From positions 70,124 to 134,123 of the forward strand of contig CAWBYV010000020.1 of the NCBI GenBank assembly GCA_963793115.1: a stretch of DNA of 64,000 nucleotides. The letters are read 5' to 3'. Source of the DNA: an uncultured delta proteobacterium. GTDB lineage: Bacteria > Desulfobacterota > Binatia > Binatales > Binataceae. A program made the translations under genes and the position numbers. Positions 1 to 64,000 of the stretch are shown here, in pieces (positions within the stretch are counted from its first letter, which is position 1; the number at the start of each line of letters is the position of its first letter). Under the pieces are notes generated by a model. That model was not told where the DNA came from, searched no databases, and was given only the letters and a program-made list of their open reading frames with translations.

Positions 1-1
1 G

Positions 2-661
2 ACCGTGACCTTCATGCCCAAGCCGATTTTCGGCGACAACGGCTCCGGCATGCACGTCCATCAGAGCATCTGGAAGGGCGACACGCCGCTGTTTGCGGGC
101 TCGGGCTACGCCGGATTCTCGGAGCTCGGGATGCATTACATCGCCGGCGTGCTCCATCACGCGCCGTCGATCGCGGCCTTCACCAACCCGGGCACCAATT
201 CATACCGCCGGCTGGTGCCGGGCTTCGAGGCGCCGATTAACCTCGCGTATTCGAGCCGCAACCGCTCGGCTGCCGCGCGCATCCCGATGTACTCGCCGTC
301 ACCCAAGGCCAAGCGGGTCGAGATCCGGTTCCCCGATCCGACCTGCAATCCGTACCTCGCGTTCTCGGCGATGCTGATGGCGGGACTGGACGGAATCCAG
401 CGCAAGCTCGATCCGGGTCAGCCGCTCGACAAGGACATCTATGCGCTCACGCCGGCCGAGTTGGCGGAAGTGCCGAGCATGCCGGCCTCGCTCGACGAAG
501 CGCTGGACAATCTCAAGCGCGACCACGAGTATCTGCTTAAGGGCGATGTTTTCACCGAGGACGTGGTCGAGACGTGGATCGACTACAAGATGTCGAAGGA
601 AGTGAGCCAGGTGCGTTTGCGGCCCCATCCGTACGAGTTCGCACTCTACTTCGACGCGTAA
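2..661 (+). CDS. glnA: glutamine synthetase type I, C-terminal part (5' end lies outside the window)
   Basis: ORF 5..661 is open to the window edge. The peptide carries GS-I catalytic-domain motifs ([61 protein letters not shown]). No true start codon is in the window. Confidence 0.93.
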
Positions 662-692
662 TCGCGCGACGCGCGCGACGAATCGGAATCAC

Positions 693-727
693 GAAGCGGC
701 GGGCGCTCCTCGCGCCCGCCGCTTTCG
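693..727 (+). terminator. putative rho-independent terminator of glnA
   Basis: Perfect GC-rich stem AGCGGCGGGCGC (695-706) / GCGCCCGCCGCT (712-723) with a 5-nt loop, followed by TTT. It begins about 33 nt after the glnA stop. Confidence 0.5.
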
Positions 728-1064
728 CGTGATCCTGTAGGCGAAAGCCGCTGCCGTCGTCGATCCGAAACGGCCTGATGAATGGGCCCGGGTTGCTCAT
801 CGCATCGCGCTCCGTCGGGGGGGGGCACGGTCACCACTAGCATATGCGCGCGCGCCGGACACGCGCGAGGCGGCTTCAGCCCGGATGCCCATTTTCCCTG
901 TGAAATACACCGGGAATAGCGTCGGCGATGGCGGCGGGAGTGACAGATGGGCTATGGAATATGAGCGATTTGCTTGAAGCTGCGAATCATGGCTGAAATC
1001 GAGCGAGGACAACCACAATCACGTAGCAACGGCCAGGGCGCCTAAAGCGCCTGGCCAACGGTGT

Positions 1065-1307
1065 GTGGAAAGGATGAGCTGGGCAGACTTTCTGATTTCA
1101 GCCGCGGCGTTCGTTGCCTTGGGTGGCTACTTCTGCGTTACGGCTTGGAGTGCCGTCGTCAACGGGATCAACGAAGACACCATCCTGAGCCTCGCTGCGA
1201 TTATCGCGCTATCGGCAGGACTGGTGGCACTACGCGCGACCATATTGCGGCGCTCCGGCAAAAGCCCAGCCGAATCCGAAGATTCTTCCGATTCCGGCGC
1301 TCCCTAA
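1065..1307 (+). CDS. hypothetical small membrane protein (two predicted hydrophobic helices)
   Basis: 80-aa ORF with two hydrophobic stretches (FLISAAAFVALGGYFCV, LSLAAIIALSAGLVAL) and an acidic Ser-rich tail. No recognisable family. The start codon is uncertain (GTG 1065 or ATG 1074). Confidence 0.35.
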   Translation: MERMSWADFLISAAAFVALGGYFCVTAWSAVVNGINEDTILSLAAIIALSAGLVALRATILRRSGKSPAESEDSSDSGAP

Positions 1308-1565
1308 TCCGGCCTCCGGGAACCGCCATTTTCAATTAGTTGTGATTCGCTTCGCGCACCCCGAGGGATGAAAGCCAGACGGCATGGACTATGATGCCTT
1401 GACTCCTCGTAGAATTTATTTTCGTCGCGGCTTTCTTGGCAGATCACTGCCAAACCGGGACCAAACGGACCCAAGGCCTTGCGGGGGTGCGGCGTTTGGT
1501 CCATAAGGTGAGTTGGAACCCGAGAATCAAAACGGAAGTCCCGCCACAAATAGGAGCACATCGTC

Positions 1566-1988
1566 ATGAGCCAACGGATTGATCAGTTTTGCGAAAATCT
1601 CCGAGTCAAACTCACAAATATCGACAGCGGTCTCCATGGTCTCAAAACCAAGATTGAGGGGAAGGCTCAACACGCGGATCAGGAGGTCCGAAGCCATCTC
1701 GATAAAGTCAGGAAGAGCATCGACAAAAATCGCGACAAGCTCTCCGCTTCACGAGCCGAAATGAAGGAGTGGGTGGAGGCCCGAAAAACCGCTACCGCCG
1801 ACAAGATCGCCGATTGGAAAGCCAAACACGAGACAACCAAGTTGCAGAATCGTGCCGATAGCGCCGAGCGGTACGCCGCAGCCGCGGTAGATGTCGCTCT
1901 GGCGGCCGTGGATGAGGCTGAAGAGGCAGCGCTTGAAGCGTGGCTCGCGCGAGAAGACGCAGACTCTGCGCAGGCCAAAAAAGCATAA
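1566..1988 (+). CDS. hypothetical protein, predicted coiled-coil, Lys/Glu/Ala-rich
   Basis: 140-aa ORF with an ATG start preceded by AGGAG (1551-1555). The composition is coding-like in a locally lower-GC region. No family recognised. Confidence 0.5.
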   Translation: MSQRIDQFCENLRVKLTNIDSGLHGLKTKIEGKAQHADQEVRSHLDKVRKSIDKNRDKLSASRAEMKEWVEARKTATADKIADWKAKHETTKLQNRADSAERYAAAAVDVALAAVDEAEEAALEAWLAREDADSAQAKKA

Positions 1989-2054
1989 GACGTAATCCGC
2001 TGACATGGATTCACTCGAACCACAAGCGATTGCAGTCAGTTGATGGAGAGTGCC

Positions 2055-2465
2055 ATGAAACGCGCGACTATCCTGATGCTTGCAAGCCTGATGCTTGCAA
2101 GCATCGCAGCGATGACGCCGACCATCGCGGCCGCGCAACCGCAGATCGCGGGATCCACGCTCGTCGGTATCGCGGCGGCAGAGCTGCGTGAGGTCACGCT
2201 GGGTTGGAGTGCAAAGCGCCAGGTGCTCGGGCAACCGGTCTTCAACGACAAGCGCGAGCGGATCGGAGCGATCGACGATATCGTCATCGCCCCCGATAAG
2301 GCAGTTTCGTACGCCATCATCGGAGTGGGCGGCTTCCTGGGCGTCAACAGGCACGATGTCGCGATACCGGTGAGCCGGATAAGGCAAGTCGAGGGCAAAT
2401 TCGTTCTCGCCGGCGCTACGAAAGACGCCCTCAGAGCGATGCCCCCGTTCGAATACGCGCATTGA
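2055..2465 (+). CDS. PRC-barrel domain protein with N-terminal signal peptide
   Basis: Signal-like N-terminus MKRATILMLASLMLASIAAMTPTIAAAQ. It is followed by a PRC-barrel-like segment (VFNDKRERIGAIDDIVIAPDKAVSYAIIGVGGFLGVNRHDVAIPVSRI). The ORF track opens at 2040; ATG 2055 is the more plausible start. Confidence 0.65.
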   Translation: MKRATILMLASLMLASIAAMTPTIAAAQPQIAGSTLVGIAAAELREVTLGWSAKRQVLGQPVFNDKRERIGAIDDIVIAPDKAVSYAIIGVGGFLGVNRHDVAIPVSRIRQVEGKFVLAGATKDALRAMPPFEYAH

Positions 2466-2619
2466 CGCCGGTGAAGGGGGACCATGTGACGATCGCTGCG
2501 GTCGATCTACATCCCCTCACGAAGCCATCCGCGCAGTTGGGCAAGGCCGCAATGGTCACGCCTGTTGAGCGACTCGCACATGCCCAGATCGAGTCAATGC
2601 AGACAATTGGAGAAATAGG

Positions 2620-3245
2620 ATGACTTCCCTGAATCCAAGCCACAACCACATGCAAAGCGCCATAAGGAACGCGCTGGGCGTCCACTGGCGGCTATTCCTG
2701 TTCCAGGGCGCGGCCATGATCATTCTTGGCGTGCTCGCCGTCGCCGCACCAGTGGCGGCAACCATCGCCGTCAACACATCGCCGTCAACATCTACATTGG
2801 TTGGCTTTTTCTGATCAGCGGCATCGTGGGGCTCGTCGCAATGTTCTCGGCGAAGGACATCCCGGCCTTTCTGTGGAACCTCATCACGGCGGCTTTATCG
2901 CTCGCGGTCGGCGCCTTGCTCATCTCGCATCCTGTCGCGGGCGCGCTCTCGCTCACGATTTTGCTGACCGCCTTCTTTATCGCCGAGGGCGTTTTCCAGA
3001 TCGCAACGTCGGGCGCATATCGCGACGTGATGGGGGGCCTATGGGGCTGGATGCTGGTGAGCGGTATCTCGGATCTAGCGCTGGCCGCGATCATCATTCT
3101 CGGATGGCCGATCACCGCCGTCTGGGCGCTGGGCCTTCTCGTCGGCGTCAACCTGATCACGTCGGGTTGGGCGATCGTAATGGCAGCACTGGCCGGGCGC
3201 AGCGTCGCCGAGGCTCTCGAGGGCGCTGGCGGGCCGCAGCGATGA
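2620..3245 (+). pseudogene. HdeD/DUF308 family membrane protein, frame broken by a 14-bp tandem duplication
   Basis: ORFs 2620..2814 and 2826..3245 are two halves of one DUF308-type protein made of repeated small hydrophobic helices. Removing one copy of ATCGCCGTCAACA(C/T) (2764-2777 / 2778-2791) restores ...ATIAVNIYIGWLFLISGIVGLVAMFSAKD... in a single frame. Confidence 0.7.
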
Positions 3246-3461
3246 TGCGGGCTCCCGCGCGGCGGCCGCACTGCCAGTGAGCCCGCCGCATCGTTTTGCC
3301 GCGCGCACCCTCCCTGGGATAGAAACCCCATAGGGAACAAGGTCGTGCCACGCGGTTCAGTTCAAGGCGGCTTATCCGCCATCCGGCCGTAACCGCTCGG
3401 TCCACACTTGGCTCCGGCACGTCGTTCGTCGCGAGAAACGGAGGAAGACACAGTGGCGGGT

Positions 3462-4120
3462 ATGATCCCATTAGCGGACGCATCTCGACGGCCCGGCCGT
3501 TTCCCCGTCGTCACCACCGCAATCATCCTCGTGAACGTGTTCGTCTTCATGTTGGAACTGAGCGGGCGGTGACGCATTTGTAATGCGGTGGTCGGTGATC
3601 CCCGCCGATATTGTCGCAGGCCACCACTGGGTCACCATCCTGACGGCGATGTTCATGCACGGCGGTTGGATGCACATTATAGGCAACATGGTGTTCCTAT
3701 GGGCATTTGGCCCGGAAGTCGAAGACGCGATGGGGCTGCTACGGTACTTGGCGTTTTACCTGCTCAGCGGTCTGGCGGCTTCGCTGGCGCAGATCGCTAC
3801 TGATGCCCGGTTCCACCGTTCCCAATCTAGGCGCCAGCGGCGCGATTGCGGGTGTGATGGGCGCCTTTCTGGTCACCTATCCGCGTGATCAGATACGCAC
3901 GCTGGTTCTGTTGGGCTGGTTCACCCGTGTAACCTTTATTCCCGCGGCGCTCTTGATAGGAGTCTGGTTCGTCATTCAGCTCTTCAGCCAGGTCGGCGCC
4001 GTGGCAGATGTACAGACGGGCGGCGTCGCTTACGCGGCTCACGTTGGAGGGTTCATCTTTGGGGCGGTTACCGCACGAATGTTTGAGAGTTCCCGGCGCA
4101 TCTCCGAATCGGAAACCTGA
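3462..4120 (+). CDS. rhomboid family intramembrane serine protease (two frameshifts in this sequence)
   Basis: ATG 3462 gives MIPLADASRRPGRFPVVTTAIILVNVFVFMLELSG. The protein continues in ORF 3583..3888 (HWVTILTAMFMHGGWMHIIGNMVFLWAFG) and ORF 3707..4120 (GASGAIAGVMGAFL ... AHVGGFIFG). The rhomboid Ser (GASGA) and His motifs are present. The frame changes near 3566 and 3805. Confidence 0.75.
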
Positions 4121-4122
4121 CC

Positions 4123-4599
4123 ATGCCTTCCAACGCTGCTGAAACCCACGTCGCGATTCCGGGCCTGACGCCACAGGAAGCTGAGGCACGGCTGGACCGA
4201 TTCGGACCGAACGAGCCCGCAGCGACACAGCACCATTCCGCTCTTTCCGATCTCTTGCGTGAGTCTATGAATCCGCTGGTGTTGATCCTGGTGATTGCCG
4301 CAGCCGCATCGGCATTGCTAGGTCAGGCGGTTGATGCCGGAATCATCGGCGCGATTGTTCTGCTGAGCGCCGCTATCGACTTGGCTCAGACCTATCGTTC
4401 TCAACGGGAAATCGAACAACTACGCGAACGGGTTGCCCCGACGGCAACCGTCCTGCGCGGCGGCGCGCGGAAGGAAATTCAGCGGCGTTACGTGGTGCCG
4501 TATCTCTTGCTGGTGGAAGCCGCTAAACGGCGCCTTCTCCGAGGGGCAACCAAAGAAAATCCGACCAAGCTTGGAGATACCGTGGTGACCACAACTTAG
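4123..4599 (+). pseudogene. N-terminal remnant of a P-type (cation-transporting) ATPase
   Basis: The first ~125 aa match the Cation_ATPase_N region plus the first TM helices (GLTPQEAEARLDRFGPNE ... NPLVLILVIAAAASALLG ... TVLRGGARKEI). Similarity then stops and the ORF ends after 158 aa. Full-length enzymes are about 800-900 aa. A convergent gene starts 60 bp downstream. Confidence 0.6.
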
Positions 4600-4659
4600 G
4601 TTGCGGCCAGGAGACTACCCGGCCGCTTCAGTGTTGAGTTGAGGGGAAGGATTAGAAGG

Positions 4660-5232
4660 TCAAGACGCAATTTTCCAGACCAGCATCAGCAATGACAACC
4701 CGTAAAATATCAGGTTAACGGCGATCACCCAGCCAAGGTAAAATACATCGAAGGCGGGAAATCCAATCCATAGCACTGCGGCCAGAATGAGCGTGATCAC
4801 ACCCGAAAAAACCATCCATCTCCAGTTTCGCACCGGGCGGAACTCAAAGGCCAGCAGCAGCTCCAGCACGCCTTCCAAGGTCATGAAAATGGCCAGAAGC
4901 GTCACTAAGGTCAGCAGCACTGGCAGGGGCTTCCACAGAATGACGATGCCGACGACAATCGAAAGGCAGGCGGATAGCAGCGACCACCAGTGCATTTTCG
5001 ATCTCAGCGTCAGGATAAGCTGGAACCCACCAGTCAGCAGGAGAATGACGCCTATGAGCAGTTCGGTGTTGAGGGCCGTGACGCCCGGAAATGCGGCAAC
5101 CAGTGCGCCGGCGAGGACAAATATCAAACCCTGAAAGATGTACTTGCCCTTGTGATTGCGCAGTTCCTGCTCGACGCGCGCGCCCAAGCCATCAGAATCT
5201 CCCGTCGTTGACGCGATTTTGGTAAGTGACAT
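4660..5232 (-). CDS. HdeD/DUF308 family membrane protein
   Basis: 190-aa ORF with six regularly spaced hydrophobic helices typical of DUF308 (FQGLIFVLAGALVAAFP, LIGVILLLTGGFQLILT, WWSLLSACLSIVVGIVILW ...). It is a second copy of the family found at 2620..3245. Confidence 0.7.
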   Translation of the reverse strand: MSLTKIASTTGDSDGLGARVEQELRNHKGKYIFQGLIFVLAGALVAAFPGVTALNTELLIGVILLLTGGFQLILTLRSKMHWWSLLSACLSIVVGIVILWKPLPVLLTLVTLLAIFMTLEGVLELLLAFEFRPVRNWRWMVFSGVITLILAAVLWIGFPAFDVFYLGWVIAVNLIFYGLSLLMLVWKIAS

Positions 5233-6094
5233 CGTCTCCTCCTTTCGCGGGCTGGCGCCGTCCAGGCGCCGCCAGCGCCCGAAGCGGCGCTAGTTCCTGA
5301 GCCAGCTCCACGATCCGCTGATGGATTCCGACCGGGTCGGTGGCCTGAAAGGCGTGGCCAGCGCCGGGGATCATGATGACTTCAGCTTGCGGGAGCATGC
5401 GCTTGATGATCGCGGCGTTCTCGGCCGGGACCAGCACGTCGCTGGCGCCGTGAACGATCAGCACGGGACACTTGATCTGCGGCAGGCGATCGTAGGCGTT
5501 GAACTGCATGATGCCGGCCGCCTGGCTCGCGACCGCCGCCGGCGGAGTGCGCGGCGCCATCGTCATCGCCGCGGTCAGCATCGGCTTGATCTCCGGATGC
5601 GCCGCGATGAACTCGGTGGGCATCATGATAGGCAGGATGATGTCGAGCGCCTTGTCCGGATCGGACGCCATCAGCGCGTTTCCCATCATCAGTTTTCCCA
5701 CCACGTCGGGAGCGGCCGGCTTTGCGGTCGCGCCGCCCGCCATCGTGCATCCCAGCACGAGCCTTTCGACCTGTTCCGGATGCCGCAAGGCCAGTTCCTG
5801 CGCGATCATCCCGCCCATCGAAACGCCGAAGACCTTGGCCCGGTTGATTCCGAGCGCCTTGAGCAAGCCGCTCGCGTCGTCCGCCATCTCCGGCACGGTG
5901 TACGTACCCGCCGGCTTGTCGGACTCCCCGGTGCCTCGGTTATCGAAGTAAATGCACTTGAATCCGGTCAAGAGCGGCAGCACGGGAAGCCAGGCTGCCC
6001 CCGGCATCGCAAATCCCATTATCAGCAACAACGGATCGCCGTTGCCGTAGGTCTCGTAGTGGATATTCACCGAGCCGGTATTAGCTTTAGGCAC
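5192..6094 (-). CDS. alpha/beta-fold hydrolase
   Basis: 300-aa ORF with the HG-like N-terminal block (LLLIMGFAMPG), the nucleophile elbow GVSMGG, and C-terminal HGASD ... GAGHAF motifs. Confidence 0.8.
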   Translation of the reverse strand: MPKANTGSVNIHYETYGNGDPLLLIMGFAMPGAAWLPVLPLLTGFKCIYFDNRGTGESDKPAGTYTVPEMADDASGLLKALGINRAKVFGVSMGGMIAQELALRHPEQVERLVLGCTMAGGATAKPAAPDVVGKLMMGNALMASDPDKALDIILPIMMPTEFIAAHPEIKPMLTAAMTMAPRTPPAAVASQAAGIMQFNAYDRLPQIKCPVLIVHGASDVLVPAENAAIIKRMLPQAEVIMIPGAGHAFQATDPVGIHQRIVELAQELAPLRALAAPGRRQPAKGGDDVTYQNRVNDGRF

Positions 6095-6172
6095 GTTCGG
6101 AACTCCTGGGCGCGAATTGCGCGAGAGTCGCGACTGGCGCGGCGTCGCGGCAACGCCAACCCTCGGCGGTGG

Positions 6173-6760
6173 TCAGGCGATTTTCAGGATGCTCTCGGGA
6201 TGCTGCTCGTTGGGATCGACTCCGGGTTCCATCCGGTATAGCACCGACTTGTCCACCACGAGCCCGCCGTCATCTGCCAGCGAGATCTTGAACCGATCCA
6301 TCGGCCGTGGCGCGGGACCTTCGAAGTTCAGCCCGCTGATGTAGTAGCCGGAGCCGTGGCACGGGCACTTGAATTTCTGCTCCGTCTTGAGCCATCGCGG
6401 CGTGCATCCCAGATGCGTGCATTTGGCGAAGATCGCGTAGAAGCCGGCCTTGGTGCGGATGATCCAGGTGCGATAATCCTGCTTGAATTTCTCGCTGACT
6501 TCGCCGACCACATAGTCGCTCGGGAAGCCGGCCTTGAAGCGCGAGGGTGGCAGGAACAGGACGCGCGGAAATGCCGAGCGCACCGCCGCCAGCAGGCCGA
6601 GCATCGAGAAGACCCCAAAGCCGCCCCATCCGAGCCGCCCCAGAAAGTCGCGCCGGCTCCACAGCGATCCTGGCACGGCTTGCTCTTTCTCCGCGCGCGC
6701 GCGCCGCTGCTTGAGCTCAGTCTCGCCGACTGGGGCCTTGCCTTGGGGTACCGCTGCCAT
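6173..6760 (-). CDS. Rieske [2Fe-2S] protein with Tat signal (bc1/b6f-type iron-sulfur subunit-like)
   Basis: Twin-arginine motif SRRDFLGRLG followed by a TM helix. The Rieske boxes CTHLGC and CPCHGS are separated by 15 residues. Confidence 0.8.
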   Translation of the reverse strand: MAAVPQGKAPVGETELKQRRARAEKEQAVPGSLWSRRDFLGRLGWGGFGVFSMLGLLAAVRSAFPRVLFLPPSRFKAGFPSDYVVGEVSEKFKQDYRTWIIRTKAGFYAIFAKCTHLGCTPRWLKTEQKFKCPCHGSGYYISGLNFEGPAPRPMDRFKISLADDGGLVVDKSVLYRMEPGVDPNEQHPESILKIA

Positions 6761-6944
6761 CCAGATTCCTCACTGCCACCGCAAAGCGTTGCGATGAATA
6801 AGACTGCCTGCTTCGACTAACCGACGTACCACCAAAAATTTTACCCCGCCGACCATTGCGCAGGCAATCGCGAAAGGGCCTCGCCGTGCGCGCGGATTCG
6901 GATGCGCTTCTGCGGCGCCGACGCTCAACCAAATGAGATCGGGT

Positions 6945-7415
6945 TCAGTGAATATAGGGCTGACCGCCGACGTAAGGCTCCGGCGGGGGAGGAGGGGCCA
7001 TCGGCGACCCGACCGGCGGTGGCGATGCCGGCTGGGTCTCGATCGGAGACGACGCGGGGGCATGCGAGGCCAAGGCCTCTTCGTGCAAGTGGAACTTGGG
7101 GATCGGGTCGCGCGCCGGGAGGTAATCCGGCGCTGGCAACTCCCTTATCGGTGCGGGCGCGGTATCCTCTGAATACGTACTGTCCGTAGCGGGCGCCAAG
7201 AAGGTATCTGCCATGACATAGTGCAGCGGGCGCGTCACCGTCCATTCCAGCAAAAAGCCGACCGGCGCCACGAAGTAGCTCGCGATCTTCAACGGCTGCG
7301 AGTCTTCGTCGTTATACTCTCTAGGATTCTGCTGCTCGGTTAGTTCATCGGCTCGGCACAGAGCGGGAACACCGAGTATCATGATCGCCAAGAGGGCCAA
7401 AATCGCACGTCGCAT
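6945..7415 (-). CDS. hypothetical secreted protein with proline-rich C-terminus
   Basis: 156-aa ORF with signal peptide MRRAILALLAIMILGVPALCRA and a Pro-rich tail (PASPPPVGSPMAPPPPPEP). No family recognised. Confidence 0.5.
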   Translation of the reverse strand: MRRAILALLAIMILGVPALCRADELTEQQNPREYNDEDSQPLKIASYFVAPVGFLLEWTVTRPLHYVMADTFLAPATDSTYSEDTAPAPIRELPAPDYLPARDPIPKFHLHEEALASHAPASSPIETQPASPPPVGSPMAPPPPPEPYVGGQPYIH

Positions 7416-7558
7416 GGGGCTTATTTTGGTGCCGTCCCGGCTCGATTGTCAACGCGAGGCCCGCACTTTGCCGCCCGGCCTGGTTTGACGGCAGAGGCGG
7501 CCGTATCGCGGCTATAGTTGTTTGGCTTGGCTTGCTTTGCGGCTTTTGAGGGGCGATC

Positions 7559-8954
7559 TTGGAATCCGTGCGCGAATCGTGGCGAAGAATCCGGACCGCT
7601 TCGCTCGCCGTGGCCGCGTTGCTCCTGATCCCGCTGGTTGTCTCCGCGGCCTCTCCGGCACGCCTCGCCTTCGTCGGTATCGACGACAACATCTACGAAT
7701 GTACCGGCGATTGCGCCCGCCCGCGATGCGTCACCTGCCCGGTGCATGGAACGGAGGCTCGCGCCGCGGGGATGCGTGCGGCCGCTTTCGAGCAGCCGCA
7801 GGACGAAGGCGCCACGAAGTTCGCCTGGCCCACCTATTCGCCCGACGGCCGAAAACTTGCCTGTCTCTCGTCGGGCAGCAAGCAGGGCCGTCTGTCTTAC
7901 GGCGTATACGTCTACGACCTGGAGAAGATGATCTCGACCAGGATTTTCGAGAGCTCGATCGAGCGCGCGATCTATCTGTTCTGGTTGCCCGACGGCGCTC
8001 GGCTCTCCTTTCTGGTCACCGAGCCCGACGGCCAGCTCACCCTGATGCTCGCGCAGGCGCGCGGGGACGCCCCGATCAGAATTGTCGCCTCAGGCGCGCC
8101 GCTTTACTTCGACTGGAACCGCAAGACCGAGCTCCTGCTGCATACCAATACCGCCGGGCCGGAGGCGGAGCGCGTGTCGCTGATGAATGTCACGCCGACC
8201 AGCCAGGACGTTCGAGCGCGTGCTGGCGCGGGGCCCCGCGCCATTCAAGTCGCCGTGCTGGTCGCCCGACGGCGCGCACATCGCGTTCGTAGCCAGTCAG
8301 GACGACCTCGCGCAGCTCTATCTGGCTGACGCCAACGGCGCGAATCCGAGAGCGATGACGAAGCTGATGGTCGGCGAGAACAGCTTCGTATGGGCTCCCG
8401 ATTCGCGTCATATCGCATTCTCGACCGCGCAGTTGCCGCCCCATACCGTGATGGACGGCGTCAACCTGCTCGATATCCGCGACGGCAGCGTGAAGCGGCT
8501 GGTCAACGACGACATTGCCGCCTTCTACTTCTCGCCCGACTCGAAGCGAATCGCCTATGTGTCGGTGCCTCCGGAGCAGCCCTTCTACACCTGGAATGTG
8601 ATCGATCTGCGCGCGGGTAAGACCCGCAAGCTCGGCAGTTTTCTCACCACCAACGAGGAGACCTTGGCCTGGCGTTACTTCGACCAGCTCGCGCTCTCGC
8701 ACAGTATCTGGGCGCCCGATTCGAGCGCGATCGCGTTCGCGGGTCTACCGGTCGAGACGCCGCACGGCGCGATGCCGCCGCATCCGATCGGCACGCCGCC
8801 GCCGGGCGTGATGATCATTCCGATCGGCGGCGCAAAGCCGCGCCGCGTCGCGGATGGCGTGCTCGCGTTCTGGGCGCATGCGCCGGGGGCGACACCGGCG
8901 CTGGCGCATGCGCCGGGGGCCACAGCGCCGATGGCGACCGCGCCGGCGCGGTAG
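7559..8954 (+). CDS. PD40/WD40-like beta-propeller repeat protein (TolB-like), one frameshift
   Basis: ORFs 7559..8329 and 8187..8954 join near 8208. Signal peptide present, plus at least six PD40-type motifs (YSPDGRKLA, WLPDGARLSF, WSPDGAHIAF, WAPDSRHIAF, FSPDSKRIAY, WAPDSSAIAF). Confidence 0.7.
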
Positions 8955-8959
8955 CCGCG

Positions 8960-9802
8960 ATGCGAACCTACGCCGCGCAGCCGGCCACGCGCGCGCTGAC
9001 GCCGACCGGCGGTTTCCTCGACGGGTTCGCCTACTCGCTCAATCCGTACATCGGATGCGCCTTCGGCGCGGCGCGGGGATGCCCGTTCTGCTACGTCCGG
9101 GCGCTGCCGATCGCGCGGGCGTCCGAAGACCCATGGGGAAGCTGGGTAATCGCGAAGACCAACCTGGTGGGCTTGCTGGAGAAGGAACTGGCTGCGCTCG
9201 AGCGCAATGGCAAACTCGGCGGTGCCGCGATCTTCATGTCGAGCGCGACCGATCCTTACCAGGGAATCGAGCGGCGGCTGCGGCTTTCGCGCGGCGCGCT
9301 GGAAACCTTCATCCGCTTCCGCCCGCGCCGAATCCTGCTCCAGACTCGCAGCCCGCTGGTCGAGCGCGATATCGACATCGTCGCGCGGCTCGGCTCGCAC
9401 GCGATCGTGTCGATAACCGTCGAGACCGACGACGAGACCGTGCGCCGCGCGCTGACGCCGACTTCACCGTCGATCGCGCGGCGTCTCAGGACCGCGCGCC
9501 GGCTGCGCGAAGCGGGAATTTTCGTCCAGCTCGCGATCGCTCCGATGATGCCGAACAATCCCGAGCGCCTCGCCGCGATCGCCGGCGAAGCCGCCGATCG
9601 CGTAGTCGTCGATACCTACTTCGACGGTGACGGCTCGGGCGGTCGCCGCTCGCGAGCGCTTGGGATGGGCGATCTGTACGAACGGCTCGGCTATGCGCGA
9701 TGGTTCCGTCCCGGCGCCGAGGCCGAGCTGATGTCCGCGCTGCGTTCGCGATTGGGCAACGATCGCGTGCTCTTCAGCCGCGAGGGTTTCTGCTCGGTGT
9801 GA
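8960..9802 (+). CDS. radical SAM protein, SplB / DNA-repair-photolyase-like (COG1533-type)
   Basis: 280-aa ORF with an N-terminal Cys cluster (PYIGCAFGAARGCPFCY) and overall layout typical of the SPL-lyase-like radical SAM group. The assignment is family-level only. Confidence 0.6.
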   Translation: MRTYAAQPATRALTPTGGFLDGFAYSLNPYIGCAFGAARGCPFCYVRALPIARASEDPWGSWVIAKTNLVGLLEKELAALERNGKLGGAAIFMSSATDPYQGIERRLRLSRGALETFIRFRPRRILLQTRSPLVERDIDIVARLGSHAIVSITVETDDETVRRALTPTSPSIARRLRTARRLREAGIFVQLAIAPMMPNNPERLAAIAGEAADRVVVDTYFDGDGSGGRRSRALGMGDLYERLGYARWFRPGAEAELMSALRSRLGNDRVLFSREGFCSV

Positions 9803-9852
9803 GACGGTCGGCCACGCAAGGAAATTTATCCACCATCGCAGTCGAGCCGTGC

Positions 9853-10257
9853 CTACCCGCCTATCATGTCCAGGAGAGCTCTCGGGCTTAAGATTCGCAC
9901 GCCTTGGAAGCAACCAAGATCTCGGGGATGAGAATCCCCGCTGACGACAACGGCAGCCTTCGCGGCAAGCGCGCACTCCAGGACGCGATTGTCCGGCTCG
10001 TCCCTCTTAACCACCGCAATTCGTTCTCGCGCTTCGACAGCCCTGGCGAACCCTCCTATGACGGTGAGGGCTTCGCGAACGCGAGTCGGTGGCCATTTGA
10101 ATTTCCTCCTCAGCACGCCCTCGATTTCGTCGAGGATCGGCTTGGAGATAAACAAGTCCACCCTCCCTCTTCGCGCCAGCGCGAGAAACTGATCAGGTAC
10201 CCCGCCGAAGTTGAGAGCGGAGATGTAGATATTCGTATCCGCGACGACCCGGAGCAT
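9853..10257 (-). CDS. PIN-domain toxin of a type II toxin-antitoxin system
   Basis: 134-aa ORF with the N-terminal VVADTNIYISAL motif (first acidic PIN residue), then ILDEIEGVL and DNRVLECA ... VVSGDSH blocks. It directly abuts the upstream small ORF. Confidence 0.8.
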   Translation of the reverse strand: MLRVVADTNIYISALNFGGVPDQFLALARRGRVDLFISKPILDEIEGVLRRKFKWPPTRVREALTVIGGFARAVEARERIAVVKRDEPDNRVLECALAAKAAVVVSGDSHPRDLGCFQGVRILSPRALLDMIGG

Positions 10258-10452
10258 TCAGCGTTCCGCCCGATACTCCGCCACGAGGCGCTCGACATCC
10301 GATTTCTCGATTCCGAGCTTTCGGGCCCGCGAGCGACCGAACTCCTGAAGCTCCCGCCAGCGGTCATCGAGCGCTTCGCGTGACAGCTTCGGTGGAAGCG
10401 GGGGCGGTGTAACCTTGGTTGTCCGCACGGTGCTTGCCATTAAAGCACGCAT
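10258..10452 (-). CDS. putative antitoxin partner of the PIN toxin
   Basis: 64-aa ORF whose stop codon is immediately adjacent to the PIN start codon (10258/10257). Charged helical C-terminus. Family not recognised. Confidence 0.5.
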   Translation of the reverse strand: MRALMASTVRTTKVTPPPLPPKLSREALDDRWRELQEFGRSRARKLGIEKSDVERLVAEYRAER

Positions 10453-10501
10453 AGTGCAGCAAGGGCAGGGTGCCTCGCCGTGATGACGGACTCTGTAGGT
10501 G

Positions 10502-10586
10502 CCCTCACCCGCACCGCGCGGAAAGACTCAAAGGAATTGGCATCGATCGCGCGGCTTGCCCTCTCCCGCGGCAACGCGGGAGAGGG
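10502..10586. repeat. REP-like palindromic element (CCCTCACCCG head + CCCTCTCCCGCG/CGCGGGAGAGGG hairpin)
   Basis: 12-bp perfect stem at 10559-10570 / 10575-10586 with loop GCAA. The upstream CCCTCACCCGCACCGCGCGG head is shared with the copies at 11868, 29462 and 60596. Confidence 0.7.
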
Positions 10587-10757
10587 ACAGGGAAGGCGTC
10601 GCCGCGGACGCTAAAGGGAGACCTGAGGCGGCGCTGCATTAGCGATTGGGGAACGATCGCGTGCTCTCAGCCGCGAAGGGTTCTGCGCCGTGTGAAGGTG
10701 GCCGGCGGGACGCCGGCCCTACTTCGGACAAATGGCTTCGTGTAGGTCCTTGCGCCG

Positions 10758-11744
10758 TCACTTGCCGACGTGCGGAATCACCTCTTTGGCGAGCCGCTCG
10801 ATTGTCTTCAGGTCCAGTTCGCCCGCGAAGATGAACTGCGAGACTCCCCATTCCCGCACGCGACGGCCCAGCTCCCTGGCGCATTGCTCGGGCGTGCCGA
10901 TCAGGGCCATCGGTGAACTCAGCATCTGCTCGGCCTTCAGGCCCATCCCTTGCGCGACCATCCCGGCCATCGACTCGGTCTCTTTTGCCGAACCGGTGAG
11001 CATCACGATCGCGACCATCGTGCTGATCTGGATCGCTTCCGGTTTGCGTCCGTTCCTGGCCGCCTCGCCGCGAACAAACTTGATCTTCTCCTGGAAGGCC
11101 GCGCCGGTCGTCTTGGCGACGTTTTCCATTGAAATGTGTCCGACGCTTCCAACCTCGGGGATGATATTTATCGTCGCTGCGTGCTTGCCGGCGATCCGCA
11201 GCAGTCCGCGCCCGCCGCCGCCGACCAGAATCGGGGGATGCGGTTTCTGCACGGGCTTCGGCCACAGGATCGCATCCTTCAATTTGTAGAATTCTCCGTC
11301 AAAGGTCGTTTGCTCCTGCGTCCACAGCGAGCGGATAACGGTCAGCGCCTCGTCGAGCCTCCTGAGCCGCGCCGCGATCGGCGGGAACGGGATGCCGGTC
11401 ATCTTGAATTCGGTCTCGGTCCATCCGGAGCCGAGTCCGGCAATCAGACGCCCGCCGCTCAAGTGGTCCAGCGTAACTAGGCTCTGCGCCGTCATCACGG
11501 GATGGCGGAAGAGGTTGCACAGCACCAGGTGACCGGCGCGAATTTTCTTGGTCGCCTCGAAGACCAGCGCCAGCGCGATCATCTGGTCCCATGACAGCGT
11601 ATGGGGATCGTAAGCGCCGCCCATCTGTTCGTAGACGATATGATCCGGCAGCAGGAGCGCGTCGTAGCCGAGCTGATCGGCGGCCTGCGCGAGGTCGCGC
11701 AATTCCTTGAAGTCTTTGCCGTTGATCTGTATTCCGAACTCCAT
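10758..11744 (-). CDS. LLM-class (luciferase-like) flavin/F420-dependent oxidoreductase
   Basis: The ORF is open to 11873, but the conserved N-terminus starts at MEFGIQINGK (ATG complement at 11742-11744). Typical LLM blocks present: LLLPDHIVY, GRLIAGLGSGWTETEF, PHPPILVGGGG. Confidence 0.8.
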   Translation of the reverse strand: MEFGIQINGKDFKELRDLAQAADQLGYDALLLPDHIVYEQMGGAYDPHTLSWDQMIALALVFEATKKIRAGHLVLCNLFRHPVMTAQSLVTLDHLSGGRLIAGLGSGWTETEFKMTGIPFPPIAARLRRLDEALTVIRSLWTQEQTTFDGEFYKLKDAILWPKPVQKPHPPILVGGGGRGLLRIAGKHAATINIIPEVGSVGHISMENVAKTTGAAFQEKIKFVRGEAARNGRKPEAIQISTMVAIVMLTGSAKETESMAGMVAQGMGLKAEQMLSSPMALIGTPEQCARELGRRVREWGVSQFIFAGELDLKTIERLAKEVIPHVGK

Positions 11745-11867
11745 AAGCTTCTCCAATTCCGCGCGTTTGGGCGCGGCGCAATAGTTGTGCGGGAATGCAG
11801 AGATACCTATGCCGATCCGGCTCGGGCCGGTCAACAAAAGCGGGCGAGGGCCTGAACGCCTCGCCCG

Positions 11868-11918
11868 CCTCACCCGCGTCGCTCCGCGTCCTCTCCCGCA
11901 ACAGAGGGGAGAGGTGAG
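11868..11918. repeat. REP-like palindromic element copy
   Basis: CCTCACCCGCGTCGCTCCGCGTCCTCTCCC-gcaacaga-GGGGAGAGGTGAG. It has the same head and CCTCTCCC/GGGAGAGG core as the other copies. Confidence 0.65.
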
Positions 11919-11943
11919 CTGAGCGATCGCGCTGCCGCAGGAC

Positions 11944-12183
11944 TCAGGTTGCGTCGTGCAGCAGGTGGACTGCGCCGACCAGCGCCACGGCCCCGACGGT
12001 ACACATCGCGATTGCGCCGATCAGGCCGAACACCATGATGCCGAGCGCCCTGAAAATCCATCCGCCGATCACGCCGCCGACCAGGCCGAGCACGAGATCC
12101 ATGAAAATACCATAACCGCGTCCATGCATGATCTGCCCGGTGAGCCATCCCGCTATAATTCCGACGATCAGCCAACTCAACAT
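11944..12183 (-). CDS. GlsB/YeaQ/YmgE family (transglycosylase-associated) stress membrane protein
   Basis: 79-aa protein MLSWLIVGIIAGWLTGQIMHGRGYGIFMDLVLGLVGGVIGGWIF... forms the C-terminal end of a long spurious ORF (11944..12867). ATG complement at 12181-12183. Confidence 0.8.
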   Translation of the reverse strand: MLSWLIVGIIAGWLTGQIMHGRGYGIFMDLVLGLVGGVIGGWIFRALGIMVFGLIGAIAMCTVGAVALVGAVHLLHDAT

Positions 12184-12315
12184 TGGTTCCCTCCTGTGCC
12201 TTGTTGCCGGAGCAAGAAGCAGACCGGTCACACGATCCCCGTGGCGATTAAGCATACTCCGGCGGCTTGAGAATCGGGACGGAAGTCTCCATTGTTTTAT
12301 CCAGCGTTCCCCGCC

Positions 12316-14218
12316 ATGGCCAAGCGCATAATCCACATCCTGCCGGAACAGGTCGCCAGCCAGATTGCGGCGGGCGAAGTGGTCGAGCGGCCCGCTTCGG
12401 CCGTCAAGGAGCTGGTGGAGAATTCGCTCGACGCGGGCGCGAAATCGATCAGCGTCGAGATTGCCAAAGGCGGATGCGACCTGCTCAGCGTCGCGGACGA
12501 CGGATGCGGGATGGGCGCGGAGGACGCGATCCTCTCGATCCGCCGCCACGCGACCTCGAAAATCCGCGACGCTTCCGACCTGACTGCGATCCGCACGCTC
12601 GGTTTTCGCGGCGAAGCGCTGGCCTCGATCGCGAGTGTCGCGCGGCTTTCGATGGGCACGCGCCGGGCTGGTGATCCAGATGGAGCCGAGCTGACGATCG
12701 TCGGCGGCGAGATCGAAACAGAACCGCATCTGTGCGATGGCGCCGGGGACGCGAATCGAGGTGCGCGACCTGTTCTTCAACACCCCCGCGCGGCTCAAAT
12801 TCCTCAAAACCGTGGCGACCGAGCAGGGCGCGATCGCGGAGGCGATGCAGCGCCTCGCGCTCGCCAATCACGGCGTCGCTTTCTCATTGTCGGCCGACGG
12901 GCGCGTGCTTTTCGATCTGCCGCGTGCCAGTTCTCTGATCGAGCGGATACGCCAGCTTTTCGGCGCCAAGCTGGCGGCCCGGATGGTGCCCTTCGAGAGC
13001 GTACGGCCTGAGATGCGCGTAAGTGGGTTTGCGTCGCTGAGCCAGGAGTCGTTCCCGACCTCGCGGATGTTGTTCACGTTCGTCAACCGGCGCTCGGTGC
13101 GGGATCGCGTTCTGATGCGCGCGACGGCGCAGGCCTACGAGACGCTGCTGCCGCGCGGACGCCATCCGGCGGTTGCCCTGTTCGTCGAGCTCAGGCCCGA
13201 CGACGTTGACGTGAACGTGCATCCGATGAAGACCGAAGTGCGCTTCAAGCGCGCCGGCGCGGTATTCGAGCTGGTCTTCCATGCGCTGCGCGATCGGCTC
13301 GCCGATCAGACGCTGGCGGGTGCCGGCGGCGCCGCGCAATCCGGTGTGCCCGCGCAGGCGGCGATCGTGCCGGAGTCGTCAGGTGTCGCGGCGTCCGCCG
13401 CGACGCCCGACGACTCCGCTGGCGCATCCGTCACGCCCGCCGGAGCTGCCACGACAGGCGCCTCGGGCGCAGGCGGGCGCGACGCATACGCGTCGCGCCC
13501 GCTGCGCCTGGTTCCCGACTCGCGATCGCCGGCGCGCGCCGAGCAGCGCGCGCTTGGCCTCGGCTACAGCGGCACGGGCGCGGCGGCCGTCCCGGCAGAG
13601 GCGCCCGTGCCGTTTGCTTCCGCCGCGCACGCGATTCCGCTTTATTCCCGCTTGCGGATCATCGGACAGATCTTCGCCGGGTACATCGCACTCGAAGGCG
13701 AAGACGGATTGATCCTGGTCGATCAGCATGCGGCGCACGAGCGGGTCACTTTCGAGAGACTTCGCGCGGAGCTTCGCTCGGGCAGCATCAGGACGCAACA
13801 GATGCTTGCGCCCGAAACGATCGAACTCGATCCAGCCCGCGCTGCGCAAGTTCAAGCCGCGCTTCCGGAGCTGCGCGCGCTCGGTTTCGAGCTCGAGCCG
13901 TTTGGGCCGACGACGATTGTGCTCAAGGGCACGCCGGCGGTTTTCGGCCCTGAGGGCGGTCCAAGACTGCTCTCTGATATGATTTCCAGCATGGGAGAGA
14001 GCGGATTCGGACTTCGCGGCGAAGCGGCGTTCGAGGATTTGCTCAAGCAACTCGCCTGTCACGGCTCGGTTCGCGTCGGCCGCTCGCTTCAGGAACATGA
14101 GATTGTGGAGCTGCTCGCCGATCTCGACCGAACCCGGTTCAAAACCAACTGCCCGCATGGACGCCCGGTCCATATCGAGTTTCGACGCGGACAAATCGAG
14201 CGCATGTTCCGCCGATGA
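12316..14218 (+). CDS. mutL: DNA mismatch repair protein MutL (one frameshift near 12733)
   Basis: N-terminal GHKL ATPase motifs ([42 protein letters not shown]) lie in ORF 12292..13011. The protein continues in ORF 12737..14218 ([21 protein letters not shown] ... C-terminal dimerisation domain with DQHAAHERV and CPHGRP). Confidence 0.9.
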
Positions 14219-14227
14219 ATACTGCGG

Positions 14228-15233
14228 ATGAATGTGTCGGCTGATACCGGCGCCAGCATCGCATCCGGCTCAGCTCGCGCAGGCGCGAAGATCCGCCTCG
14301 GGTTGATCGTCGGGCCGACCGGTACGGGCAAATCGGCGCTGGCGATCGAAGTAGCCGAGCGGCTGGGCGCCGAAATCGTCAACGCGGATTCGCGCCTGTT
14401 GTACCGCGGGATGGATATCGGGACGGCCAAGCCCTCTGCCGGGGAGCGCCGCCGCGTACCCCATCATCTTATAGACATTCTCGCGCCCGGCGAGCCGAGT
14501 GACGTTGCGGGCTTCCGCGAGCGGGCCCGCGCCGCTATCGCTCAAGTCGTCTCGCGCGACCGGCCGGTTATCGTCGCAGGCGGCAGCGGCCTGTACCTGC
14601 GAGTCTTGCGCGGGGGAATCTTCAGCGGCCCTCCGGCGTCGGTCGCGATTCGCGCCGAGCTGGCGGCACTCGCGGCCGAGCGCGGCGCGCCGCATCTGCA
14701 CGCGCAACTTCGCGCGGCCGATCCGGAAGCGGCGGCGCGAATCGCGGTCAACGATCTCTATCGAATCGTCCGCGCGCTGGAAGTGTTTCGGATGACCGGC
14801 ACGCCGATAACGACCCATCAGCGCCGCCACGGCTTCGATTCCGCCGAATATGACACGCTGACCATCGGGCTCAGCCTGCCGCGCGATCGTTTGTACGATG
14901 CGATCGATCGGCGCTTCGACCTGATGGTCGCCGCCGGTCTGGTTGACGAGGTTCGCCGGCTGCATCGCAGCGGGCTGTGGGATCGATACGCCGCCGATGC
15001 GCGCGATCGGCTATCGGCAGATCGCGGCGTACCTTCGCGGCGAGACGACGCTCGAGGCCGCGATCGAAATCGCCAAACGCGACACGCGCCGGCTCGCCAA
15101 GCGCCAGCTCACCTGGTTTCGCCGCGACCCTGAAATTGCATGGGTTGATGCGGTGACGGGCAGGGAACAAGCTCTGACCTTGCTGAGGGGGTTCCTCGCG
15201 CCATCCGCGGCCGGCGGCCAATGCCAGAGCTGA
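14228..15233 (+). CDS. miaA: tRNA dimethylallyltransferase MiaA (one frameshift near 14978)
   Basis: P-loop [11 protein letters not shown], then [18 protein letters not shown] and HHLIDI, lie in ORF 14228..15133. The C-terminal [16 protein letters not shown] ... AKRQLTWFR lies in ORF 14943..15233. Confidence 0.88.
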
Positions 15234-16232
15234 TGCCAATGCCAATGCCAACGCCGATGAATCACGACGCAATGGGGCCCGTGCCTGCCGCTGGCGCTGG
15301 CCTCGAGGAGCGAATCGAGGCGTTCGATCGCGGGATAGCGGCGGCCACCAGTCCGCGCGAGCGCGCCCGGCTGGTTGCCGAGCGCAAGCAGGCGGCGCGC
15401 GACTTCGAGGCCGATCTCAGTCCGATCGAACGCGTGCGGCTCGCGCGCCATCAGATGCGCCCGCAAACGCTCGACTACGTCGGATTTCTGATCGGCGAGT
15501 TCTTCGAGCTTCACGGCGATCGCAGGTACGCCGACGACGGCGCGATCGTTGCGGGGCTGGGCTACTTCGGCAAGCATCCGGTGGTCGTCGTCGGCCATCA
15601 GCGCGGCCGTTCGACTCGCGAGCGGATCGAGCGCAATTTCGGCAAGCCGCATCCCGAGGGTTATCGCAAGGCGGTCAGAGTCTACGACCTCGCCAATCGC
15701 TTCGGCCTTCCGCTGATCACTTTTATCGACACGCAGGGCGCCGAGCCCGGACTCGGGGCCGAGGAGCGCGGTCAGGCCGAGGCGATCGCGGTCAGCCTTG
15801 AAGCGATGGCGCGCCTGGAGGTTCCCGCGATCGCGTGCGTGATCGGCGAGGGCGGCTCGGGCGGCGCGCTCGCGCTGGGGGTCGCCAACGCCGTCCTGAT
15901 GCAACAGTACGCGTGCTATTCGGTGATCACGCCCGAGGGATGCGCCGCGATCCTGTGGCGCGAGGCGGGACCTGAAAAAGTCGCGGTCGCGGCGGCGGCG
16001 CTCAGGCTTTCCGCGCCTGACCTGCTGAAACTTAAAGTAATAGATGAGATCATTGCGGAACCGCCCGGCGGGGCTCATCACGCGCCCGCCGAGGCCGCCC
16101 GCGCGCTGGGCGCCGCGATCGCGCGCCATGCTCAAGCCGCTGCTCGGGCTGGCGCCGGCCGAGCTTCGCCGCGCGCGCGAGCGCAGGCTCGCCGCTATCG
16201 GCAGCGCATTCATCACGAGCGTAAAGCCATGA
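15221..16232 (+). CDS. accA: acetyl-CoA carboxylase carboxyltransferase subunit alpha (probable frameshift near 16122)
   Basis: Conserved blocks [62 protein letters not shown]. The C-terminal [27 protein letters not shown] is found in the frame of ORF 16044..16232. The unshifted frame would instead end at 16243 with a low-complexity Ala/Arg tail. Confidence 0.85.
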
Positions 16233-16319
16233 TGGCGCCTTGAAGCGCCCGCGGCGCGTTGAAAAGCCGCATCCGATCGGATAGCCATTTCACCGATTCA
16301 TCTCAATGCGTTCACGGCC

Positions 16320-17472
16320 ATGCGTTCAAGACCAGCTTCAAAACAAACTTCAAGGCAAGCTTCAAAACTGGCCAGGAAAACCGGTTCCACACCGGCCACT
16401 GTCGCCGAGTTGCGCGCGCAGATCGACGCGATCAATCTCGACTTGATCCGCCTGCTGAATGACCGCGCCCGCCTTTGCGTCGAGGTCGGCCGCCTCAAGC
16501 ATTCCGACGGCACGCCGATTTATCAACCCGGCCGCGTCCGCGCAGGTGATCGACCGGATGCTCGCGCAGAACACAGGACCGCTCGCCGGTGAGCAGATCC
16601 GCGCAATTTTCACCGAGATCATCTCGGCCTGCACCGCGCTCGAACAGGATTTGCGGGTCGCCTTTCTCGGCCCCGAGCACACCTACTCGCATCAAGCGGC
16701 GAAACGCCAGTTCGGATCGAGCGCGGTGTTCGTTCCTGAAGCGTCGTTCGCGGAGGTTTTCCAGGCGCTGGAGAACGGCCGCGCCGACCTCGGCGTGGTG
16801 CCGGTGGAGAACTCGACTGAGGGCACCGTGACGCTGACCCTCGATCTTCTGATCGACACGCCGCTGGCGATCGTCGGCGAGATCCTGCTGCCGATCCGGC
16901 ACGCGCTGCTCTCGCGCGCCAGCGACCGCAGCGCGATTCGCAGGATCGTTTCCCATCAGCAGTCGCTGGCGCAGTGCCGCGGTTATATCGCAGCCAATTA
17001 TCCCGGCTGCGAGCTGGAGGCGGTCGCCTCCAACGCGCTCGCCGCGAAGCGCGCCGCCGAGGATCCGTCGTGGGCCGCGATCGCGTCGGTCGACGCCGCC
17101 GCGGCCTACGGACTCAAGGTGATCGCGGAGAATATCCAGGACCTGGCGCACAACACCACGCGCTTCGTGGTGATCGGCAAGCATCCGGTGGGCCGCAGCG
17201 GCGCCGACAAGACTTCGGCCGTGTTCGCGGTCCGGCACAAGGTCGGCGCGCTGCACGAGGTGCTGGGGCTGTTCGCCAGCAACGCGGTCAATGTCTCGAA
17301 GATCGAATCGCGCCCGATGCGCTCGCGACCGTGGGAATATCTCTTTTTCGTCGACCTGGCGGGCCATCGCGAGGACCCCAAACTGAAGCGCGCGCTGGCG
17401 GCGCTGGAACGCAAGACGCTTTTTCTAAAGGTGCTGGGATCGTATCCTGAAGCGAGGCCGCTGGCCGAATAG
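16320..17472 (+). CDS. pheA: bifunctional chorismate mutase / prephenate dehydratase (P-protein), one frameshift near 16530
   Basis: The chorismate mutase helix ELRAQIDAINLDLIRLLNDRARL is in ORF 16320..16592. The remainder is in ORF 16459..17472: RVAFLGPEHTYSHQAA, VPVENSTEGTV, TRFVVIG, and ACT domain ESRP ... WEYLFFVD. The start codon is uncertain. Confidence 0.88.
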
Positions 17473-17483
17473 CCGCCCCGCCT

Positions 17484-18608
17484 TTGTCATCGCCAATGAA
17501 GCCCGAGGATCTCGTTCTGCCGTCAGTGGCGGCGATCAACCCGTATGAGCCGGGCAAGCCGATCGAGGAAGTTCAGCGCGAGCTCGGTATCGGCGAGCCG
17601 GTCAAGCTGGCGTCCAACGAGAATCCGCTCGGGCCGTCGCCGCGCGCGCTCGAAGCGATCCGGGCGGCATTAGCCGAGCTGAATCGCTATCCCGACGGCG
17701 CGAGCTTCGAGCTCCGGCACAAAATCGCCGCGCAGATCGGCGTTACGCCCGAACAGATTTTTCCCGGCTGCGGCGGCGCCGAGATCCTCAATTTGATCGC
17801 GTTCCTTTTTTTGAGGCCGGGCCTCAACGCGGTGATCGCCGCCCATTCGTTCGTGATCTACCAGCTTGCGATCGCGGGGACCGGCGCCTCGGCCAAGGTT
17901 GTGCCGCAGCGCCCCAATTTGACCTTCGACCTGGACGCGATGGCGGCCGCGATCGACGATCAAACGCGGGTCGTTTTTCTGGGCAACCCGAACAATCCGA
18001 CCGGAACTATCTACCGGCGCCCCGAATGGCAGCGGTTTCTGAAGCGGGTTCCGCCGCAGGTCGTGATCGTCGCCGACGAGGCCTACTTCGAGTTCGTTCG
18101 CGACCGGGATTATCCGAACTCGCTCGAAGACCACGATGGGGCTCGATTCCTGATCACGATGCGGACCTTCTCCAAGATTTTCGGGCTGGCGGGCTTGCGC
18201 GTGGGTTACGTGGTCGCCCGGCCCGATATCGTCAGGCTGCTGAACAACGTGCGCCAGCCGTTCAACGTCAACTCGCTCGCGCAGGCGGCGGTGATCGCTG
18301 CGATGGACGACGCGGAGCACGTCCGCCGCACGCTCGACAACAACCGCGCCGGTATCGAGTACCTGGAACGCGAGCTCACGCGGCTCCAACTCGAATTTGT
18401 TCCGAGTCAGGCGAATTTCATCCTGGTCAACGTTGCCGCCGGGCGCGCGGTCTACGACGCCCTGTTGCGCAAGGGCGTGATCGTGCGCCCGATGAACGGC
18501 TACGACTTGCCGCGCCACGTGAGGATCAGCGTCGGGCTGGAAGACGAGAATCGAAAGCTGGTCGCCGCCCTCGCAGACGTGATGGCGATGGCGAAGGTGC
18601 GGTCCTGA
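17484..18608 (+). CDS. hisC: histidinol-phosphate / aromatic aminotransferase
   Basis: 374-aa intact ORF with INPYEPGKP, KLASNENPLGPSP, NPNNPTG and TFSKIFGLAGLRVGY (PLP lysine). An alternative ATG start lies at 17496. Confidence 0.9.
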   Translation: MSSPMKPEDLVLPSVAAINPYEPGKPIEEVQRELGIGEPVKLASNENPLGPSPRALEAIRAALAELNRYPDGASFELRHKIAAQIGVTPEQIFPGCGGAEILNLIAFLFLRPGLNAVIAAHSFVIYQLAIAGTGASAKVVPQRPNLTFDLDAMAAAIDDQTRVVFLGNPNNPTGTIYRRPEWQRFLKRVPPQVVIVADEAYFEFVRDRDYPNSLEDHDGARFLITMRTFSKIFGLAGLRVGYVVARPDIVRLLNNVRQPFNVNSLAQAAVIAAMDDAEHVRRTLDNNRAGIEYLERELTRLQLEFVPSQANFILVNVAAGRAVYDALLRKGVIVRPMNGYDLPRHVRISVGLEDENRKLVAALADVMAMAKVRS

Positions 18609-18612
18609 CGCG

Positions 18613-19476
18613 ATGGCGCAACTCTTTCGGCGGATGACGGTGTGTGGCGTCGGCCTGATCGGCGGCTCGCTGGCGATGGTCGCCCGGCGCGAGGGACTGG
18701 CCGGCGAGATCGTCGGGCTCGGGCGCACGCAGAAAAATCTCGACCTCGCGCTCGAGCGGAAGATCGTCGATCGCGCCACGCAGGATCCCGCCGTGGCGGC
18801 GCGCGATGCGGACCTGGTGGTGCTCGCCGTGCCGGTGCACACTATCCCCGAGGCGTTCGCTGCGATGGCGCCCTATCTGGCGCGCAACGCCGTGGTGACC
18901 GACGTCGGGAGCGTGAAGGCTTGGGTGGTGCGCGAGCTGGAACCGAGGCTGGGCCCCGCGATGGCGCTGGTGGCGGCGCATCCGGTGGCCGGCAGGGAAA
19001 CTACCGGAGCGGTCGCAGCCGATCCCGAGCTGTTCAGGGACCGCCGCCTGATCATCACGCCCTCGGCGCGCAGCACACCTGAGGCGATCGGCAAGGTCGA
19101 GACGCTCTGGCGCGCCACCGGCGCCCGCGTTGAGCGGATGGAGCCCGGCGTGCACGACCAGCTTCTCGCGCGCGCGAGCCATCTGCCGCAGATCGTCGCG
19201 AGCGCGCTGGGCGCCGCTCTGGCCGACGAACGGGTCGGGGGAATGCTCGCCGCCGAGTTCGGCGCCAGCGGACTTCGCGACACCACGCGGATCGCGGCCT
19301 CGTCGCCCGAGATCTGGCGCGACATCTGCCTAACCAATCGCGATGCGATCGTGTCCGCATTGCAACTTTATCGGGCGACCTTCGATGAGTTCCTCACGAT
19401 GGTCGAGCGTGGCGACGGTGCGGCCCTGGAAGCGCTCTTCGAGCGCGGCCGCAAGATTCGCGAGCGGCTCAAATGA
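18613..19476 (+). CDS. tyrA: prephenate (arogenate) dehydrogenase
   Basis: 287-aa intact ORF with Rossmann motif VCGVGLIGGSLA, then DVGSVK, AAHPVAGRE and HDQLLARASHLPQ blocks. Confidence 0.85.
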   Translation: MAQLFRRMTVCGVGLIGGSLAMVARREGLAGEIVGLGRTQKNLDLALERKIVDRATQDPAVAARDADLVVLAVPVHTIPEAFAAMAPYLARNAVVTDVGSVKAWVVRELEPRLGPAMALVAAHPVAGRETTGAVAADPELFRDRRLIITPSARSTPEAIGKVETLWRATGARVERMEPGVHDQLLARASHLPQIVASALGAALADERVGGMLAAEFGASGLRDTTRIAASSPEIWRDICLTNRDAIVSALQLYRATFDEFLTMVERGDGAALEALFERGRKIRERLK

Positions 19477-19504
19477 TGCGCGAGTGGATTCGAGGCCTGA
19501 TTCG

Positions 19505-20197
19505 ATGACCGGCAGGGTGAATCGAGCGCGGCCGATAATCGCGATCGACGGCCCGGTCGGGGCCGGCAAATCGACGGTTGCGATGGGGCTCGCGCGCGCG
19601 CTCAAGTTCGCCTACGTCAATACCGGTGCGATGTACCGTGCGGTCGCGCTGGTGGCGCGCGAGGCGGGAATAAGTCCCGATGATCCCGGCCTGTCCGGGA
19701 GGTTGGCGCCGCTGCTCGAATCGATCAGTATCGCGTTCGCCGGCGAGCGGCTCATCCTCGACGGGCGCGACGTCACCGCCGCGCTCGCGGAACCCGCAGT
19801 CGGCGATCTCGCTTCGCGCTTCTCCACGCTGCCGATCGTGCGCGCGCGGATGCGCGAGTTGCAGCGCGCGGCCGGTGCGGCCGGCGGTGTCGTGATGGAG
19901 GGCCGCGACATCGGCACCGCGGTCTTTCCCGACGCGGAGTTCAAGTTCTTTCTCGACGCCGACGTGAGAGTCCGCGCCGGGCGTCGCTTCGAGGAGCTCG
20001 CCGCCAGAGGCGTGAAGACCACCCTGGCGGAGGTGCTGGAGCAATTGACTGAGCGCGACCGCCGCGATCGCAGCCGCGAGATCGCACCGCTCAAGTGCGC
20101 CGCCGACGCGATCGTGATCGATTCAACCGCTCTGGACGCGCGGCGAGTCATCGAAGAGATCAAAAAGCGCATCGACGCTACACCCAAGAGCCCTTGA
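19505..20197 (+). CDS. cmk: (d)CMP kinase
   Basis: Conserved start MTGRVNRARPIIAIDGPVGAGKSTVA (ATG 19505, inside the longer ORF 19343..20197), plus YVNTGAMYRAVAL, GRDIGTAVFPDAEFKFFLDA and ERDRRD. Confidence 0.9.
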   Translation: MTGRVNRARPIIAIDGPVGAGKSTVAMGLARALKFAYVNTGAMYRAVALVAREAGISPDDPGLSGRLAPLLESISIAFAGERLILDGRDVTAALAEPAVGDLASRFSTLPIVRARMRELQRAAGAAGGVVMEGRDIGTAVFPDAEFKFFLDADVRVRAGRRFEELAARGVKTTLAEVLEQLTERDRRDRSREIAPLKCAADAIVIDSTALDARRVIEEIKKRIDATPKSP

Positions 20198-20263
20198 AAC
20201 ACGACTAGCCCGGTTGTAAGGATTGCAAGTAGCCCCGTATTTCCCAAAAGGTTCCCTTTTTAA

Positions 20264-22047
20264 ATGGAGAAAGTTTTGCCTGACAATTTTGCCGGAGTAG
20301 ACGCCGGAACAGACGCCGGAACAGAAGCCGGAGGAGACCATGAATTCGAGTCGATGATGGAAGCAGAGCCTGCGCGCTCCCCGGCCGGGCGATGTCCTGG
20401 TGGGCAGAGTCCTGGTCGTGGGCCGCGACAACGTCATCGTCGATATCAATTACAAGTGCGAAGGGCAGGTGCCGCTCGCCGAGTTCCTTGACTCCGACGG
20501 CAACGTCGCGGTCAAGGAGGGCGACGAGATCGACGTCTCCTTCGAAGGCACCGAAACCGACAACGGGACGGTGATGCTCTCGCATGCCAAAGCCGAGAAG
20601 TTCAAGGTCTGGCGCGAGCTCGAAAAAGCCTTCCGTGAAGAATCGCCGGTCGAGGGCGTAATCCTCGGCAAGGTCAAAGGCGGCCTCAAGGTCGATATCG
20701 GAGTGCCGGCCTTCCTGCCCGGCTCGCATGTCGATATCCGGCCGGCGCGCAATCTCGATCGATACATCGGCCAGCGCGGACGCTTCCAGATTGCTCAAGT
20801 TCAACCGCTCGCGCGGTAACGTGGTGGTCTCGCGCCGCAGCGTGCTGGAGCGCGAGCGTACCTCGCTCAAGGAGCAGACCCTCAAGGTGCTCGAGGAGGG
20901 GGTGATCCTCGAAGGCACCGTCAAGAACATCACCGACTACGGCGCCTTTATCGATCTCGGCGGCATCGACGGCCTGCTGCATATAACCGACATGTCGTGG
21001 GGCCGCCTGCAGCATCCGTCCGAAGCAGTAAAGGTCGGCGATCATGTCCGGGTAGTCGTGCTCAAATACGATCCCGCGCGTGAGCGGGTCTCGCTCGGTA
21101 TGAAGCAGATCATGACCGACCCGTGGACCAAGGCGGCGGAGACCTATCCGCCCGGCGCACGGGTAAGCGGCAAGGTGGTGAGCGTCACCGATTACGGCGC
21201 GTTCGTCGAGCTGGAGAAGGGAATCGAGGGGCTGGTGCACGTCTCCGAGATGAGCTGGAGCAAGCGCGCCGTCCATCCCTCCAAGGTCGTCAACGTCGGC
21301 GACACGGTCGAGGTGCAGATTCTCGGCGTCGATGAGGCCAATCGGCGGATCTCGCTGGGGCTCAAGCAGACCGAGCCGAATCCCTGGCAGGAGCTCGTGC
21401 AACGCCATCCCCCCGGCAGCACGGTCAAGGGCAAGGTCAAGTCGATCACCGACTTCGGCGTGTTCGTCGAGATCGAACCGGGAATCGACGGTCTGGTGCA
21501 CATCTCGGATCTCTCGTGGACCAAGAAGGTGCGCCATCCCTCGGAGGTCTTCAAAAAGGGCGACGAGGTCGAAGCGGTGGTGATCGGAATCGATGTCGAG
21601 CAGGAGCGCGTGAGCCTCGGGATCAAGCAGCTCACCGCCGATCCGTGGACCACCGTCGCGGAGCGCTATCCGATCAATTCAAAGGTGACTGGCAAGGTCA
21701 GCTCGGTTGCGGACTTCGGCGTGTTCGTTGAGCTGGAGGAAGGAATCGAGGGACTGATTCACATCTCGCAGCTCAGCTCGGAGCGGGTGGACAAACCCTC
21801 CGCGCTGTACAAGCCGGACGACCCGGTGGAGGCGCTGGTCGTGCAGCTCGACGCCAAGGAACGGCGGATCGGGCTCTCGGTGCGGTCGCTCAAACAGCGC
21901 GAGGAGCGCGAAGAGATGCAGGCCTACCTGAAGCCCGATCAGGCCGCGGCGCGCTTCTCGCTGGAAGACATCCTGAACGAAGAGCTCAAGCTCGATCGCG
22001 AGGACAACGGCAAGACCTCGCGTGGCGGCCGGGGACGCGACAATTAA
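20264..22047 (+). CDS. rpsA: 30S ribosomal protein S1 (frameshifts near 20366 and 20792)
   Basis: Six S1 domains are recognisable (GDVLVGRVLVV..., GVILGKVKGGLKVDI, GTVKNITDYGAFIDLGGIDGLLHITDMSW, GKVVSVTDYGAFVELEKGIEGLVHVSEMSW, GKVKSITDFGVFVEIEPGIDGLVHISDLSW, GKVSSVADFGVFVELEEGIEGLIHISQLS). They are spread over ORFs 20264.., 20400..20819 and 20728..22047. Confidence 0.9.
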
Positions 22048-22091
22048 CGCGCGTGTCGGCCCCCACCTGCCAGGGGGCGGAGGGCTGCGCG

Positions 22092-22394
22092 ATGACCAAG
22101 CGCGGAATAATCGAGGAGTTGCTGTCGCATCGCCAGAACGTTTCGCATCGCGAAGCCGAGACCATAGTCAACGCGATCTTCGACGAGATGGCCAAGGTGC
22201 TGGCGCGGGGAAATCGAATCGAGATTCGCGGCTTCGGCAGCTTTGCGGTCAAGAATCGGCGCGCCCGCCAGGGACGCAATCCCAAGACCGGCGAAGTGGT
22301 AGTGGTCGAGGCCAAGCGCATCCCGTTCTTTCGCGCTGGCAAGGAACTTCGCATCGAGGTTAATGGCGGCGCGGCGCAGGGCGGGACGCCATAG
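22092..22394 (+). CDS. ihfB: integration host factor beta subunit / HU-family DNA-binding protein
   Basis: MTKRGIIEEL ... RIEIRGFGSFAVKNRRARQGRNPKTGEVVVVEAKRIPFFRAGKELR is the canonical IHF/HU fold signature. Its position right after rpsA matches the conserved cmk-rpsA-ihfB order. Confidence 0.8.
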   Translation: MTKRGIIEELLSHRQNVSHREAETIVNAIFDEMAKVLARGNRIEIRGFGSFAVKNRRARQGRNPKTGEVVVVEAKRIPFFRAGKELRIEVNGGAAQGGTP

Positions 22395-22926
22395 CAGCTC
22401 CGGAGCGCCGAGCCAGGACCGCCGGCTGTGGGCGCCTTGGCGCGCTGCCTATTTGCGCGCTGCGGCGGCCAACTCAGCCGGCGGCTGTATCTTCTGTTTC
22501 GGCAAGCTCTCGGCGCGTGAGCGCCGGCGCCGGTTGGTGCTCTACACCGATCCGCTCGCGCTGGTGATGCTCAACTTCTATCCGTACAACAACGGCCACC
22601 TTCTGATCGCACCGCGGCGTCATCTGGCCTCGCCCGAGCAGCTCGATCCGCGCGAGCGCGCGCTCCTGGGCGACCTGATCGCCCAGGCCGTGGCCGGGAT
22701 GCGCCCGCTGCTGAATCCCGCCGGATTCAATCTCGGCGCCAACCTGGGACGCGCAGCAGGCGCAGGCTTTCCCGGCCACATGCATTGGCACGTGGTCCCG
22801 CGATGGGAGGGCGACACGAACTTCATGCCGGTGCTAAGCTCGACCCGCGTGCTGTCGCAGCATCTCGAAGCCAGCTTTGACCTGCTGAGCCCGATTTACA
22901 AAACGATGGCGCTTTCCGTATCCTAG
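22363..22926 (+). CDS. HIT family hydrolase / nucleotidyl-phosphorylase-like protein
   Basis: 187-aa ORF with CIFC, YPYNNGHLLIAPRRH and the histidine triad GHMHWHVVPRW. The start is uncertain because the ORF overlaps the ihfB end. Confidence 0.75.
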   Translation: MAARRRAGRHSSSGAPSQDRRLWAPWRAAYLRAAAANSAGGCIFCFGKLSARERRRRLVLYTDPLALVMLNFYPYNNGHLLIAPRRHLASPEQLDPRERALLGDLIAQAVAGMRPLLNPAGFNLGANLGRAAGAGFPGHMHWHVVPRWEGDTNFMPVLSSTRVLSQHLEASFDLLSPIYKTMALSVS

Positions 22927-22945
22927 AGACGAACTGGAGAGGCTT

Positions 22946-24367
22946 TTGGGATTTGCGATGGAACAAAGCCTGAACAAGGTTGGCAACCTCGGGGAACTGA
23001 AGCGCTCGGGTTACCAGGTGAAGGAGGCGCGTCTCGAGATGCGCGCCAACCTGCTCGGGAGGCTGAAAAACAGGCAGCGCATCCTGCCTGGGATCGTCGG
23101 CTACGACGGTTCGGTGGTGCCGGAGATCGAAAACGGCGTACTCGCCGGCCATCATATGGTGTTCCTCGGCGAGCGCGGGCAGGCCAAGTCGCGGATCATC
23201 CGCGCGCTGGCCCTGCTGCTCGATGAATTCGTACCGGCGGTCAAGGGCTGCGAGATCAACGACAATCCGCTCGCGCCGATTTGCCAGCGATGCCGCCGCG
23301 AGTTGGCCGAGAAGGGCGACGGGCTCGAAATCGAATGGATCGGGCGCGAGCGGCGCTACGCCGAAAAGCTTGCGACCCCCGACGTCTCGGTCGCCGATCT
23401 GATCGGCGAGATCGATCCGATCAAAGTCGCGGAGGGGCGCTACCTGGCCGACGAGGAGACCATCCATTACGGCCTCATCCCGCGCACCAATCGCGGCATC
23501 TTCGCGATCAACGAGCTGCCCGACCTCACGGAGAAGGTCCAGGTCGGCCTGTTCAACCTGATGGAAGAGAAGGACGTGCAGATAAAAGGCTACCGCGTCC
23601 GCCTTCCGCTCGACATCGTATTCGTCGCGAGCGCCAATCCCGAGGATTACACCTCGCGCGGCCGTATCATCACGCCGCTCAAGGACCGCTTCGATATCCA
23701 GATTCGCACGCACTATCCCAAGACGCTGGAAGACGAAATCGCGATCATGGAGCAGGAGTGCTCCTATCCGCCGCGCGCCGATATGCAGCTTCGGGTCCCG
23801 CAGTTCATGAAGGAGATCGTCGCGCAGATAACCTTCGAAGCGCGCGCCTCCAACGAGATCAACCAGAACTCGGGCGTCTCGGTGCGCGTGACGATCAACA
23901 ACTTCGAGTCCGCGATCTCCAACGCGGAGAAGCGCGCGATCCGAAACGGCGAGAACGAGATCGTGCCGCGGCTCTCCGACCTCCATTCGCTGTATGCTTC
24001 GACCGCCGGCAAGATCGAGCTCGAATACGTCGGCGAGGACAAGAAGGGCGAGGACCTGATCGAGCGGCTGATCAACCGCGCAGTGCTCAAGGTCTTCGAC
24101 CGTTGTCTCAAAGTCGAGGACTTAAAGCGCGTGATCGGCTACTTCGAGCAGGGCTGGGGCGTCGAGGTCTCGGACAGCTCACCGGCCTCGGAATACGTGG
24201 AGCCGCTGCGTGAGATTCCCGACCTGCGCGAGACCATCGAGAAGCTCGGCGCGTTCGAGAGTCCCGGCCTGATGGCGGCGGCGAGCGAGCTGGTCTTCGA
24301 GGGCTTGCACCTTCATCAGAAGCTCAACAAGGACCACCAGGGAGGCCGCTTCGCGTATCACGCGTAG
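22946..24367 (+). CDS. ChlI/MoxR-like AAA+ ATPase (Mg-chelatase subunit I-like, often annotated sigma-54-interaction-domain protein)
   Basis: Intact 473-aa ORF with Walker A-like GERGQAKS, Walker B/sensor region GIFAINELPDL and VFVASANPEDYTSRGRIITPLKDRF. A Cys cluster C-x11-C-x2-C lies between them. An alternative ATG start is at 22958. Confidence 0.75.
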   Translation: MGFAMEQSLNKVGNLGELKRSGYQVKEARLEMRANLLGRLKNRQRILPGIVGYDGSVVPEIENGVLAGHHMVFLGERGQAKSRIIRALALLLDEFVPAVKGCEINDNPLAPICQRCRRELAEKGDGLEIEWIGRERRYAEKLATPDVSVADLIGEIDPIKVAEGRYLADEETIHYGLIPRTNRGIFAINELPDLTEKVQVGLFNLMEEKDVQIKGYRVRLPLDIVFVASANPEDYTSRGRIITPLKDRFDIQIRTHYPKTLEDEIAIMEQECSYPPRADMQLRVPQFMKEIVAQITFEARASNEINQNSGVSVRVTINNFESAISNAEKRAIRNGENEIVPRLSDLHSLYASTAGKIELEYVGEDKKGEDLIERLINRAVLKVFDRCLKVEDLKRVIGYFEQGWGVEVSDSSPASEYVEPLREIPDLRETIEKLGAFESPGLMAAASELVFEGLHLHQKLNKDHQGGRFAYHA

Positions 24368-24378
24368 CCGGGGCCGCG

Positions 24379-25972
24379 ATGGTAGTCAGCCGCTACAGCC
24401 AATGGGACGGTACCCAGAAGCTCAGGCTCGACGCCGACAAGGTGTTCGAGAAGCTGGCCGAGTATCTTTCCTACACCGACGACATCCGCCAGGCGATGGA
24501 ATGGATGATGCGCCAGGGGCTGGATTTCGACGGCGTGAAGGTGATGGGCCTGGAGGAGTTCCTCGAACAGGTTCGCCAGGAGATGCGCCAGCGCTACCGC
24601 GAATTCAACCTCAAGAGCTCGCTGTCCGAGATGGAGCAGCGGCTTGAGGACCTCCTGGGCCGCGAACGCCAGACCCTGGACGAGCTCAAGGGCAAGAAGC
24701 CGGGCGTCGAGGAAAAGCAGCGGCAGATCGCGCGGATGCCGCGCCGGCTGAGCGAATCGCTCCGCAAGCTCGAGAGCTACGACTTCGAAAACCCCGAGGC
24801 CAAGACCGATTTTGATTCGCGGCTGGAAGAGTACGAGAACATCCGCGATCTCGAAAATTTTCGCGATCGCCACGGCCATCTTTTCCACGGCCCCAAGAGC
24901 CTCAGCTTCGAGCAGGCGGTCGAGCTGATGCGCGAGATGGAGCGGCTCAAGCAGCTCGAGCAGGACCTGATGTCGGGCAACTTCCAGACCATCTCGATGG
25001 AGGACTTGAAAGAACTGCTCGGACAACAAGCGATGCAGGACTTTCAGAACCTGCGCCAGGTCGTGATGCTGCTCAACCAGTCCGGCTACCTCGCGCAGAA
25101 GGGCGACCACTTGCAGCTCTCGCCCAAGGGCGTGCGGCGAATCGGACAGCTCGCGCTGCGCGACATCTACCAGGGATTGCTCAAGGATCGGGCCGGCTGC
25201 GCACCTCACCGACCATCGCGGCATCACCGAGATCCGGCCCGAGGAGGTCAAGCCGTACCACTACGGCGATCCGCTCAATCTCGATCTGGTCGCGACGCTG
25301 AAGCATGCGCTGTCGCGCAAGCCGGGCGTGCCGCTCCAGCTTTCGCCGGACGATTTCGAGGTGTTCGAGAACGATTACGGCAACTCGTCGTCAACCGTGC
25401 TGTGCCTGGACATGTCGTGGTCGATGAGCTGGGAGGGGCGCTTCGCGGCGGCCAAGAAAGTCGCGATGGCGCTGGAGACGCTGATCCGCGCGAAGTTCCC
25501 GCGCGACTTCTTCTCGATCGTCGGCTTTTTCACCCGCGCGGTGGAATTGAAGCTGAAGGACCTGCCCGAAGCGTCGTGGAACATGGGCGACCCGTTCACG
25601 AACCTCCAGGATGGCCTGCGGCTCGCCACCGATCTGCTCTCGCGCCATCCCTCGCGCAACCAGCACATCATCGTGATCACCGACGGCCAGCCGACCGCCT
25701 ACTTCCTCAACAAGCGGCTGTATTGTGAATGGCCGCTCTCGTTCGGCGGCATCAGCATGCGCGCGGCGCAGGAAACACTCAAGGAAGTCGAGCGCGTGAC
25801 GCGCAAGGGAATCACGATCAACACCTTCATGCTCGACGATTCGCCGAGCCTGCGCGCGTTCGTAGACAAGATGACGCAGATCAACCGCGGCCGCGCGCTG
25901 TATACGCGCCCCGACCATCTCGGCGAATACATGCTGGTCGATTACCTGGCCCGCAAGCGCAAGCACGTGTGA
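24379..25972 (+). CDS. von Willebrand factor A (vWA) domain protein, partner of the upstream AAA+ ATPase (one frameshift near 25197)
   Basis: The N-terminal coiled-coil-rich region is in ORF 24379..25728. The C-terminal vWA domain carries a MIDAS-like motif (VLCLDMSWSMS ... IIVITDGQPTA) in the frame of ORF 25328..25972. The connecting peptide HLTDHRGITEIRPEEVKPYHYGDPLNLD reads through in the second frame. Confidence 0.75.
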
Positions 25973-25976
25973 CGGC

Positions 25977-26831
25977 ATGCGTCCGCCACTCTTAGTCCCA
26001 CTGCCCGACCAGGGAGATGGTCAGGGTGAGCCTCTGTCATCGCCGGACAGCGATCATCTCGGGTCGAGCGCGCCCGAGCCCGGCCGAATCTTCACCGGCG
26101 ATTGCATCGAGCTGATGCGGCGATGGCCCGCCGGATGCGCCGACGCCTGTATCACCGATCCGCCCTACAATATGAGCCGCCGCAAGGGCCTCGGATGGGC
26201 CTTCAGACTCGCACGTCACGATGCAGGAACAGTGGGACCAGTTCTCCGAGGACGGCTATTTCGAGTTCACCCGCCAGTGGCTCTCGCAGGTGTGCCGGCT
26301 CGTGAAGCCGAACGGCAACATCCTGGTTTTCGGCAGCTTCCACAATATTTACACGATCGGATTCGTTCTGCAGAAGTTGGAGCGGCGCATCCTGCAACAG
26401 ATCACCTGGTTCAAGCCCAACGCTCAGCCCAACATCACGGCGCGCCTGCCGACCGAGAGCACCGAGTACGTGCTGTGGGCCTGCAACAACACGCCCCGCA
26501 AAGCTGCTCACTGGACTTTCAACTACGCCGTCGCGAAGCAAATCAACGGCGGCAAGCAACTGCGCAACCTGTGGACGATCCCGCTCACGCCGAAGTCAGA
26601 GCGCAGGATGGGTGGTCATCCGAGCCAGAAACCAATCGCGATTGCCGAGCGAATCGTGGAGTCTGGACCAATCCGGGCGATCTCGCGCTCGACTGCTTCC
26701 TCGGCACGGGCACGACCGCGATCGCATGCGAGCGGCTCGGGCGCCGATGGGTGGGAATCGAGAAGGATCCGGAGTATGTCGAAATCGCGCGCAAGCGGCT
26801 GGCCACCCCCAGACAGGCTGAGCTGAAGTAG
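25977..26831 (+). CDS. beta-class DNA methyltransferase (N6-adenine or N4-cytosine), two frameshifts
   Basis: Motif IV ITDPPYN is near the N-terminus (frame of ORF 25977). The middle segment is in ORF 26221..26826 (VKPNGNILVFGSF ... GGHPSQKPIAIAERIV). Motif I DCFLGTGTTAIACERLGRRWVGIE lies back in the first frame. The order IV -> I defines the beta class. Frame changes are near 26205 and 26657. Confidence 0.8.
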   Translation: MRPPLLVPLPDQGDGQGEPLSSPDSDHLGSSAPEPGRIFTGDCIELMRRWPAGCADACITDPPYNMSRRKGLGWAFRLARHDAGTVGPVLRGRLFRVHPPVALAGVPAREAERQHPGFRQLPQYLHDRIRSAEVGAAHPATDHLVQAQRSAQHHGAPADREHRVRAVGLQQHAPQSCSLDFQLRRREANQRRQATAQPVDDPAHAEVRAQDGWSSEPETNRDCRANRGVWTNPGDLALDCFLGTGTTAIACERLGRRWVGIEKDPEYVEIARKRLATPRQAELK

Positions 26832-26851
26832 GACCGGCGTCCCGCCGGTCC

Positions 26852-27543
26852 TCACCACGGCAGATCGAGCGACTCGGTAAGGAAGCGCATGAATGGCGTG
26901 GACGCTTCGCACGCCTCGACGAATCGATCCATGAAGCGCGGCGAGCAGGCGTCCTTTTCGCTCAGGTCGGTGATCGTCACGAAGTCCTTGCGCTTCAAGT
27001 CCTCGATCAGCGGGTGATTCGGGTCGTAGCCTTTGGGCGGGCGCTGCAGTTTGTCGCCGGAGAAGGCCAGGCCGCCTTGAACTGGCGCGCACTGACTGCG
27101 CGCTTCCACTTTTCGGGATGCGCGACGATCGCGTCGCGAATCTTCGCCAATGCCGCGCTCTGCGGATGCCACAGACCGCTTCCCGCGAAGACCTCGCCGA
27201 CCGAGAGATGGAGATAATACCCGGGCGTCTCGATATCGCGCCGGTTGCCCGCGGCATGATGGAAATAGGCGCTGGCATGGGTCTTGTAGGGGCGCTTGTC
27301 GGAGGAGAATCGGATGTCGCGATAGATCCGGAACATCGAGCCGCCGACTGGCCTCGGATCGGCAAGGTAGTTGCGGTTCAGCTTGCGAAGCCGCGGTGCG
27401 AAATCCCCGATAAAGCGCTGCATCGGCTCGCGCACGTCGTTCTCGTAGCGGCTCTTGTTGGCCTGGAACCATTCGCGGTTGTTGTTGGCCGCCAGTTCGC
27501 GGAAGAAGCGAAAAAACTTCGGCGTGAAATAGGTACTCTCCAT
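26852..27543 (-). CDS. DUF2461 (TIGR02453) family protein, one frameshift near 27075
   Basis: FFRELAANNNREWFQANKSRYENDVREPM and GGSMFRIYRDIRFSSDKRPYKTH lie in ORF 27007..27543. The C-terminal GDKLQRPPKGYDPNHPLIEDLKRKDF lies in the frame of ORF 26852..27472. Confidence 0.7.
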
Positions 27544-27558
27544 CGCTCTTGCGCTTTA

Positions 27559-27714
27559 GCAGGCTGTTGAAAAAGAATTTTCACAGCCTGCTCCCTCTCT
27601 CTCCTCTCCCCCTGGAAAGGGGGAGAAGACTAAGGAAGGAAGCCAGTTTTCACGCAGGGTGTTGAAACGTGTCGCGTTCATTTTCCAAACCTGAGCATTC
27701 TCAACACCCTGCTA
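27559..27714. promoter_or_regulatory. intergenic region with four copies or half-copies of a GCAGG(C/G)TGTTGA box plus hairpins
   Basis: GCAGGCTGTTGAAA at 27559, its inverted half ACAGCCTGC at 27583-27591, GCAGGGTGTTGAAA at 27654, and the inverted copy TCAACACCCTGC at 27701-27712. The region is AT-richer than its surroundings. It lies upstream of the DUF2461 gene and downstream of the TPP-enzyme gene. Confidence 0.3.
27605..27626. repeat. REP-like hairpin (TCTCCCCCT-GGAA-AGGGGGAGA)
   Basis: 9-bp perfect stem with a GGAA loop, preceded by CTCCCTCTCTCTCC. It is related to the CCTCTCCC core of the other elements. Confidence 0.5.
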
Positions 27715-27767
27715 GCACTTTCGAGGCGGTCCGCGCGAGCCTCGCGCGAAGCGGCGCGCGGGTGGAA

Positions 27768-29330
27768 TCACAGCATCATTTCGATCAACTGCGGACCGGG
27801 CTCGGCGAAGGCGCGGCGGAGATTTTCGGTCAGCGTCTCGGCGGTCTCGACGCGCACCGCGGGCACGCCTAACCCGCGCGCCAAGCGCACCCAATCGAGA
27901 TCGGGGTTGCCGAGTTCGGTGAGCGAGCGGGCCTTGCGGCCGGGCTCGGTCACGCCCGCACGATACAACTCGACCTGCAAAATGCGATAGCTGCGATTGT
28001 TGCAGAGCAGCGTCGTCACGTTGAGGCGCTCGCGGGCCTGGGTCCACAGCGCCTGGATCGTGTACATCGCGCTGCCGTCGGCCTGAAACGCAATCACGCG
28101 GCGATCCGGGCATGCGACCGCGGCGCCGGTCGCGCACGGAAGTCCCTGGCCGATCGCGCCGCCGGTCAGCGAGAGGTAGGTATGCCGCGGGGCTCCCGCC
28201 GACGCCATGAAGAATGGCAGGCCGGTGGTCGCCGCTTCATCCATCACAATCGCGCCCTCGGGCATCAGCGCTGCCAGCGCTGCGCCGACGGTCATCGCGT
28301 TCAGCGGTCCGGCCGGCAGGGCAGGGCGGTCGAGTGAGGCTTGCGCGCCTGCCGATTGCGAGGCGCCGATCGCTTCGGCGAGCGCTTCGAGCGCCGTGAT
28401 CACGTCCTGCTCGGGAGTCGCGAGTGTTTCCACGCGGCATCCATCGGGTACGAGGCGGCTCGGCAGGTTGGGATAGCCGAAAAAGGCGACCGGCTCGCGC
28501 GCGCCGGCGAGCACGAGGGTTTCAAGTTTCCCCAGCGTGTCGAGCACCTGCTCGGGAAAGTAAGGCAACCGCTCAACCGCCGGCATCCCGGCGCCGCGCT
28601 CGACTCGAGCGGGAAAGGTCTCACACAGCAGACGGCATCCCGAGACCGCCGCGATTCGCGCCGCGGCGGCGAGCCCGCGCTCGCGAAGGGCGAGGCCGCC
28701 CAGCAGCATCGCGAGCTTCGATCCCGTCAGCTTCGATCCCGAATAACGAAATGCGGCCGCGGCCGAATCGATCGCGCGATCCGGCGGCGCCGGATGCGGC
28801 GCGATCTGAATCGGCGCAGCCGGGCCGTCAGCCGGTTCCCATTGGCAGTCCGACGGAACGATCAGCGTCGCGATCTGTCCGGACGCATCGCCGGCCGCCG
28901 CGATCGCCTCGGCGGTGTCGGCCGCCAGCGACTGCGAGCTTTGCACCGAGCGAATCCACGTCGACACGGGTCGCGCGAGCGAGACGATATCGGAGGTCAG
29001 CGGCGCGTCGGCGGCGACGTGCCAGGTCGCGTGATCGCCTATCAGATTGACGACTGGCGAGCGCGCGCGCCGCGCGTTGTGCAGGTTGGCGATCCCGTTG
29101 GCGAAGCCGGGGCCGAGATGTAACAGCGTCATCGCGGGCTTGTCGGCCATCCGGCCGTAGCCATCCGCGGCACCGGTACACACGCCCTCGAACAGTCCGA
29201 GCACGGCGCGAATTCCCTCGACCGCGTCGAGCGCCGCGACGATCGGCATCTCGGTGGTGCCGGGATTTGCGAAACACACTTCGACGCCCGCCGCGACCGC
29301 GGTGCGAATCAAGCTCTCGGCGCCGTTCAT
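27768..29330 (-). CDS. thiamine-pyrophosphate-dependent enzyme (acetolactate synthase large subunit / benzoylformate decarboxylase-like)
   Basis: Intact 520-aa ORF with the N-terminal TPP-Pyr domain ([23 protein letters not shown]) and the C-terminal TPP-binding motif (GAIGQGLP ... FQADGSAMY ... NN). Confidence 0.8.
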
Positions 29331-29461
29331 GTTCGGACCGCCCAGCCAGCTCTAACGTTCGTTTTCTTCAAGCAGCACCTGCGGCAGACCAAATTTCCTC
29401 AGCGGCGATTTGTTCGGCGGACATTGCAATCCTCCTTGATTCCAACTCGCGCGCGCAGCAG

Positions 29462-29550
29462 CCTCACCCGGCGGGCGACTTGCTGACGCAAGTTGCGCGC
29501 CGGCCTCTCCCGGCTTGCGCCTGCGGAGAATCCGCAGGCACGGGAGAGGC
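29462..29550. repeat. REP-like palindromic element copy with nested hairpins
   Basis: CCTCACCCGGCG head. Outer stem GCCTCTCCCG (29503-29512) / CGGGAGAGGC (29541-29550). Inner stem GCCTGCGGA / TCCGCAGGC (29519-29527 / 29531-29539). Confidence 0.65.
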
Positions 29551-29633
29551 GAATCTCCCCGCTCACAGCCTCCCAGCGAAGCGAAGCAAGTCCATTCGAG
29601 CGAATAGGCTTTCTCGGCGTCGCCGGTCAAGGC

Positions 29634-30786
29634 TCAGGTCTCACGATTTCGGACTGGCGAAAGTCTGCGCAAGGCGCTGCGGCGGGAGAGTGCAGCGGCG
29701 GTTGCGGGATCGAGCCGGTCGCGCAGATGATCGCCGAGGAAGTTGAACGACATCACGGCCAAAAAGATGAATCCGCCCGGGATCAGGATCCACGGGTAGC
29801 GCGCGAGGTTCTGCACGTCCTGCGCCTGCGCCAGCAGATTACCCCAGCTGCGCGGCCGGCTCCTGGATACCGAGTCCGAGCAACGATAGCGCGCTCTCGC
29901 CCAGGATGAAGCCGGGGATCGAGAGCGTCGCGGCCACCACCGCGTAGCCAATCACCGACGGCACCACATGGAGCACCAGCACGCGCATCGCGGATGCGCC
30001 CAGGGCGCGCGCCGCCTCGACGTACGGACGCGAGCGCACCGACGCCACCATCCCGCGGATGATTCGTGCGAAGCCCGCCCAACTGATGAAGCTCATGATC
30101 GCGACGATCATGAAGAAGGTCTGCACGGCGCCCATCCCGGCCGGAATCACGGCCGCGAGCGCCAGCAGGAAATAGAACGACGGCAGCGACATCTCGATTT
30201 CCGACCATCGCATGATCAGGTTGTCGGTTAATCCGCCCACGTAGCCGGAGAGTGCGCCCACCGTGATCCCGAGCGAAAATGTGATCAGCACGCCGACCAG
30301 GCCAACGCACATGCTGACCCGCGAGCCGTAAATGATCCGGGAGAGCAGGTCGCGACCAAGCCCGTCGCTACCCATCGCGAACCAGGGCGGGTCGCCTCGA
30401 TCGGTGGCAAAAAGATGTCCCCGCGCCAGAAAATGCACGTATATCCTGCGGCTGCGATCGGCAGCGAACTTGCGCTCCATCGGGTCCGCCATCCGCATCG
30501 GGTAGGCGTAGAGCAGGCCGTGCGGCCAATTCGCCGGCTCGCTCAGATGAAGCCCCATCGGCGGGCAATCCGGCAGCTCGCGATACTGAAGGGTCGGATC
30601 GTAGGGCGCGAAGAACGGCGACGCGGCGGCCAGCAGGTAGAAGAAAATAAGGCAGAGCGCGGAGCCGCGGACCGGCCACGAGGCCCATCGCCACTCGCGC
30701 GCGATCCTGGTGCACAATCGCGAAAGGCGTGGGCCTGAACCGCCGCCTGCCGGTGCGGGATCGATCGCGGTAGCCGGCGCGTTCAC
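29634..30786 (-). CDS. ABC transporter permease, DppC/OppC-like (one frameshift near 29850)
   Basis: ORF 29839..30786 carries the N-terminal TM segments and the EAA-loop region ([11 protein letters not shown]). The C-terminal WGNLLAQAQ ... PWILIPGGFIFLAVMSFNFLGDHLRDRLDP is in ORF 29634..29951. Confidence 0.8.
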
Positions 30787-31757
30787 GAGCGCGAGGAGAA
30801 ATCGACCCGCGGGTCAACGGCCACCAGCGCGATGTCGGCGAGCAGATTGCCGAGCAAAAGCATCGCGGCGCCCATCAGGACCGATCCCATCACCAAGTAG
30901 ATATCGAGCGAGCGGACCGCGTCGAGCAGCAGTAGCCCGAGCCCTTGCAGGTTCATCACCGCCTCGACCAGCGCCGCGCCGCTCAGCAGGTCGGCCAGGC
31001 CGTAACCCGCCATCGTCACGAACGGATTGAGCGCGTTGCGCAGCACGTGCTTGTAGATCACGACGCGCTCGGAGAGTCCCTTGGCCCGTGCGGTGCGGAC
31101 GAACTCGGCATTCTTGATTTCCAGGATCTGCGAGCGCATCAGGCGCATCAGACCGGCCATCCCCGACGTGCCCAGCACGATCACCGGCAGCACCAGATGA
31201 TTCACGCGGTCGGCGAGCTTGCCCCAGAAGTCGAGCGTCACGTAGTCAACCGAAACCGTGCCGCCCACGGGGAACCATCCGGTGCGCAGCGCAAAGTACA
31301 TCGCGAGGAACGCGAAAAAGAAGCTCGGCAGCGACATCCCGAAGAAGGCGAGGAACGACAGCACCCGATCGAGGATCGTGTCCTGTTTGACGGCGACCAC
31401 GATACCGATCGGAATCGCGAGCAGCCAGGAAAACAGCATGCTGCTGACCGCGAGGATCATGGTGTTCAGCGCGCGCGAGGAGATCAGATCGACGACGCTG
31501 ACGCGATAGGCGAGCGAGATGCCGAAGTCGAGGTGAATCGCGCTCCAGAGCCACTTGAGGTAGCGCACGAGCAGGGGTTTATCGAGGCCGAACTCGGCCT
31601 CCATCTGGCGGATTACGTCGGGAGAGATCGACGGATTGAGCTTGAGGCTGGAGAGAAAATCGCCCGGCACGAGCGACATGACAAGGAAGGACAGAAAAGT
31701 GATCCCGATAATGAGCGGGATCATGTTGAGCATGCGCTTTACGATGAAGCGGAGCAT
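30783..31757 (-). CDS. ABC transporter permease, DppB/OppB-like
   Basis: Intact 324-aa ORF with MLRFIVKRMLNMIPLIIGITFLSF at the N-terminus and FVRTARAKGLSERVVIYKHVLRNAL (EAA loop). A 4-bp overlap joins it to the downstream permease. Confidence 0.85.
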   Translation of the reverse strand: MLRFIVKRMLNMIPLIIGITFLSFLVMSLVPGDFLSSLKLNPSISPDVIRQMEAEFGLDKPLLVRYLKWLWSAIHLDFGISLAYRVSVVDLISSRALNTMILAVSSMLFSWLLAIPIGIVVAVKQDTILDRVLSFLAFFGMSLPSFFFAFLAMYFALRTGWFPVGGTVSVDYVTLDFWGKLADRVNHLVLPVIVLGTSGMAGLMRLMRSQILEIKNAEFVRTARAKGLSERVVIYKHVLRNALNPFVTMAGYGLADLLSGAALVEAVMNLQGLGLLLLDAVRSLDIYLVMGSVLMGAAMLLLGNLLADIALVAVDPRVDFSSRS

Positions 31758-31793
31758 GAAGAGTGGGCGCTAAGGGGGTTCGGCGCGCGCAGC

Positions 31794-33488
31794 TCAGTCC
31801 GCGCGGAACCGGATCCATTCGGGTTTGTAGAGTCCCCACACCGTCGGGTCGTAATTTTCGAGCTGGTTCTTGTACGCGCTGAAGGTCATCTGGCGGACGG
31901 TCTCGATAATCGGCAACTGCTCGTGCAGGATTTCCTGGATTTGCCAGTAGTAGGGCGCGCGCTTTTTGGTGTCCATCTCGGCCGAGCCCTCGTCGAGCAG
32001 CCGATCGATCTCGGCCTCCCACGGCGTGGCCGGGGCTTTTTGGGCGGGGTTCCAGATGTGCAGGTTGCCTGACGAACGGTAAAAGTTCGCGCCGTTATTG
32101 GGCTCGATACCGCCGGTGAAGCCGATCAGGATGCAATCCCAGTCGAAGGTCGAATCGAGCTTCTCGACCAGGGTGGTGAACTCGAGCGGCCGGTAATTCA
32201 CGCGGATTCCGAGGTTGGCGAGGTCCTGCTTGAAGATCGCGCACATCTGATCGCGCACGGCGACGCCGGTGTTGGTCATCAGGTTGAACTCGAGCGGCAC
32301 GCCGTGAGGATCGACCCGGACCGCGGGCTTCACCAGATGATAGCCGGCGGATTCCAGCAACTGCGCCGCCAGCCTTGGATCGTAGTCGTAATCCTTGAGG
32401 TTGGGGTCGTGGAAAATCTTGTTGGCGGGCGAAATGCCGGCGACCGCCGGCGCGCCGAGTCCGTGGAAGCAAAGGTTGATCATCGCGTGCTTGTCGACGG
32501 AATGCGCGATCGCGCGCAGGAAAGCCGGATCGGTGAACCAGCCGAGCTTCGGATCGGTCTTGCCGCCATGCATGTAGTGGCGCGGGTTGCGATTGAAGGA
32601 GAAAAACAGTTCGCCGGTGTCGATTCCCGTGTCCGCGGTCGTTACGCTGAGCGAGGCGGCCTTGCTGCGCAGGTCGAGCACCTCTTCGGGACGTGGCGCG
32701 TAGACGTCGGTCTGGCCCGACAGGAACTTCAGATAGGAGGCGTTCTGGTCCTGCACGATCAGCAGCATCTCGCCGTGCAGTCTCGGCAGGGGCGCGCCGT
32801 GCTCGTCGCGCATCCAGTAGTCGGGATTGCGCTGGTAGGCCACGAACTGTGCCGGGACGTAGCGCGTCATCCGGAACTGGCCGTCGCCGACGATCTTTCC
32901 CGGCGGCGTATCGATGCCCCAGGTGCGATTGAAACTCCCGGAATCGAGCGCAGCTTTCAGCAGGTGCTCGGGCAGAATCTCGAACCCGATCGAATAGAGA
33001 ATCGGCGCGAACGGCCGCGGCATCGTCATGACCACGGTGTAGTCGTCGGGCGCTGTGGCCTTAATCGGCTGGCCGTCGATGGTGAGAATCGGGCGCAGGC
33101 TGTTGGGCACCCTGGGGTCGTAGATCGCGCGCAGGGTAAAGATTACGTCGCGCGCGGTCAGCGGCTGGCCGTCGAACCATTTAACGTCGCGGCGCAGATG
33201 AAAGGTGATGGTCTTGCCGCCGTCGCTCAAGTCCCAACTCGACGCGAGACCCGGCTCGGGCAAGGTCGTGACCGGATTGGTCCTGACCAGCCCCTCGAAG
33301 ATCCCGTTCAGCGCCTGGCCTGACGCGTTATCCGTAACCAGCAGGGGATTGAAAGTTCGCGGATCGCTGATCGTCGCCTCGTAGAGCACCTGTTCTTTGG
33401 CATGATCGGGCGCCGTGCGCCTGACGCGGCATCCGGCGCCCAACGCAAGCGCGATCAAGGCCGGCAGCAGGATCGTGCGCCTGCTCAT
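31794..33488 (-). CDS. ABC transporter substrate-binding protein, family 5 (peptide/nickel type), lipoprotein
   Basis: The conserved part starts at MSRRTILLPALIALALGAGC (lipobox), with the ATG complement at 33486-33488 and an alternative at 33506. The long upstream part of ORF 31794..33839 is Arg-rich non-coding-like sequence. Family-5 SBP blocks present: DPRTFNPLL, FHLRRDVKWFDGQPLTARDV. Confidence 0.8.
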   Translation of the reverse strand: MSRRTILLPALIALALGAGCRVRRTAPDHAKEQVLYEATISDPRTFNPLLVTDNASGQALNGIFEGLVRTNPVTTLPEPGLASSWDLSDGGKTITFHLRRDVKWFDGQPLTARDVIFTLRAIYDPRVPNSLRPILTIDGQPIKATAPDDYTVVMTMPRPFAPILYSIGFEILPEHLLKAALDSGSFNRTWGIDTPPGKIVGDGQFRMTRYVPAQFVAYQRNPDYWMRDEHGAPLPRLHGEMLLIVQDQNASYLKFLSGQTDVYAPRPEEVLDLRSKAASLSVTTADTGIDTGELFFSFNRNPRHYMHGGKTDPKLGWFTDPAFLRAIAHSVDKHAMINLCFHGLGAPAVAGISPANKIFHDPNLKDYDYDPRLAAQLLESAGYHLVKPAVRVDPHGVPLEFNLMTNTGVAVRDQMCAIFKQDLANLGIRVNYRPLEFTTLVEKLDSTFDWDCILIGFTGGIEPNNGANFYRSSGNLHIWNPAQKAPATPWEAEIDRLLDEGSAEMDTKKRAPYYWQIQEILHEQLPIIETVRQMTFSAYKNQLENYDPTVWGLYKPEWIRFRAD

Positions 33489-34423
33489 GCGCGAGCGCCT
33501 ACCCATCGAGCGCGCCAGCCCAGGGTTTCGCGATCGAGCGAAGACAGAGTCTCGCGATCGAGATCGATCTCCCTGGTCGAGGGGCCCGGCGACAACACGA
33601 ACATCGAATCCGCGATCGCGCCGTTCACGATCGGACGCTGAAAGCGGAACTTCACCTTGCTCTGCGCCGGCGGGAAATCCGCCTCCACCTGGTAGGCCAT
33701 CATGAGCCCGCCGATATCCTGAAAGTCGCCGTAGCGCACCTCGCAACTGATTCGCCCGTCCTGCAGCCGCTGGCGAACGAGCGCGAGTTCGCCGCCGGCG
33801 AACCCCAGTTCGAGCGTGCCACCGTCGGGCAAGCGCCACGACGCGATCAGAATCGCGTCCGCCGTGCGCACTGAATCCGGCGGCTTCGAGAGTAGATTCG
33901 GATCCGGCGCGAGTCCCATCAACAGGCCGATCGCGGATTTGGGCGCCAGCGGCACTTGCGCGAAGCGGTTCAGCGTAGCGGCGGTTGCCGCGCCGCGCAT
34001 CAGAGTATTGTCGGAGGAGCGAAAGATGGCGACCTGAGAGTCCTTCGCGGCCACCACCATCGCTACTCCCAACGGCGACATCGCCTCGATACGCAAGTCC
34101 TGCGGGCGGCGCAGCGTGATGACCTCGCGGGCCTTCAGATGGTGCTTCGGATTCGAGAACTCCATCACGGCCGGGGTCTGCATCGAGTCGAGCGCGCGAT
34201 CGCGTTCGGCGAGCGTGCGGATCAATTCGGTCGCGCGCGCAGTCTGGTCCGCGGACGACTCGGATACGGAAGCGGCCGGAGCGGATGGACGGGCCGTGAT
34301 GAGAGCGCAGGCCGAAAGCTGGATGGCAATTGCGATCAGCGCAATCTGAAGGACCAATGCCGGGCGCGCGCGGCGCGCCGCTCGCGGCGCGGCCGGCGTC
34401 TTACTGCGCGGCGCTCCCCACAT
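33485..34423 (-). CDS. LolB/DUF4292-like outer-membrane lipoprotein
   Basis: 312-aa ORF with a lipobox (AIQLSAC). Its length and beta-rich pattern, and its position downstream of a TPR lipoprotein, resemble DUF4292/LolB-like proteins. The call is family-level and tentative. Confidence 0.5.
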   Translation of the reverse strand: MWGAPRSKTPAAPRAARRARPALVLQIALIAIAIQLSACALITARPSAPAASVSESSADQTARATELIRTLAERDRALDSMQTPAVMEFSNPKHHLKAREVITLRRPQDLRIEAMSPLGVAMVVAAKDSQVAIFRSSDNTLMRGAATAATLNRFAQVPLAPKSAIGLLMGLAPDPNLLSKPPDSVRTADAILIASWRLPDGGTLELGFAGGELALVRQRLQDGRISCEVRYGDFQDIGGLMMAYQVEADFPPAQSKVKFRFQRPIVNGAIADSMFVLSPGPSTREIDLDRETLSSLDRETLGWRARWVGARA

Positions 34424-36194
34424 TCTGGAGGCCCTGAAGCTTGGTCTTCAGCCGCTCGATCTGGTCCATCTGGTCAGGTTCGTGGGCCTTCGCGTCCGTC
34501 TCCTGGGCCTTCTTCAACGCGTCCTGATATTCGTGGCGAGCCTCTTTGATCCTGCCGATCTTTACGTAGGCGTCGCCGAGATGCTCGACGATAGTGGGGT
34601 CGTCGCCGGTGAGCATCACCGCCCGTTCGAGTTGTTCGACCGCTTTCTTGTACTGGCCCTTCTGGAAGTACACCCATCCCAGGCTGTCCACGTAAAAGCC
34701 GTCTTCAGGTTCGATATCGAGCGCATGCTTGATCAGCTTTTCGGCCTCGTCGAGGTGGCTGCCCTGCTCGGCGTAACTGTAGGCAAGATAGTTCAGCGCC
34801 TGGGCGTTGCCGGGGTTGAGCTCGATCGCCTTGCGCATCTCCGCGATGCTGTCGGGCATCTGGTGGTTCTCGTCGTAGAGCGAGCCGAGCGTGAAGTGGA
34901 CCTTGTCGCTGCGGGGGTCGAGACTCACCATCTTGAGGGCCAGCTCGATCGCGGAGGCCATGTCCTTCTTCTCGCGATAGACGCCCACCAGGTAGCTCAT
35001 GATCTCGCTGTCGTTGGGGCGCTGCTTGAGCGCGTCATTCAACGCCGCGATAGCGTCGTCGTATTTCTCGGCTTTGTCGTAGAGATAGGCCAGTTGCAAT
35101 CGCGACTCGACGTAATGCTCGGCGCCGGGCGGTACTTTCTGAAACTCGGCGAGCGCCCGGTCGTTTTCGTTGAGCTCCGAGTACGCGGTACCCAGATAAT
35201 AGCGGACGCGGTAATTGTCCGGTTCGGAACCCAGCACGAGGTTGAATTCGGTGGCCGCGCGATCGTAGTCCTCGCGTTGGAAGTAGAGCAGGCCGATCTT
35301 GATCCGGGTGTCGGTCGGCGAGGTGCTGCTCTGCTCGACCCGCTGAAATTCCTTCAGCGCTTCGTTGTAGTTCTTCTGGCCCAGGTAGAGCTCGGCCACG
35401 TGCTTTCGCACCAGCTCGTTGTTCGGATTGATCTGAAGGATCTTCTGGTAGAGCGCGATCGCTTCCGGCTGCTTGCCCTGGGCTTCGCGCAGCACGCCAA
35501 GATCGAGCAGCACCAGCTCCGATTGCGGGTTCAGCTTCAGCGCTTTGTGGTAGTAACTCTCGGCGCGCGGATAGTCCTTGGCCGCGGCCATCACGCGTCC
35601 CGCGTAGTAGTAACCGAGGAACGAGCTCGGATCGAGGGTGATCAGGCGCTGAAAGGTCTTGAGCGCCTCGTCGTAGTTGCCGCGCTTGGCGTAGAGCGTA
35701 CCGAGGTACAGGTAGGCTTCCTGATTGTGCGGGTCGAGCTTCAGCGCCGCCCGATACTGCTGCTCCGAGTAGTTGTCGTCGCCCAGCGCCGAACTGACGC
35801 CGGCGGCGAGCAGGTGGGCGTCGATCGAATCGGGCGCGATCGCGACTGCGTGCTTGACCTGCACGAGCGCGTCCTTCAGCCTGCCGTCGCGGACATAGAG
35901 CGTCGCCAGCCTCACCAGCAGCTCCGCGTTGCCGGGATCGTAACGGACGGTCTGCTCGTATTCCTTTAGCGCCTCCTCGCGATCGCCCTCGTTGGTGGCG
36001 ACCTCGGCCTTCAGGAACGCACCCATCGCGTGTGCGTCGGGCGGAATCGGTACCGGCTCGACGCCGCCAAAAGGAAGCGCGTTCGAAGGGGCCGTGACCG
36101 GTTTCGAGCTTCCGTGGTCGAGCGTGGAGCAACCGGCGAGCAAGATCGGAAGCGCGGCAAGCACTGCAAGCACGCGTCGCACGGGCATTCTCAT
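34401..36194 (-). CDS. tetratricopeptide-repeat (TPR) lipoprotein
   Basis: Start MRMPVRRVLAVLAALPILLAGC (lipobox), with the ATG complement at 36192-36194. More than 12 tandem TPR units are present (recurrent A..Y...L..DP....A...LG..Y pattern). Confidence 0.8.
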   Translation of the reverse strand: MRMPVRRVLAVLAALPILLAGCSTLDHGSSKPVTAPSNALPFGGVEPVPIPPDAHAMGAFLKAEVATNEGDREEALKEYEQTVRYDPGNAELLVRLATLYVRDGRLKDALVQVKHAVAIAPDSIDAHLLAAGVSSALGDDNYSEQQYRAALKLDPHNQEAYLYLGTLYAKRGNYDEALKTFQRLITLDPSSFLGYYYAGRVMAAAKDYPRAESYYHKALKLNPQSELVLLDLGVLREAQGKQPEAIALYQKILQINPNNELVRKHVAELYLGQKNYNEALKEFQRVEQSSTSPTDTRIKIGLLYFQREDYDRAATEFNLVLGSEPDNYRVRYYLGTAYSELNENDRALAEFQKVPPGAEHYVESRLQLAYLYDKAEKYDDAIAALNDALKQRPNDSEIMSYLVGVYREKKDMASAIELALKMVSLDPRSDKVHFTLGSLYDENHQMPDSIAEMRKAIELNPGNAQALNYLAYSYAEQGSHLDEAEKLIKHALDIEPEDGFYVDSLGWVYFQKGQYKKAVEQLERAVMLTGDDPTIVEHLGDAYVKIGRIKEARHEYQDALKKAQETDAKAHEPDQMDQIERLKTKLQGLQNVGSAAQ

Positions 36195-36422
36195 TCGGGG
36201 AAAGGCGCTACTACCGGAATTCGGCCAACAAATACAGTTAACACGGCGGTTTTGGGTCGTCAACGCGACCACGCTCCGGGACTATCCTGAAACATCGCTG
36301 AAACCATTGTAGAGATTGCACGACCCTGATGCGACAACTATCCGCTGGTCCGCTTCGCGCCGGTCGTCTCCTGCGCACGGTCGTGCCGTCCTGCACAGTC
36401 CCTTGCCGGCACGACCCGATGC

Positions 36423-37871
36423 TTGCGCCCCTTCGCTTCGTCGGGTAGAGCGGGAGGCCGGAGTGCGCGCAAGGGTCTGCTGGAAAAGACGCCACTGGAA
36501 AAGACGCCAAACGGAGAGTTCGGTTTCCACGCGGCTACTTCGCCGCCGGCCGCCGCCACGCGCAGACTCTCGCTGATCCCGCTCGTCGCCCTGATGTATC
36601 TGGTAGTCAGCGGCGGCGCCTACGGGATGGAAGACGCGGTCCGGATCGCCGGTCCCCGGCTGACGATTCTGCTCTGCCTCACCGTGCCGATCACGCTCAG
36701 CCTGCCGACCTCGCTGATGGCCTCGGAATTGACGGCGCTGATGCCGATCGAAGGGGGCTTCTATTTCTGGGTCAAAGAAGCATTCGGACCGTTTGCCGGC
36801 TTCATGGAAGCTTACCTCACCCTGCTTTACACCGCGGTTGACATGGCGATCTATCCGGTTCTGTTCGGAGCCTATCTGGGGTTCATCTTCCCGATCGGGT
36901 TCGCGGGCGAGGCTGCGTTGGGCCTCGCGCTGGTCTGGATGTCGGGGATTCTCAATCTGATGGGAGTCCGGCCGGTCGGCAACACCTCGATACTTCTCAC
37001 CGCGACCCTGCTTGCCCCGTTCGTGGCGATGGTCGTGCTCGGCATGCCCCGGCTGATCCACTGGCAGCCGCCGCCCGAGCATCTGGCTGGGGCGCATTTG
37101 TTGAGCGGGCTCGGCGCGGGACTGACGGTCGTGATCTGGAACTTCTGCGGATGGGAGAACCTGAGCGTGGTCGCCGGCGAGGCTCGAAGAGCCGGGCCGC
37201 AACTACCTGCGCGCGGTCGCCATCACCCTGCCGCTGGTGACGCTGGGATACCTGCTGCCCCTGATGGTCGCCGTGTCGGGTCCCAACGCCCTGACCGACT
37301 GGCGAACCGGATCGTTTTCGCAGGTCGGCGCCGCGATCGGCGGTCGCTACCTGGGCGCCGCGGTCGCAATCGGCGGCGGCGTGTCCGCGTTCGCGATCTT
37401 CGAGGCCGGGATGCTGTGGATTTCGCGCATCCCGTCGGTGCTGGCGCGCGAGCGGTACCTGCCGCGCGCACTTTCGGATCTGATGGCCTCGACGGCGACG
37501 CCGTGGAAGTCGATCCTGGTTTGCTGCGCGGTCTACTCGATGCTGCTGCCGCTTGGATTCGTGGCGCTGGTAGTGATGGATGTCTTCTTCTACATGAGCG
37601 CGCTGGCGCTCGAGATGGGCGCGCTGCTGAGGCTTCGGCGGACGTATCCCGAGCGCGACGGGCGCCTGGTGATCGGGCGAAGCGGCCGGCGCTATACGCG
37701 ATGGTGCTGGCCCCGATGCTTACCTGGATCGCGACCTTTGGGCTCGCGCTCGGAGCGGAGCATGCCACGCAAGGCTTCATCGCGGCGGTGGCGATTACGC
37801 TCGCGGGATGGCCGGTGTTTGCGCTCCTGAAGCGCCGCTACGGCGGCGCCGCCGGCGCGGGGGGGCGATAG
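36423..37871 (+). CDS. APC-superfamily amino acid permease (frameshifts near 37183 and 37688)
   Basis: 12-TM-like pattern. The N-terminal LVALMYLVVSGGAYGMED and FCGWENLSVVAGE lie in ORF 36423... The middle part LEEPGRNYLRAVAITLPLVTLGYLLP lies in the frame of ORF 37237..37830. The C-terminus returns to the first frame. The start codon is uncertain. Confidence 0.75.
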   Translation: MRPFASSGRAGGRSARKGLLEKTPLEKTPNGEFGFHAATSPPAAATRRLSLIPLVALMYLVVSGGAYGMEDAVRIAGPRLTILLCLTVPITLSLPTSLMASELTALMPIEGGFYFWVKEAFGPFAGFMEAYLTLLYTAVDMAIYPVLFGAYLGFIFPIGFAGEAALGLALVWMSGILNLMGVRPVGNTSILLTATLLAPFVAMVVLGMPRLIHWQPPPEHLAGAHLLSGLGAGLTVVIWNFCGWENLSVVAGEARRAGPQLPARGRHHPAAGDAGIPAAPDGRRVGSQRPDRLANRIVFAGRRRDRRSLPGRRGRNRRRRVRVRDLRGRDAVDFAHPVGAGARAVPAARTFGSDGLDGDAVEVDPGLLRGLLDAAAAWIRGAGSDGCLLLHERAGARDGRAAEASADVSRARRAPGDRAKRPALYAMVLAPMLTWIATFGLALGAEHATQGFIAAVAITLAGWPVFALLKRRYGGAAGAGGR

Positions 37872-38256
37872 CGGCCTGCTTCCTGCGCGCGACGTTCTTG
37901 AACCAGATCGAAAGCCGTTTCTGGCCGAGTGCTCCCCTCGCCACCCGGATCATCGTATCGACGACTTCGACTTCGGTCGGCGTTACCCCGTAGCCGTTCA
38001 GGTCGAGGAATACGGCCGCGGCGAGGAATGCCATCCGCTTGTTGCCGTCCACGAAGGGATGATTCCTCGCCATCCCGACAGAATAGGCGGCAGCGAGATC
38101 GAAGATCGACGGATCATCGCCATACGCAGCCAGGTTGCGCGGTCTGGCCAGGGCGCGTTCCAGAAGGCCGGCATCGCGCGCTCTCCTGCCGAATTCCGCA
38201 AGCGCTTCATCGTGGAGTGCGATGACTTCGTCCTTCGTCAGCCACGCGGGCTTCAT
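37795..38256 (-). CDS. doc: Doc (death-on-curing) Fic-family toxin
   Basis: 153-aa ORF with the Doc/Fic motif HPFVDGNKRMAF. It abuts the upstream antitoxin ORF. Confidence 0.85.
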   Translation of the reverse strand: MKPAWLTKDEVIALHDEALAEFGRRARDAGLLERALARPRNLAAYGDDPSIFDLAAAYSVGMARNHPFVDGNKRMAFLAAAVFLDLNGYGVTPTEVEVVDTMIRVARGALGQKRLSIWFKNVARRKQAAIAPPRRRRRRSGASGAQTPAIPRA

Positions 38257-38490
38257 CTATCGCTTCGCCAGATCGCGCATGGCGTTGCGATATCGGCGCA
38301 TATGGCGCCGCCCGCTCTCAATCGCGGCCGCGAAGTGCGGATCGTAGGGAGTGAGCCGCAACCCCTCCGCCGTTCGTACTGCGAACAGCCGGTCGCCCTC
38401 GCCGATGCCCAGCTCAGCTATCATCTTGCGCGGGAGTATGAGTCCCAGTGAGTTGCCGATTCGGCGAAGTTTCAGAGCTTCGGATCCCAT
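38257..38490 (-). CDS. AbrB/MazE/SpoVT-family antitoxin (Doc partner)
   Basis: 77-aa ORF with LRRIGNSLGLILPRKMIAELGIGEGDRL, the swapped-hairpin SpoVT/AbrB signature. Its stop is adjacent to the doc start. Confidence 0.8.
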   Translation of the reverse strand: MGSEALKLRRIGNSLGLILPRKMIAELGIGEGDRLFAVRTAEGLRLTPYDPHFAAAIESGRRHMRRYRNAMRDLAKR

Positions 38491-38551
38491 GGCATAGCCT
38501 CGCAGTAATAACGACTGTTATAACAGAACTCCGTCGTCGGCGAAAGACGGC

Positions 38552-40354
38552 TCATCGTGGGCGCAGGCGGTAGAGAATCAGCGGACCGGCGCGGGACGTT
38601 TCGTCGAGCGTGAACCGATCGTTCAGCCGGTCGAGCTCCTCCTTGAGGACTTGCGCGTAGTCAGGATCGTCGGCGCTCCAAAGCAACAAATAGACCGGTC
38701 GGCCTGAGCGCGCCTGCGAGGCGAGCGTGCCGGCTGTCGTGGCGAGTATCCCGGCGGCGTCGAAGAGCACCGGCGGAATCGGCCCGGTCCACCCTTGCGA
38801 CTTTTTCACGAACAGCCGGCTCAGGTGATAGTCGGTAAATTCGCCGCCCGGATCGAACGAATGCAGCCCGGCAAAGCTGCGGCCGCGGCCCGGGACGTAC
38901 AGCTCCAGGAATTGAAGAGAGATGTTGCTGACGATCTCCGCGCCGGGTTCGATGTTCCGATCGAGCGCCCGCAGCGCAGGGACGATTTCCGACCGGCGCG
39001 GCGGCACGGCCAGCCGATCGGTCACTTCGCCCGCGAGCGCGATCGCGAGCAGGAGATCCAGAATCGCAACGGCTACGACGATCGAGTGCTCGCCGATCGA
39101 TCGGCGCCGTTTCGACCACAGCGCGGCGAGCCTGCGGTTCGCGATCGCGGCGCCGTAGCCTGCGGCCGCGAAAATGATGAAGCATCCCGGCAGTATGAAT
39201 GCGATCTCGGTGAAGACGTAAAAAGTGTAAACCGCCAGCAGCGCGCCCAGAAAGAAGACGCCGAAGAAAACGATCCGCCTCACGGCGCGATTCTCGCTCG
39301 ATCGAATCGCAGAGACCATGCCCAGAACCGCAAACGCCGCCGCGCTGAATGGATAAAGATAGAACTGCGCCATGCCGGAGCCGGTCATTAGTCCGTCCAG
39401 CCCGCACAGCGACAACAGATAAGCCGGAAGATTTCCCGACGGATTACGCGGCATCGTGGGGCCGAAGACATACGCCGCGTTGAAGGTGCGCGAGAAGCTC
39501 GCGTAGACTTCGGGCACCCACCACGCGTAGCCGCTCGCGAGCATGCTTCCGAGGAGAGCGAGGTTCTCGCGCGCCTGCCAGGCGGGCATCGGGGCGAACC
39601 CGATCGCGAACGCGCACAGCAAGGCAAGCGCTCGCCGCGGGCTTAGGGCGATCGGGGGCGCGGCCAGGAGTGCGGCGGCAACTCCGGCCAGGATCGCCAG
39701 GTTCGTCGGCCTGATCATCACGGTGAAGCCAGCCAGAAATCCGAAGATCGTCCAGTAGACGAGAGCCGTCGCATCGCGCACTGCCGGCGAGGCTTCCTCG
39801 GCGCGGGTCGCGCGCAGCAGCGCGAGCGCGGCGAGAATCGTAATCGCGAGGGTCGGCACATCGCTCAAAACCAGCGTCGAGTAGGTGATGAAAATCGGCG
39901 AGCAAGCCATCAAGACGCTCGCGACGATCGCGGCAGCGCGGCCGAACAGGCCGATCGTCAGCACGTACAGCCCGATTATCGCCAGCATCCCGAGCGCGAC
40001 GGTGGCGTATCCGAGATTCGCTACGTCATGGCCGAGGATCGGATAGGCCGCGGCCAGGATCAGGGGGTATCCTTCGGTGTAGCGCGACGGGTAAGAATAC
40101 CCTCCGAAATGAAGCGTGCTGCCTTTGGCCGAGTCAAGATTCAGCGCGGTGGCGGCATACTCGAGGCCGTCGGGCCACGGCATCAGTTCCACCGCGCGCT
40201 TGAACCCGCTTTGCGCCATCAGGATCAGCGCCAACCCGAGCACCATCGCGAGTATCACCGCGTCGCGCGGCGCGAGGCGATATGGCGCTCGATCCGGCGC
40301 GATTGAAACGGCAGCGGCGGCGGCGGATTTCCTGGATGGCGCGGGCATCTTCAA
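38552..40354 (-). CDS. GT-C fold membrane glycosyltransferase (ArnT / PMT, family 39/83-like)
   Basis: Intact 600-aa ORF with about 11 TM helices in the N-terminal two-thirds, a soluble C-terminal domain, and an early periphery loop with DGLEYA and YPSRYTEGYP typical of ArnT/PMT_2-type enzymes. Confidence 0.7.
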   Translation of the reverse strand: MKMPAPSRKSAAAAAVSIAPDRAPYRLAPRDAVILAMVLGLALILMAQSGFKRAVELMPWPDGLEYAATALNLDSAKGSTLHFGGYSYPSRYTEGYPLILAAAYPILGHDVANLGYATVALGMLAIIGLYVLTIGLFGRAAAIVASVLMACSPIFITYSTLVLSDVPTLAITILAALALLRATRAEEASPAVRDATALVYWTIFGFLAGFTVMIRPTNLAILAGVAAALLAAPPIALSPRRALALLCAFAIGFAPMPAWQARENLALLGSMLASGYAWWVPEVYASFSRTFNAAYVFGPTMPRNPSGNLPAYLLSLCGLDGLMTGSGMAQFYLYPFSAAAFAVLGMVSAIRSSENRAVRRIVFFGVFFLGALLAVYTFYVFTEIAFILPGCFIIFAAAGYGAAIANRRLAALWSKRRRSIGEHSIVVAVAILDLLLAIALAGEVTDRLAVPPRRSEIVPALRALDRNIEPGAEIVSNISLQFLELYVPGRGRSFAGLHSFDPGGEFTDYHLSRLFVKKSQGWTGPIPPVLFDAAGILATTAGTLASQARSGRPVYLLLWSADDPDYAQVLKEELDRLNDRFTLDETSRAGPLILYRLRPR

Positions 40355-40404
40355 AGCGTTCCGGTAACGATCGTAAAACGGCCCAGGCGGCGCTGGCCGG
40401 CTGG

Positions 40405-41868
40405 ATGCTTCTGTTGCTCGCTGTGCCGCGTATCGTCCGCCTGCTCTATCCCCAGGTGTGGATCGAGGACGACTTCTACCTGGAGGACGCTTACCTGGTG
40501 AGTATCGGGATGCGTCCGTATCTGGATTTCGTCCATCCGCACATGCCCCTGCTCGAATGGTTCACCGCCGGCTACTTCAGGCTGTTCGGCGCCAGCCTTT
40601 TTTCCATCGAGGTGCTCAACGAGGCCGCCATCTACGCGACCAGCGTGATGACCTGTGCGCTGGCGTACAAGGCCGCCGGGCGGCGGACGGCGATCTGCGC
40701 GGCGATTCTATATGCTTTTGCCGCGCTCGTCTTTCGCTATCACGTTTACGAACGCGAGTGCTTTGTGGGAGTGGCCGTTGCCGCGGCGGCGCTGGTCGCG
40801 ATTCGCGAGGACCTGGGTTGGATGCGGCAGGGTGCGATCCAGGCGGCGCTGTTCGTAATCGCATGCGCGATCAAGCTGACGGCGATAATTCCAGCCGCGG
40901 CGATTCTGTGCTTCCTCGCCTTCGGGCGGCGGCGCTGGCGGGACGCGATTCTGGCCGGGGCGGGAATCGCCGCCGGGCTCGCGGCCTTCTCGGTGGTACT
41001 CTACCGATTGTACGGCTTCGAGTTCGTTTTCCAAACTTTCATCTTTCATTTCATGAAGGGACGGCTGCCGTGGCTCGAGGTTGCGGACTATCCGTCCGCG
41101 ATCCTCGACCTGTTGGCGCCTCTGTTCGTCATCGGATGCGTCCGGATCGCCGCGGAGCGCCGCGTCTCTCCGGCGCTTGGGCTGGTGTTGCTGCTGGTGG
41201 CTTTTAACTATGCGTTTTTTGGCTTGCTCAGCCCGACCTCGTGGGGACACAACTACCTGGACTTCCTGCCTTATATTGCGATTGTCGCGGCGATCGGCCT
41301 CGAGCGCATCTGGACGGCTTACCGGGCGAACGAGTGGCGCATCACGGCCGCGAGTCTCGGGCTGATTGCTGTATCGCTGCTGTGGCTCACGCCGCTGGTC
41401 AACGAGAACTGGATGCGCGGGGGCGTCTACGGATTCGGCTATTTCGATCGCGGCGAGGTCCGTGCCTTGAGCGAAGCCTTAAGGCGCATCAGCGCACCCG
41501 ATGACGAGGTGATCGCACCGTCGTTCATCTGCTTCGAGGCCAACCGCCGCGAGCTGATCCGCTATCCGGAAACCTACGGTGTCTATCGCGAGGTGGAAGA
41601 AGAGTTCAGGAAGTATGGATTCCTCGAGGCGCGCCGGCGTATGGGCCGCGTCAACTTCTTCGATCTGATTGTGAAGACGGCCGGTCATTGGACGGGAGGC
41701 GCCGACCAGGCGGTTGCCGACGGTGAGGTCAACGCCGTGCTTCCGACCCCGCAGACACCATTCGGGTCAGGCTTCTTGATGGAACACGGTTTCAGGCCCT
41801 ACCTTATTACCGATAACTTCGCGCTCTGGCGGCGCGTGCCCGGTGCCGGCCAATCCCAAGGGCATTGA
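40405..41868 (+). CDS. polytopic membrane protein, second GT-C-like glycosyltransferase (divergent from 38552..40354)
   Basis: The ORF is open from 40282. A plausible start is MLLLLAVPRIVRLLYPQVWIEDDFYLEDAY (ATG 40405), with an alternative at 40336. It has multiple TM helices followed by a soluble C-terminal domain, the same architecture as the neighbouring gene. Confidence 0.55.
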   Translation: MLLLLAVPRIVRLLYPQVWIEDDFYLEDAYLVSIGMRPYLDFVHPHMPLLEWFTAGYFRLFGASLFSIEVLNEAAIYATSVMTCALAYKAAGRRTAICAAILYAFAALVFRYHVYERECFVGVAVAAAALVAIREDLGWMRQGAIQAALFVIACAIKLTAIIPAAAILCFLAFGRRRWRDAILAGAGIAAGLAAFSVVLYRLYGFEFVFQTFIFHFMKGRLPWLEVADYPSAILDLLAPLFVIGCVRIAAERRVSPALGLVLLLVAFNYAFFGLLSPTSWGHNYLDFLPYIAIVAAIGLERIWTAYRANEWRITAASLGLIAVSLLWLTPLVNENWMRGGVYGFGYFDRGEVRALSEALRRISAPDDEVIAPSFICFEANRRELIRYPETYGVYREVEEEFRKYGFLEARRRMGRVNFFDLIVKTAGHWTGGADQAVADGEVNAVLPTPQTPFGSGFLMEHGFRPYLITDNFALWRRVPGAGQSQGH

Positions 41869-41893
41869 CCGGCGTCTGAGGCATTGAATTGAG

Positions 41894-42349
41894 ATGAGAA
41901 GCCCCGACCTGCTCAGGACCGCGGTACTCTGGATACACGCGCTCAGCGCGCTGGTCTGGATCGGTGCGTGCGCATCGCTGGTGCTGGCGGGTTCGGCGCT
42001 GGCCGCGGGCTCGGACGAAGCGCGCGACTTTATGCTGAAGGCGGCGCCCAGGATCGATCGCGTGAACCTGGCCGCGGCGGCAACGCTGCTCGTCAGCGGC
42101 GCGGTGAATCTCGCGATCGCCGGCGCGGCGCGCAACTACATTTTCTCACCGAGCTTCGTCGCGGTGTTGTGCGCGAAGGTCGGACTGTTTGCCGCGATGG
42201 CGCTCGCGCTCGTGGCGTCCTGGCGTGCGGAGGCCATGCTTGGTCACGATGCTCCGGGCGCGACCGCCCGGATAGTGAAGCTCTCCGGCCTGACCGTGGC
42301 GTTGGGAACGATCGCGCTGGCGCTCAGTTTGTGGTTACTAGGTGCCTGA
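41894..42349 (+). CDS. hypothetical four-helix membrane protein (CopD/DUF2269-like)
   Basis: 151-aa ORF with four hydrophobic helices. The N-terminal LWIHALSALVWIG resembles CopD-type proteins. The assignment is tentative. Confidence 0.45.
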   Translation: MRSPDLLRTAVLWIHALSALVWIGACASLVLAGSALAAGSDEARDFMLKAAPRIDRVNLAAAATLLVSGAVNLAIAGAARNYIFSPSFVAVLCAKVGLFAAMALALVASWRAEAMLGHDAPGATARIVKLSGLTVALGTIALALSLWLLGA

Positions 42350-42389
42350 GCAATCGCGCGCGTGTGGATGGCGTTTGAACGGGAGTCTG

Positions 42390-43256
42390 ATGGAAAAGCC
42401 TCCGACCATCGAGCTGGGCGATTTTCGGGTCGCGTTCCTGACCGACGGGCTATGGCGCAACGACGGCGGATGTATGCTCGGCGTCGTGCCGCGCGTGCTC
42501 TGGCAGCGCGAGCATCCGCCCGACCCGCGCAACCGAATCCGCCTTAATCTGACCTGCCCGCTGGTGATGAAAGGCCGTGATGCCGTGCTGATCGATACCG
42601 GAATCGGCAACCGCCTCAGCCCGGACGAGCGCGAGATTTTCGACCACGGCGACGGATGGCTGCTCGACGGCCTGCGCTTGCTCGGCATGGAGCCTGGCGA
42701 CGTGACGCATGTGATCCTGTCGCATCTGCACTTCGACCATTGCGGCGGTATCATCCGCCGGCGCGAATCCGGTGCGTTCGAGCCGTCGTTTCCGCGCGCG
42801 CGAATCTTTGTTCAACGCGGCGAACTGGAGATCGCGCGCGAAAGCCCTAACGAGCGGCTGCGCGCCGCCTATCGCCACGCCGCCGAATGCCTCGAGCCGG
42901 TGGCCGCGATGATCGAAGCGGCCGGCGGCGATACCGAGGTGATCCCGGGGCTCAGCGTGGTCGTGACCGGCGGTCATACGCGCGACCATCAGATCGCGAT
43001 CGTGCGGACCGGCGGTGACTGTTTCGTCCATCTTGCCGATATCGTCCCGACCCGCTCGCATCTGCGCGCCGCGTGGAACCAGGCCTACGATCTCGACGCG
43101 TTGCGCACGATGCAAGAGAAGGACCGCTACCTTCGGCAGGCCGTGCGCGATCGATGGTGGGTGGGGTTTGCGCATGACCCGGCGATGTTCGCGGCCAGGA
43201 TCGACCTGAGCGGCGGGAAGCTCGTGGCAGGCGAGAATATTGCGGTACACGAATGA
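42390..43256 (+). CDS. MBL-fold metallo-hydrolase
   Basis: HxHxDH motif in VILSHLHFDHCGG, with later TGGHTRDH and FAHD ligand motifs. ATG 42390 (MEKPPTIELGDF) lies inside ORF 42342..43256. Confidence 0.8.
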   Translation: MEKPPTIELGDFRVAFLTDGLWRNDGGCMLGVVPRVLWQREHPPDPRNRIRLNLTCPLVMKGRDAVLIDTGIGNRLSPDEREIFDHGDGWLLDGLRLLGMEPGDVTHVILSHLHFDHCGGIIRRRESGAFEPSFPRARIFVQRGELEIARESPNERLRAAYRHAAECLEPVAAMIEAAGGDTEVIPGLSVVVTGGHTRDHQIAIVRTGGDCFVHLADIVPTRSHLRAAWNQAYDLDALRTMQEKDRYLRQAVRDRWWVGFAHDPAMFAARIDLSGGKLVAGENIAVHE

Positions 43257-43477
43257 GTCCAACCAATAGTCCCCCTGTGGAGATCTCGGGCCGCAACCCG
43301 CACCGGCCGGCGCCAGCGTCAGAAGTTTACTTGATGCGGTGTTGCAGCGTCCGTTATACTTATTGCGCGGATGGGCCCCGAAAATAGCACAACCGGCCGA
43401 GATCCTGTTCTATCATCCTTAGGCAGCCAGTCTCCCGAGGCCAACCCCAACAGGCCAACCCTCAAGAGGAGTCACCG

Positions 43478-45419
43478 ATGTCCGACGGAAACGGCAACGC
43501 TTTCGAACAGGTAATCAAGACAGACCGGGCGGCGCGCGAGTCCAGGCAGTGGCGGGGTGCACTGTTGGAGTATCTCGAGCGGGTCAAGTCGGATCCGCTG
43601 GCCACCAAGCTTTCTCACGCCCGTATCTACGACCTGATCATCTCGTCGGGAATGCGCGACATTCACGACAGCGACGATGCGCGCACCAAGCGGCTGTACA
43701 AGGACGAAACGCTCAAGGTCTACAACTTCTTCGCCGATGAGTTCTTCGGAATCGAGCGGACGATCGCGCAGATCGTACGCTACTTCCATTCGGCGTCGCT
43801 CAAGGGCGAGGAGAGCCGGCAGGTGCTCTACCTGATGGGTCCGGTCGGCTCGGGCAAGAGCTCGCTGGTCGAGCGGTTGCAGCGCGGGCTCGAGCAGTCG
43901 CATGCGGTGTACGCGATCGATGGATGCCCGATGCACGAGGAGCCGCTCCATCTGATTCCGCGCCATCTGCGGCGCGAGTTCGAGAAGATGCTCGGGGTGC
44001 ATATCGAAGGCGATCTCTGTCCGGTCTGCCGCTATCGGCTGAAGGAGGAGTTCGGCCAGCGCTACGAGGAGTTCCCGGTCGTCAGCCGCAACTTCTCCAA
44101 GCGCAACCGGACCGGAATCGGCGTGGTGCCCCCGGTCGATCCGAACAACCAGGACACTTCGGTGCTGATCGGGTCCGAGGACATCTCGAAGCTCGATCAA
44201 TATTCCGAGGGCGACCCGCGCGTGCTGGAGCTCAACGGCGCGCTCAACGTCGGTAATCGCGGCCTGGTCGAGTTCATCGAGGTGTTTAAGAACGAGACCG
44301 AGTACCTGCACGCGATGATCACCGCCACGCAGGAAAAGGTGATTCCGGCGCCGGGGCGCCATGGGATGGTCTACGTCGAACGTTTGCATCGTGGCCCATT
44401 CCAACGAAGCCGAATGGCAGAAATTCAAGGCCGACCACACCAACGAGGCAATTCTCGATCGAATCGTGGTGGTGAAGGTTCCCTACAACCTGCGGCTTTC
44501 GGAAGAGGTCAAGATTTACCAGAAGATCATCCGCCACTCCGACTTCCGCGCGCACGTCGCGCCGCACACGCTGGAGCTGGCCTCGATGTTCGCGATCCTG
44601 TCGCGGCTCGAACCGACCTCGAAGTGCGACCTGATGACCAAGCTGCGCCTCTACAACGGCGAGGAAGTGGTCGAGAAGGGACGCACCAAGAAGATCGACG
44701 TGCAGGAGCTCAAGGAAGACGCCAAACGCGAGGGCATGTCGGGCATCTCGACCCGCTTCATCATGAAGGCGCTCGACAACGCGCTTTCCGACAACGCGTC
44801 GGGCAACTGCATCAATCCGATCAATGTCCGCGAGGCGCTGATCTCGATGACCAAGGAGGCCGACCTGCCCGACGACACGCGCAAGCAGTATCTGGAGTTC
44901 CTGCAGGACACGCTCCACAAGGAGTACCTGGAGCTGCTCGAGAAAGAGATCACGCGCGCTTTCGTCTACTCCTATAAGGAGCAGGCCGAGTCGCTGTTCC
45001 AGAATTATCTCGACCACGCCGAGGCTTACGTCAACAAGACCCGGGTGCGCGATCGCAATACCAAGGAGGAATTGCCGCCCGACGAGGGGTTCCTGAAGTC
45101 GATCGAAGAGCAGATCGCGATTATCGGCTCGGCGGCCGACGGTTTTCGCCAGGAGGTGATCGCCTATCTGTGGTCGGCGTCGCGCCGCGGCGAAAAGATC
45201 AGCTATCGCAGCTACGAGCCGCTCAAGGAGGCGATCGAGAAAAAGCTGATGACCTCGGTGCGCGACATCTCGCGGATCATCACCAAGGCGCGGACTCGTG
45301 ACGAAGAACAGGGCGAGAAGTACGGCGCGATGGTGAAGAACCTGCTCGAGAACGGCTACTGCGAATCGTGCGTGGACGTGGTGCTCAAATACGCCGCAAA
45401 CAATCTGTGGAAGGATTGA
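43478..45419 (+). CDS. prkA: PrkA/YeaG family serine protein kinase (AAA+ N-domain), one frameshift near 44380
   Basis: Strong SD (AAGAGGAG) 6 nt upstream of ATG 43478. P-loop LMGPVGSGKSSL and GLVEFIEVFKNETEYLHAMITATQEK lie in ORF 43478... The protein continues with VAHSNEAEWQKFKADHTNEAILDRI in ORF 44361..45419. Confidence 0.9.
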
Positions 45420-45430
45420 TGCAGGCGCCG

Positions 45431-45456
45431 CACCTCTCCCTGGTCAGGGAGAGGTG
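45431..45456. repeat. REP-like hairpin CACCTCTCCCTG-GT-CAGGGAGAGGTG
   Basis: Near-perfect 26-bp palindrome 12 nt after the prkA stop. It has the same CCTCTCCCTGGTCAGGGAGAGG core as 60623-60646. It may also act as an intra-operon attenuator or terminator. Confidence 0.65.
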
Positions 45457-45517
45457 TAGGAAAGAGAACTTGCCGGGCGTAAGGGGATTATAGTCAGTTG
45501 CGGATGGGGATCAGGTA

Positions 45518-46726
45518 ATGTCCACCAACGAGACCATCTTTCGCGAGTATCGCCCCTCCGACGCCGAGCGCTCCGATCGTTCCGCCGGCGACCGCCTGCG
45601 CCATCGGCAGAAAGTCCGCGAATCGATCCGCGAAAATATCGCCGACATCATCGCCGAGGAATCGATCATCGGCAAAGACCGCGACCGCGTAATCAAGGTC
45701 CCGCTGCGCGGGATCAAGGAGTACCGCTTTGTCTTCGGCGAGAACGCCCCCGGCGTCGGCCAGGGCGACGGCAACGCGCGCTCCGGCCAGGTGGTCGGCA
45801 AAGTCGGCAAGGACGGCCGCGGCCAGGGCGACGACCAGGCCGGCGATCGCCCCGGCGTCGATTATTACGAGACCGACGTCACGCTCGAAGAGCTGATCGA
45901 AATCATGTTCGAGGACCTGGAGCTGCCCAATCTCGAACGGCGCGCGCTGCGCGAGATCGAGGCCGAGCGCTCGAGCAAGCGCAAGGGCTATCGCCACGTC
46001 GGAATCCGCGTCCGGCTCGACAAGCGGCGCACCGCCAAGCAGCGCGTGATGCGCAAGCTTGCGAGCGTCAAGCAAGCCAGCGCCGAGCCACCCGATCCGG
46101 TGCAGGCGTGGGAGCCGCGCCGTTTCCCGTTCCATCAGGACGACTTGCGCTACCGTCACGTCGAAGTCGAGACCCGCGAGGAGTCCAACGCCGCGGTGAT
46201 CTGCATCATGGACACTTCGGGCTCGATGGACACGATGAAGAAGTACCTGGCGCGGAGCTTCTTCTTCCTGCTCTATCAGTTCATCTCGACGCGCTACCGC
46301 AACGTCGAGATCGTCTTCATCGCGCATCACACCGAAGCCAACGAGGTCACCGAAGAGGAGTTCTTCCACAAGGGCGAGTCGGGCGGGACCTTCATCTCGT
46401 CGGGATATTTGAAGGCGCTGGAGATTATCGCCGAGCGGTACCATCCATCGCTCTGGAACCTGTACGCTTTCCACTGCTCGGACGGCGACAACTTCGATTC
46501 CGACAATCCGGCCGCGCTCAAGGCCGCGCAGGAACTGGCCGAGCTGAGCAATCTGTTCGGGTATGGCGAGATCAAGCCGCTGGGATCGCGCTACTACGAA
46601 TCCTCGATGCTGAACGTGTTCCGCAAGCTCGAAGCGCCCAATTTTCATACCGTGCTGATCGAGCGCAAGGAGGACATCTGGCCGTCGTTCAAGGCATTCC
46701 TGGCCAAGGATCGCATCAAGGAATGA
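45518..46726 (+). CDS. yeaH: YeaH/YhbH family protein (DUF444, vWA-like)
   Basis: Intact 402-aa ORF with RHRQKVRESIRENIADII, IKVPLRGIKEYRF and the MIDAS-like ICIMDTSGSM. It holds the canonical position between prkA and spoVR. Confidence 0.88.
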   Translation: MSTNETIFREYRPSDAERSDRSAGDRLRHRQKVRESIRENIADIIAEESIIGKDRDRVIKVPLRGIKEYRFVFGENAPGVGQGDGNARSGQVVGKVGKDGRGQGDDQAGDRPGVDYYETDVTLEELIEIMFEDLELPNLERRALREIEAERSSKRKGYRHVGIRVRLDKRRTAKQRVMRKLASVKQASAEPPDPVQAWEPRRFPFHQDDLRYRHVEVETREESNAAVICIMDTSGSMDTMKKYLARSFFFLLYQFISTRYRNVEIVFIAHHTEANEVTEEEFFHKGESGGTFISSGYLKALEIIAERYHPSLWNLYAFHCSDGDNFDSDNPAALKAAQELAELSNLFGYGEIKPLGSRYYESSMLNVFRKLEAPNFHTVLIERKEDIWPSFKAFLAKDRIKE

Positions 46727-46750
46727 GCCCGGATCGAGGAATGAGCCCGG

Positions 46751-48182
46751 ATGGCTAACTACGAGCTCGAGCGAACTCGTCGAATGGGACGAGAAGATCC
46801 GCGAGAAGGTCGCGGAGTTCGGACTCGACTGCTATCCGCAGGAGTTCGAGATCTGCGACCACACCGGGATGCTCGGGTACATGGCGTACTAGCGGGATGC
46901 CGTCGCATTATCCGCACTGGTCCTACGGCAAGGCCTACGAGAAGCTCAAGACGCTCTACGATCACGGCGTCAGCGGCTTCCGTACGAGATGGTGATCAAC
47001 TCCAACCCGGCGATCGCCTATCTGATGCGCGACAACACGCTGCTGCTCCAGATTCTCACCATCGCGCACGTATACGGGCATAACGACTTCTTCAAGAACA
47101 ATTTCACCTTCAGATCGACCCGCGCCGACCTGACGATCGAGACCTTCAAGGCCCACGCGCTCAGGATCCGCCGCTATATCGAGGATCCGTCGATCGGAAT
47201 CGACAAGGTCGAGCGCGTAATCGACGCCGCGCACGCGCTCTCCTGGAACTGCCGGCGCAACCTCGCGATCAGAAAGCTTGATCGCGAAGCGCAGATCCAG
47301 CGCGCGATCGAGGCTTCGCAGCCCCAGCCCGATCCCTTCCGGCGAATCCATCGGCGCCAGGAATTCAAGGAGCCCAACGTCTTCAAGGTGCCGCTCGAGC
47401 CCGACGAAGACGTCCTGCTCTTCATCCGCGATCACAATCCGTTCCTGGCCGAGTGGGAAAAGGACCTGCTCACGATCGCGGACGAGGAAGCGAAGTATTT
47501 CCTGCCCATGATGGAAACCAAGATCATGAACGAGGGCTGGGCGAGTTACTGGCACAAGCGGATCGTCGAGTCGCTCGACCTCGAGCAGGGCCTCCACCTG
47601 GAGTTCATCGTGCGCCACAACCAGGTGGTGCGGCCGATTACGGGCCAGATCAATCCGTATCATCTCGGACTCAGGATCTGGGAGGACCTCTATCGCCGCC
47701 ACACCAATCCCACGCCCGAAGAGCTGAAACGCGACGGGCCGCCGGCCAAGTCGGGCGACCAGAAAATCTTCGAGGCGCGCGAAGTCGAACGCGACGCCTC
47801 CTTCATCCGCCGCTACCTGACCGAAGAGCTGATGCGCGAGATGGACATCTTTCAGTACGAGGCGCGCGGCGAGGACCTGGTGATCGGCAAGGTCTCCGAC
47901 GACGAAGGATGGCGCGACGTGAAGGAGACCCTGATCAACGATGTCGGCACCAATTCGATCCCGGTAGTCAAGATCGAGGACGCGGACTTCGGCCAGAACC
48001 GCACGCTCTACCTGAAGCACAGTCACGACGGGCGCGACCTGCACCTGGAGTATGCCGAGAAGACGCTGGCCTATATCCACCGGCTGTGGGGCCGCGAGGT
48101 GGTGATCGAGAGCACGCTCCAGAGCAAGCGCACGCTGCTATGCTACAACGAGCGCGGGTTCTCGATGCGCGCCCTCAAATAA
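46751..48182 (+). CDS. spoVR: SpoVR/YcgB family protein (at least three frameshifts in the first 250 bp)
   Basis: The N-terminal pieces ELVEWDEKIREKVAEFGLDCYPQEFEICDH, SGMPSHYPHWSYGKAYEKLKTLYDHGVSG and LPYEMVINSNPAIAYLMRDN lie in three different frames, with breaks near 46770, 46892 and 46977. The rest is intact in ORF 46989..48182. Confidence 0.85.
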
Positions 48183-48206
48183 GCGGCCGGCCAGGTATCG
48201 ACGGAC

Positions 48207-48485
48207 ATGGCGATCGCCGCAAGAAAACTCTCCCCGAAGAGGATCTTCAGTTACACGGTTCTTTTCGAGCCCGCTGAAGAGGGCGGCTATATCGTGACCT
48301 GCCCGGCCTTGCCGGGCCTGGTTACCGAGGGCGATACGCTGCGGCAGGCGCGCGCGATGGCCAGGGACGCAATCGGGCTTTATCTGGAGAGCCTGCGCGC
48401 CGACGGCATTCGAATCCCTGCGGACAAGCCTTTGAAGCTGAAGCCGGTCAAGGAAAAGGTGCGAGTTACACTTCGGGCCGCATGA
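48207..48485 (+). CDS. hicB: HicB-family antitoxin (UPF0150)
   Basis: 92-aa ORF with YTVLFEPAEEGGYIVTCPALPGLVTEGDTLRQARAMARDAI, the HicB N-terminal fold signature. It overlaps hicA by 4 bp. Confidence 0.8.
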   Translation: MAIAARKLSPKRIFSYTVLFEPAEEGGYIVTCPALPGLVTEGDTLRQARAMARDAIGLYLESLRADGIRIPADKPLKLKPVKEKVRVTLRAA

Positions 48486-48715
48486 GCCCAGTTCGCCTGC
48501 CACCGCTCAAGGCGCCCGAAGTGCTGCGCGCGCTTCGGCGAGCGGGCTTCGTCGAGCATCGCAGCAGCGGCAGTTATCGAATTCTTAAGCATCCCGCAAA
48601 GCCCGAGCTTCGCGTCATAGTTCCCTTTCACGGCGGCGATCTGAGACGCGGAACGCTCGAATCCATTATTGAGAACTCTGGTCTTACGGCCCAGGAATTT
48701 CTGAGACTCCTGTAG
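48482..48715 (+). CDS. hicA: HicA-family mRNA interferase toxin
   Basis: 77-aa ORF with LKAPEVLRALRRAGFVEHRSSGSYRILKHP ... VPFHGGDLRRGTLESII (YcfA/HicA pattern, including the conserved His). Confidence 0.8.
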   Translation: MSPVRLPPLKAPEVLRALRRAGFVEHRSSGSYRILKHPAKPELRVIVPFHGGDLRRGTLESIIENSGLTAQEFLRLL

Positions 48716-48761
48716 CGGTTTGGCGCGAACGTATTCCCGCCACTTCGCAGTCAAAGCGCGC

Positions 48762-49667
48762 TTACGCGAAGTACTCTTCCGCGCCGATCGTCGGGATCGC
48801 CAAGCTGTAGACCTGATTGTTGCGCAGCACCGTGAAGCTGATTCGGTCGCCCGGGAGATGCTTCAGCAGCGTGTCGTACAGCATCCGGCGCTCGCTGATA
48901 TCGTGGCCGTCGGCGGCCAGCAGCACGTCGCCCTGCTTGAGTCCCGCCTTTTCGCCCGGCCCGCCGGGCATCAGGCCGGCGATCACCACGTGCTCGCGCA
49001 ACGTGTAGGAAAGTACGCCGAGCCAGGCCTTTGGCGTGGTGACTCGCTTGCCGTGCTGGATCAACTCGTCGCGAGCCTGCAGGAAGCATTCAGCGGGGAT
49101 TCCAAGCACCGAGCGCCCGATATCGACGAAGTTCAGGTATGAGGCCGCGACCATCTGGCCCCGGGAGTTGCAGATCGGGCCGCCACTCGAGGCGACGTTC
49201 ATCGCCGAGGTCATCATGCACACCGACCGCTCCAGCACGAACTCCCACACCGCGTCGAATGGCCCGAGATAGCTTATGACTCCACAGTCGGCGCATCGCT
49301 GGTCAGCGCCCGAGCTGGTGACGATGAAGACTTCCTGTCCGAGCGCGCATTGGGCGGAGGAGACCACTTCAAGGTGCGGCAGGTTGCGGTGATCGATCTT
49401 GAGCAGCCCGATTCCCGTCCGGTAATCCTGTGCGACTACCCGGGCCTGCATCTGCTCGCCGTTGGACAGCGCGACGATCACGTTCCGCGCCCCCATCACG
49501 AGGTAGTAAACCGTCAGGATTACCCCGTCGGAGCTGACAATCACGCCGGTGCCGCGGCGGTCGGTGCCCAATCCGATAGTGGCGGAAACGTGATCGGACG
49601 GTACATAGGCATGCACGCCCACCGTCGCGGCGCATACCTTCTCCAGCACATGCACGCTCGCATTCAC
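48762..49667 (-). CDS. HtrA/DegS-like trypsin-fold + PDZ protein with degenerate catalytic triad
   Basis: 301-aa ORF with no signal peptide. It aligns by eye to DegS/DegP blocks: GTGVIVSSDGVILTVYYLV (Tyr where the catalytic His sits), DYRTGIGLLKI (Gly where the Asp sits), ASSGGP (Ser retained). The C-terminal PDZ-like GLMPGGPGEKAGLKQGDVLLAADG is present. Confidence 0.65.
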   Translation of the reverse strand: MNASVHVLEKVCAATVGVHAYVPSDHVSATIGLGTDRRGTGVIVSSDGVILTVYYLVMGARNVIVALSNGEQMQARVVAQDYRTGIGLLKIDHRNLPHLEVVSSAQCALGQEVFIVTSSGADQRCADCGVISYLGPFDAVWEFVLERSVCMMTSAMNVASSGGPICNSRGQMVAASYLNFVDIGRSVLGIPAECFLQARDELIQHGKRVTTPKAWLGVLSYTLREHVVIAGLMPGGPGEKAGLKQGDVLLAADGHDISERRMLYDTLLKHLPGDRISFTVLRNNQVYSLAIPTIGAEEYFA

Positions 49668-49822
49668 GATGTTCTCTTGGCCTTTCCGAGCTTACCGTAG
49701 GCACGCCCGGCCAAGGTTTCAAGCATCAATTTGTCATGTTCTGGACAGCGATCGCAAAGAAAAAGGGACGGTCCGCGTGAGACCGTCCCTGCTGGTAACT
49801 TGTCTGATTTCCGGGGGCGGGG

Positions 49823-50227
49823 TTATTTGGTCGGCGCCGGCGTCTGGGCGAGCTCGTTGGCGCGCATCGTCAGGAGTTGCACCGCCGAGCCCAAGTCGAG
49901 CTCGCTGTACTTGCGGTTGGCATACAGGTCGTCCAGGCGCTTGACCACGTCATCGGGCTTGAATTCCGAGACCGACAGCTCGGAGCCCAGTTGCCGGATT
50001 ATCTTCTTCGCGCCCTTCCAATGGAACAACTCGGCCGCGACCGTGAGATTGTCGAGCTTGCCGAGGCTCACCTGCATCGCATCGGCATAGCCGTTGACAT
50101 AGCCGGACTTGGCTGCGGGATTGAGCCGGCCCCAATAAAGGCCGTTGTGCTCAGCCACGGTCGCGCCCACCGCGACCACCCAACCCGCCAGCAACCCGAC
50201 CACCACGCCAGCGCTGAACTTTTTCAT
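49823..50227 (-). CDS. hypothetical exported protein
   Basis: 134-aa ORF with an N-terminal hydrophobic segment MKKFSAGVVVGLLAGWVVAVGA. No family recognised. Confidence 0.45.
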   Translation of the reverse strand: MKKFSAGVVVGLLAGWVVAVGATVAEHNGLYWGRLNPAAKSGYVNGYADAMQVSLGKLDNLTVAAELFHWKGAKKIIRQLGSELSVSEFKPDDVVKRLDDLYANRKYSELDLGSAVQLLTMRANELAQTPAPTK

Positions 50228-50474
50228 GATTAAGCGGACTCCCCGCTTTTCTACACATCCAGTATGTCTTGCAGTACGTCTTGTATCAGAAGCCGGTTAC
50301 ACACAAAAGATGCCGCGCCGCCGGATTCATGAAAAATGTCCACAAACGCGACGTTTGCGTCGGCTGGGAGACCAGAAGACCCCGACGCGGGCGCCTTGTG
50401 GCTGAGGCGCGGGATTGAATCGCCGGTCGCGGCAATGCGATCATCGCACAGTCATTCTCTCCCACCGCGCTGAG

Positions 50475-51602
50475 ATGTCAATCTGGAAGGAAGTTCTGGG
50501 CTTTATTGAACGGCCCGACATGGCGGCCTTCGAGCCGCTCGCGCTACGCGTCTTCTGGCATCAGTATGACGCTATAGGCTCCTACCGCGACTACTGCTTG
50601 GAGCGCGGCTTCGGCCCCGAGCGGGTCCGTTCGATCGACGACATCCCCGCGATCAGCACGGTCGCCTTCAAGTATGCGGAACTCGCGAAGCCGCCCGCCG
50701 AGCGGGTCTTTGTCACCAGCGGAACGACGATCGGCCCGGTCGAGCGGGGACGGCATTTCGTCCCGAATCTGGAAGTCTACCGCGCCTCCGCGTTGGGCCA
50801 TCTGGCGCCGATGCTCTTTCCCGATCGCGCCAGGACTGAAGTTGGGATTAGCATGCTTGTGCTCCATCCCACAGCAAATCTTATGCCCGAATCATCGTTG
50901 GCCCAGATGCTGAGCTGGTGCGTGGAGAAGTTCGGCGACGGACGCACGCTCTGCGCTGCCGACCGCAATGGCGTCAACGTGGCGGAGGCGCGCTCTTTCC
51001 TCGGCCAATTGGCCCGCACCGGCGCGCCGGTATGCATCCTGGGCACGACGGCCGCGCTGGCCCGGATGCTCGCGACGATTGCTGCCTCCGATGCTCCGAT
51101 TCGCTTGGCCGCGGGCTCGCGAGTCATGGATACCGGCGGCGCCAAGGGGCAGGCGAAGCCGCTCGAAGCTGGCGAGTTGATCGCGCTCGCCGAACAATGG
51201 CTTGGAATTCCCCCACCCTTGGTAATCAACGAATACGGGATGACCGAGATGTGCTCGCAGCTCTACGACTTGACGGCTTTCAACTCCCGAGGCCGCGATG
51301 CCGCCCCAATGCGCGCCTCTGGCGGGCGTCCGAAGCTGGGCCCGCCCTGGTTGCGGGCCGCCGCGGTCGATCCGGTGACACTCAAACGTGTTCCCGACGG
51401 CGAGGCGGGGCTGCTTTCCTTCTTCGATCTCGCCAATGTCGGGTCGGTGTCTGCTTTGATCACCGAAGACTTCGGTATAGTCGAAGGGCGCGAGGTGTTC
51501 GTCCTGGGGCGCGCCAGCCGTGAGGCTCGCGGATGCGCGCTCGGAGTCGAGGAATTCGCCGCGATCGAAAACGCCAACGCCGACGCTGACCGAATCGCAT
51601 AG
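50475..51602 (+). CDS. LuxE-family acyl-protein synthetase / acyl-adenylate-forming enzyme
   Basis: ATG 50475 lies inside ORF 50415..51602. The LuxE-type N-terminal signature FEPLALRVFWHQYDAIGSYRDYCLERG ... IPAISTVAFKY ... VFVTSGTT is present, with later DTGGAKG and NEYGMTE blocks. Confidence 0.8.
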   Translation: MSIWKEVLGFIERPDMAAFEPLALRVFWHQYDAIGSYRDYCLERGFGPERVRSIDDIPAISTVAFKYAELAKPPAERVFVTSGTTIGPVERGRHFVPNLEVYRASALGHLAPMLFPDRARTEVGISMLVLHPTANLMPESSLAQMLSWCVEKFGDGRTLCAADRNGVNVAEARSFLGQLARTGAPVCILGTTAALARMLATIAASDAPIRLAAGSRVMDTGGAKGQAKPLEAGELIALAEQWLGIPPPLVINEYGMTEMCSQLYDLTAFNSRGRDAAPMRASGGRPKLGPPWLRAAAVDPVTLKRVPDGEAGLLSFFDLANVGSVSALITEDFGIVEGREVFVLGRASREARGCALGVEEFAAIENANADADRIA

Positions 51603-51613
51603 CGTGATCTCTC

Positions 51614-52867
51614 ATGACTAGCCAAAACTTGACTAGCCGAGGTCCTGTGCTGAGCGCGGAGGCTTCGGGCCGCCACGCGCTCGCTGGCTCGACGCTCGCG
51701 TTAGCCCGGCTCCGCGAAACCCTTCGCCAGACGATCTCTCGGGATCGAATTGCGGCGGCACTCTCGCTGACGTGCGAGCGATGGCGTAGCCGAAGCCTCG
51801 AGGCCCGCCGCGAGACTATGTCGCTTGCGGCCCGCGCGTCTGGCTTTTCACCCGCCCTGCTGGACGAATCGCTCGACGCGCTGCTGAAACCGTTCCATCC
51901 TGCGGCCTTCGAGTCGCTCGCGGCGAAGCTCGCGACACGCCCGCAACTGCTCGGCTTCATCATGCCTGGCAACATCATCGGAGCAGGACTGCACGAGGTC
52001 TGCCAGGCTTTGATTGGCGGCGCGGCGATCGTGCTCAAGACCTCCAGTGGCGAGCCGCGCTTCTTTGCGGCGTTGGCCCGGACGCTGCGCGAGATTGACG
52101 CGCAAGCCGGCTCGCGTATCGCGGTCCTGAATTGGAGCCGCGTGAACACCGATCGGACCGCCGCGATGATGCAGGCGTGTGACCGGGTGGTCGCATTCGG
52201 CGCCGACGAATCGATCGCGGCGCTGGATTCCGGCCCCGGCCTTATCGCATTCGGCAGCCGCGCCAGCGGCGCGCTGGTCGCGCTGGATTGCGGTGGGATC
52301 GCGGTGGCGGACCTGGTCGCGCGCGACGTAGGGCTGTTCGAGCAGCGCGGATGCCTGTCGGCCCATCATGTGTTCGTAGAGGATTCGCGCGCCGGCGTAG
52401 CCCGCGATTTTGCCGCGCAACTGGCCGCTGCGCTCGATCGGTTCGCGAAGCAGTTCCCGCCGCCGATCGCATTGCCCCTGCAAGCGGCGGCCGCCATCCG
52501 CAGCGCGCGGGAGAACGCCCGATGGCGGCGGCTTGGCGGACGCGACGTTGCGATGTGGGAAGGCGAGCGTCTGGGATGGACGGTGATCTACGACGGCGCC
52601 GCCGGGTTTCGGCTCTCGCCCGGCAATCGCACGGTCTACGTTACGCCGTTCCGCAATCTCGCCGATCTTGGCGGCCGTCTCGCGCACGCGGCGGGGCGAC
52701 TCGAAGCATTCGCGATCGCAGATTCGTCGGGCCAGCTTTCCGACGCGCGAGCACACCTTAAGAGTATCGGCGTGTCGTACCTCGCCGTGCCGGGCGAGCT
52801 GCAATCGCCGCCGCTGGAATGGCGCCACGGGGTCGGCGCGTTGCTCGATCTCTTCGTCGCGCGATGA
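51614..52867 (+). CDS. LuxC-family acyl-CoA/acyl-protein reductase (aldehyde-forming)
   Basis: Intact 417-aa ORF starting 11 nt after the LuxE-like stop. ALDH-like fold blocks present: IMPGNIIGAGLHEVCQALIGGAAIVLKTSSGEP, VVAFGADESI, and a candidate catalytic Cys in FEQRGCLSAHHVFV. Confidence 0.75.
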   Translation: MTSQNLTSRGPVLSAEASGRHALAGSTLALARLRETLRQTISRDRIAAALSLTCERWRSRSLEARRETMSLAARASGFSPALLDESLDALLKPFHPAAFESLAAKLATRPQLLGFIMPGNIIGAGLHEVCQALIGGAAIVLKTSSGEPRFFAALARTLREIDAQAGSRIAVLNWSRVNTDRTAAMMQACDRVVAFGADESIAALDSGPGLIAFGSRASGALVALDCGGIAVADLVARDVGLFEQRGCLSAHHVFVEDSRAGVARDFAAQLAAALDRFAKQFPPPIALPLQAAAAIRSARENARWRRLGGRDVAMWEGERLGWTVIYDGAAGFRLSPGNRTVYVTPFRNLADLGGRLAHAAGRLEAFAIADSSGQLSDARAHLKSIGVSYLAVPGELQSPPLEWRHGVGALLDLFVAR

Positions 52868-54096
52868 GCGCTCCAACCGAATCGTTTGCCGAATCCTCTC
52901 CCGAACTCTTTCGCCGGTTTCTCGCACAGACCTCGGGTTTCCCGCTCGGTCTCGAAATCGTTCGCGCGGAGGGTTCGTGGCTCTACGCCGCCGACGGCAA
53001 ACGCTACCTCGATTTCATCGCGGGAATCGGCGTCACCGCACTCGGCCACGGCCATCCGGCGGTGCTGAGCGCGATCGAATCCCAGATGCGCCGTCATCTG
53101 CATGTGATGGTTTATGGCGAGTACGTGATCGAAGCGCAGGTCGCGCTGGCCCGGCGCCTCGCCGCTCTGCTGCCGCCGCGCCTCGGCCGCGTGTACTTCA
53201 CCAACAGCGGCGCCGAGGCGATCGAGGGCGCGCTCAAGACCGCGCGCAAATATACCGGCCGGCGCGAGTTCGTAGCCTTCGACGGCGCCTATCACGGCGA
53301 CACGATGGGCGCGCTCGCGCTGTCGGGGAATCCGGCCTTCCGCGCTCCGTTCGAGCCGCTGGCCGGTCCGGTGCGCCATCTCCCGTACGGAGATTCAGAC
53401 GCGCTGGACGCGATCGGCCGCGAGGTCGCCGCGGTCGTGATCGAGCCCGTGCAAGCGGAAGGCGGCGTCAGGATTCCCGGCGCCGATTTCGTCCGGGCGT
53501 TGCGCGAGCGATGCGACCGCACCGGCGCGCTGCTCATCTTCGACGAAGTTCTCACCGGTTTTGGCCGTACGGGCCGGCTTTTCGCGCTCGAACACTTCGG
53601 AGTCGTGCCGGATCTGATCGTCCTTGCCAAAGCACTCGGCGGCGGTTTGCCGCTCGGCGCATTCTGCGGCCCCACCGAGATTCTGCAAACGCTCGCGCAC
53701 GACCCGCCGCTCGGCCATATCACGACCTTCGGCGGCCATCCGCTTTCCTGCGCTGCGGGTCTCGCCAGCCTCGATGCGATCGTCGCAGAGCGGCTCTGGG
53801 AGCGCGCGAGCGCCGTCGGCGCAACGATCGTCACACGGCTTGGGTGCCTGGCCGGCGATGAGATTGCCGCGCTACGCGGAATCGGCCTGCTGATCGGGAT
53901 CGAGTTCGCTTCAGCCGCGATCGCGCGTCGCTTCGTCGCCGAGACCGTCGCGCGGGGTACCGTTGTGAACTGGACGCTGAACGCCGATCGCGTCGTGCGG
54001 CTCGCGCCGCCCCTAACGATTCGCGATGACGAGGTCGATTTCGCGCTTGCCTCGATGACCGAGGCGCTCGCAGCCGTCCGCAGGGCGAGAGCATGA
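52864..54096 (+). CDS. class-III PLP-dependent aminotransferase (acetylornithine/omega-aminotransferase-like)
   Basis: ATG 52864 overlaps the LuxC-like stop (ATGA). Blocks GIGVTALGHGHP, FTNSGAEAIEGALK, IFDEVLTGFGRTG and the PLP-lysine motif LAKALGGGLPLGA are present. Confidence 0.85.
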   Translation: MSAPTESFAESSPELFRRFLAQTSGFPLGLEIVRAEGSWLYAADGKRYLDFIAGIGVTALGHGHPAVLSAIESQMRRHLHVMVYGEYVIEAQVALARRLAALLPPRLGRVYFTNSGAEAIEGALKTARKYTGRREFVAFDGAYHGDTMGALALSGNPAFRAPFEPLAGPVRHLPYGDSDALDAIGREVAAVVIEPVQAEGGVRIPGADFVRALRERCDRTGALLIFDEVLTGFGRTGRLFALEHFGVVPDLIVLAKALGGGLPLGAFCGPTEILQTLAHDPPLGHITTFGGHPLSCAAGLASLDAIVAERLWERASAVGATIVTRLGCLAGDEIAALRGIGLLIGIEFASAAIARRFVAETVARGTVVNWTLNADRVVRLAPPLTIRDDEVDFALASMTEALAAVRRARA

Positions 54097-55061
54097 GCAG
54101 GCTGCCCGGAGAGTTCGACGTTATCGCGCGGCTCACTGCGGACTTGCGCTTAAGCCGCCGCGTGATTCTCGGCCCCGGCGACGATTGCGCGATTGTCGCG
54201 CCGGGCCGCAAGCCCCAACTGTTCACGATCGACTCGATGGTCGAGGGCGTGCACTTCAAGCTCAAGTGGGGATCGCCGCGGATGCTCGGCGAGCGGGCGC
54301 TGGCCGTAAATCTGAGCGACATTGCCGCGATGGGCGGGTATCCGACCGCATGCGTGGTCAATCTGGCGCTCCGGCGCGGCTTGCCGATGGAAACGGTAGA
54401 CGAGTTGTTCAGGGGTCTCAAGGCCTCGGCGAGAGCCGCGGGTGTCGATGTAGCCGGCGGCAATATCACCAGCGCGGCGCAACTGGCGATAACGATCGCG
54501 ATGCTCGGCGAGCTGCGCGGCGCGGCGCTCAGGCGCGACGCCGCCCGCGTCGGCGATGAGATCTACGTTACCGGCACGCTCGGCGACGCCGCCGCTGGAT
54601 GGCGGATCCTGGAGGGCAAGCTCAAGGCGGCAGGCTCGCATCGCAAGTTCCTGGCCGCGCGATTTTTGAGGCCGGCCGCGCGCCTCGAGGCGGGTCAGGC
54701 GTTGGCTCGAATACGTCCGGCGCCGGCCGCGATCGATGTCAGCGACGGGTTGTTGCAGGATCTCGGCCATATTCTGGAGCGCAGCGGTGTGGGCGCGGAA
54801 ATCGATCCCGGCGCGATTCCAATCTCGCCGGCGTACAAGTCGGTGATGCGCGGCGAGATCGACTTGGCGCTCACCGGCGGCGAAGACTACGAGTTGCTTT
54901 TCTGCATCCGGCCCGGTAGTTCGGAACGCGAACTGACCGCCCGATTGGGCGTTGCGGTCCGGCGAATCGGTGTAATCGTTCGCGGCCGCCCCGAAATTTC
55001 ATTAGTCGGTACCCACCCGCGACGATTGCCCATTCGGCGCGGATTCGATCAGCTCAGGTAG
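54093..55061 (+). CDS. thiL: thiamine-monophosphate kinase
   Basis: ATG 54093 overlaps the aminotransferase stop (ATGA). Blocks GEFDVIARL, GPGDDCAIV, DSMVEGVHF, LAVNLSDIAAMGG, GGNIT and TGGEDYELLF are present. Confidence 0.88.
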   Translation: MSRLPGEFDVIARLTADLRLSRRVILGPGDDCAIVAPGRKPQLFTIDSMVEGVHFKLKWGSPRMLGERALAVNLSDIAAMGGYPTACVVNLALRRGLPMETVDELFRGLKASARAAGVDVAGGNITSAAQLAITIAMLGELRGAALRRDAARVGDEIYVTGTLGDAAAGWRILEGKLKAAGSHRKFLAARFLRPAARLEAGQALARIRPAPAAIDVSDGLLQDLGHILERSGVGAEIDPGAIPISPAYKSVMRGEIDLALTGGEDYELLFCIRPGSSERELTARLGVAVRRIGVIVRGRPEISLVGTHPRRLPIRRGFDQLR

Positions 55062-55074
55062 TGCGAGACCGCCG

Positions 55075-56289
55075 ATGCTGATTCAACTGCTTTTGCCCCT
55101 GGTCAGTGCGCTGCTGTTCGTGAGCGCCTTGCTCGCAGCCTCAGAGACCGCGCTGTTCGCGCTGGTCAGGATGGAGCACACGCGCGGCACTCTGTCGGCG
55201 AGCATCACGCGCGCGCTCGATCGCCTGATGCGCCGCCCGGCGGAGTCGCTGATCGTCGTGATCGGCTTGAACGAGGCGGCCAACGTATGCGCCGAATGTC
55301 TTGCCACCTCGCTGCTGCTGCTGTGGCTGGGTCCGGTCGGCGCTTACGTCTCGGTGCCGGTGATGTTCATCCTGGTGTTGCTGATCGCCGACATTACGCC
55401 CAAGACGCTCGCGCTCGGTTTTCCCGGCGCGGTGGCCCGGATCACCGCGCGTCCGCTGGCGGCGGTGGCGGAGGCCGTTCATCCCGTGATCCGCGTTTTC
55501 GCGCCGAGCGGACCGGTGCCGCAGCCCGAGGCGGTTTCGGAGGCGGAATTCAAGGCGCTGCTGCGCCTGGGCGAAAGCCAGGGCAGGTCGAGCCGGCGGA
55601 GCGCGAGATGATCCACAAGGTTTTCGACTTCGGCAATCGCCGCGTGCTCGAGGTGATGACGCCGCGCGACCGGATCTTCTGCCTCGATATCGATACGCCC
55701 GGCGAGCGCCTGGCCGCCGAGGTCGCTCACGGCCACTTTTCGCGCGTGCCGGTCTATCGCCATCGCCGCGACAACATCATCGGGGTCCTGCACGTCAAGG
55801 ACCTGGTTGCCCGGCGCCTCGAAGCCGGCAATCCGCGCCTGGAGCGCCTCATCCGTCCGCCTTCTTTCGTGCCGCTGCGCAAGCCGCTGGCTGAACTGTT
55901 CGACGAGATGCGCCGCAGCCGGACGCGGCTCGCGCTGGTGGTTGACGAATACGGGAAGTTGCAGGGGCTGGTGACGCTCGAAGATCTGCTCGAAGAATTG
56001 TTCGGTGAAATCCGCGACGAGTTCGATATCGAAGGTCCGGAGCTGAGCCAGGTGGCCGACAGACGAATGGCTGGTGTCGGGAGCGATCGAGATGCGCAAG
56101 CTGCAGGAGAGCTGATCGGCGATGGTTTGCCGGCGGCAAGCGATGGCGGGCAGACCCTGTCCAGCCTCGTGCTGCGGCGCCTCAAGCGGGTGCCCGCGCG
56201 CCTGGCGATCGTTTCGGGCTCGGCGACTGCAGGCGACGGTCGAGCGGGTGCGCGGCGCCACCGTCGAAGTGGTGAGGCTCAAGCGATGA
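55075..56289 (+). pseudogene. CNNM/CorC-HlyC family protein (DUF21-CBS-CorC), about 5 frameshifts
   Basis: The DUF21 N-terminus (LAASETALFAL) is in ORF 55075..55611. ERE MIHKVFDFGNRRVLEVMTPRD and the CBS pair are in ORF 55287... The C-terminal pieces DEWLVSGAIEMRKLQE, QTLSSLVLRRLKRVPAR, PGDRFGLGD and LQATVERVRGATVEVVRLKR lie in alternating frames, with breaks near 55591, 56061, 56110, 56200 and 56230. Confidence 0.75.
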
Positions 56290-57589
56290 CCGCGCTCGAG
56301 TGGCGGCCGCGGTCGCGGCCTGCGTGATCTGGTGCAGGCGTTTTTCGCCGCCAGCGAAATCGCGCTGGTATGCGCCGACGAAGTCAAGCTGCGCGCCGGG
56401 AGCGAGCGCGGCGAGGCGCGACTCGCGCCTGCTCTCGGGCCTGCTCGCAGCGACGCGATCGCCTGCTCGCGCTGGTGCTGACGAGCAACAATCTGGCCGA
56501 CCGTGATCGCCGCGGCGATCCTGACCAGTTTTCTCTACGCGCTCGAGCCCGCATCTCGGTCTGCTCGCGCCGTTGATTCTCGCGCCGTCTGACGCTGGTG
56601 CTCGGCGAGGCGCTGCCCAAACTGCTCGCGCTCAGGCGCCCGCTCGGCTTTCGCGCGCGTGGCCGCGCGGCCGCTCAAGCTGCTCGCGACGGCGCTCGCG
56701 CCGCTGCTCGCGATCGAGACCGCGCTCAGCCGCTGCTTGCGCCGGCTGGCCGGCGTCCCGCCGAAGTGCGAGAGCGTGTTCATGACGCCGCGAGGATCTC
56801 GCGCTGCTGGCTGCGAGCGCCAGGGCAGCGGCGCGCGGGCCGGGCGCGACGCGATCCTGCCGGCCGAGCAGCAGATGATCAGCCGCATCTTCCGCTTCTC
56901 CCACTCCGAGGCGCGCAAGGCGATGGTGCCGCTGGTCCGGGTCGAGGCGGTGCCCGACGACACCACGCTCGCCGCGCGCGATCGAAGTCGTCGCGGCGCG
57001 AGGGCTTCACGCCGCCTGCCGGTGTTCCACGAGCGCGATCGTCGACATCATCGGCGTGGTGCACGTCTTCGATCTGCTCGAAGCGCCCGACCTGAGCCGC
57101 CCGGTCAGCGAAGTGATGCGGCCGGTCAGCTATTTTCCCGAATCGACGCCGCTCGACGAGATTCTGCTCGCGCTCCAGCGCACCGGCGAGAACATGGCGG
57201 TGGTGGTCGACGAATACGGCGGCGCCGGCGGGAATTATTGACCATCGAGGATCTGCTCGAAGAGATCGTCGGCGAGATCGAGGACGAGTACGACGTCGCG
57301 CGAGGAGCTGGCCCGCGTGGTCGATCTCGCGAACGCTGCGGTTGTGCGCGCGCGCCGCGATCGCGGAATTCAACGAACGCTTCGGCGCTCAGACTTCCCG
57401 AGGGCGATGAGTATGCTACGATCGGCGGGCCTGGTGGTGGAGCGGCTCGGCCATATTCCCAAACCCGGCGAACAGCTCAAGGTCGGCGACCTGACGATTA
57501 CGGTGCGCGCGGCGGACGCGCGCGCGGTGCGCGAGGTGATGCTTCAACTCGCCCGGCCGCTGCGGTCCGAATCCGCCCGCCGGCGATGA
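56286..57589 (+). pseudogene. second CNNM/CorC-HlyC family protein, many (about 8-10) frameshifts
   Basis: Recognisable fragments are scattered over all three + frames: AFFAASEIALVCADEVKLRAG, LTSNNLA, LGEALPKLLAL, PAEQQMISRIFRFSHSEARKAMVPLVRVEAVPDDTTL, IIGVVHVFDLLEA, ENMAVVVDEYGG, IEDLLEEIVGEIEDEYD, GLVVERLGHIPKPGEQLKVGDLTITVRAADARAVREV. The start overlaps the upstream stop (ATGA). Confidence 0.7.
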
Positions 57590-58328
57590 CCGAGGAGCGG
57601 ATCCGCGAAATTCTGGGCCGCGTTGCGTCGCGGCCGGACCAGCGCGGACGCGGCGCTCGAAGCGCTGCGCCATCTGCCCTTCGAGGATCTCGGCTTCGCC
57701 AGGCTCGATCGCCATCGCAGCGCTGCGCCGCGGCGTTCCCGAGGTGGTTTTCGGCGAAGGGAAAAGCGCGGCGCAGATCGCGGCGATCGGCGCCCGTGTG
57801 GTGGCCTCGGGCGACAACCTGATCGTCACGCGACTTGCCGCCCGACAAGGCCCGCGCCCTCAAGCGCAGCCTGCGCACGCTCGACTATCGCGCCGAGGCG
57901 CAACTCGGCATGATCGTCGAAGCGACCGCTTAAGACCCGCGGCCACGGAACCGTGATGGTGATCAGCGCCGGGACTTCGGATCTTCCGGTGGCCGAAGAG
58001 GCGGCGCTGTGCGCCGAGGTCTTCGGCAATCGCGTCGAGCGGCTTTACGACGTCGGCGTCGCCGGACTCCATCGCCTGACGGCGCAACCTCGAATCGATC
58101 AAGTCGGCGAGCGTGCTGATCGTGGTCGCCGGGATGGAAGGCGCGCTGCCGTCGGTGGTCGCCGGGACTGCTCGACAAGCCGGTGATCGCGGTTCCGACC
58201 AGCGTCGGCTACGGCGCCGCATTCGGCGGCCTCGCGGCGCTGCTCGGGATGCTCAACACCTGCTCGAGCGGAGTGACGGTGGTGAATATCGACAATGGAT
58301 TCGGCGCGGCGCTCGCCGCCACCTTGAT
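57586..58328 (+). pseudogene. larB: LarB-like nickel-pincer-cofactor biosynthesis protein (AIR-carboxylase fold), several frameshifts
   Basis: Fragments [108 protein letters not shown] and [44 protein letters not shown] lie in different frames. The 3' end is approximate. Confidence 0.65.
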
Positions 58329-58386
58329 AAACCGGGTTGGAGAGCCAAACCGCTCGGAGAAACCTCGCGGGAATCCGCGCGGCGTG

Positions 58387-59715
58387 ATGGCCGAAGCGCC
58401 AAGCGCGAACTCACCAGCGGCCGCGCACGGCGCGCGATCAAGATCGGCGAGCTCGCCTCGCAGGTCGGTTCCAGCTACCTGTGGACCTCGATTCGCAGGC
58501 CGTTCCTTACCGCGCACGCGCGCGAGCGCGAGCTGCTCGACGCGCACATCAAGAACGCCCGCCGAATCGTCGAAGGCTCGACGCATCTGCGCGGCGCGTT
58601 CCTGAAGCTTATCCAGATGCTCTCGATGCGCGAGGACTTGCTGCCCGGCCGAGGCGCTCGAAGTGCTCAAGGCGACCCGCTCGGGCGTGCCGCCGATGGA
58701 CTACGCGACGATCGCGGAGCAGATCCGGCGCGGAGCTGGGCAGGCGGCCGGAGCATCTGTTCGCCAGCTTCGAGCAGACGCTTTCGCCGCCGCCTCGCTC
58801 GGCCAGGTCCATCGCGCGCGGCTGAAAAGCGGCGAGGAAGTCGCGGTCAAGGTCCAGTATCCCGGCGTGGACGACACCGTCGAGCAGGACCTGAAGAACG
58901 TGAAGCTCCTGCTCAGGACCTTCCAGGGGATCGCGCGCGACCTGATGCGCCAGAAGGTCGATACGCGCGCGCTCTACAGCGAGCTTCAGGAGCGCCTCAG
59001 AGAGGAGCTCGACTACGTCAACGAGGCGCGCAACATGACGCTCTTCGCCCGGCTGCTCGCCGACGACGACGAGATCGTGATCCCGCGGCCATGCAAGGAA
59101 CTGTGCTCGCGGCGCGTCCTGACCATGACTTACGTCGACGGCTATGAGCTCAGCGACGTGCTCTCGCCTGGCACCGACGAAGAACTGCGCCGATGGGTCG
59201 CCCTCAAGTACTTCAAGCTGGTCTGGCGGCAGATCTTCGAGTTCAGCGTGGTGCACACAGACCCTCATCCGGGCAACTACCTGGTGAGCTATCATCCGCG
59301 GCTCGGGATCCTCGATTTCGGATCGGTCCGCCGCTTCGGCGAGCCGGTGCGGCAGGCCCATCTGCAATTCGCCCACGCGCTGCTCGACAACGACGCGCGC
59401 TCGATCGGCGGCGCACTGGTAAAGCTCGGCTATCTGGATCGTGACGACGATCCGGCGCCGATGGTCGAGATCGTGCGAATCCTGTTCGAGCCGGTGATGG
59501 TCGAGGGAGTCTTCGATCCAAAGGAATACGATTCGGTCGCGAAGGCAACCGCGGTCGGCGAGATCGCGTTCGGCACAAGCTCTACAAATCGCCGCCGCAC
59601 AGCGTGTTTCTGCTGCGCGCGCTGATCGGGATGGAGGGGATCATCCGCGGGCTCGGCGATCCCGGGCGACTACCGCTCGATTTTCCGCGAATGCGTCGAA
59701 GCGGTCGCCGCCTGA
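58387..59715 (+). pseudogene. ABC1/UbiB (AarF) atypical kinase family protein, several frameshifts
   Basis: Fragments [92 protein letters not shown] and LYKSPPHSVFLLRALIGMEG lie in at least three frames. The stop TGA is at 59713-59715. The start is tentative. Confidence 0.7.
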
Positions 59716-59764
59716 GCGCGCCGCCGCTGGCGGGCCGAGGCGGTCGCCGCCCTCGAGCGCCATC

Positions 59765-60580
59765 GTGACGCCCGCTTCCGCCGCATCAGAGAGCCGGCGC
59801 GTATCGGGCGAGCAGAGCTGCGCTGGGCTTCATCAACGAGGTCGGCTTCTGCGCGGCGTTCACACCCGGACTCGGTGTGCCTGCCTGCGCGAGGCGATCG
59901 CGGGCGAGCGCGAGCCGGCGTTACCGGAACATTTGCAGCACGACTATGCGATCGGAATGACCTGGCGAATCAAGGACACGCCTGCCGGCGAAGCGGCTGG
60001 TCTACTATGGCAAGGTGATCGGCGGGCGGCCCGGTTTCATCGCGCTCGATCTGCTGCCGGCGTTTCTGCGCTTGCGCGTCGAGCCGGGCGGATGGCGAGC
60101 GCTGTATCGGCGCGGACAACTGGGGCATGTGCGCGAAGCTCGTGATGGATGCGCTCTCACGGCGCGGGGCGGCGGAAACGCGCGCGCTCAAGCTGTCGAG
60201 CGGGTTTGCGCAGCCGTCGCGGCGCGCTGAGTTCGATCGCGCGATGAAGGAGCTGCAGGGAAAATTCCTCGCGCTCAAGGTCGAGGAGCGCTACGAGCCT
60301 TTCACCTACGTGTGGGACACGATGGAGCATCGATGGGCGAACGGCGCTCAAGCAGGCGCGAGCGCTCAACCGCCGCGAAGCCGCCTACGCGATCGCGCGG
60401 CGCTACTTCGAGGTTGCGGGTTACGCGGCAGAGAAGGCTGCGGCGCGGCTTTTGGGAATCGATCCGGCAGGATTGGAAGCGGCTTCGCGCCGCCTCGAGC
60501 GCGACGGTGTGATCGTGCGCGGCGCCCGCCTCGAGGGGATGGCCGGGACTTACAACGTGCTCGCGGAGTTCGTTGAGTAG
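59765..60580 (+). pseudogene. conserved hypothetical protein, at least three frameshifts
   Basis: Coding-looking fragments in alternating frames: CLREAIAGEREPALPEHLQHDYAIGMTWRIKDT, KRLVYYGKVIGGRPGFIALDLLPAFLRL, AKLVMDALSRRGAAETRALKLSSGF ... KFLALKVEERYEPFTYVWDTMEHRW, REAAYAIARRYFEVAGYAAEKAAARLLGID ... NVLAEFVE. Family not recognised and start uncertain. Confidence 0.4.
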
Positions 60581-60595
60581 GTGGGTTCCAGGCAA

Positions 60596-60782
60596 CCCTC
60601 ACCCGCGCCGCTTCGCGGCGCGCCCTCTCCCTGGTCAGGGAGAGGGATCAGGAGTGATCGACGCCAGCCTCTAACACCTTCTCGCGCATCAGAGAGAGGA
60701 ACTAAGGGTAACGGGCGCCAGCTTGTGGCGCCTCTCCCTGACCAGGGAGAGGTCGGCGAGCGCCGCGCTCGCCGGGTGAGGG
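60596..60782. repeat. pair of REP-like elements in inverted orientation between convergent genes
   Basis: The left copy (60596-60646) reads CCCTCACCCGCGCCGCTTCGCGGCGCGCCCTCTCCCTGGTCAGGGAGAGGG. The right copy (60729-60782) is its approximate reverse complement (GCGCCTCTCCCTGACCAGGGAGAGG ... GCCGGGTGAGGG). They are separated by about 80 bp. Confidence 0.75.
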
Positions 60783-60802
60783 TAGACTGAGCCTTCGCTG
60801 CT

Positions 60803-62065
60803 TCAGTTCAGCGCGGACCAGACATCATCGCCGAGCTTGCGGCCCTTCAGGTCGCCCAGCAGGACCATCCCCATCCGACGAGGCTGGATGCAGATGTTGG
60901 CCAACTCGACGATCTGGTCGTTGGTGACCTGCTCGATTCCCGACGCCACTTCCTCGAGCGGGATGTCGCGGCGGTAGTAGATCTCGTTACGCGCCAGCCG
61001 GTTCATCCGCGCGTCGGTGGATTCCATCCCGAGCAACATGTTGCCCTTGATCTGGCTGCGCGCGCGCGCCAGCTCATGCGGCTTGAGACCCTCGCGCACG
61101 ACCTTGCGCAGCTCGCCGAGCGTGACCTCGATTACCTCGTTGACCCATTCGGGATTGGTGCCCGCGTAGACCGCGAAGTAGCCGCAATCGATGAAAGACG
61201 CCATGAACGAATAGATGCTGTAGACTCGGCCGCGTTTCTCGCGCACTTCCTGGAACAGCCGCGACGACATGCCGCCGCCGAGCGCGGTGTTCAGCACGTA
61301 GGCGGCGTAGCGCAGTTCGTGAGTCTGGCTGATGGCGGGACCGCCGATGCAGAGATGGGCCTGCTCGAGCTTTTTTTCGCGGTTGAGGACGCCGGGCCGC
61401 TCGGCAGCGGGGCTGATCTGATCGGGCCGGCCGTCGCCCGCAACCGCCGCGAACAGCCGCTCACAGCGTTTGACCAACGCGTCATGATCGACCATTCCTG
61501 CGGCTGCGATAAAGACCCGGCTCGCGCGATAGCGCGCGGCCATGAAAGAAGTCAAAAGCTCGCGATTGATAGCGTTGACGGTGCGCTGCGAGCCGAAGAT
61601 CGGCAGCGACAGCGGATGGCCCGCCCAGTAATTCTCGTTGAAGAGATCGTGGATCGAGTCGTCGGGGGTGTCGTCGGCCTGCGAGATCTCCTGCAACACG
61701 ACCTGGCGCTCGCGCTCGATCTCGGCGGGATCGAACACCGAGTCGAGAAAAATGTCGGCCAGCAGGTCAGTCGCCATCGCGAGGTCCGCGCCGAGGACCT
61801 TGACGTAGTAGCAGGTGTATTCCTTGCCGGTGAAGGCGTTGAGCACGCCGCCGACCGCGTCGATCTGTTCGGCGATCTGCGCCGCAGTCCGGGTTTTGGT
61901 GCCCTTGAAGAGCAGATGCTCGATAAAGTGGGAGACGCCGTTCTCGTCGGGCTGCTCGTAGCGCGACCCGTTCTCGACCCAGATGCCGATAGTCGCCGAC
62001 ACGACCTGCGGCATCGGCTCGCTCAGGACCCGCACGCCGTTGGAAAGGACGCTTTTATTTATCAT
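60803..62065 (-). CDS. M16 family (pitrilysin/insulinase-like) zinc peptidase
   Basis: Start MINKSVLSNGVRVL (ATG complement at 62063-62065, inside ORF 60803..62137). The inverted zinc motif HFIEHLLFKGT and downstream E (NAFTGKEYT) are present. Its position directly downstream of pnp is typical. Confidence 0.88.
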   Translation of the reverse strand: MINKSVLSNGVRVLSEPMPQVVSATIGIWVENGSRYEQPDENGVSHFIEHLLFKGTKTRTAAQIAEQIDAVGGVLNAFTGKEYTCYYVKVLGADLAMATDLLADIFLDSVFDPAEIERERQVVLQEISQADDTPDDSIHDLFNENYWAGHPLSLPIFGSQRTVNAINRELLTSFMAARYRASRVFIAAAGMVDHDALVKRCERLFAAVAGDGRPDQISPAAERPGVLNREKKLEQAHLCIGGPAISQTHELRYAAYVLNTALGGGMSSRLFQEVREKRGRVYSIYSFMASFIDCGYFAVYAGTNPEWVNEVIEVTLGELRKVVREGLKPHELARARSQIKGNMLLGMESTDARMNRLARNEIYYRRDIPLEEVASGIEQVTNDQIVELANICIQPRRMGMVLLGDLKGRKLGDDVWSALN

Positions 62066-62078
62066 CCCGAGAGGCCGC

Positions 62079-64000
<1,922 letters not shown>

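Follow-up and report, generated by a model that had tools for sequence, protein, structure and literature searches.

A conserved LuxE–LuxC–aminotransferase gene trio in Binatia and its candidate role in converting a carboxylic acid to a primary amine

We found that the genes for a LuxE-like acyl-protein synthetase, a LuxC-like acyl-thioester reductase and a class-III aminotransferase (AT) form a real unit that is linked across several poorly known phyla. Judging from sequence, we consider it probable that the trio represents one dedicated pathway, a candidate route from a carboxylic acid to a primary amine. The locus is part of a Binatia (Candidatus Binatota) chromosome and lies within the 64,000-nucleotide stretch of DNA that was analysed (the window), where four intact, closely packed plus-strand genes are preceded by a divergent neighbour:

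49823..50227, minus strand: small secreted protein gene, divergent from LuxE (134 aa; signal-like hydrophobic N-terminal segment)
50228..50474: divergent intergenic region (247 bp; presumed promoter(s))
50475..51602, plus strand: LuxE-like acyl-protein synthetase (375 aa; stop codon TAG)
51614..52867, plus strand: LuxC-like acyl-thioester reductase, ALDH superfamily (417 aa)
52864..54096, plus strand: class-III PLP aminotransferase of the LuxEC-linked clade (410 aa)
54093..55061, plus strand: thiL, thiamine-phosphate kinase (TIGR01379)

This head-to-tail arrangement agrees in all details with an earlier, sequence-only reading of the locus. A gap of 11 nt separates the LuxE-like stop from the LuxC-like start, and ATGA overlaps join the LuxC stop to the AT start (52864-52867) and the AT stop to the thiL start (54093-54096). 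ATG 50475 rather than the upstream TTG 50415 was taken as the LuxE-like start, because ortholog conservation sets in exactly there. Several conserved genes neighbouring the four carry frameshifts, indicating a draft-quality assembly. Promoter(s) for both the LuxE operon and the small secreted-protein gene presumably lie in the 247-bp region; an Rfam scan of it returned zero matches, so no TPP or other riboswitch, and its one weak sigma-70-like site, on the minus strand, did not rise above shuffled controls.

Profile searches confirmed the proposed family assignments, with matches of the LuxE-like protein to Pfam LuxE PF04443 (48 bits, cut-off 24.9; 8.7e-13), the LuxC-like protein to Pfam LuxC PF05893 (139 bits, 3e-40) and the AT to Pfam Aminotran_3 (346 bits, 2.7e-103). 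The LuxE-like protein consists of the adenylate-forming N-domain alone, marked by TSGTT (81-85) and YGMTE (254-258), followed by a flexible tail at the C-terminus. This tail carries the acyl-accepting Cys354 (nt 51534-51536) within SREARGCAL, in agreement with the LuxE motif 358-TRxxKGCxLS-367 (PMC9157457), and RGCAL was present in 75/75 covered Binatia LuxE orthologs as well as in every out-of-phylum LuxE partner. The sole significant match in a PDB sequence search was the LuxE chain 7XC6_E (1.3e-15), and an AF2 model showed a PaaK-like fold (TM 0.55) with residues 349-375 as a disordered tail. In the LuxC-like protein, the catalytic Cys247 (nt 52352-52354) lies within FEQRGCLS and pairs with Cys296 of 7XC6_A in a phmmer alignment; the motif was found at 80/80 Binatia loci and in all outgroup LuxCs. 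Its AF2 model (pLDDT 93.4) matched 7XC6_A best among PDB entries (E 6.3e-19, TM 0.77), five orders of magnitude ahead of other ALDHs. Sequence and models together indicate that the pair, which keeps both thioester-relay cysteines, is catalytically competent.

Both protein families and the fold are shared with the LuxC-LuxE complex of luminous bacteria (Photobacterium phosphoreum, PDB 7XC6). As in the window protein, LuxE of 7XC6 lacks the ANL C-terminal subdomain and has a flexible tail with a [ST]Rxx[KR]GCxL acyl-carrier cysteine, and the catalytic cysteine is conserved between the two LuxC proteins. LuxE and LuxC genes are adjacent and sometimes fused in the trio loci, consistent with a similar complex. 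The distance is nevertheless considerable: the window LuxC-like protein is ~16% identical to its 7XC6 counterpart and ~60 residues shorter, and the NCBIfam equivalog scores of 64 (cut-off 550) and 48 (cut-off 750) are far below threshold. In contrast to luminous systems, and as the sequence-only reading had stated, no luxA/B luciferase, LuxD acyl-transferase or LuxG was present among the products scanned (every gene within ~7 kb plus ~35 larger ORFs from the rest of the window); the aldehyde, received by luciferase in luminous bacteria, would here pass to the AT. A single one of these products was luciferase-like (10758-11873, minus strand, 39 kb from the trio); it is an F420-type LLM oxidoreductase, not LuxA.

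Adjacency of the three genes, a test that the sequence-only reading had itself proposed, proved to be conserved between unrelated lineages, where the genes occur in either of two orders and are in some cases fused. In Binatia, where it is near-universal and single-copy among the fetched loci, the trio was complete in 71 of the 72 species loci with enough flank, typically with 4-nt stop/start overlaps, and was kept at ~27 loci with wholly rearranged flanks. LuxE and LuxC were fused in one protein in some Binatia and at metagenome locus L099. Outside Binatia, the trio occurred in Methylomirabilota/NC10 (in the order AT-LuxE-LuxC), Nitrospiria, 'Deltaproteobacteria' MAGs and L090, and at metagenome loci L095, L096, L098, L099, L102 and L174, always surrounded by housekeeping genes; Binatota, Methylomirabilota and Nitrospirota are possibly not fully independent samples. 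Identity to the window proteins was 24-33% for out-of-phylum LuxCs and 52-56% for out-of-phylum ATs (six partners with full-length sequences). Across Binatia loci, median identity was 73% for the AT versus 55% for LuxE and 47% for LuxC, and such much slower evolution is what would be expected if the AT has an important function in its own right. Outside Binatia, the sample included four LuxE-LuxC pairs (L087, L088, L089 and L177) that had no adjoining AT, and their LuxCs interleaved with trio LuxCs in a neighbour-joining tree (this and the AT tree below are without support values). The Binatia MAG L002 (AT 81% identical, LuxE absent, LuxC 5'-truncated) and loci L097 and L106 (HGDT AT, no LuxC upstream) retain the AT without an intact pair; the AT can therefore exist without LuxE/LuxC.

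The fourth gene did not hold up as a member of the module. The thiL product is well assigned (NCBIfam TIGR01379, 275 bits, cut-off 184; Pfam AIRS/AIRS_C matches), and thiL fell inside the fetched flank at 45/80 Binatia loci, but in most Binatia a ~436-aa histidine-kinase gene lies between it and the AT, direct adjacency being confined to the window's sub-lineage, and it was absent beside the trio at every non-Binatia locus examined. It is a translationally coupled bystander here, merely co-transcribed with the trio in the window's lineage. The small secreted protein matched no Pfam family; members of its cluster occurred at 67 Binatia loci, even where the flanks are rearranged, and no homologues were found beside the trio outside Binatia. 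It is a Binatia-specific conserved neighbour whose module membership is uncertain. At two loci, both of one related lineage, a gene with an SCP2 lipid-carrier domain directly follows the AT.

Alignment of the AT identified Lys256 (nt 53629-53631) as the PLP lysine and showed that Arg379 and Glu199, the Glu/2-oxoglutarate pair, are retained. ArgD, AstC, GabT and OAT carry an Arg that binds the substrate carboxylate, a salt bridge described for AcOAT, AstC, OAT and GABA-AT (PMC4244111, PMC3590144); the window AT has Asp146 (nt 53299-53301) at this position. The surrounding YHGDT was present in 78/78 Binatia AT orthologs, and HGD[TS] in 6/6 out-of-phylum LuxEC-linked ATs checked. In a metagenome scan, LuxC adjoined HGD[TS] ATs at 6/8 loci versus 0/72 for HGS/HGN/HGR/HGK ATs (Fisher p = 9e-8), with LuxEC near none of the 31 HGRT ATs. 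The LuxEC-linked ATs formed a single clade in the neighbour-joining tree, apart from E. coli ArgD, GabT and PatA. By these sequence criteria, the window AT is not a canonical ArgD.

The AT could instead be a housekeeping acetylornithine (or succinyl-DAP) aminotransferase that by chance shares an operon with an independent fatty-acid reductase formed by LuxE/LuxC, an explanation that we regard as unlikely. Its top matches are indeed of the ArgD/LysJ type, namely two NCBIfam ArgD models and Thermus LysJ/ArgD 1VEF in the PDB (295 bits); it is 37% identical to E. coli ArgD, and JGI names its orthologs 'acetylornithine/N-succinyldiaminopimelate aminotransferase'. High conservation in single copy among the fetched loci, housekeeping flanks and retention without LuxEC in L002 and L097 would also fit. 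However, the AT stays under every ArgD cut-off, the best scores being 378.6 (cut-off 457) and 360 (cut-off 410), the PGAP name ('aspartate aminotransferase family protein') is only generic, and its clade is separate from the HGRT ArgD/GabT clade. The replacement of the salt-bridging Arg by Asp146, the lack of arg genes beside the trio in loci with annotated neighbours, and a LuxEC adjacency that recurs across phyla in different orders, compared with 0/31 HGRT ATs, further argue against it.

Formation of a diamine from an omega-amino acid, that is, the catabolic PatA/PatD route reversed with ATP, is likewise doubtful. Here, 4-aminobutyrate would be converted via 4-aminobutanal to putrescine, or beta-alanine or 5-aminovalerate to the homologues, with Asp146 binding the distal ammonium. 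E. coli putrescine aminotransferase represents the next-best group of structural relatives (276 bits), the alignment puts an acidic residue where the distal end of the substrate would lie, which would suit a cationic group, and polyamines would fit a core-metabolite role. Yet PatA has Lys, not Asp, at the equivalent of position 146 and falls outside the LuxEC-linked clade, characterised LuxEC works on hydrophobic acyl chains (PMC9157457), and no polyamine genes lie nearby.

The sequence-only reading had likened the trio to ArgB/ArgC/ArgD and LysZ/LysY/LysJ, which follow the same formal order (activation, semialdehyde reduction, class-III transamination) and include, in ArgD and LysJ, the nearest characterised sequence relatives of the AT, but use an acyl-phosphate kinase and a GAPDH-like reductase, both unrelated to LuxE/LuxC. 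A non-canonical amino-acid pathway, with LuxE/LuxC replacing ArgB/ArgC, ProB/ProA or LysZ/LysY on the side-chain carboxylate of (N-acyl)glutamate or alpha-aminoadipate and the AT yielding (N-acyl)ornithine or lysine, would share this chemical logic, agree with the 1VEF match and fit the trio's status in Binatia as a single-copy core module of housekeeping type. We nonetheless disfavour it as quite improbable: these semialdehydes keep an alpha-carboxylate bound by Arg in all characterised relatives, whereas every LuxEC-linked AT examined has Asp and the window AT lies outside the ArgD clade, and neither LysW, argJ, argF nor other pathway genes occur at loci with annotated neighbours. Operation in the catabolic direction (the AT deaminating an amine, LuxC oxidising the aldehyde to a thioester and LuxE releasing it, possibly forming ATP) is conceivable from the reversibility in principle of ALDH-family and adenylate-forming reactions, but highly improbable, as all characterised LuxEC systems are reductive and powered by ATP hydrolysis (PMC9157457, PMC12041015) and the genes conserved beside the trio include none of the transporters or regulators usual in catabolic operons.

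We deduce the steps of the acid-to-amine pathway that we favour from how these families work and which residues are conserved. The LuxE-like enzyme would adenylate the acid with ATP and bind it as a thioester to Cys354 of the same protein, and its flexible tail would deliver the acyl group to the LuxC-like enzyme at Cys247. Reduction of this thioester with NAD(P)H would release the free aldehyde, which the AT would turn into an amine; the amino donor is probably glutamate, since Arg379 and Glu199 are retained. Since Asp146 replaces the carboxylate-binding Arg, the aldehyde probably has no free carboxylate of the kind usual in the semialdehydes of N-acetylglutamate, glutamate, aminoadipate, aspartate and succinate. 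The single most favoured candidate is a hydrophobic (fatty) acid, which would yield an alkylamine; an omega-amino acid yielding a diamine comes second. Hints at the substrate come from Asp146, the SCP2 gene after the AT, the reduction of a C14 fatty acid by characterised LuxEC (PMC9157457) and the formation of dodecylamine by LuxC-like TabE with class-III TabA (bioRxiv 10.1101/2025.08.11.669332).

This fatty-amine synthesis, the alkylamine branch of tambjamine BE-18591 in Streptomyces, appears to be the closest precedent, likened to the trio by description rather than sequence. TabE is an ALDH-superfamily acyl-thioester reductase, assigned by its authors to the same sequence-similarity cluster as LuxC, and TabA a class-III omega-transaminase converting the aldehyde to a primary amine with glutamate or alanine as donor (bioRxiv 10.1101/2025.08.11.669332). 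Unlike the trio with its LuxE-like activator, the Tab system takes its acyl chain from an ACP (TabQ) without a LuxE-type activator, and it belongs to a specialised-metabolite cluster of an actinomycete, whereas the trio forms a free-standing unit in housekeeping surroundings and is near-universal throughout a class. TamA/TamH (tambjamine YP1; PMC9594044) and PigE (prodigiosin; the window AT scores 299 bits against the NCBIfam model of the PigE aminotransferase domain) also combine thioester activation, NAD(P)H reduction and class-III transamination, but in natural-product clusters, with an adenylation-ACP protein as activator and an SDR-type thioester-reductase domain, unrelated to LuxC, fused to the transaminase. 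Cascades of CAR and omega-transaminase achieve the same net ATP/NADPH conversion of acid via aldehyde to amine; these are engineered and rely on a single A-PCP-R multidomain enzyme needing phosphopantetheinylation, in contrast to a natural operon with a two-protein cysteine-relay reductase. Our literature search found no described pathway with exactly the LuxE, LuxC and class-III AT combination; the novelty suggested for it was overstated in view of these precedents, and the earlier interpretation as a whole is partly supported.

Because the module is single-copy, near-universal in Binatia and set in housekeeping surroundings, its amine product more likely belongs to core metabolism or the cell envelope than to the natural products specific to single strains.

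The four genes proposed by the sequence-only reading were recovered as open reading frames on the plus strand, with the same starts and stops, the same 11-nt spacer and both ATGA overlaps:

50475-51602, plus strand: LuxE-like gene, ending in a TAG stop
51614-52867, plus strand: LuxC-like gene, with an ATG start after the 11-nt spacer behind the LuxE-like gene
52864-54096, plus strand: class-III aminotransferase (AT) gene, whose start overlaps the LuxC stop (ATGA, 52864-52867)
54093-55061, plus strand: thiL, whose start overlaps the AT stop (ATGA, 54093-54096)

Two starts were considered for the LuxE-like gene, ATG at 50475 and an upstream TTG at 50415; the ATG is the likely one, as it is precisely from 50475 onwards that 71 orthologs are conserved. 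Upstream of this gene, a search for riboswitches (TPP or other) found none, and promoter and terminator scans gave results no better than shuffled sequences. Pfam placed the first two products in the LuxE and LuxC families, as proposed (PF04443, 48.3 bits against a cut-off of 24.9, with AMP-binding below its own cut-off; PF05893, 138.8 bits), and the other two in Aminotran_3 (346 bits) and AIRS/AIRS_C, the latter being identified as ThiL by NCBIfam TIGR01379 (275 bits, above the equivalog cut-off of 184.15).

The window has a G+C content of about 64% and MAGs of Candidatus Binatia/Binataceae as its closest relatives. The rest of it is ordinary chromosome, carrying glnA, mutL, miaA, accA, pheA, hisC, tyrA and rpsA as well as an opp-type transporter, prkA-yeaH-spoVR and pnp. 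Among the surrounding features were the following:

43478-48182: three-gene stress operon prkA/DUF444 (yeaH)/spoVR, common to the closest Binatia relatives (loci L001 and L004) and located upstream of the HtrA-like gene
48762-49667, minus strand: HtrA-like protease gene
43478-45419, 55075-56327, 56353-57586, 57632-58341 and 58395-59451: frameshifted genes, split relative to their orthologs

The frameshifted genes encode PrkA, two CNNM/CBS/CorC transporters, an AIRC-domain protein and ABC1/UbiB, each lying in two to three reading frames where orthologs are intact. Five split conserved genes therefore indicate a draft, probably long-read, assembly; indel errors are suggested as their cause, with pseudogenisation being less likely. 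The trio (LuxE-like, LuxC-like and AT genes) and thiL are all intact despite these frameshifted neighbours.

In a PDB sequence search, the only significant match of the LuxE-like protein was 7XC6_E, from the Photobacterium phosphoreum LuxC-LuxE structure (1.3e-15). The protein is 375 amino acids long and consists of the ANL N-domain only, being, like LuxE, without the ANL C-terminal subdomain, and carries the adenylate-forming motifs TSGTT and YGMTE. Its C-terminal tail, SREARGCAL with Cys354, fits the LuxE tail motif 358-TRxxKGCxLS-367, in which Cys364 bears the acyl group (PMC9157457). All 75 Binatia orthologs covered keep RGCAL, and the LuxE-LuxC fusions and every outgroup partner keep RGC. 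Lys224 (TGGAKG) and Arg346 were invariant in the alignment of LuxE-like proteins and sit near the expected places of the catalytic Lys238 and Arg355 of P. phosphoreum LuxE, a region in which the pairwise alignment with 7XC6_E has no residue-level coverage. The structural model showed a PaaK-like fold with a disordered tail at moderate confidence (pLDDT 69, from a shallow alignment; below 50 for tail residues 349-375). The LuxC-like protein was modelled with high confidence (pLDDT 93.4) as an ALDH-like fold, for which Foldseek returned 7XC6_A as the top match (E 6.3e-19, TM 0.77), with every other ALDH at 9e-14 or worse. Its Cys247 aligned with the catalytic Cys296 of 7XC6_A, in an alignment spanning residues 116-260 only, and was invariant across 67 diverse LuxC-like sequences.

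The absence of luxA, luxB and luxD, which had been noted before, held in the annotation: none occurs within 7 kb of the trio, and the annotated neighbourhoods of related loci contain no luciferase-family genes. The sole Bac_luciferase-family protein in the window (10758-11873, minus strand) is encoded 39 kb from the LuxE/LuxC genes; it came closest to F420-dependent LLM oxidoreductase subfamilies, whose cut-offs it narrowly missed, and we rejected it as a lux component. As the surroundings are ordinary chromosome and this distant F420-type protein is the only luciferase-like one, the trio is not a lux operon. Scored with the NCBIfam bioluminescence equivalogs NF052244 and NF052251, the LuxE-like protein reached 64.4 bits versus 550 and the LuxC-like protein 48.2 versus 750, so both are family members but not orthologues of the lux-operon enzymes.

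ArgD/LysJ models and Thermus LysJ (1VEF) ranked first among the matches of the AT, with putrescine aminotransferase next, and orthologs of the AT are named 'aspartate aminotransferase family protein' by PGAP and acetylornithine aminotransferase by JGI. The AT missed every curated ArgD cut-off (378.6 versus 457 for NF002874; 360 versus 410 for TIGR00707). A homologue search gave orthologs alone, all with 73% identity or more. We aligned the AT with E. coli ArgD, PatA, GabT and BioA. The PLP lysine (Lys256), Asp227 for the pyridine nitrogen and the Arg379/Glu199 pair for glutamate/2-oxoglutarate are all kept, Arg379 being missing in BioA alone. At the column of ArgD R144, GabT R141 and PatA K183, the AT has Asp146 within a YHGDT motif; BioA carries D147 there, also within HGDT. 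Arginine at this position salt-bridges the substrate carboxylate in AcOAT, OAT (R180), GABA-AT and AstC (R141), and its replacement in PatA has been tied to a preference for non-carboxylated diamines (PMC4244111, PMC3590144). All 78 Binatia orthologs have aspartate in this column, as do the six out-of-phylum ATs linked to LuxE-LuxC (LuxEC) pairs that were checked. In a neighbour-joining tree without support values, the LuxEC-linked ATs formed one clade, apart from the ArgD/GabT and PatA clades. Low scores, the aspartate in place of arginine and the separate clade together bear out the view that the enzyme is not a standard ArgD.

The sister group in this tree was an uncharacterised HGST/HGNT clade. 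It is large (YHGST or YHGNT; metagenomic loci L100-L142), comes mostly from low-G+C contigs and shares 40-47% identity with the window AT; neither LuxE/LuxC nor shared neighbours were found beside its genes in these loci. We dropped it as a pathway clue, its neighbourhoods being heterogeneous and without arg genes.

The residues predicted to serve a LuxEC-type thioester relay and PLP-dependent transamination are all present in the trio. By analogy with the characterised LuxEC complex (PMC9157457, PMC12041015), an acid and ATP would form an acyl-AMP, the acyl group would pass to Cys354 of the LuxE-like protein and on to Cys247 of the LuxC-like protein, and reduction with NAD(P)H would free the aldehyde. 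Judging from the class-III fold and the Arg379/Glu199 pair, a glutamate-dependent transamination would then turn the aldehyde into a primary amine. Because of Asp146, semialdehydes with a free carboxylate, that is those of N-acetylglutamate, glutamate, aminoadipate, aspartate or succinate, are unlikely to be this aldehyde. Weak hints favour a hydrophobic substrate, namely the LuxEC precedent, the dodecylamine made by the LuxC-like TabE with the class-III TabA (bioRxiv 10.1101/2025.08.11.669332) and an SCP2 gene that follows the AT in one lineage. It is also reasonable to consider, as an alternative, that an omega-amino acid is turned into a diamine. More speculatively, the product could be a 1,2-diamine, by analogy with Asp147 of BioA, which we take to recognise a vicinal amino group.

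The proposed adjacency of the three genes was examined in 80 Binatia loci (21 kb, one per MAG), obtained by a scan of one genome per species in which all loci came from Binatia. Using tblastn, all three genes were detected in 71 of the 72 loci with 1.3 kb or more of sequence on either side of LuxC. About one-third of the loci had two wholly different flanks with the trio still intact (glutamate synthase and others upstream; MFS, molybdopterin oxidoreductase or ABC genes downstream). LuxE and LuxC most often meet in a 4-nt stop/start overlap, which is also frequent between LuxC and the AT, and some Binatia carry LuxE and LuxC fused into one protein of 716-724 amino acids. At one Binatia locus (L002; contig CAWBJH010000001.1, 6000-12250), LuxE is missing within 4 kb upstream, LuxC starts at residue 83 and an AT 81% identical to that of the window is followed by a kinase and thiL, reflecting either decay of the module or an assembly problem. 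An apparent LuxC-AT fusion there was rejected as an out-of-frame ORF artefact; LuxE is truly missing.

Outside Binatia, an exhaustive profile search showed a sharp fall in score after the Binatia orthologs, followed by a large family of 944 clusters (50% identity) at E <= 1e-30, and we sampled the genomic context of the nearest outgroup members. The order LuxE-LuxC-AT recurred in Nitrospiria and on an unlabelled Logan contig, NC10/Methylomirabilota had the changed order AT-LuxE-LuxC, and three related 'Deltaproteobacteria' MAG contigs carried LuxE-LuxC-AT-SCP2, LuxE..LuxC-AT-SCP2 and LuxE-LuxC..AT. As counter-evidence, half of the sampled outgroup LuxEC pairs had no AT beside them; the four cases were a fusion in Phycisphaerae, a pair in Chloroflexi and two contigs without a label. 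The LuxC proteins of these lineages are only 24-33% identical to that of the window, and the ATs 52-56% (six full-length partners); the genes flanking the trio are housekeeping genes that differ from lineage to lineage. Starting from LuxEC-linked ATs, a scan of metagenomes yielded 80 class-III ATs at 34-65% identity. Six of the eight with an HGD[TS] motif, which covers the position of Asp146, had LuxC directly upstream or downstream, and LuxE where the contig reaches that far (L095, L096, L098, L099, L102 and L174), versus neither gene for any of the 72 with HGS, HGN, HGR or HGK (Fisher p = 9e-8); the HGDT ATs of L097 and L106 have no LuxC upstream.

The three genes are thus linked across deep divergence, in Binatia, NC10, Nitrospiria, 'Deltaproteobacteria' MAGs and metagenomes, and this linkage, the unrelated flanks and the association of HGD[TS] with LuxC are what a functionally coupled unit would be expected to show. 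The trio may be common to these phyla by ancient vertical descent, not repeated selection, but the fact that NC10 has a changed gene order, that LuxE and LuxC are in places fused and that the flanks are unrelated speaks for selection on linkage. A second role of the AT as the lineage's ArgD, which would accord with its being much more conserved than its LuxE and LuxC partners (in the Binatia loci, a median of 73% identity to the window protein versus 55% and 47%) and being kept without LuxE in L002 and without an upstream LuxC in L097 and L106, has become less probable for an enzyme with Asp146 and sub-threshold ArgD scores.

Further neighbours conserved outside Binatia were discarded as pathway clues, since these proved to be housekeeping genes (prfB, lnt, ybeY, a SpoU methylase, panB, folD and queG), SCP2 in one lineage excepted. 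This SCP2 (sterol/lipid carrier) gene lies right after the LuxEC-linked AT in two loci (L176:8591-9223; L178:8565-8888), overlapping it in the latter. In a Chloroflexi MAG (L177:1-1529), the LuxE-like protein is apparently fused to a zinc-type alcohol dehydrogenase (ADH_zinc_N + LuxE), and a xanthine/uracil permease, not an AT, follows the LuxEC pair; this arrangement suggests that other LuxEC pairs may serve different downstream chemistry, perhaps from aldehyde to alcohol.

Membership of thiL in the unit, as initially proposed, did not hold up. The gene was present in the fetched flank of 45 of the 80 Binatia loci, mostly separated from the AT by a membrane histidine kinase of about 436 amino acids:

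between AT and thiL in Binatia loci L009, L025 (12470-13780), L081 and about 60 others: histidine kinase gene

This multi-pass kinase (HisKA + HATPase_c) directly follows the AT and overlaps thiL by 4 nt in most Binatia, with no response regulator seen beside it. Only the window and the loci most closely related to it (L001, L004, L005, L006, L012 and L049) lack this kinase, and there thiL lies against the AT because the kinase gene was lost. None of the non-Binatia loci sampled had thiL near the trio, and we rejected it from the module as a lineage-specific, kinase-interrupted neighbour. Divergent from LuxE lies a gene for a 134-amino-acid protein (49823-50227, minus strand) that starts with a signal-like segment and belongs to no Pfam family; it is conserved at that place in 67 Binatia loci, rearranged ones included. 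As universal partners, this protein and the kinase were rejected: HMMs built from Binatia matched nothing beside non-Binatia trios, save a distant kinase in locus L090.

The mechanism itself is unsurprising, as ArgB/C/D, LysZ/Y/J, PigE, TamA/TamH and TabE/TabA also combine carboxylate activation, thioester reduction and class-III transamination. The same chemical logic underlies CAR-transaminase cascades, which are engineered, whereas the trio is natural. In the literature on LuxC/LuxE with aminotransferases, on LuxC/LuxE-like homologues, on LuxC in Binatia, NC10 or Nitrospira and on the HGDT motif, we found no description of the trio, in agreement with the earlier statement that no described pathway has this gene combination. 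What we did not find described is a stand-alone, single-copy LuxE-LuxC-AT operon in a housekeeping context, with its own AT clade, across Binatota, Methylomirabilota, Nitrospirota and related uncultured lineages. We tentatively entertain the reading that the trio gives a LuxE-LuxC cysteine-relay carboxylate reductase its first physiological role outside bioluminescence, as a core module vertically retained in these three phyla that might make a primary amine, for example a diamine (vicinal or terminal) or a long-chain alkylamine of the envelope, with a co-evolved HGD[TS] AT clade.

For automatic annotation, HGD[TS] in place of HGR[TS] is a simple marker parting LuxEC-linked ATs from true ArgD. 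If the proposed pathway is true, the trio would be a natural, compact acid-to-amine cascade without need for phosphopantetheine, of interest for biocatalysis, and would give a function to a large unannotated set of non-luminous LuxC/LuxE homologues (the 944 clusters). It would also predict an undescribed amine occurring in nearly all Binatia as well as in NC10 and Nitrospiria; these groups are environmentally important and largely uncultured. As a lead, the trio is well supported and testable, pointing to an amine metabolite as well as to what many orphan LuxC/LuxE homologues may do.
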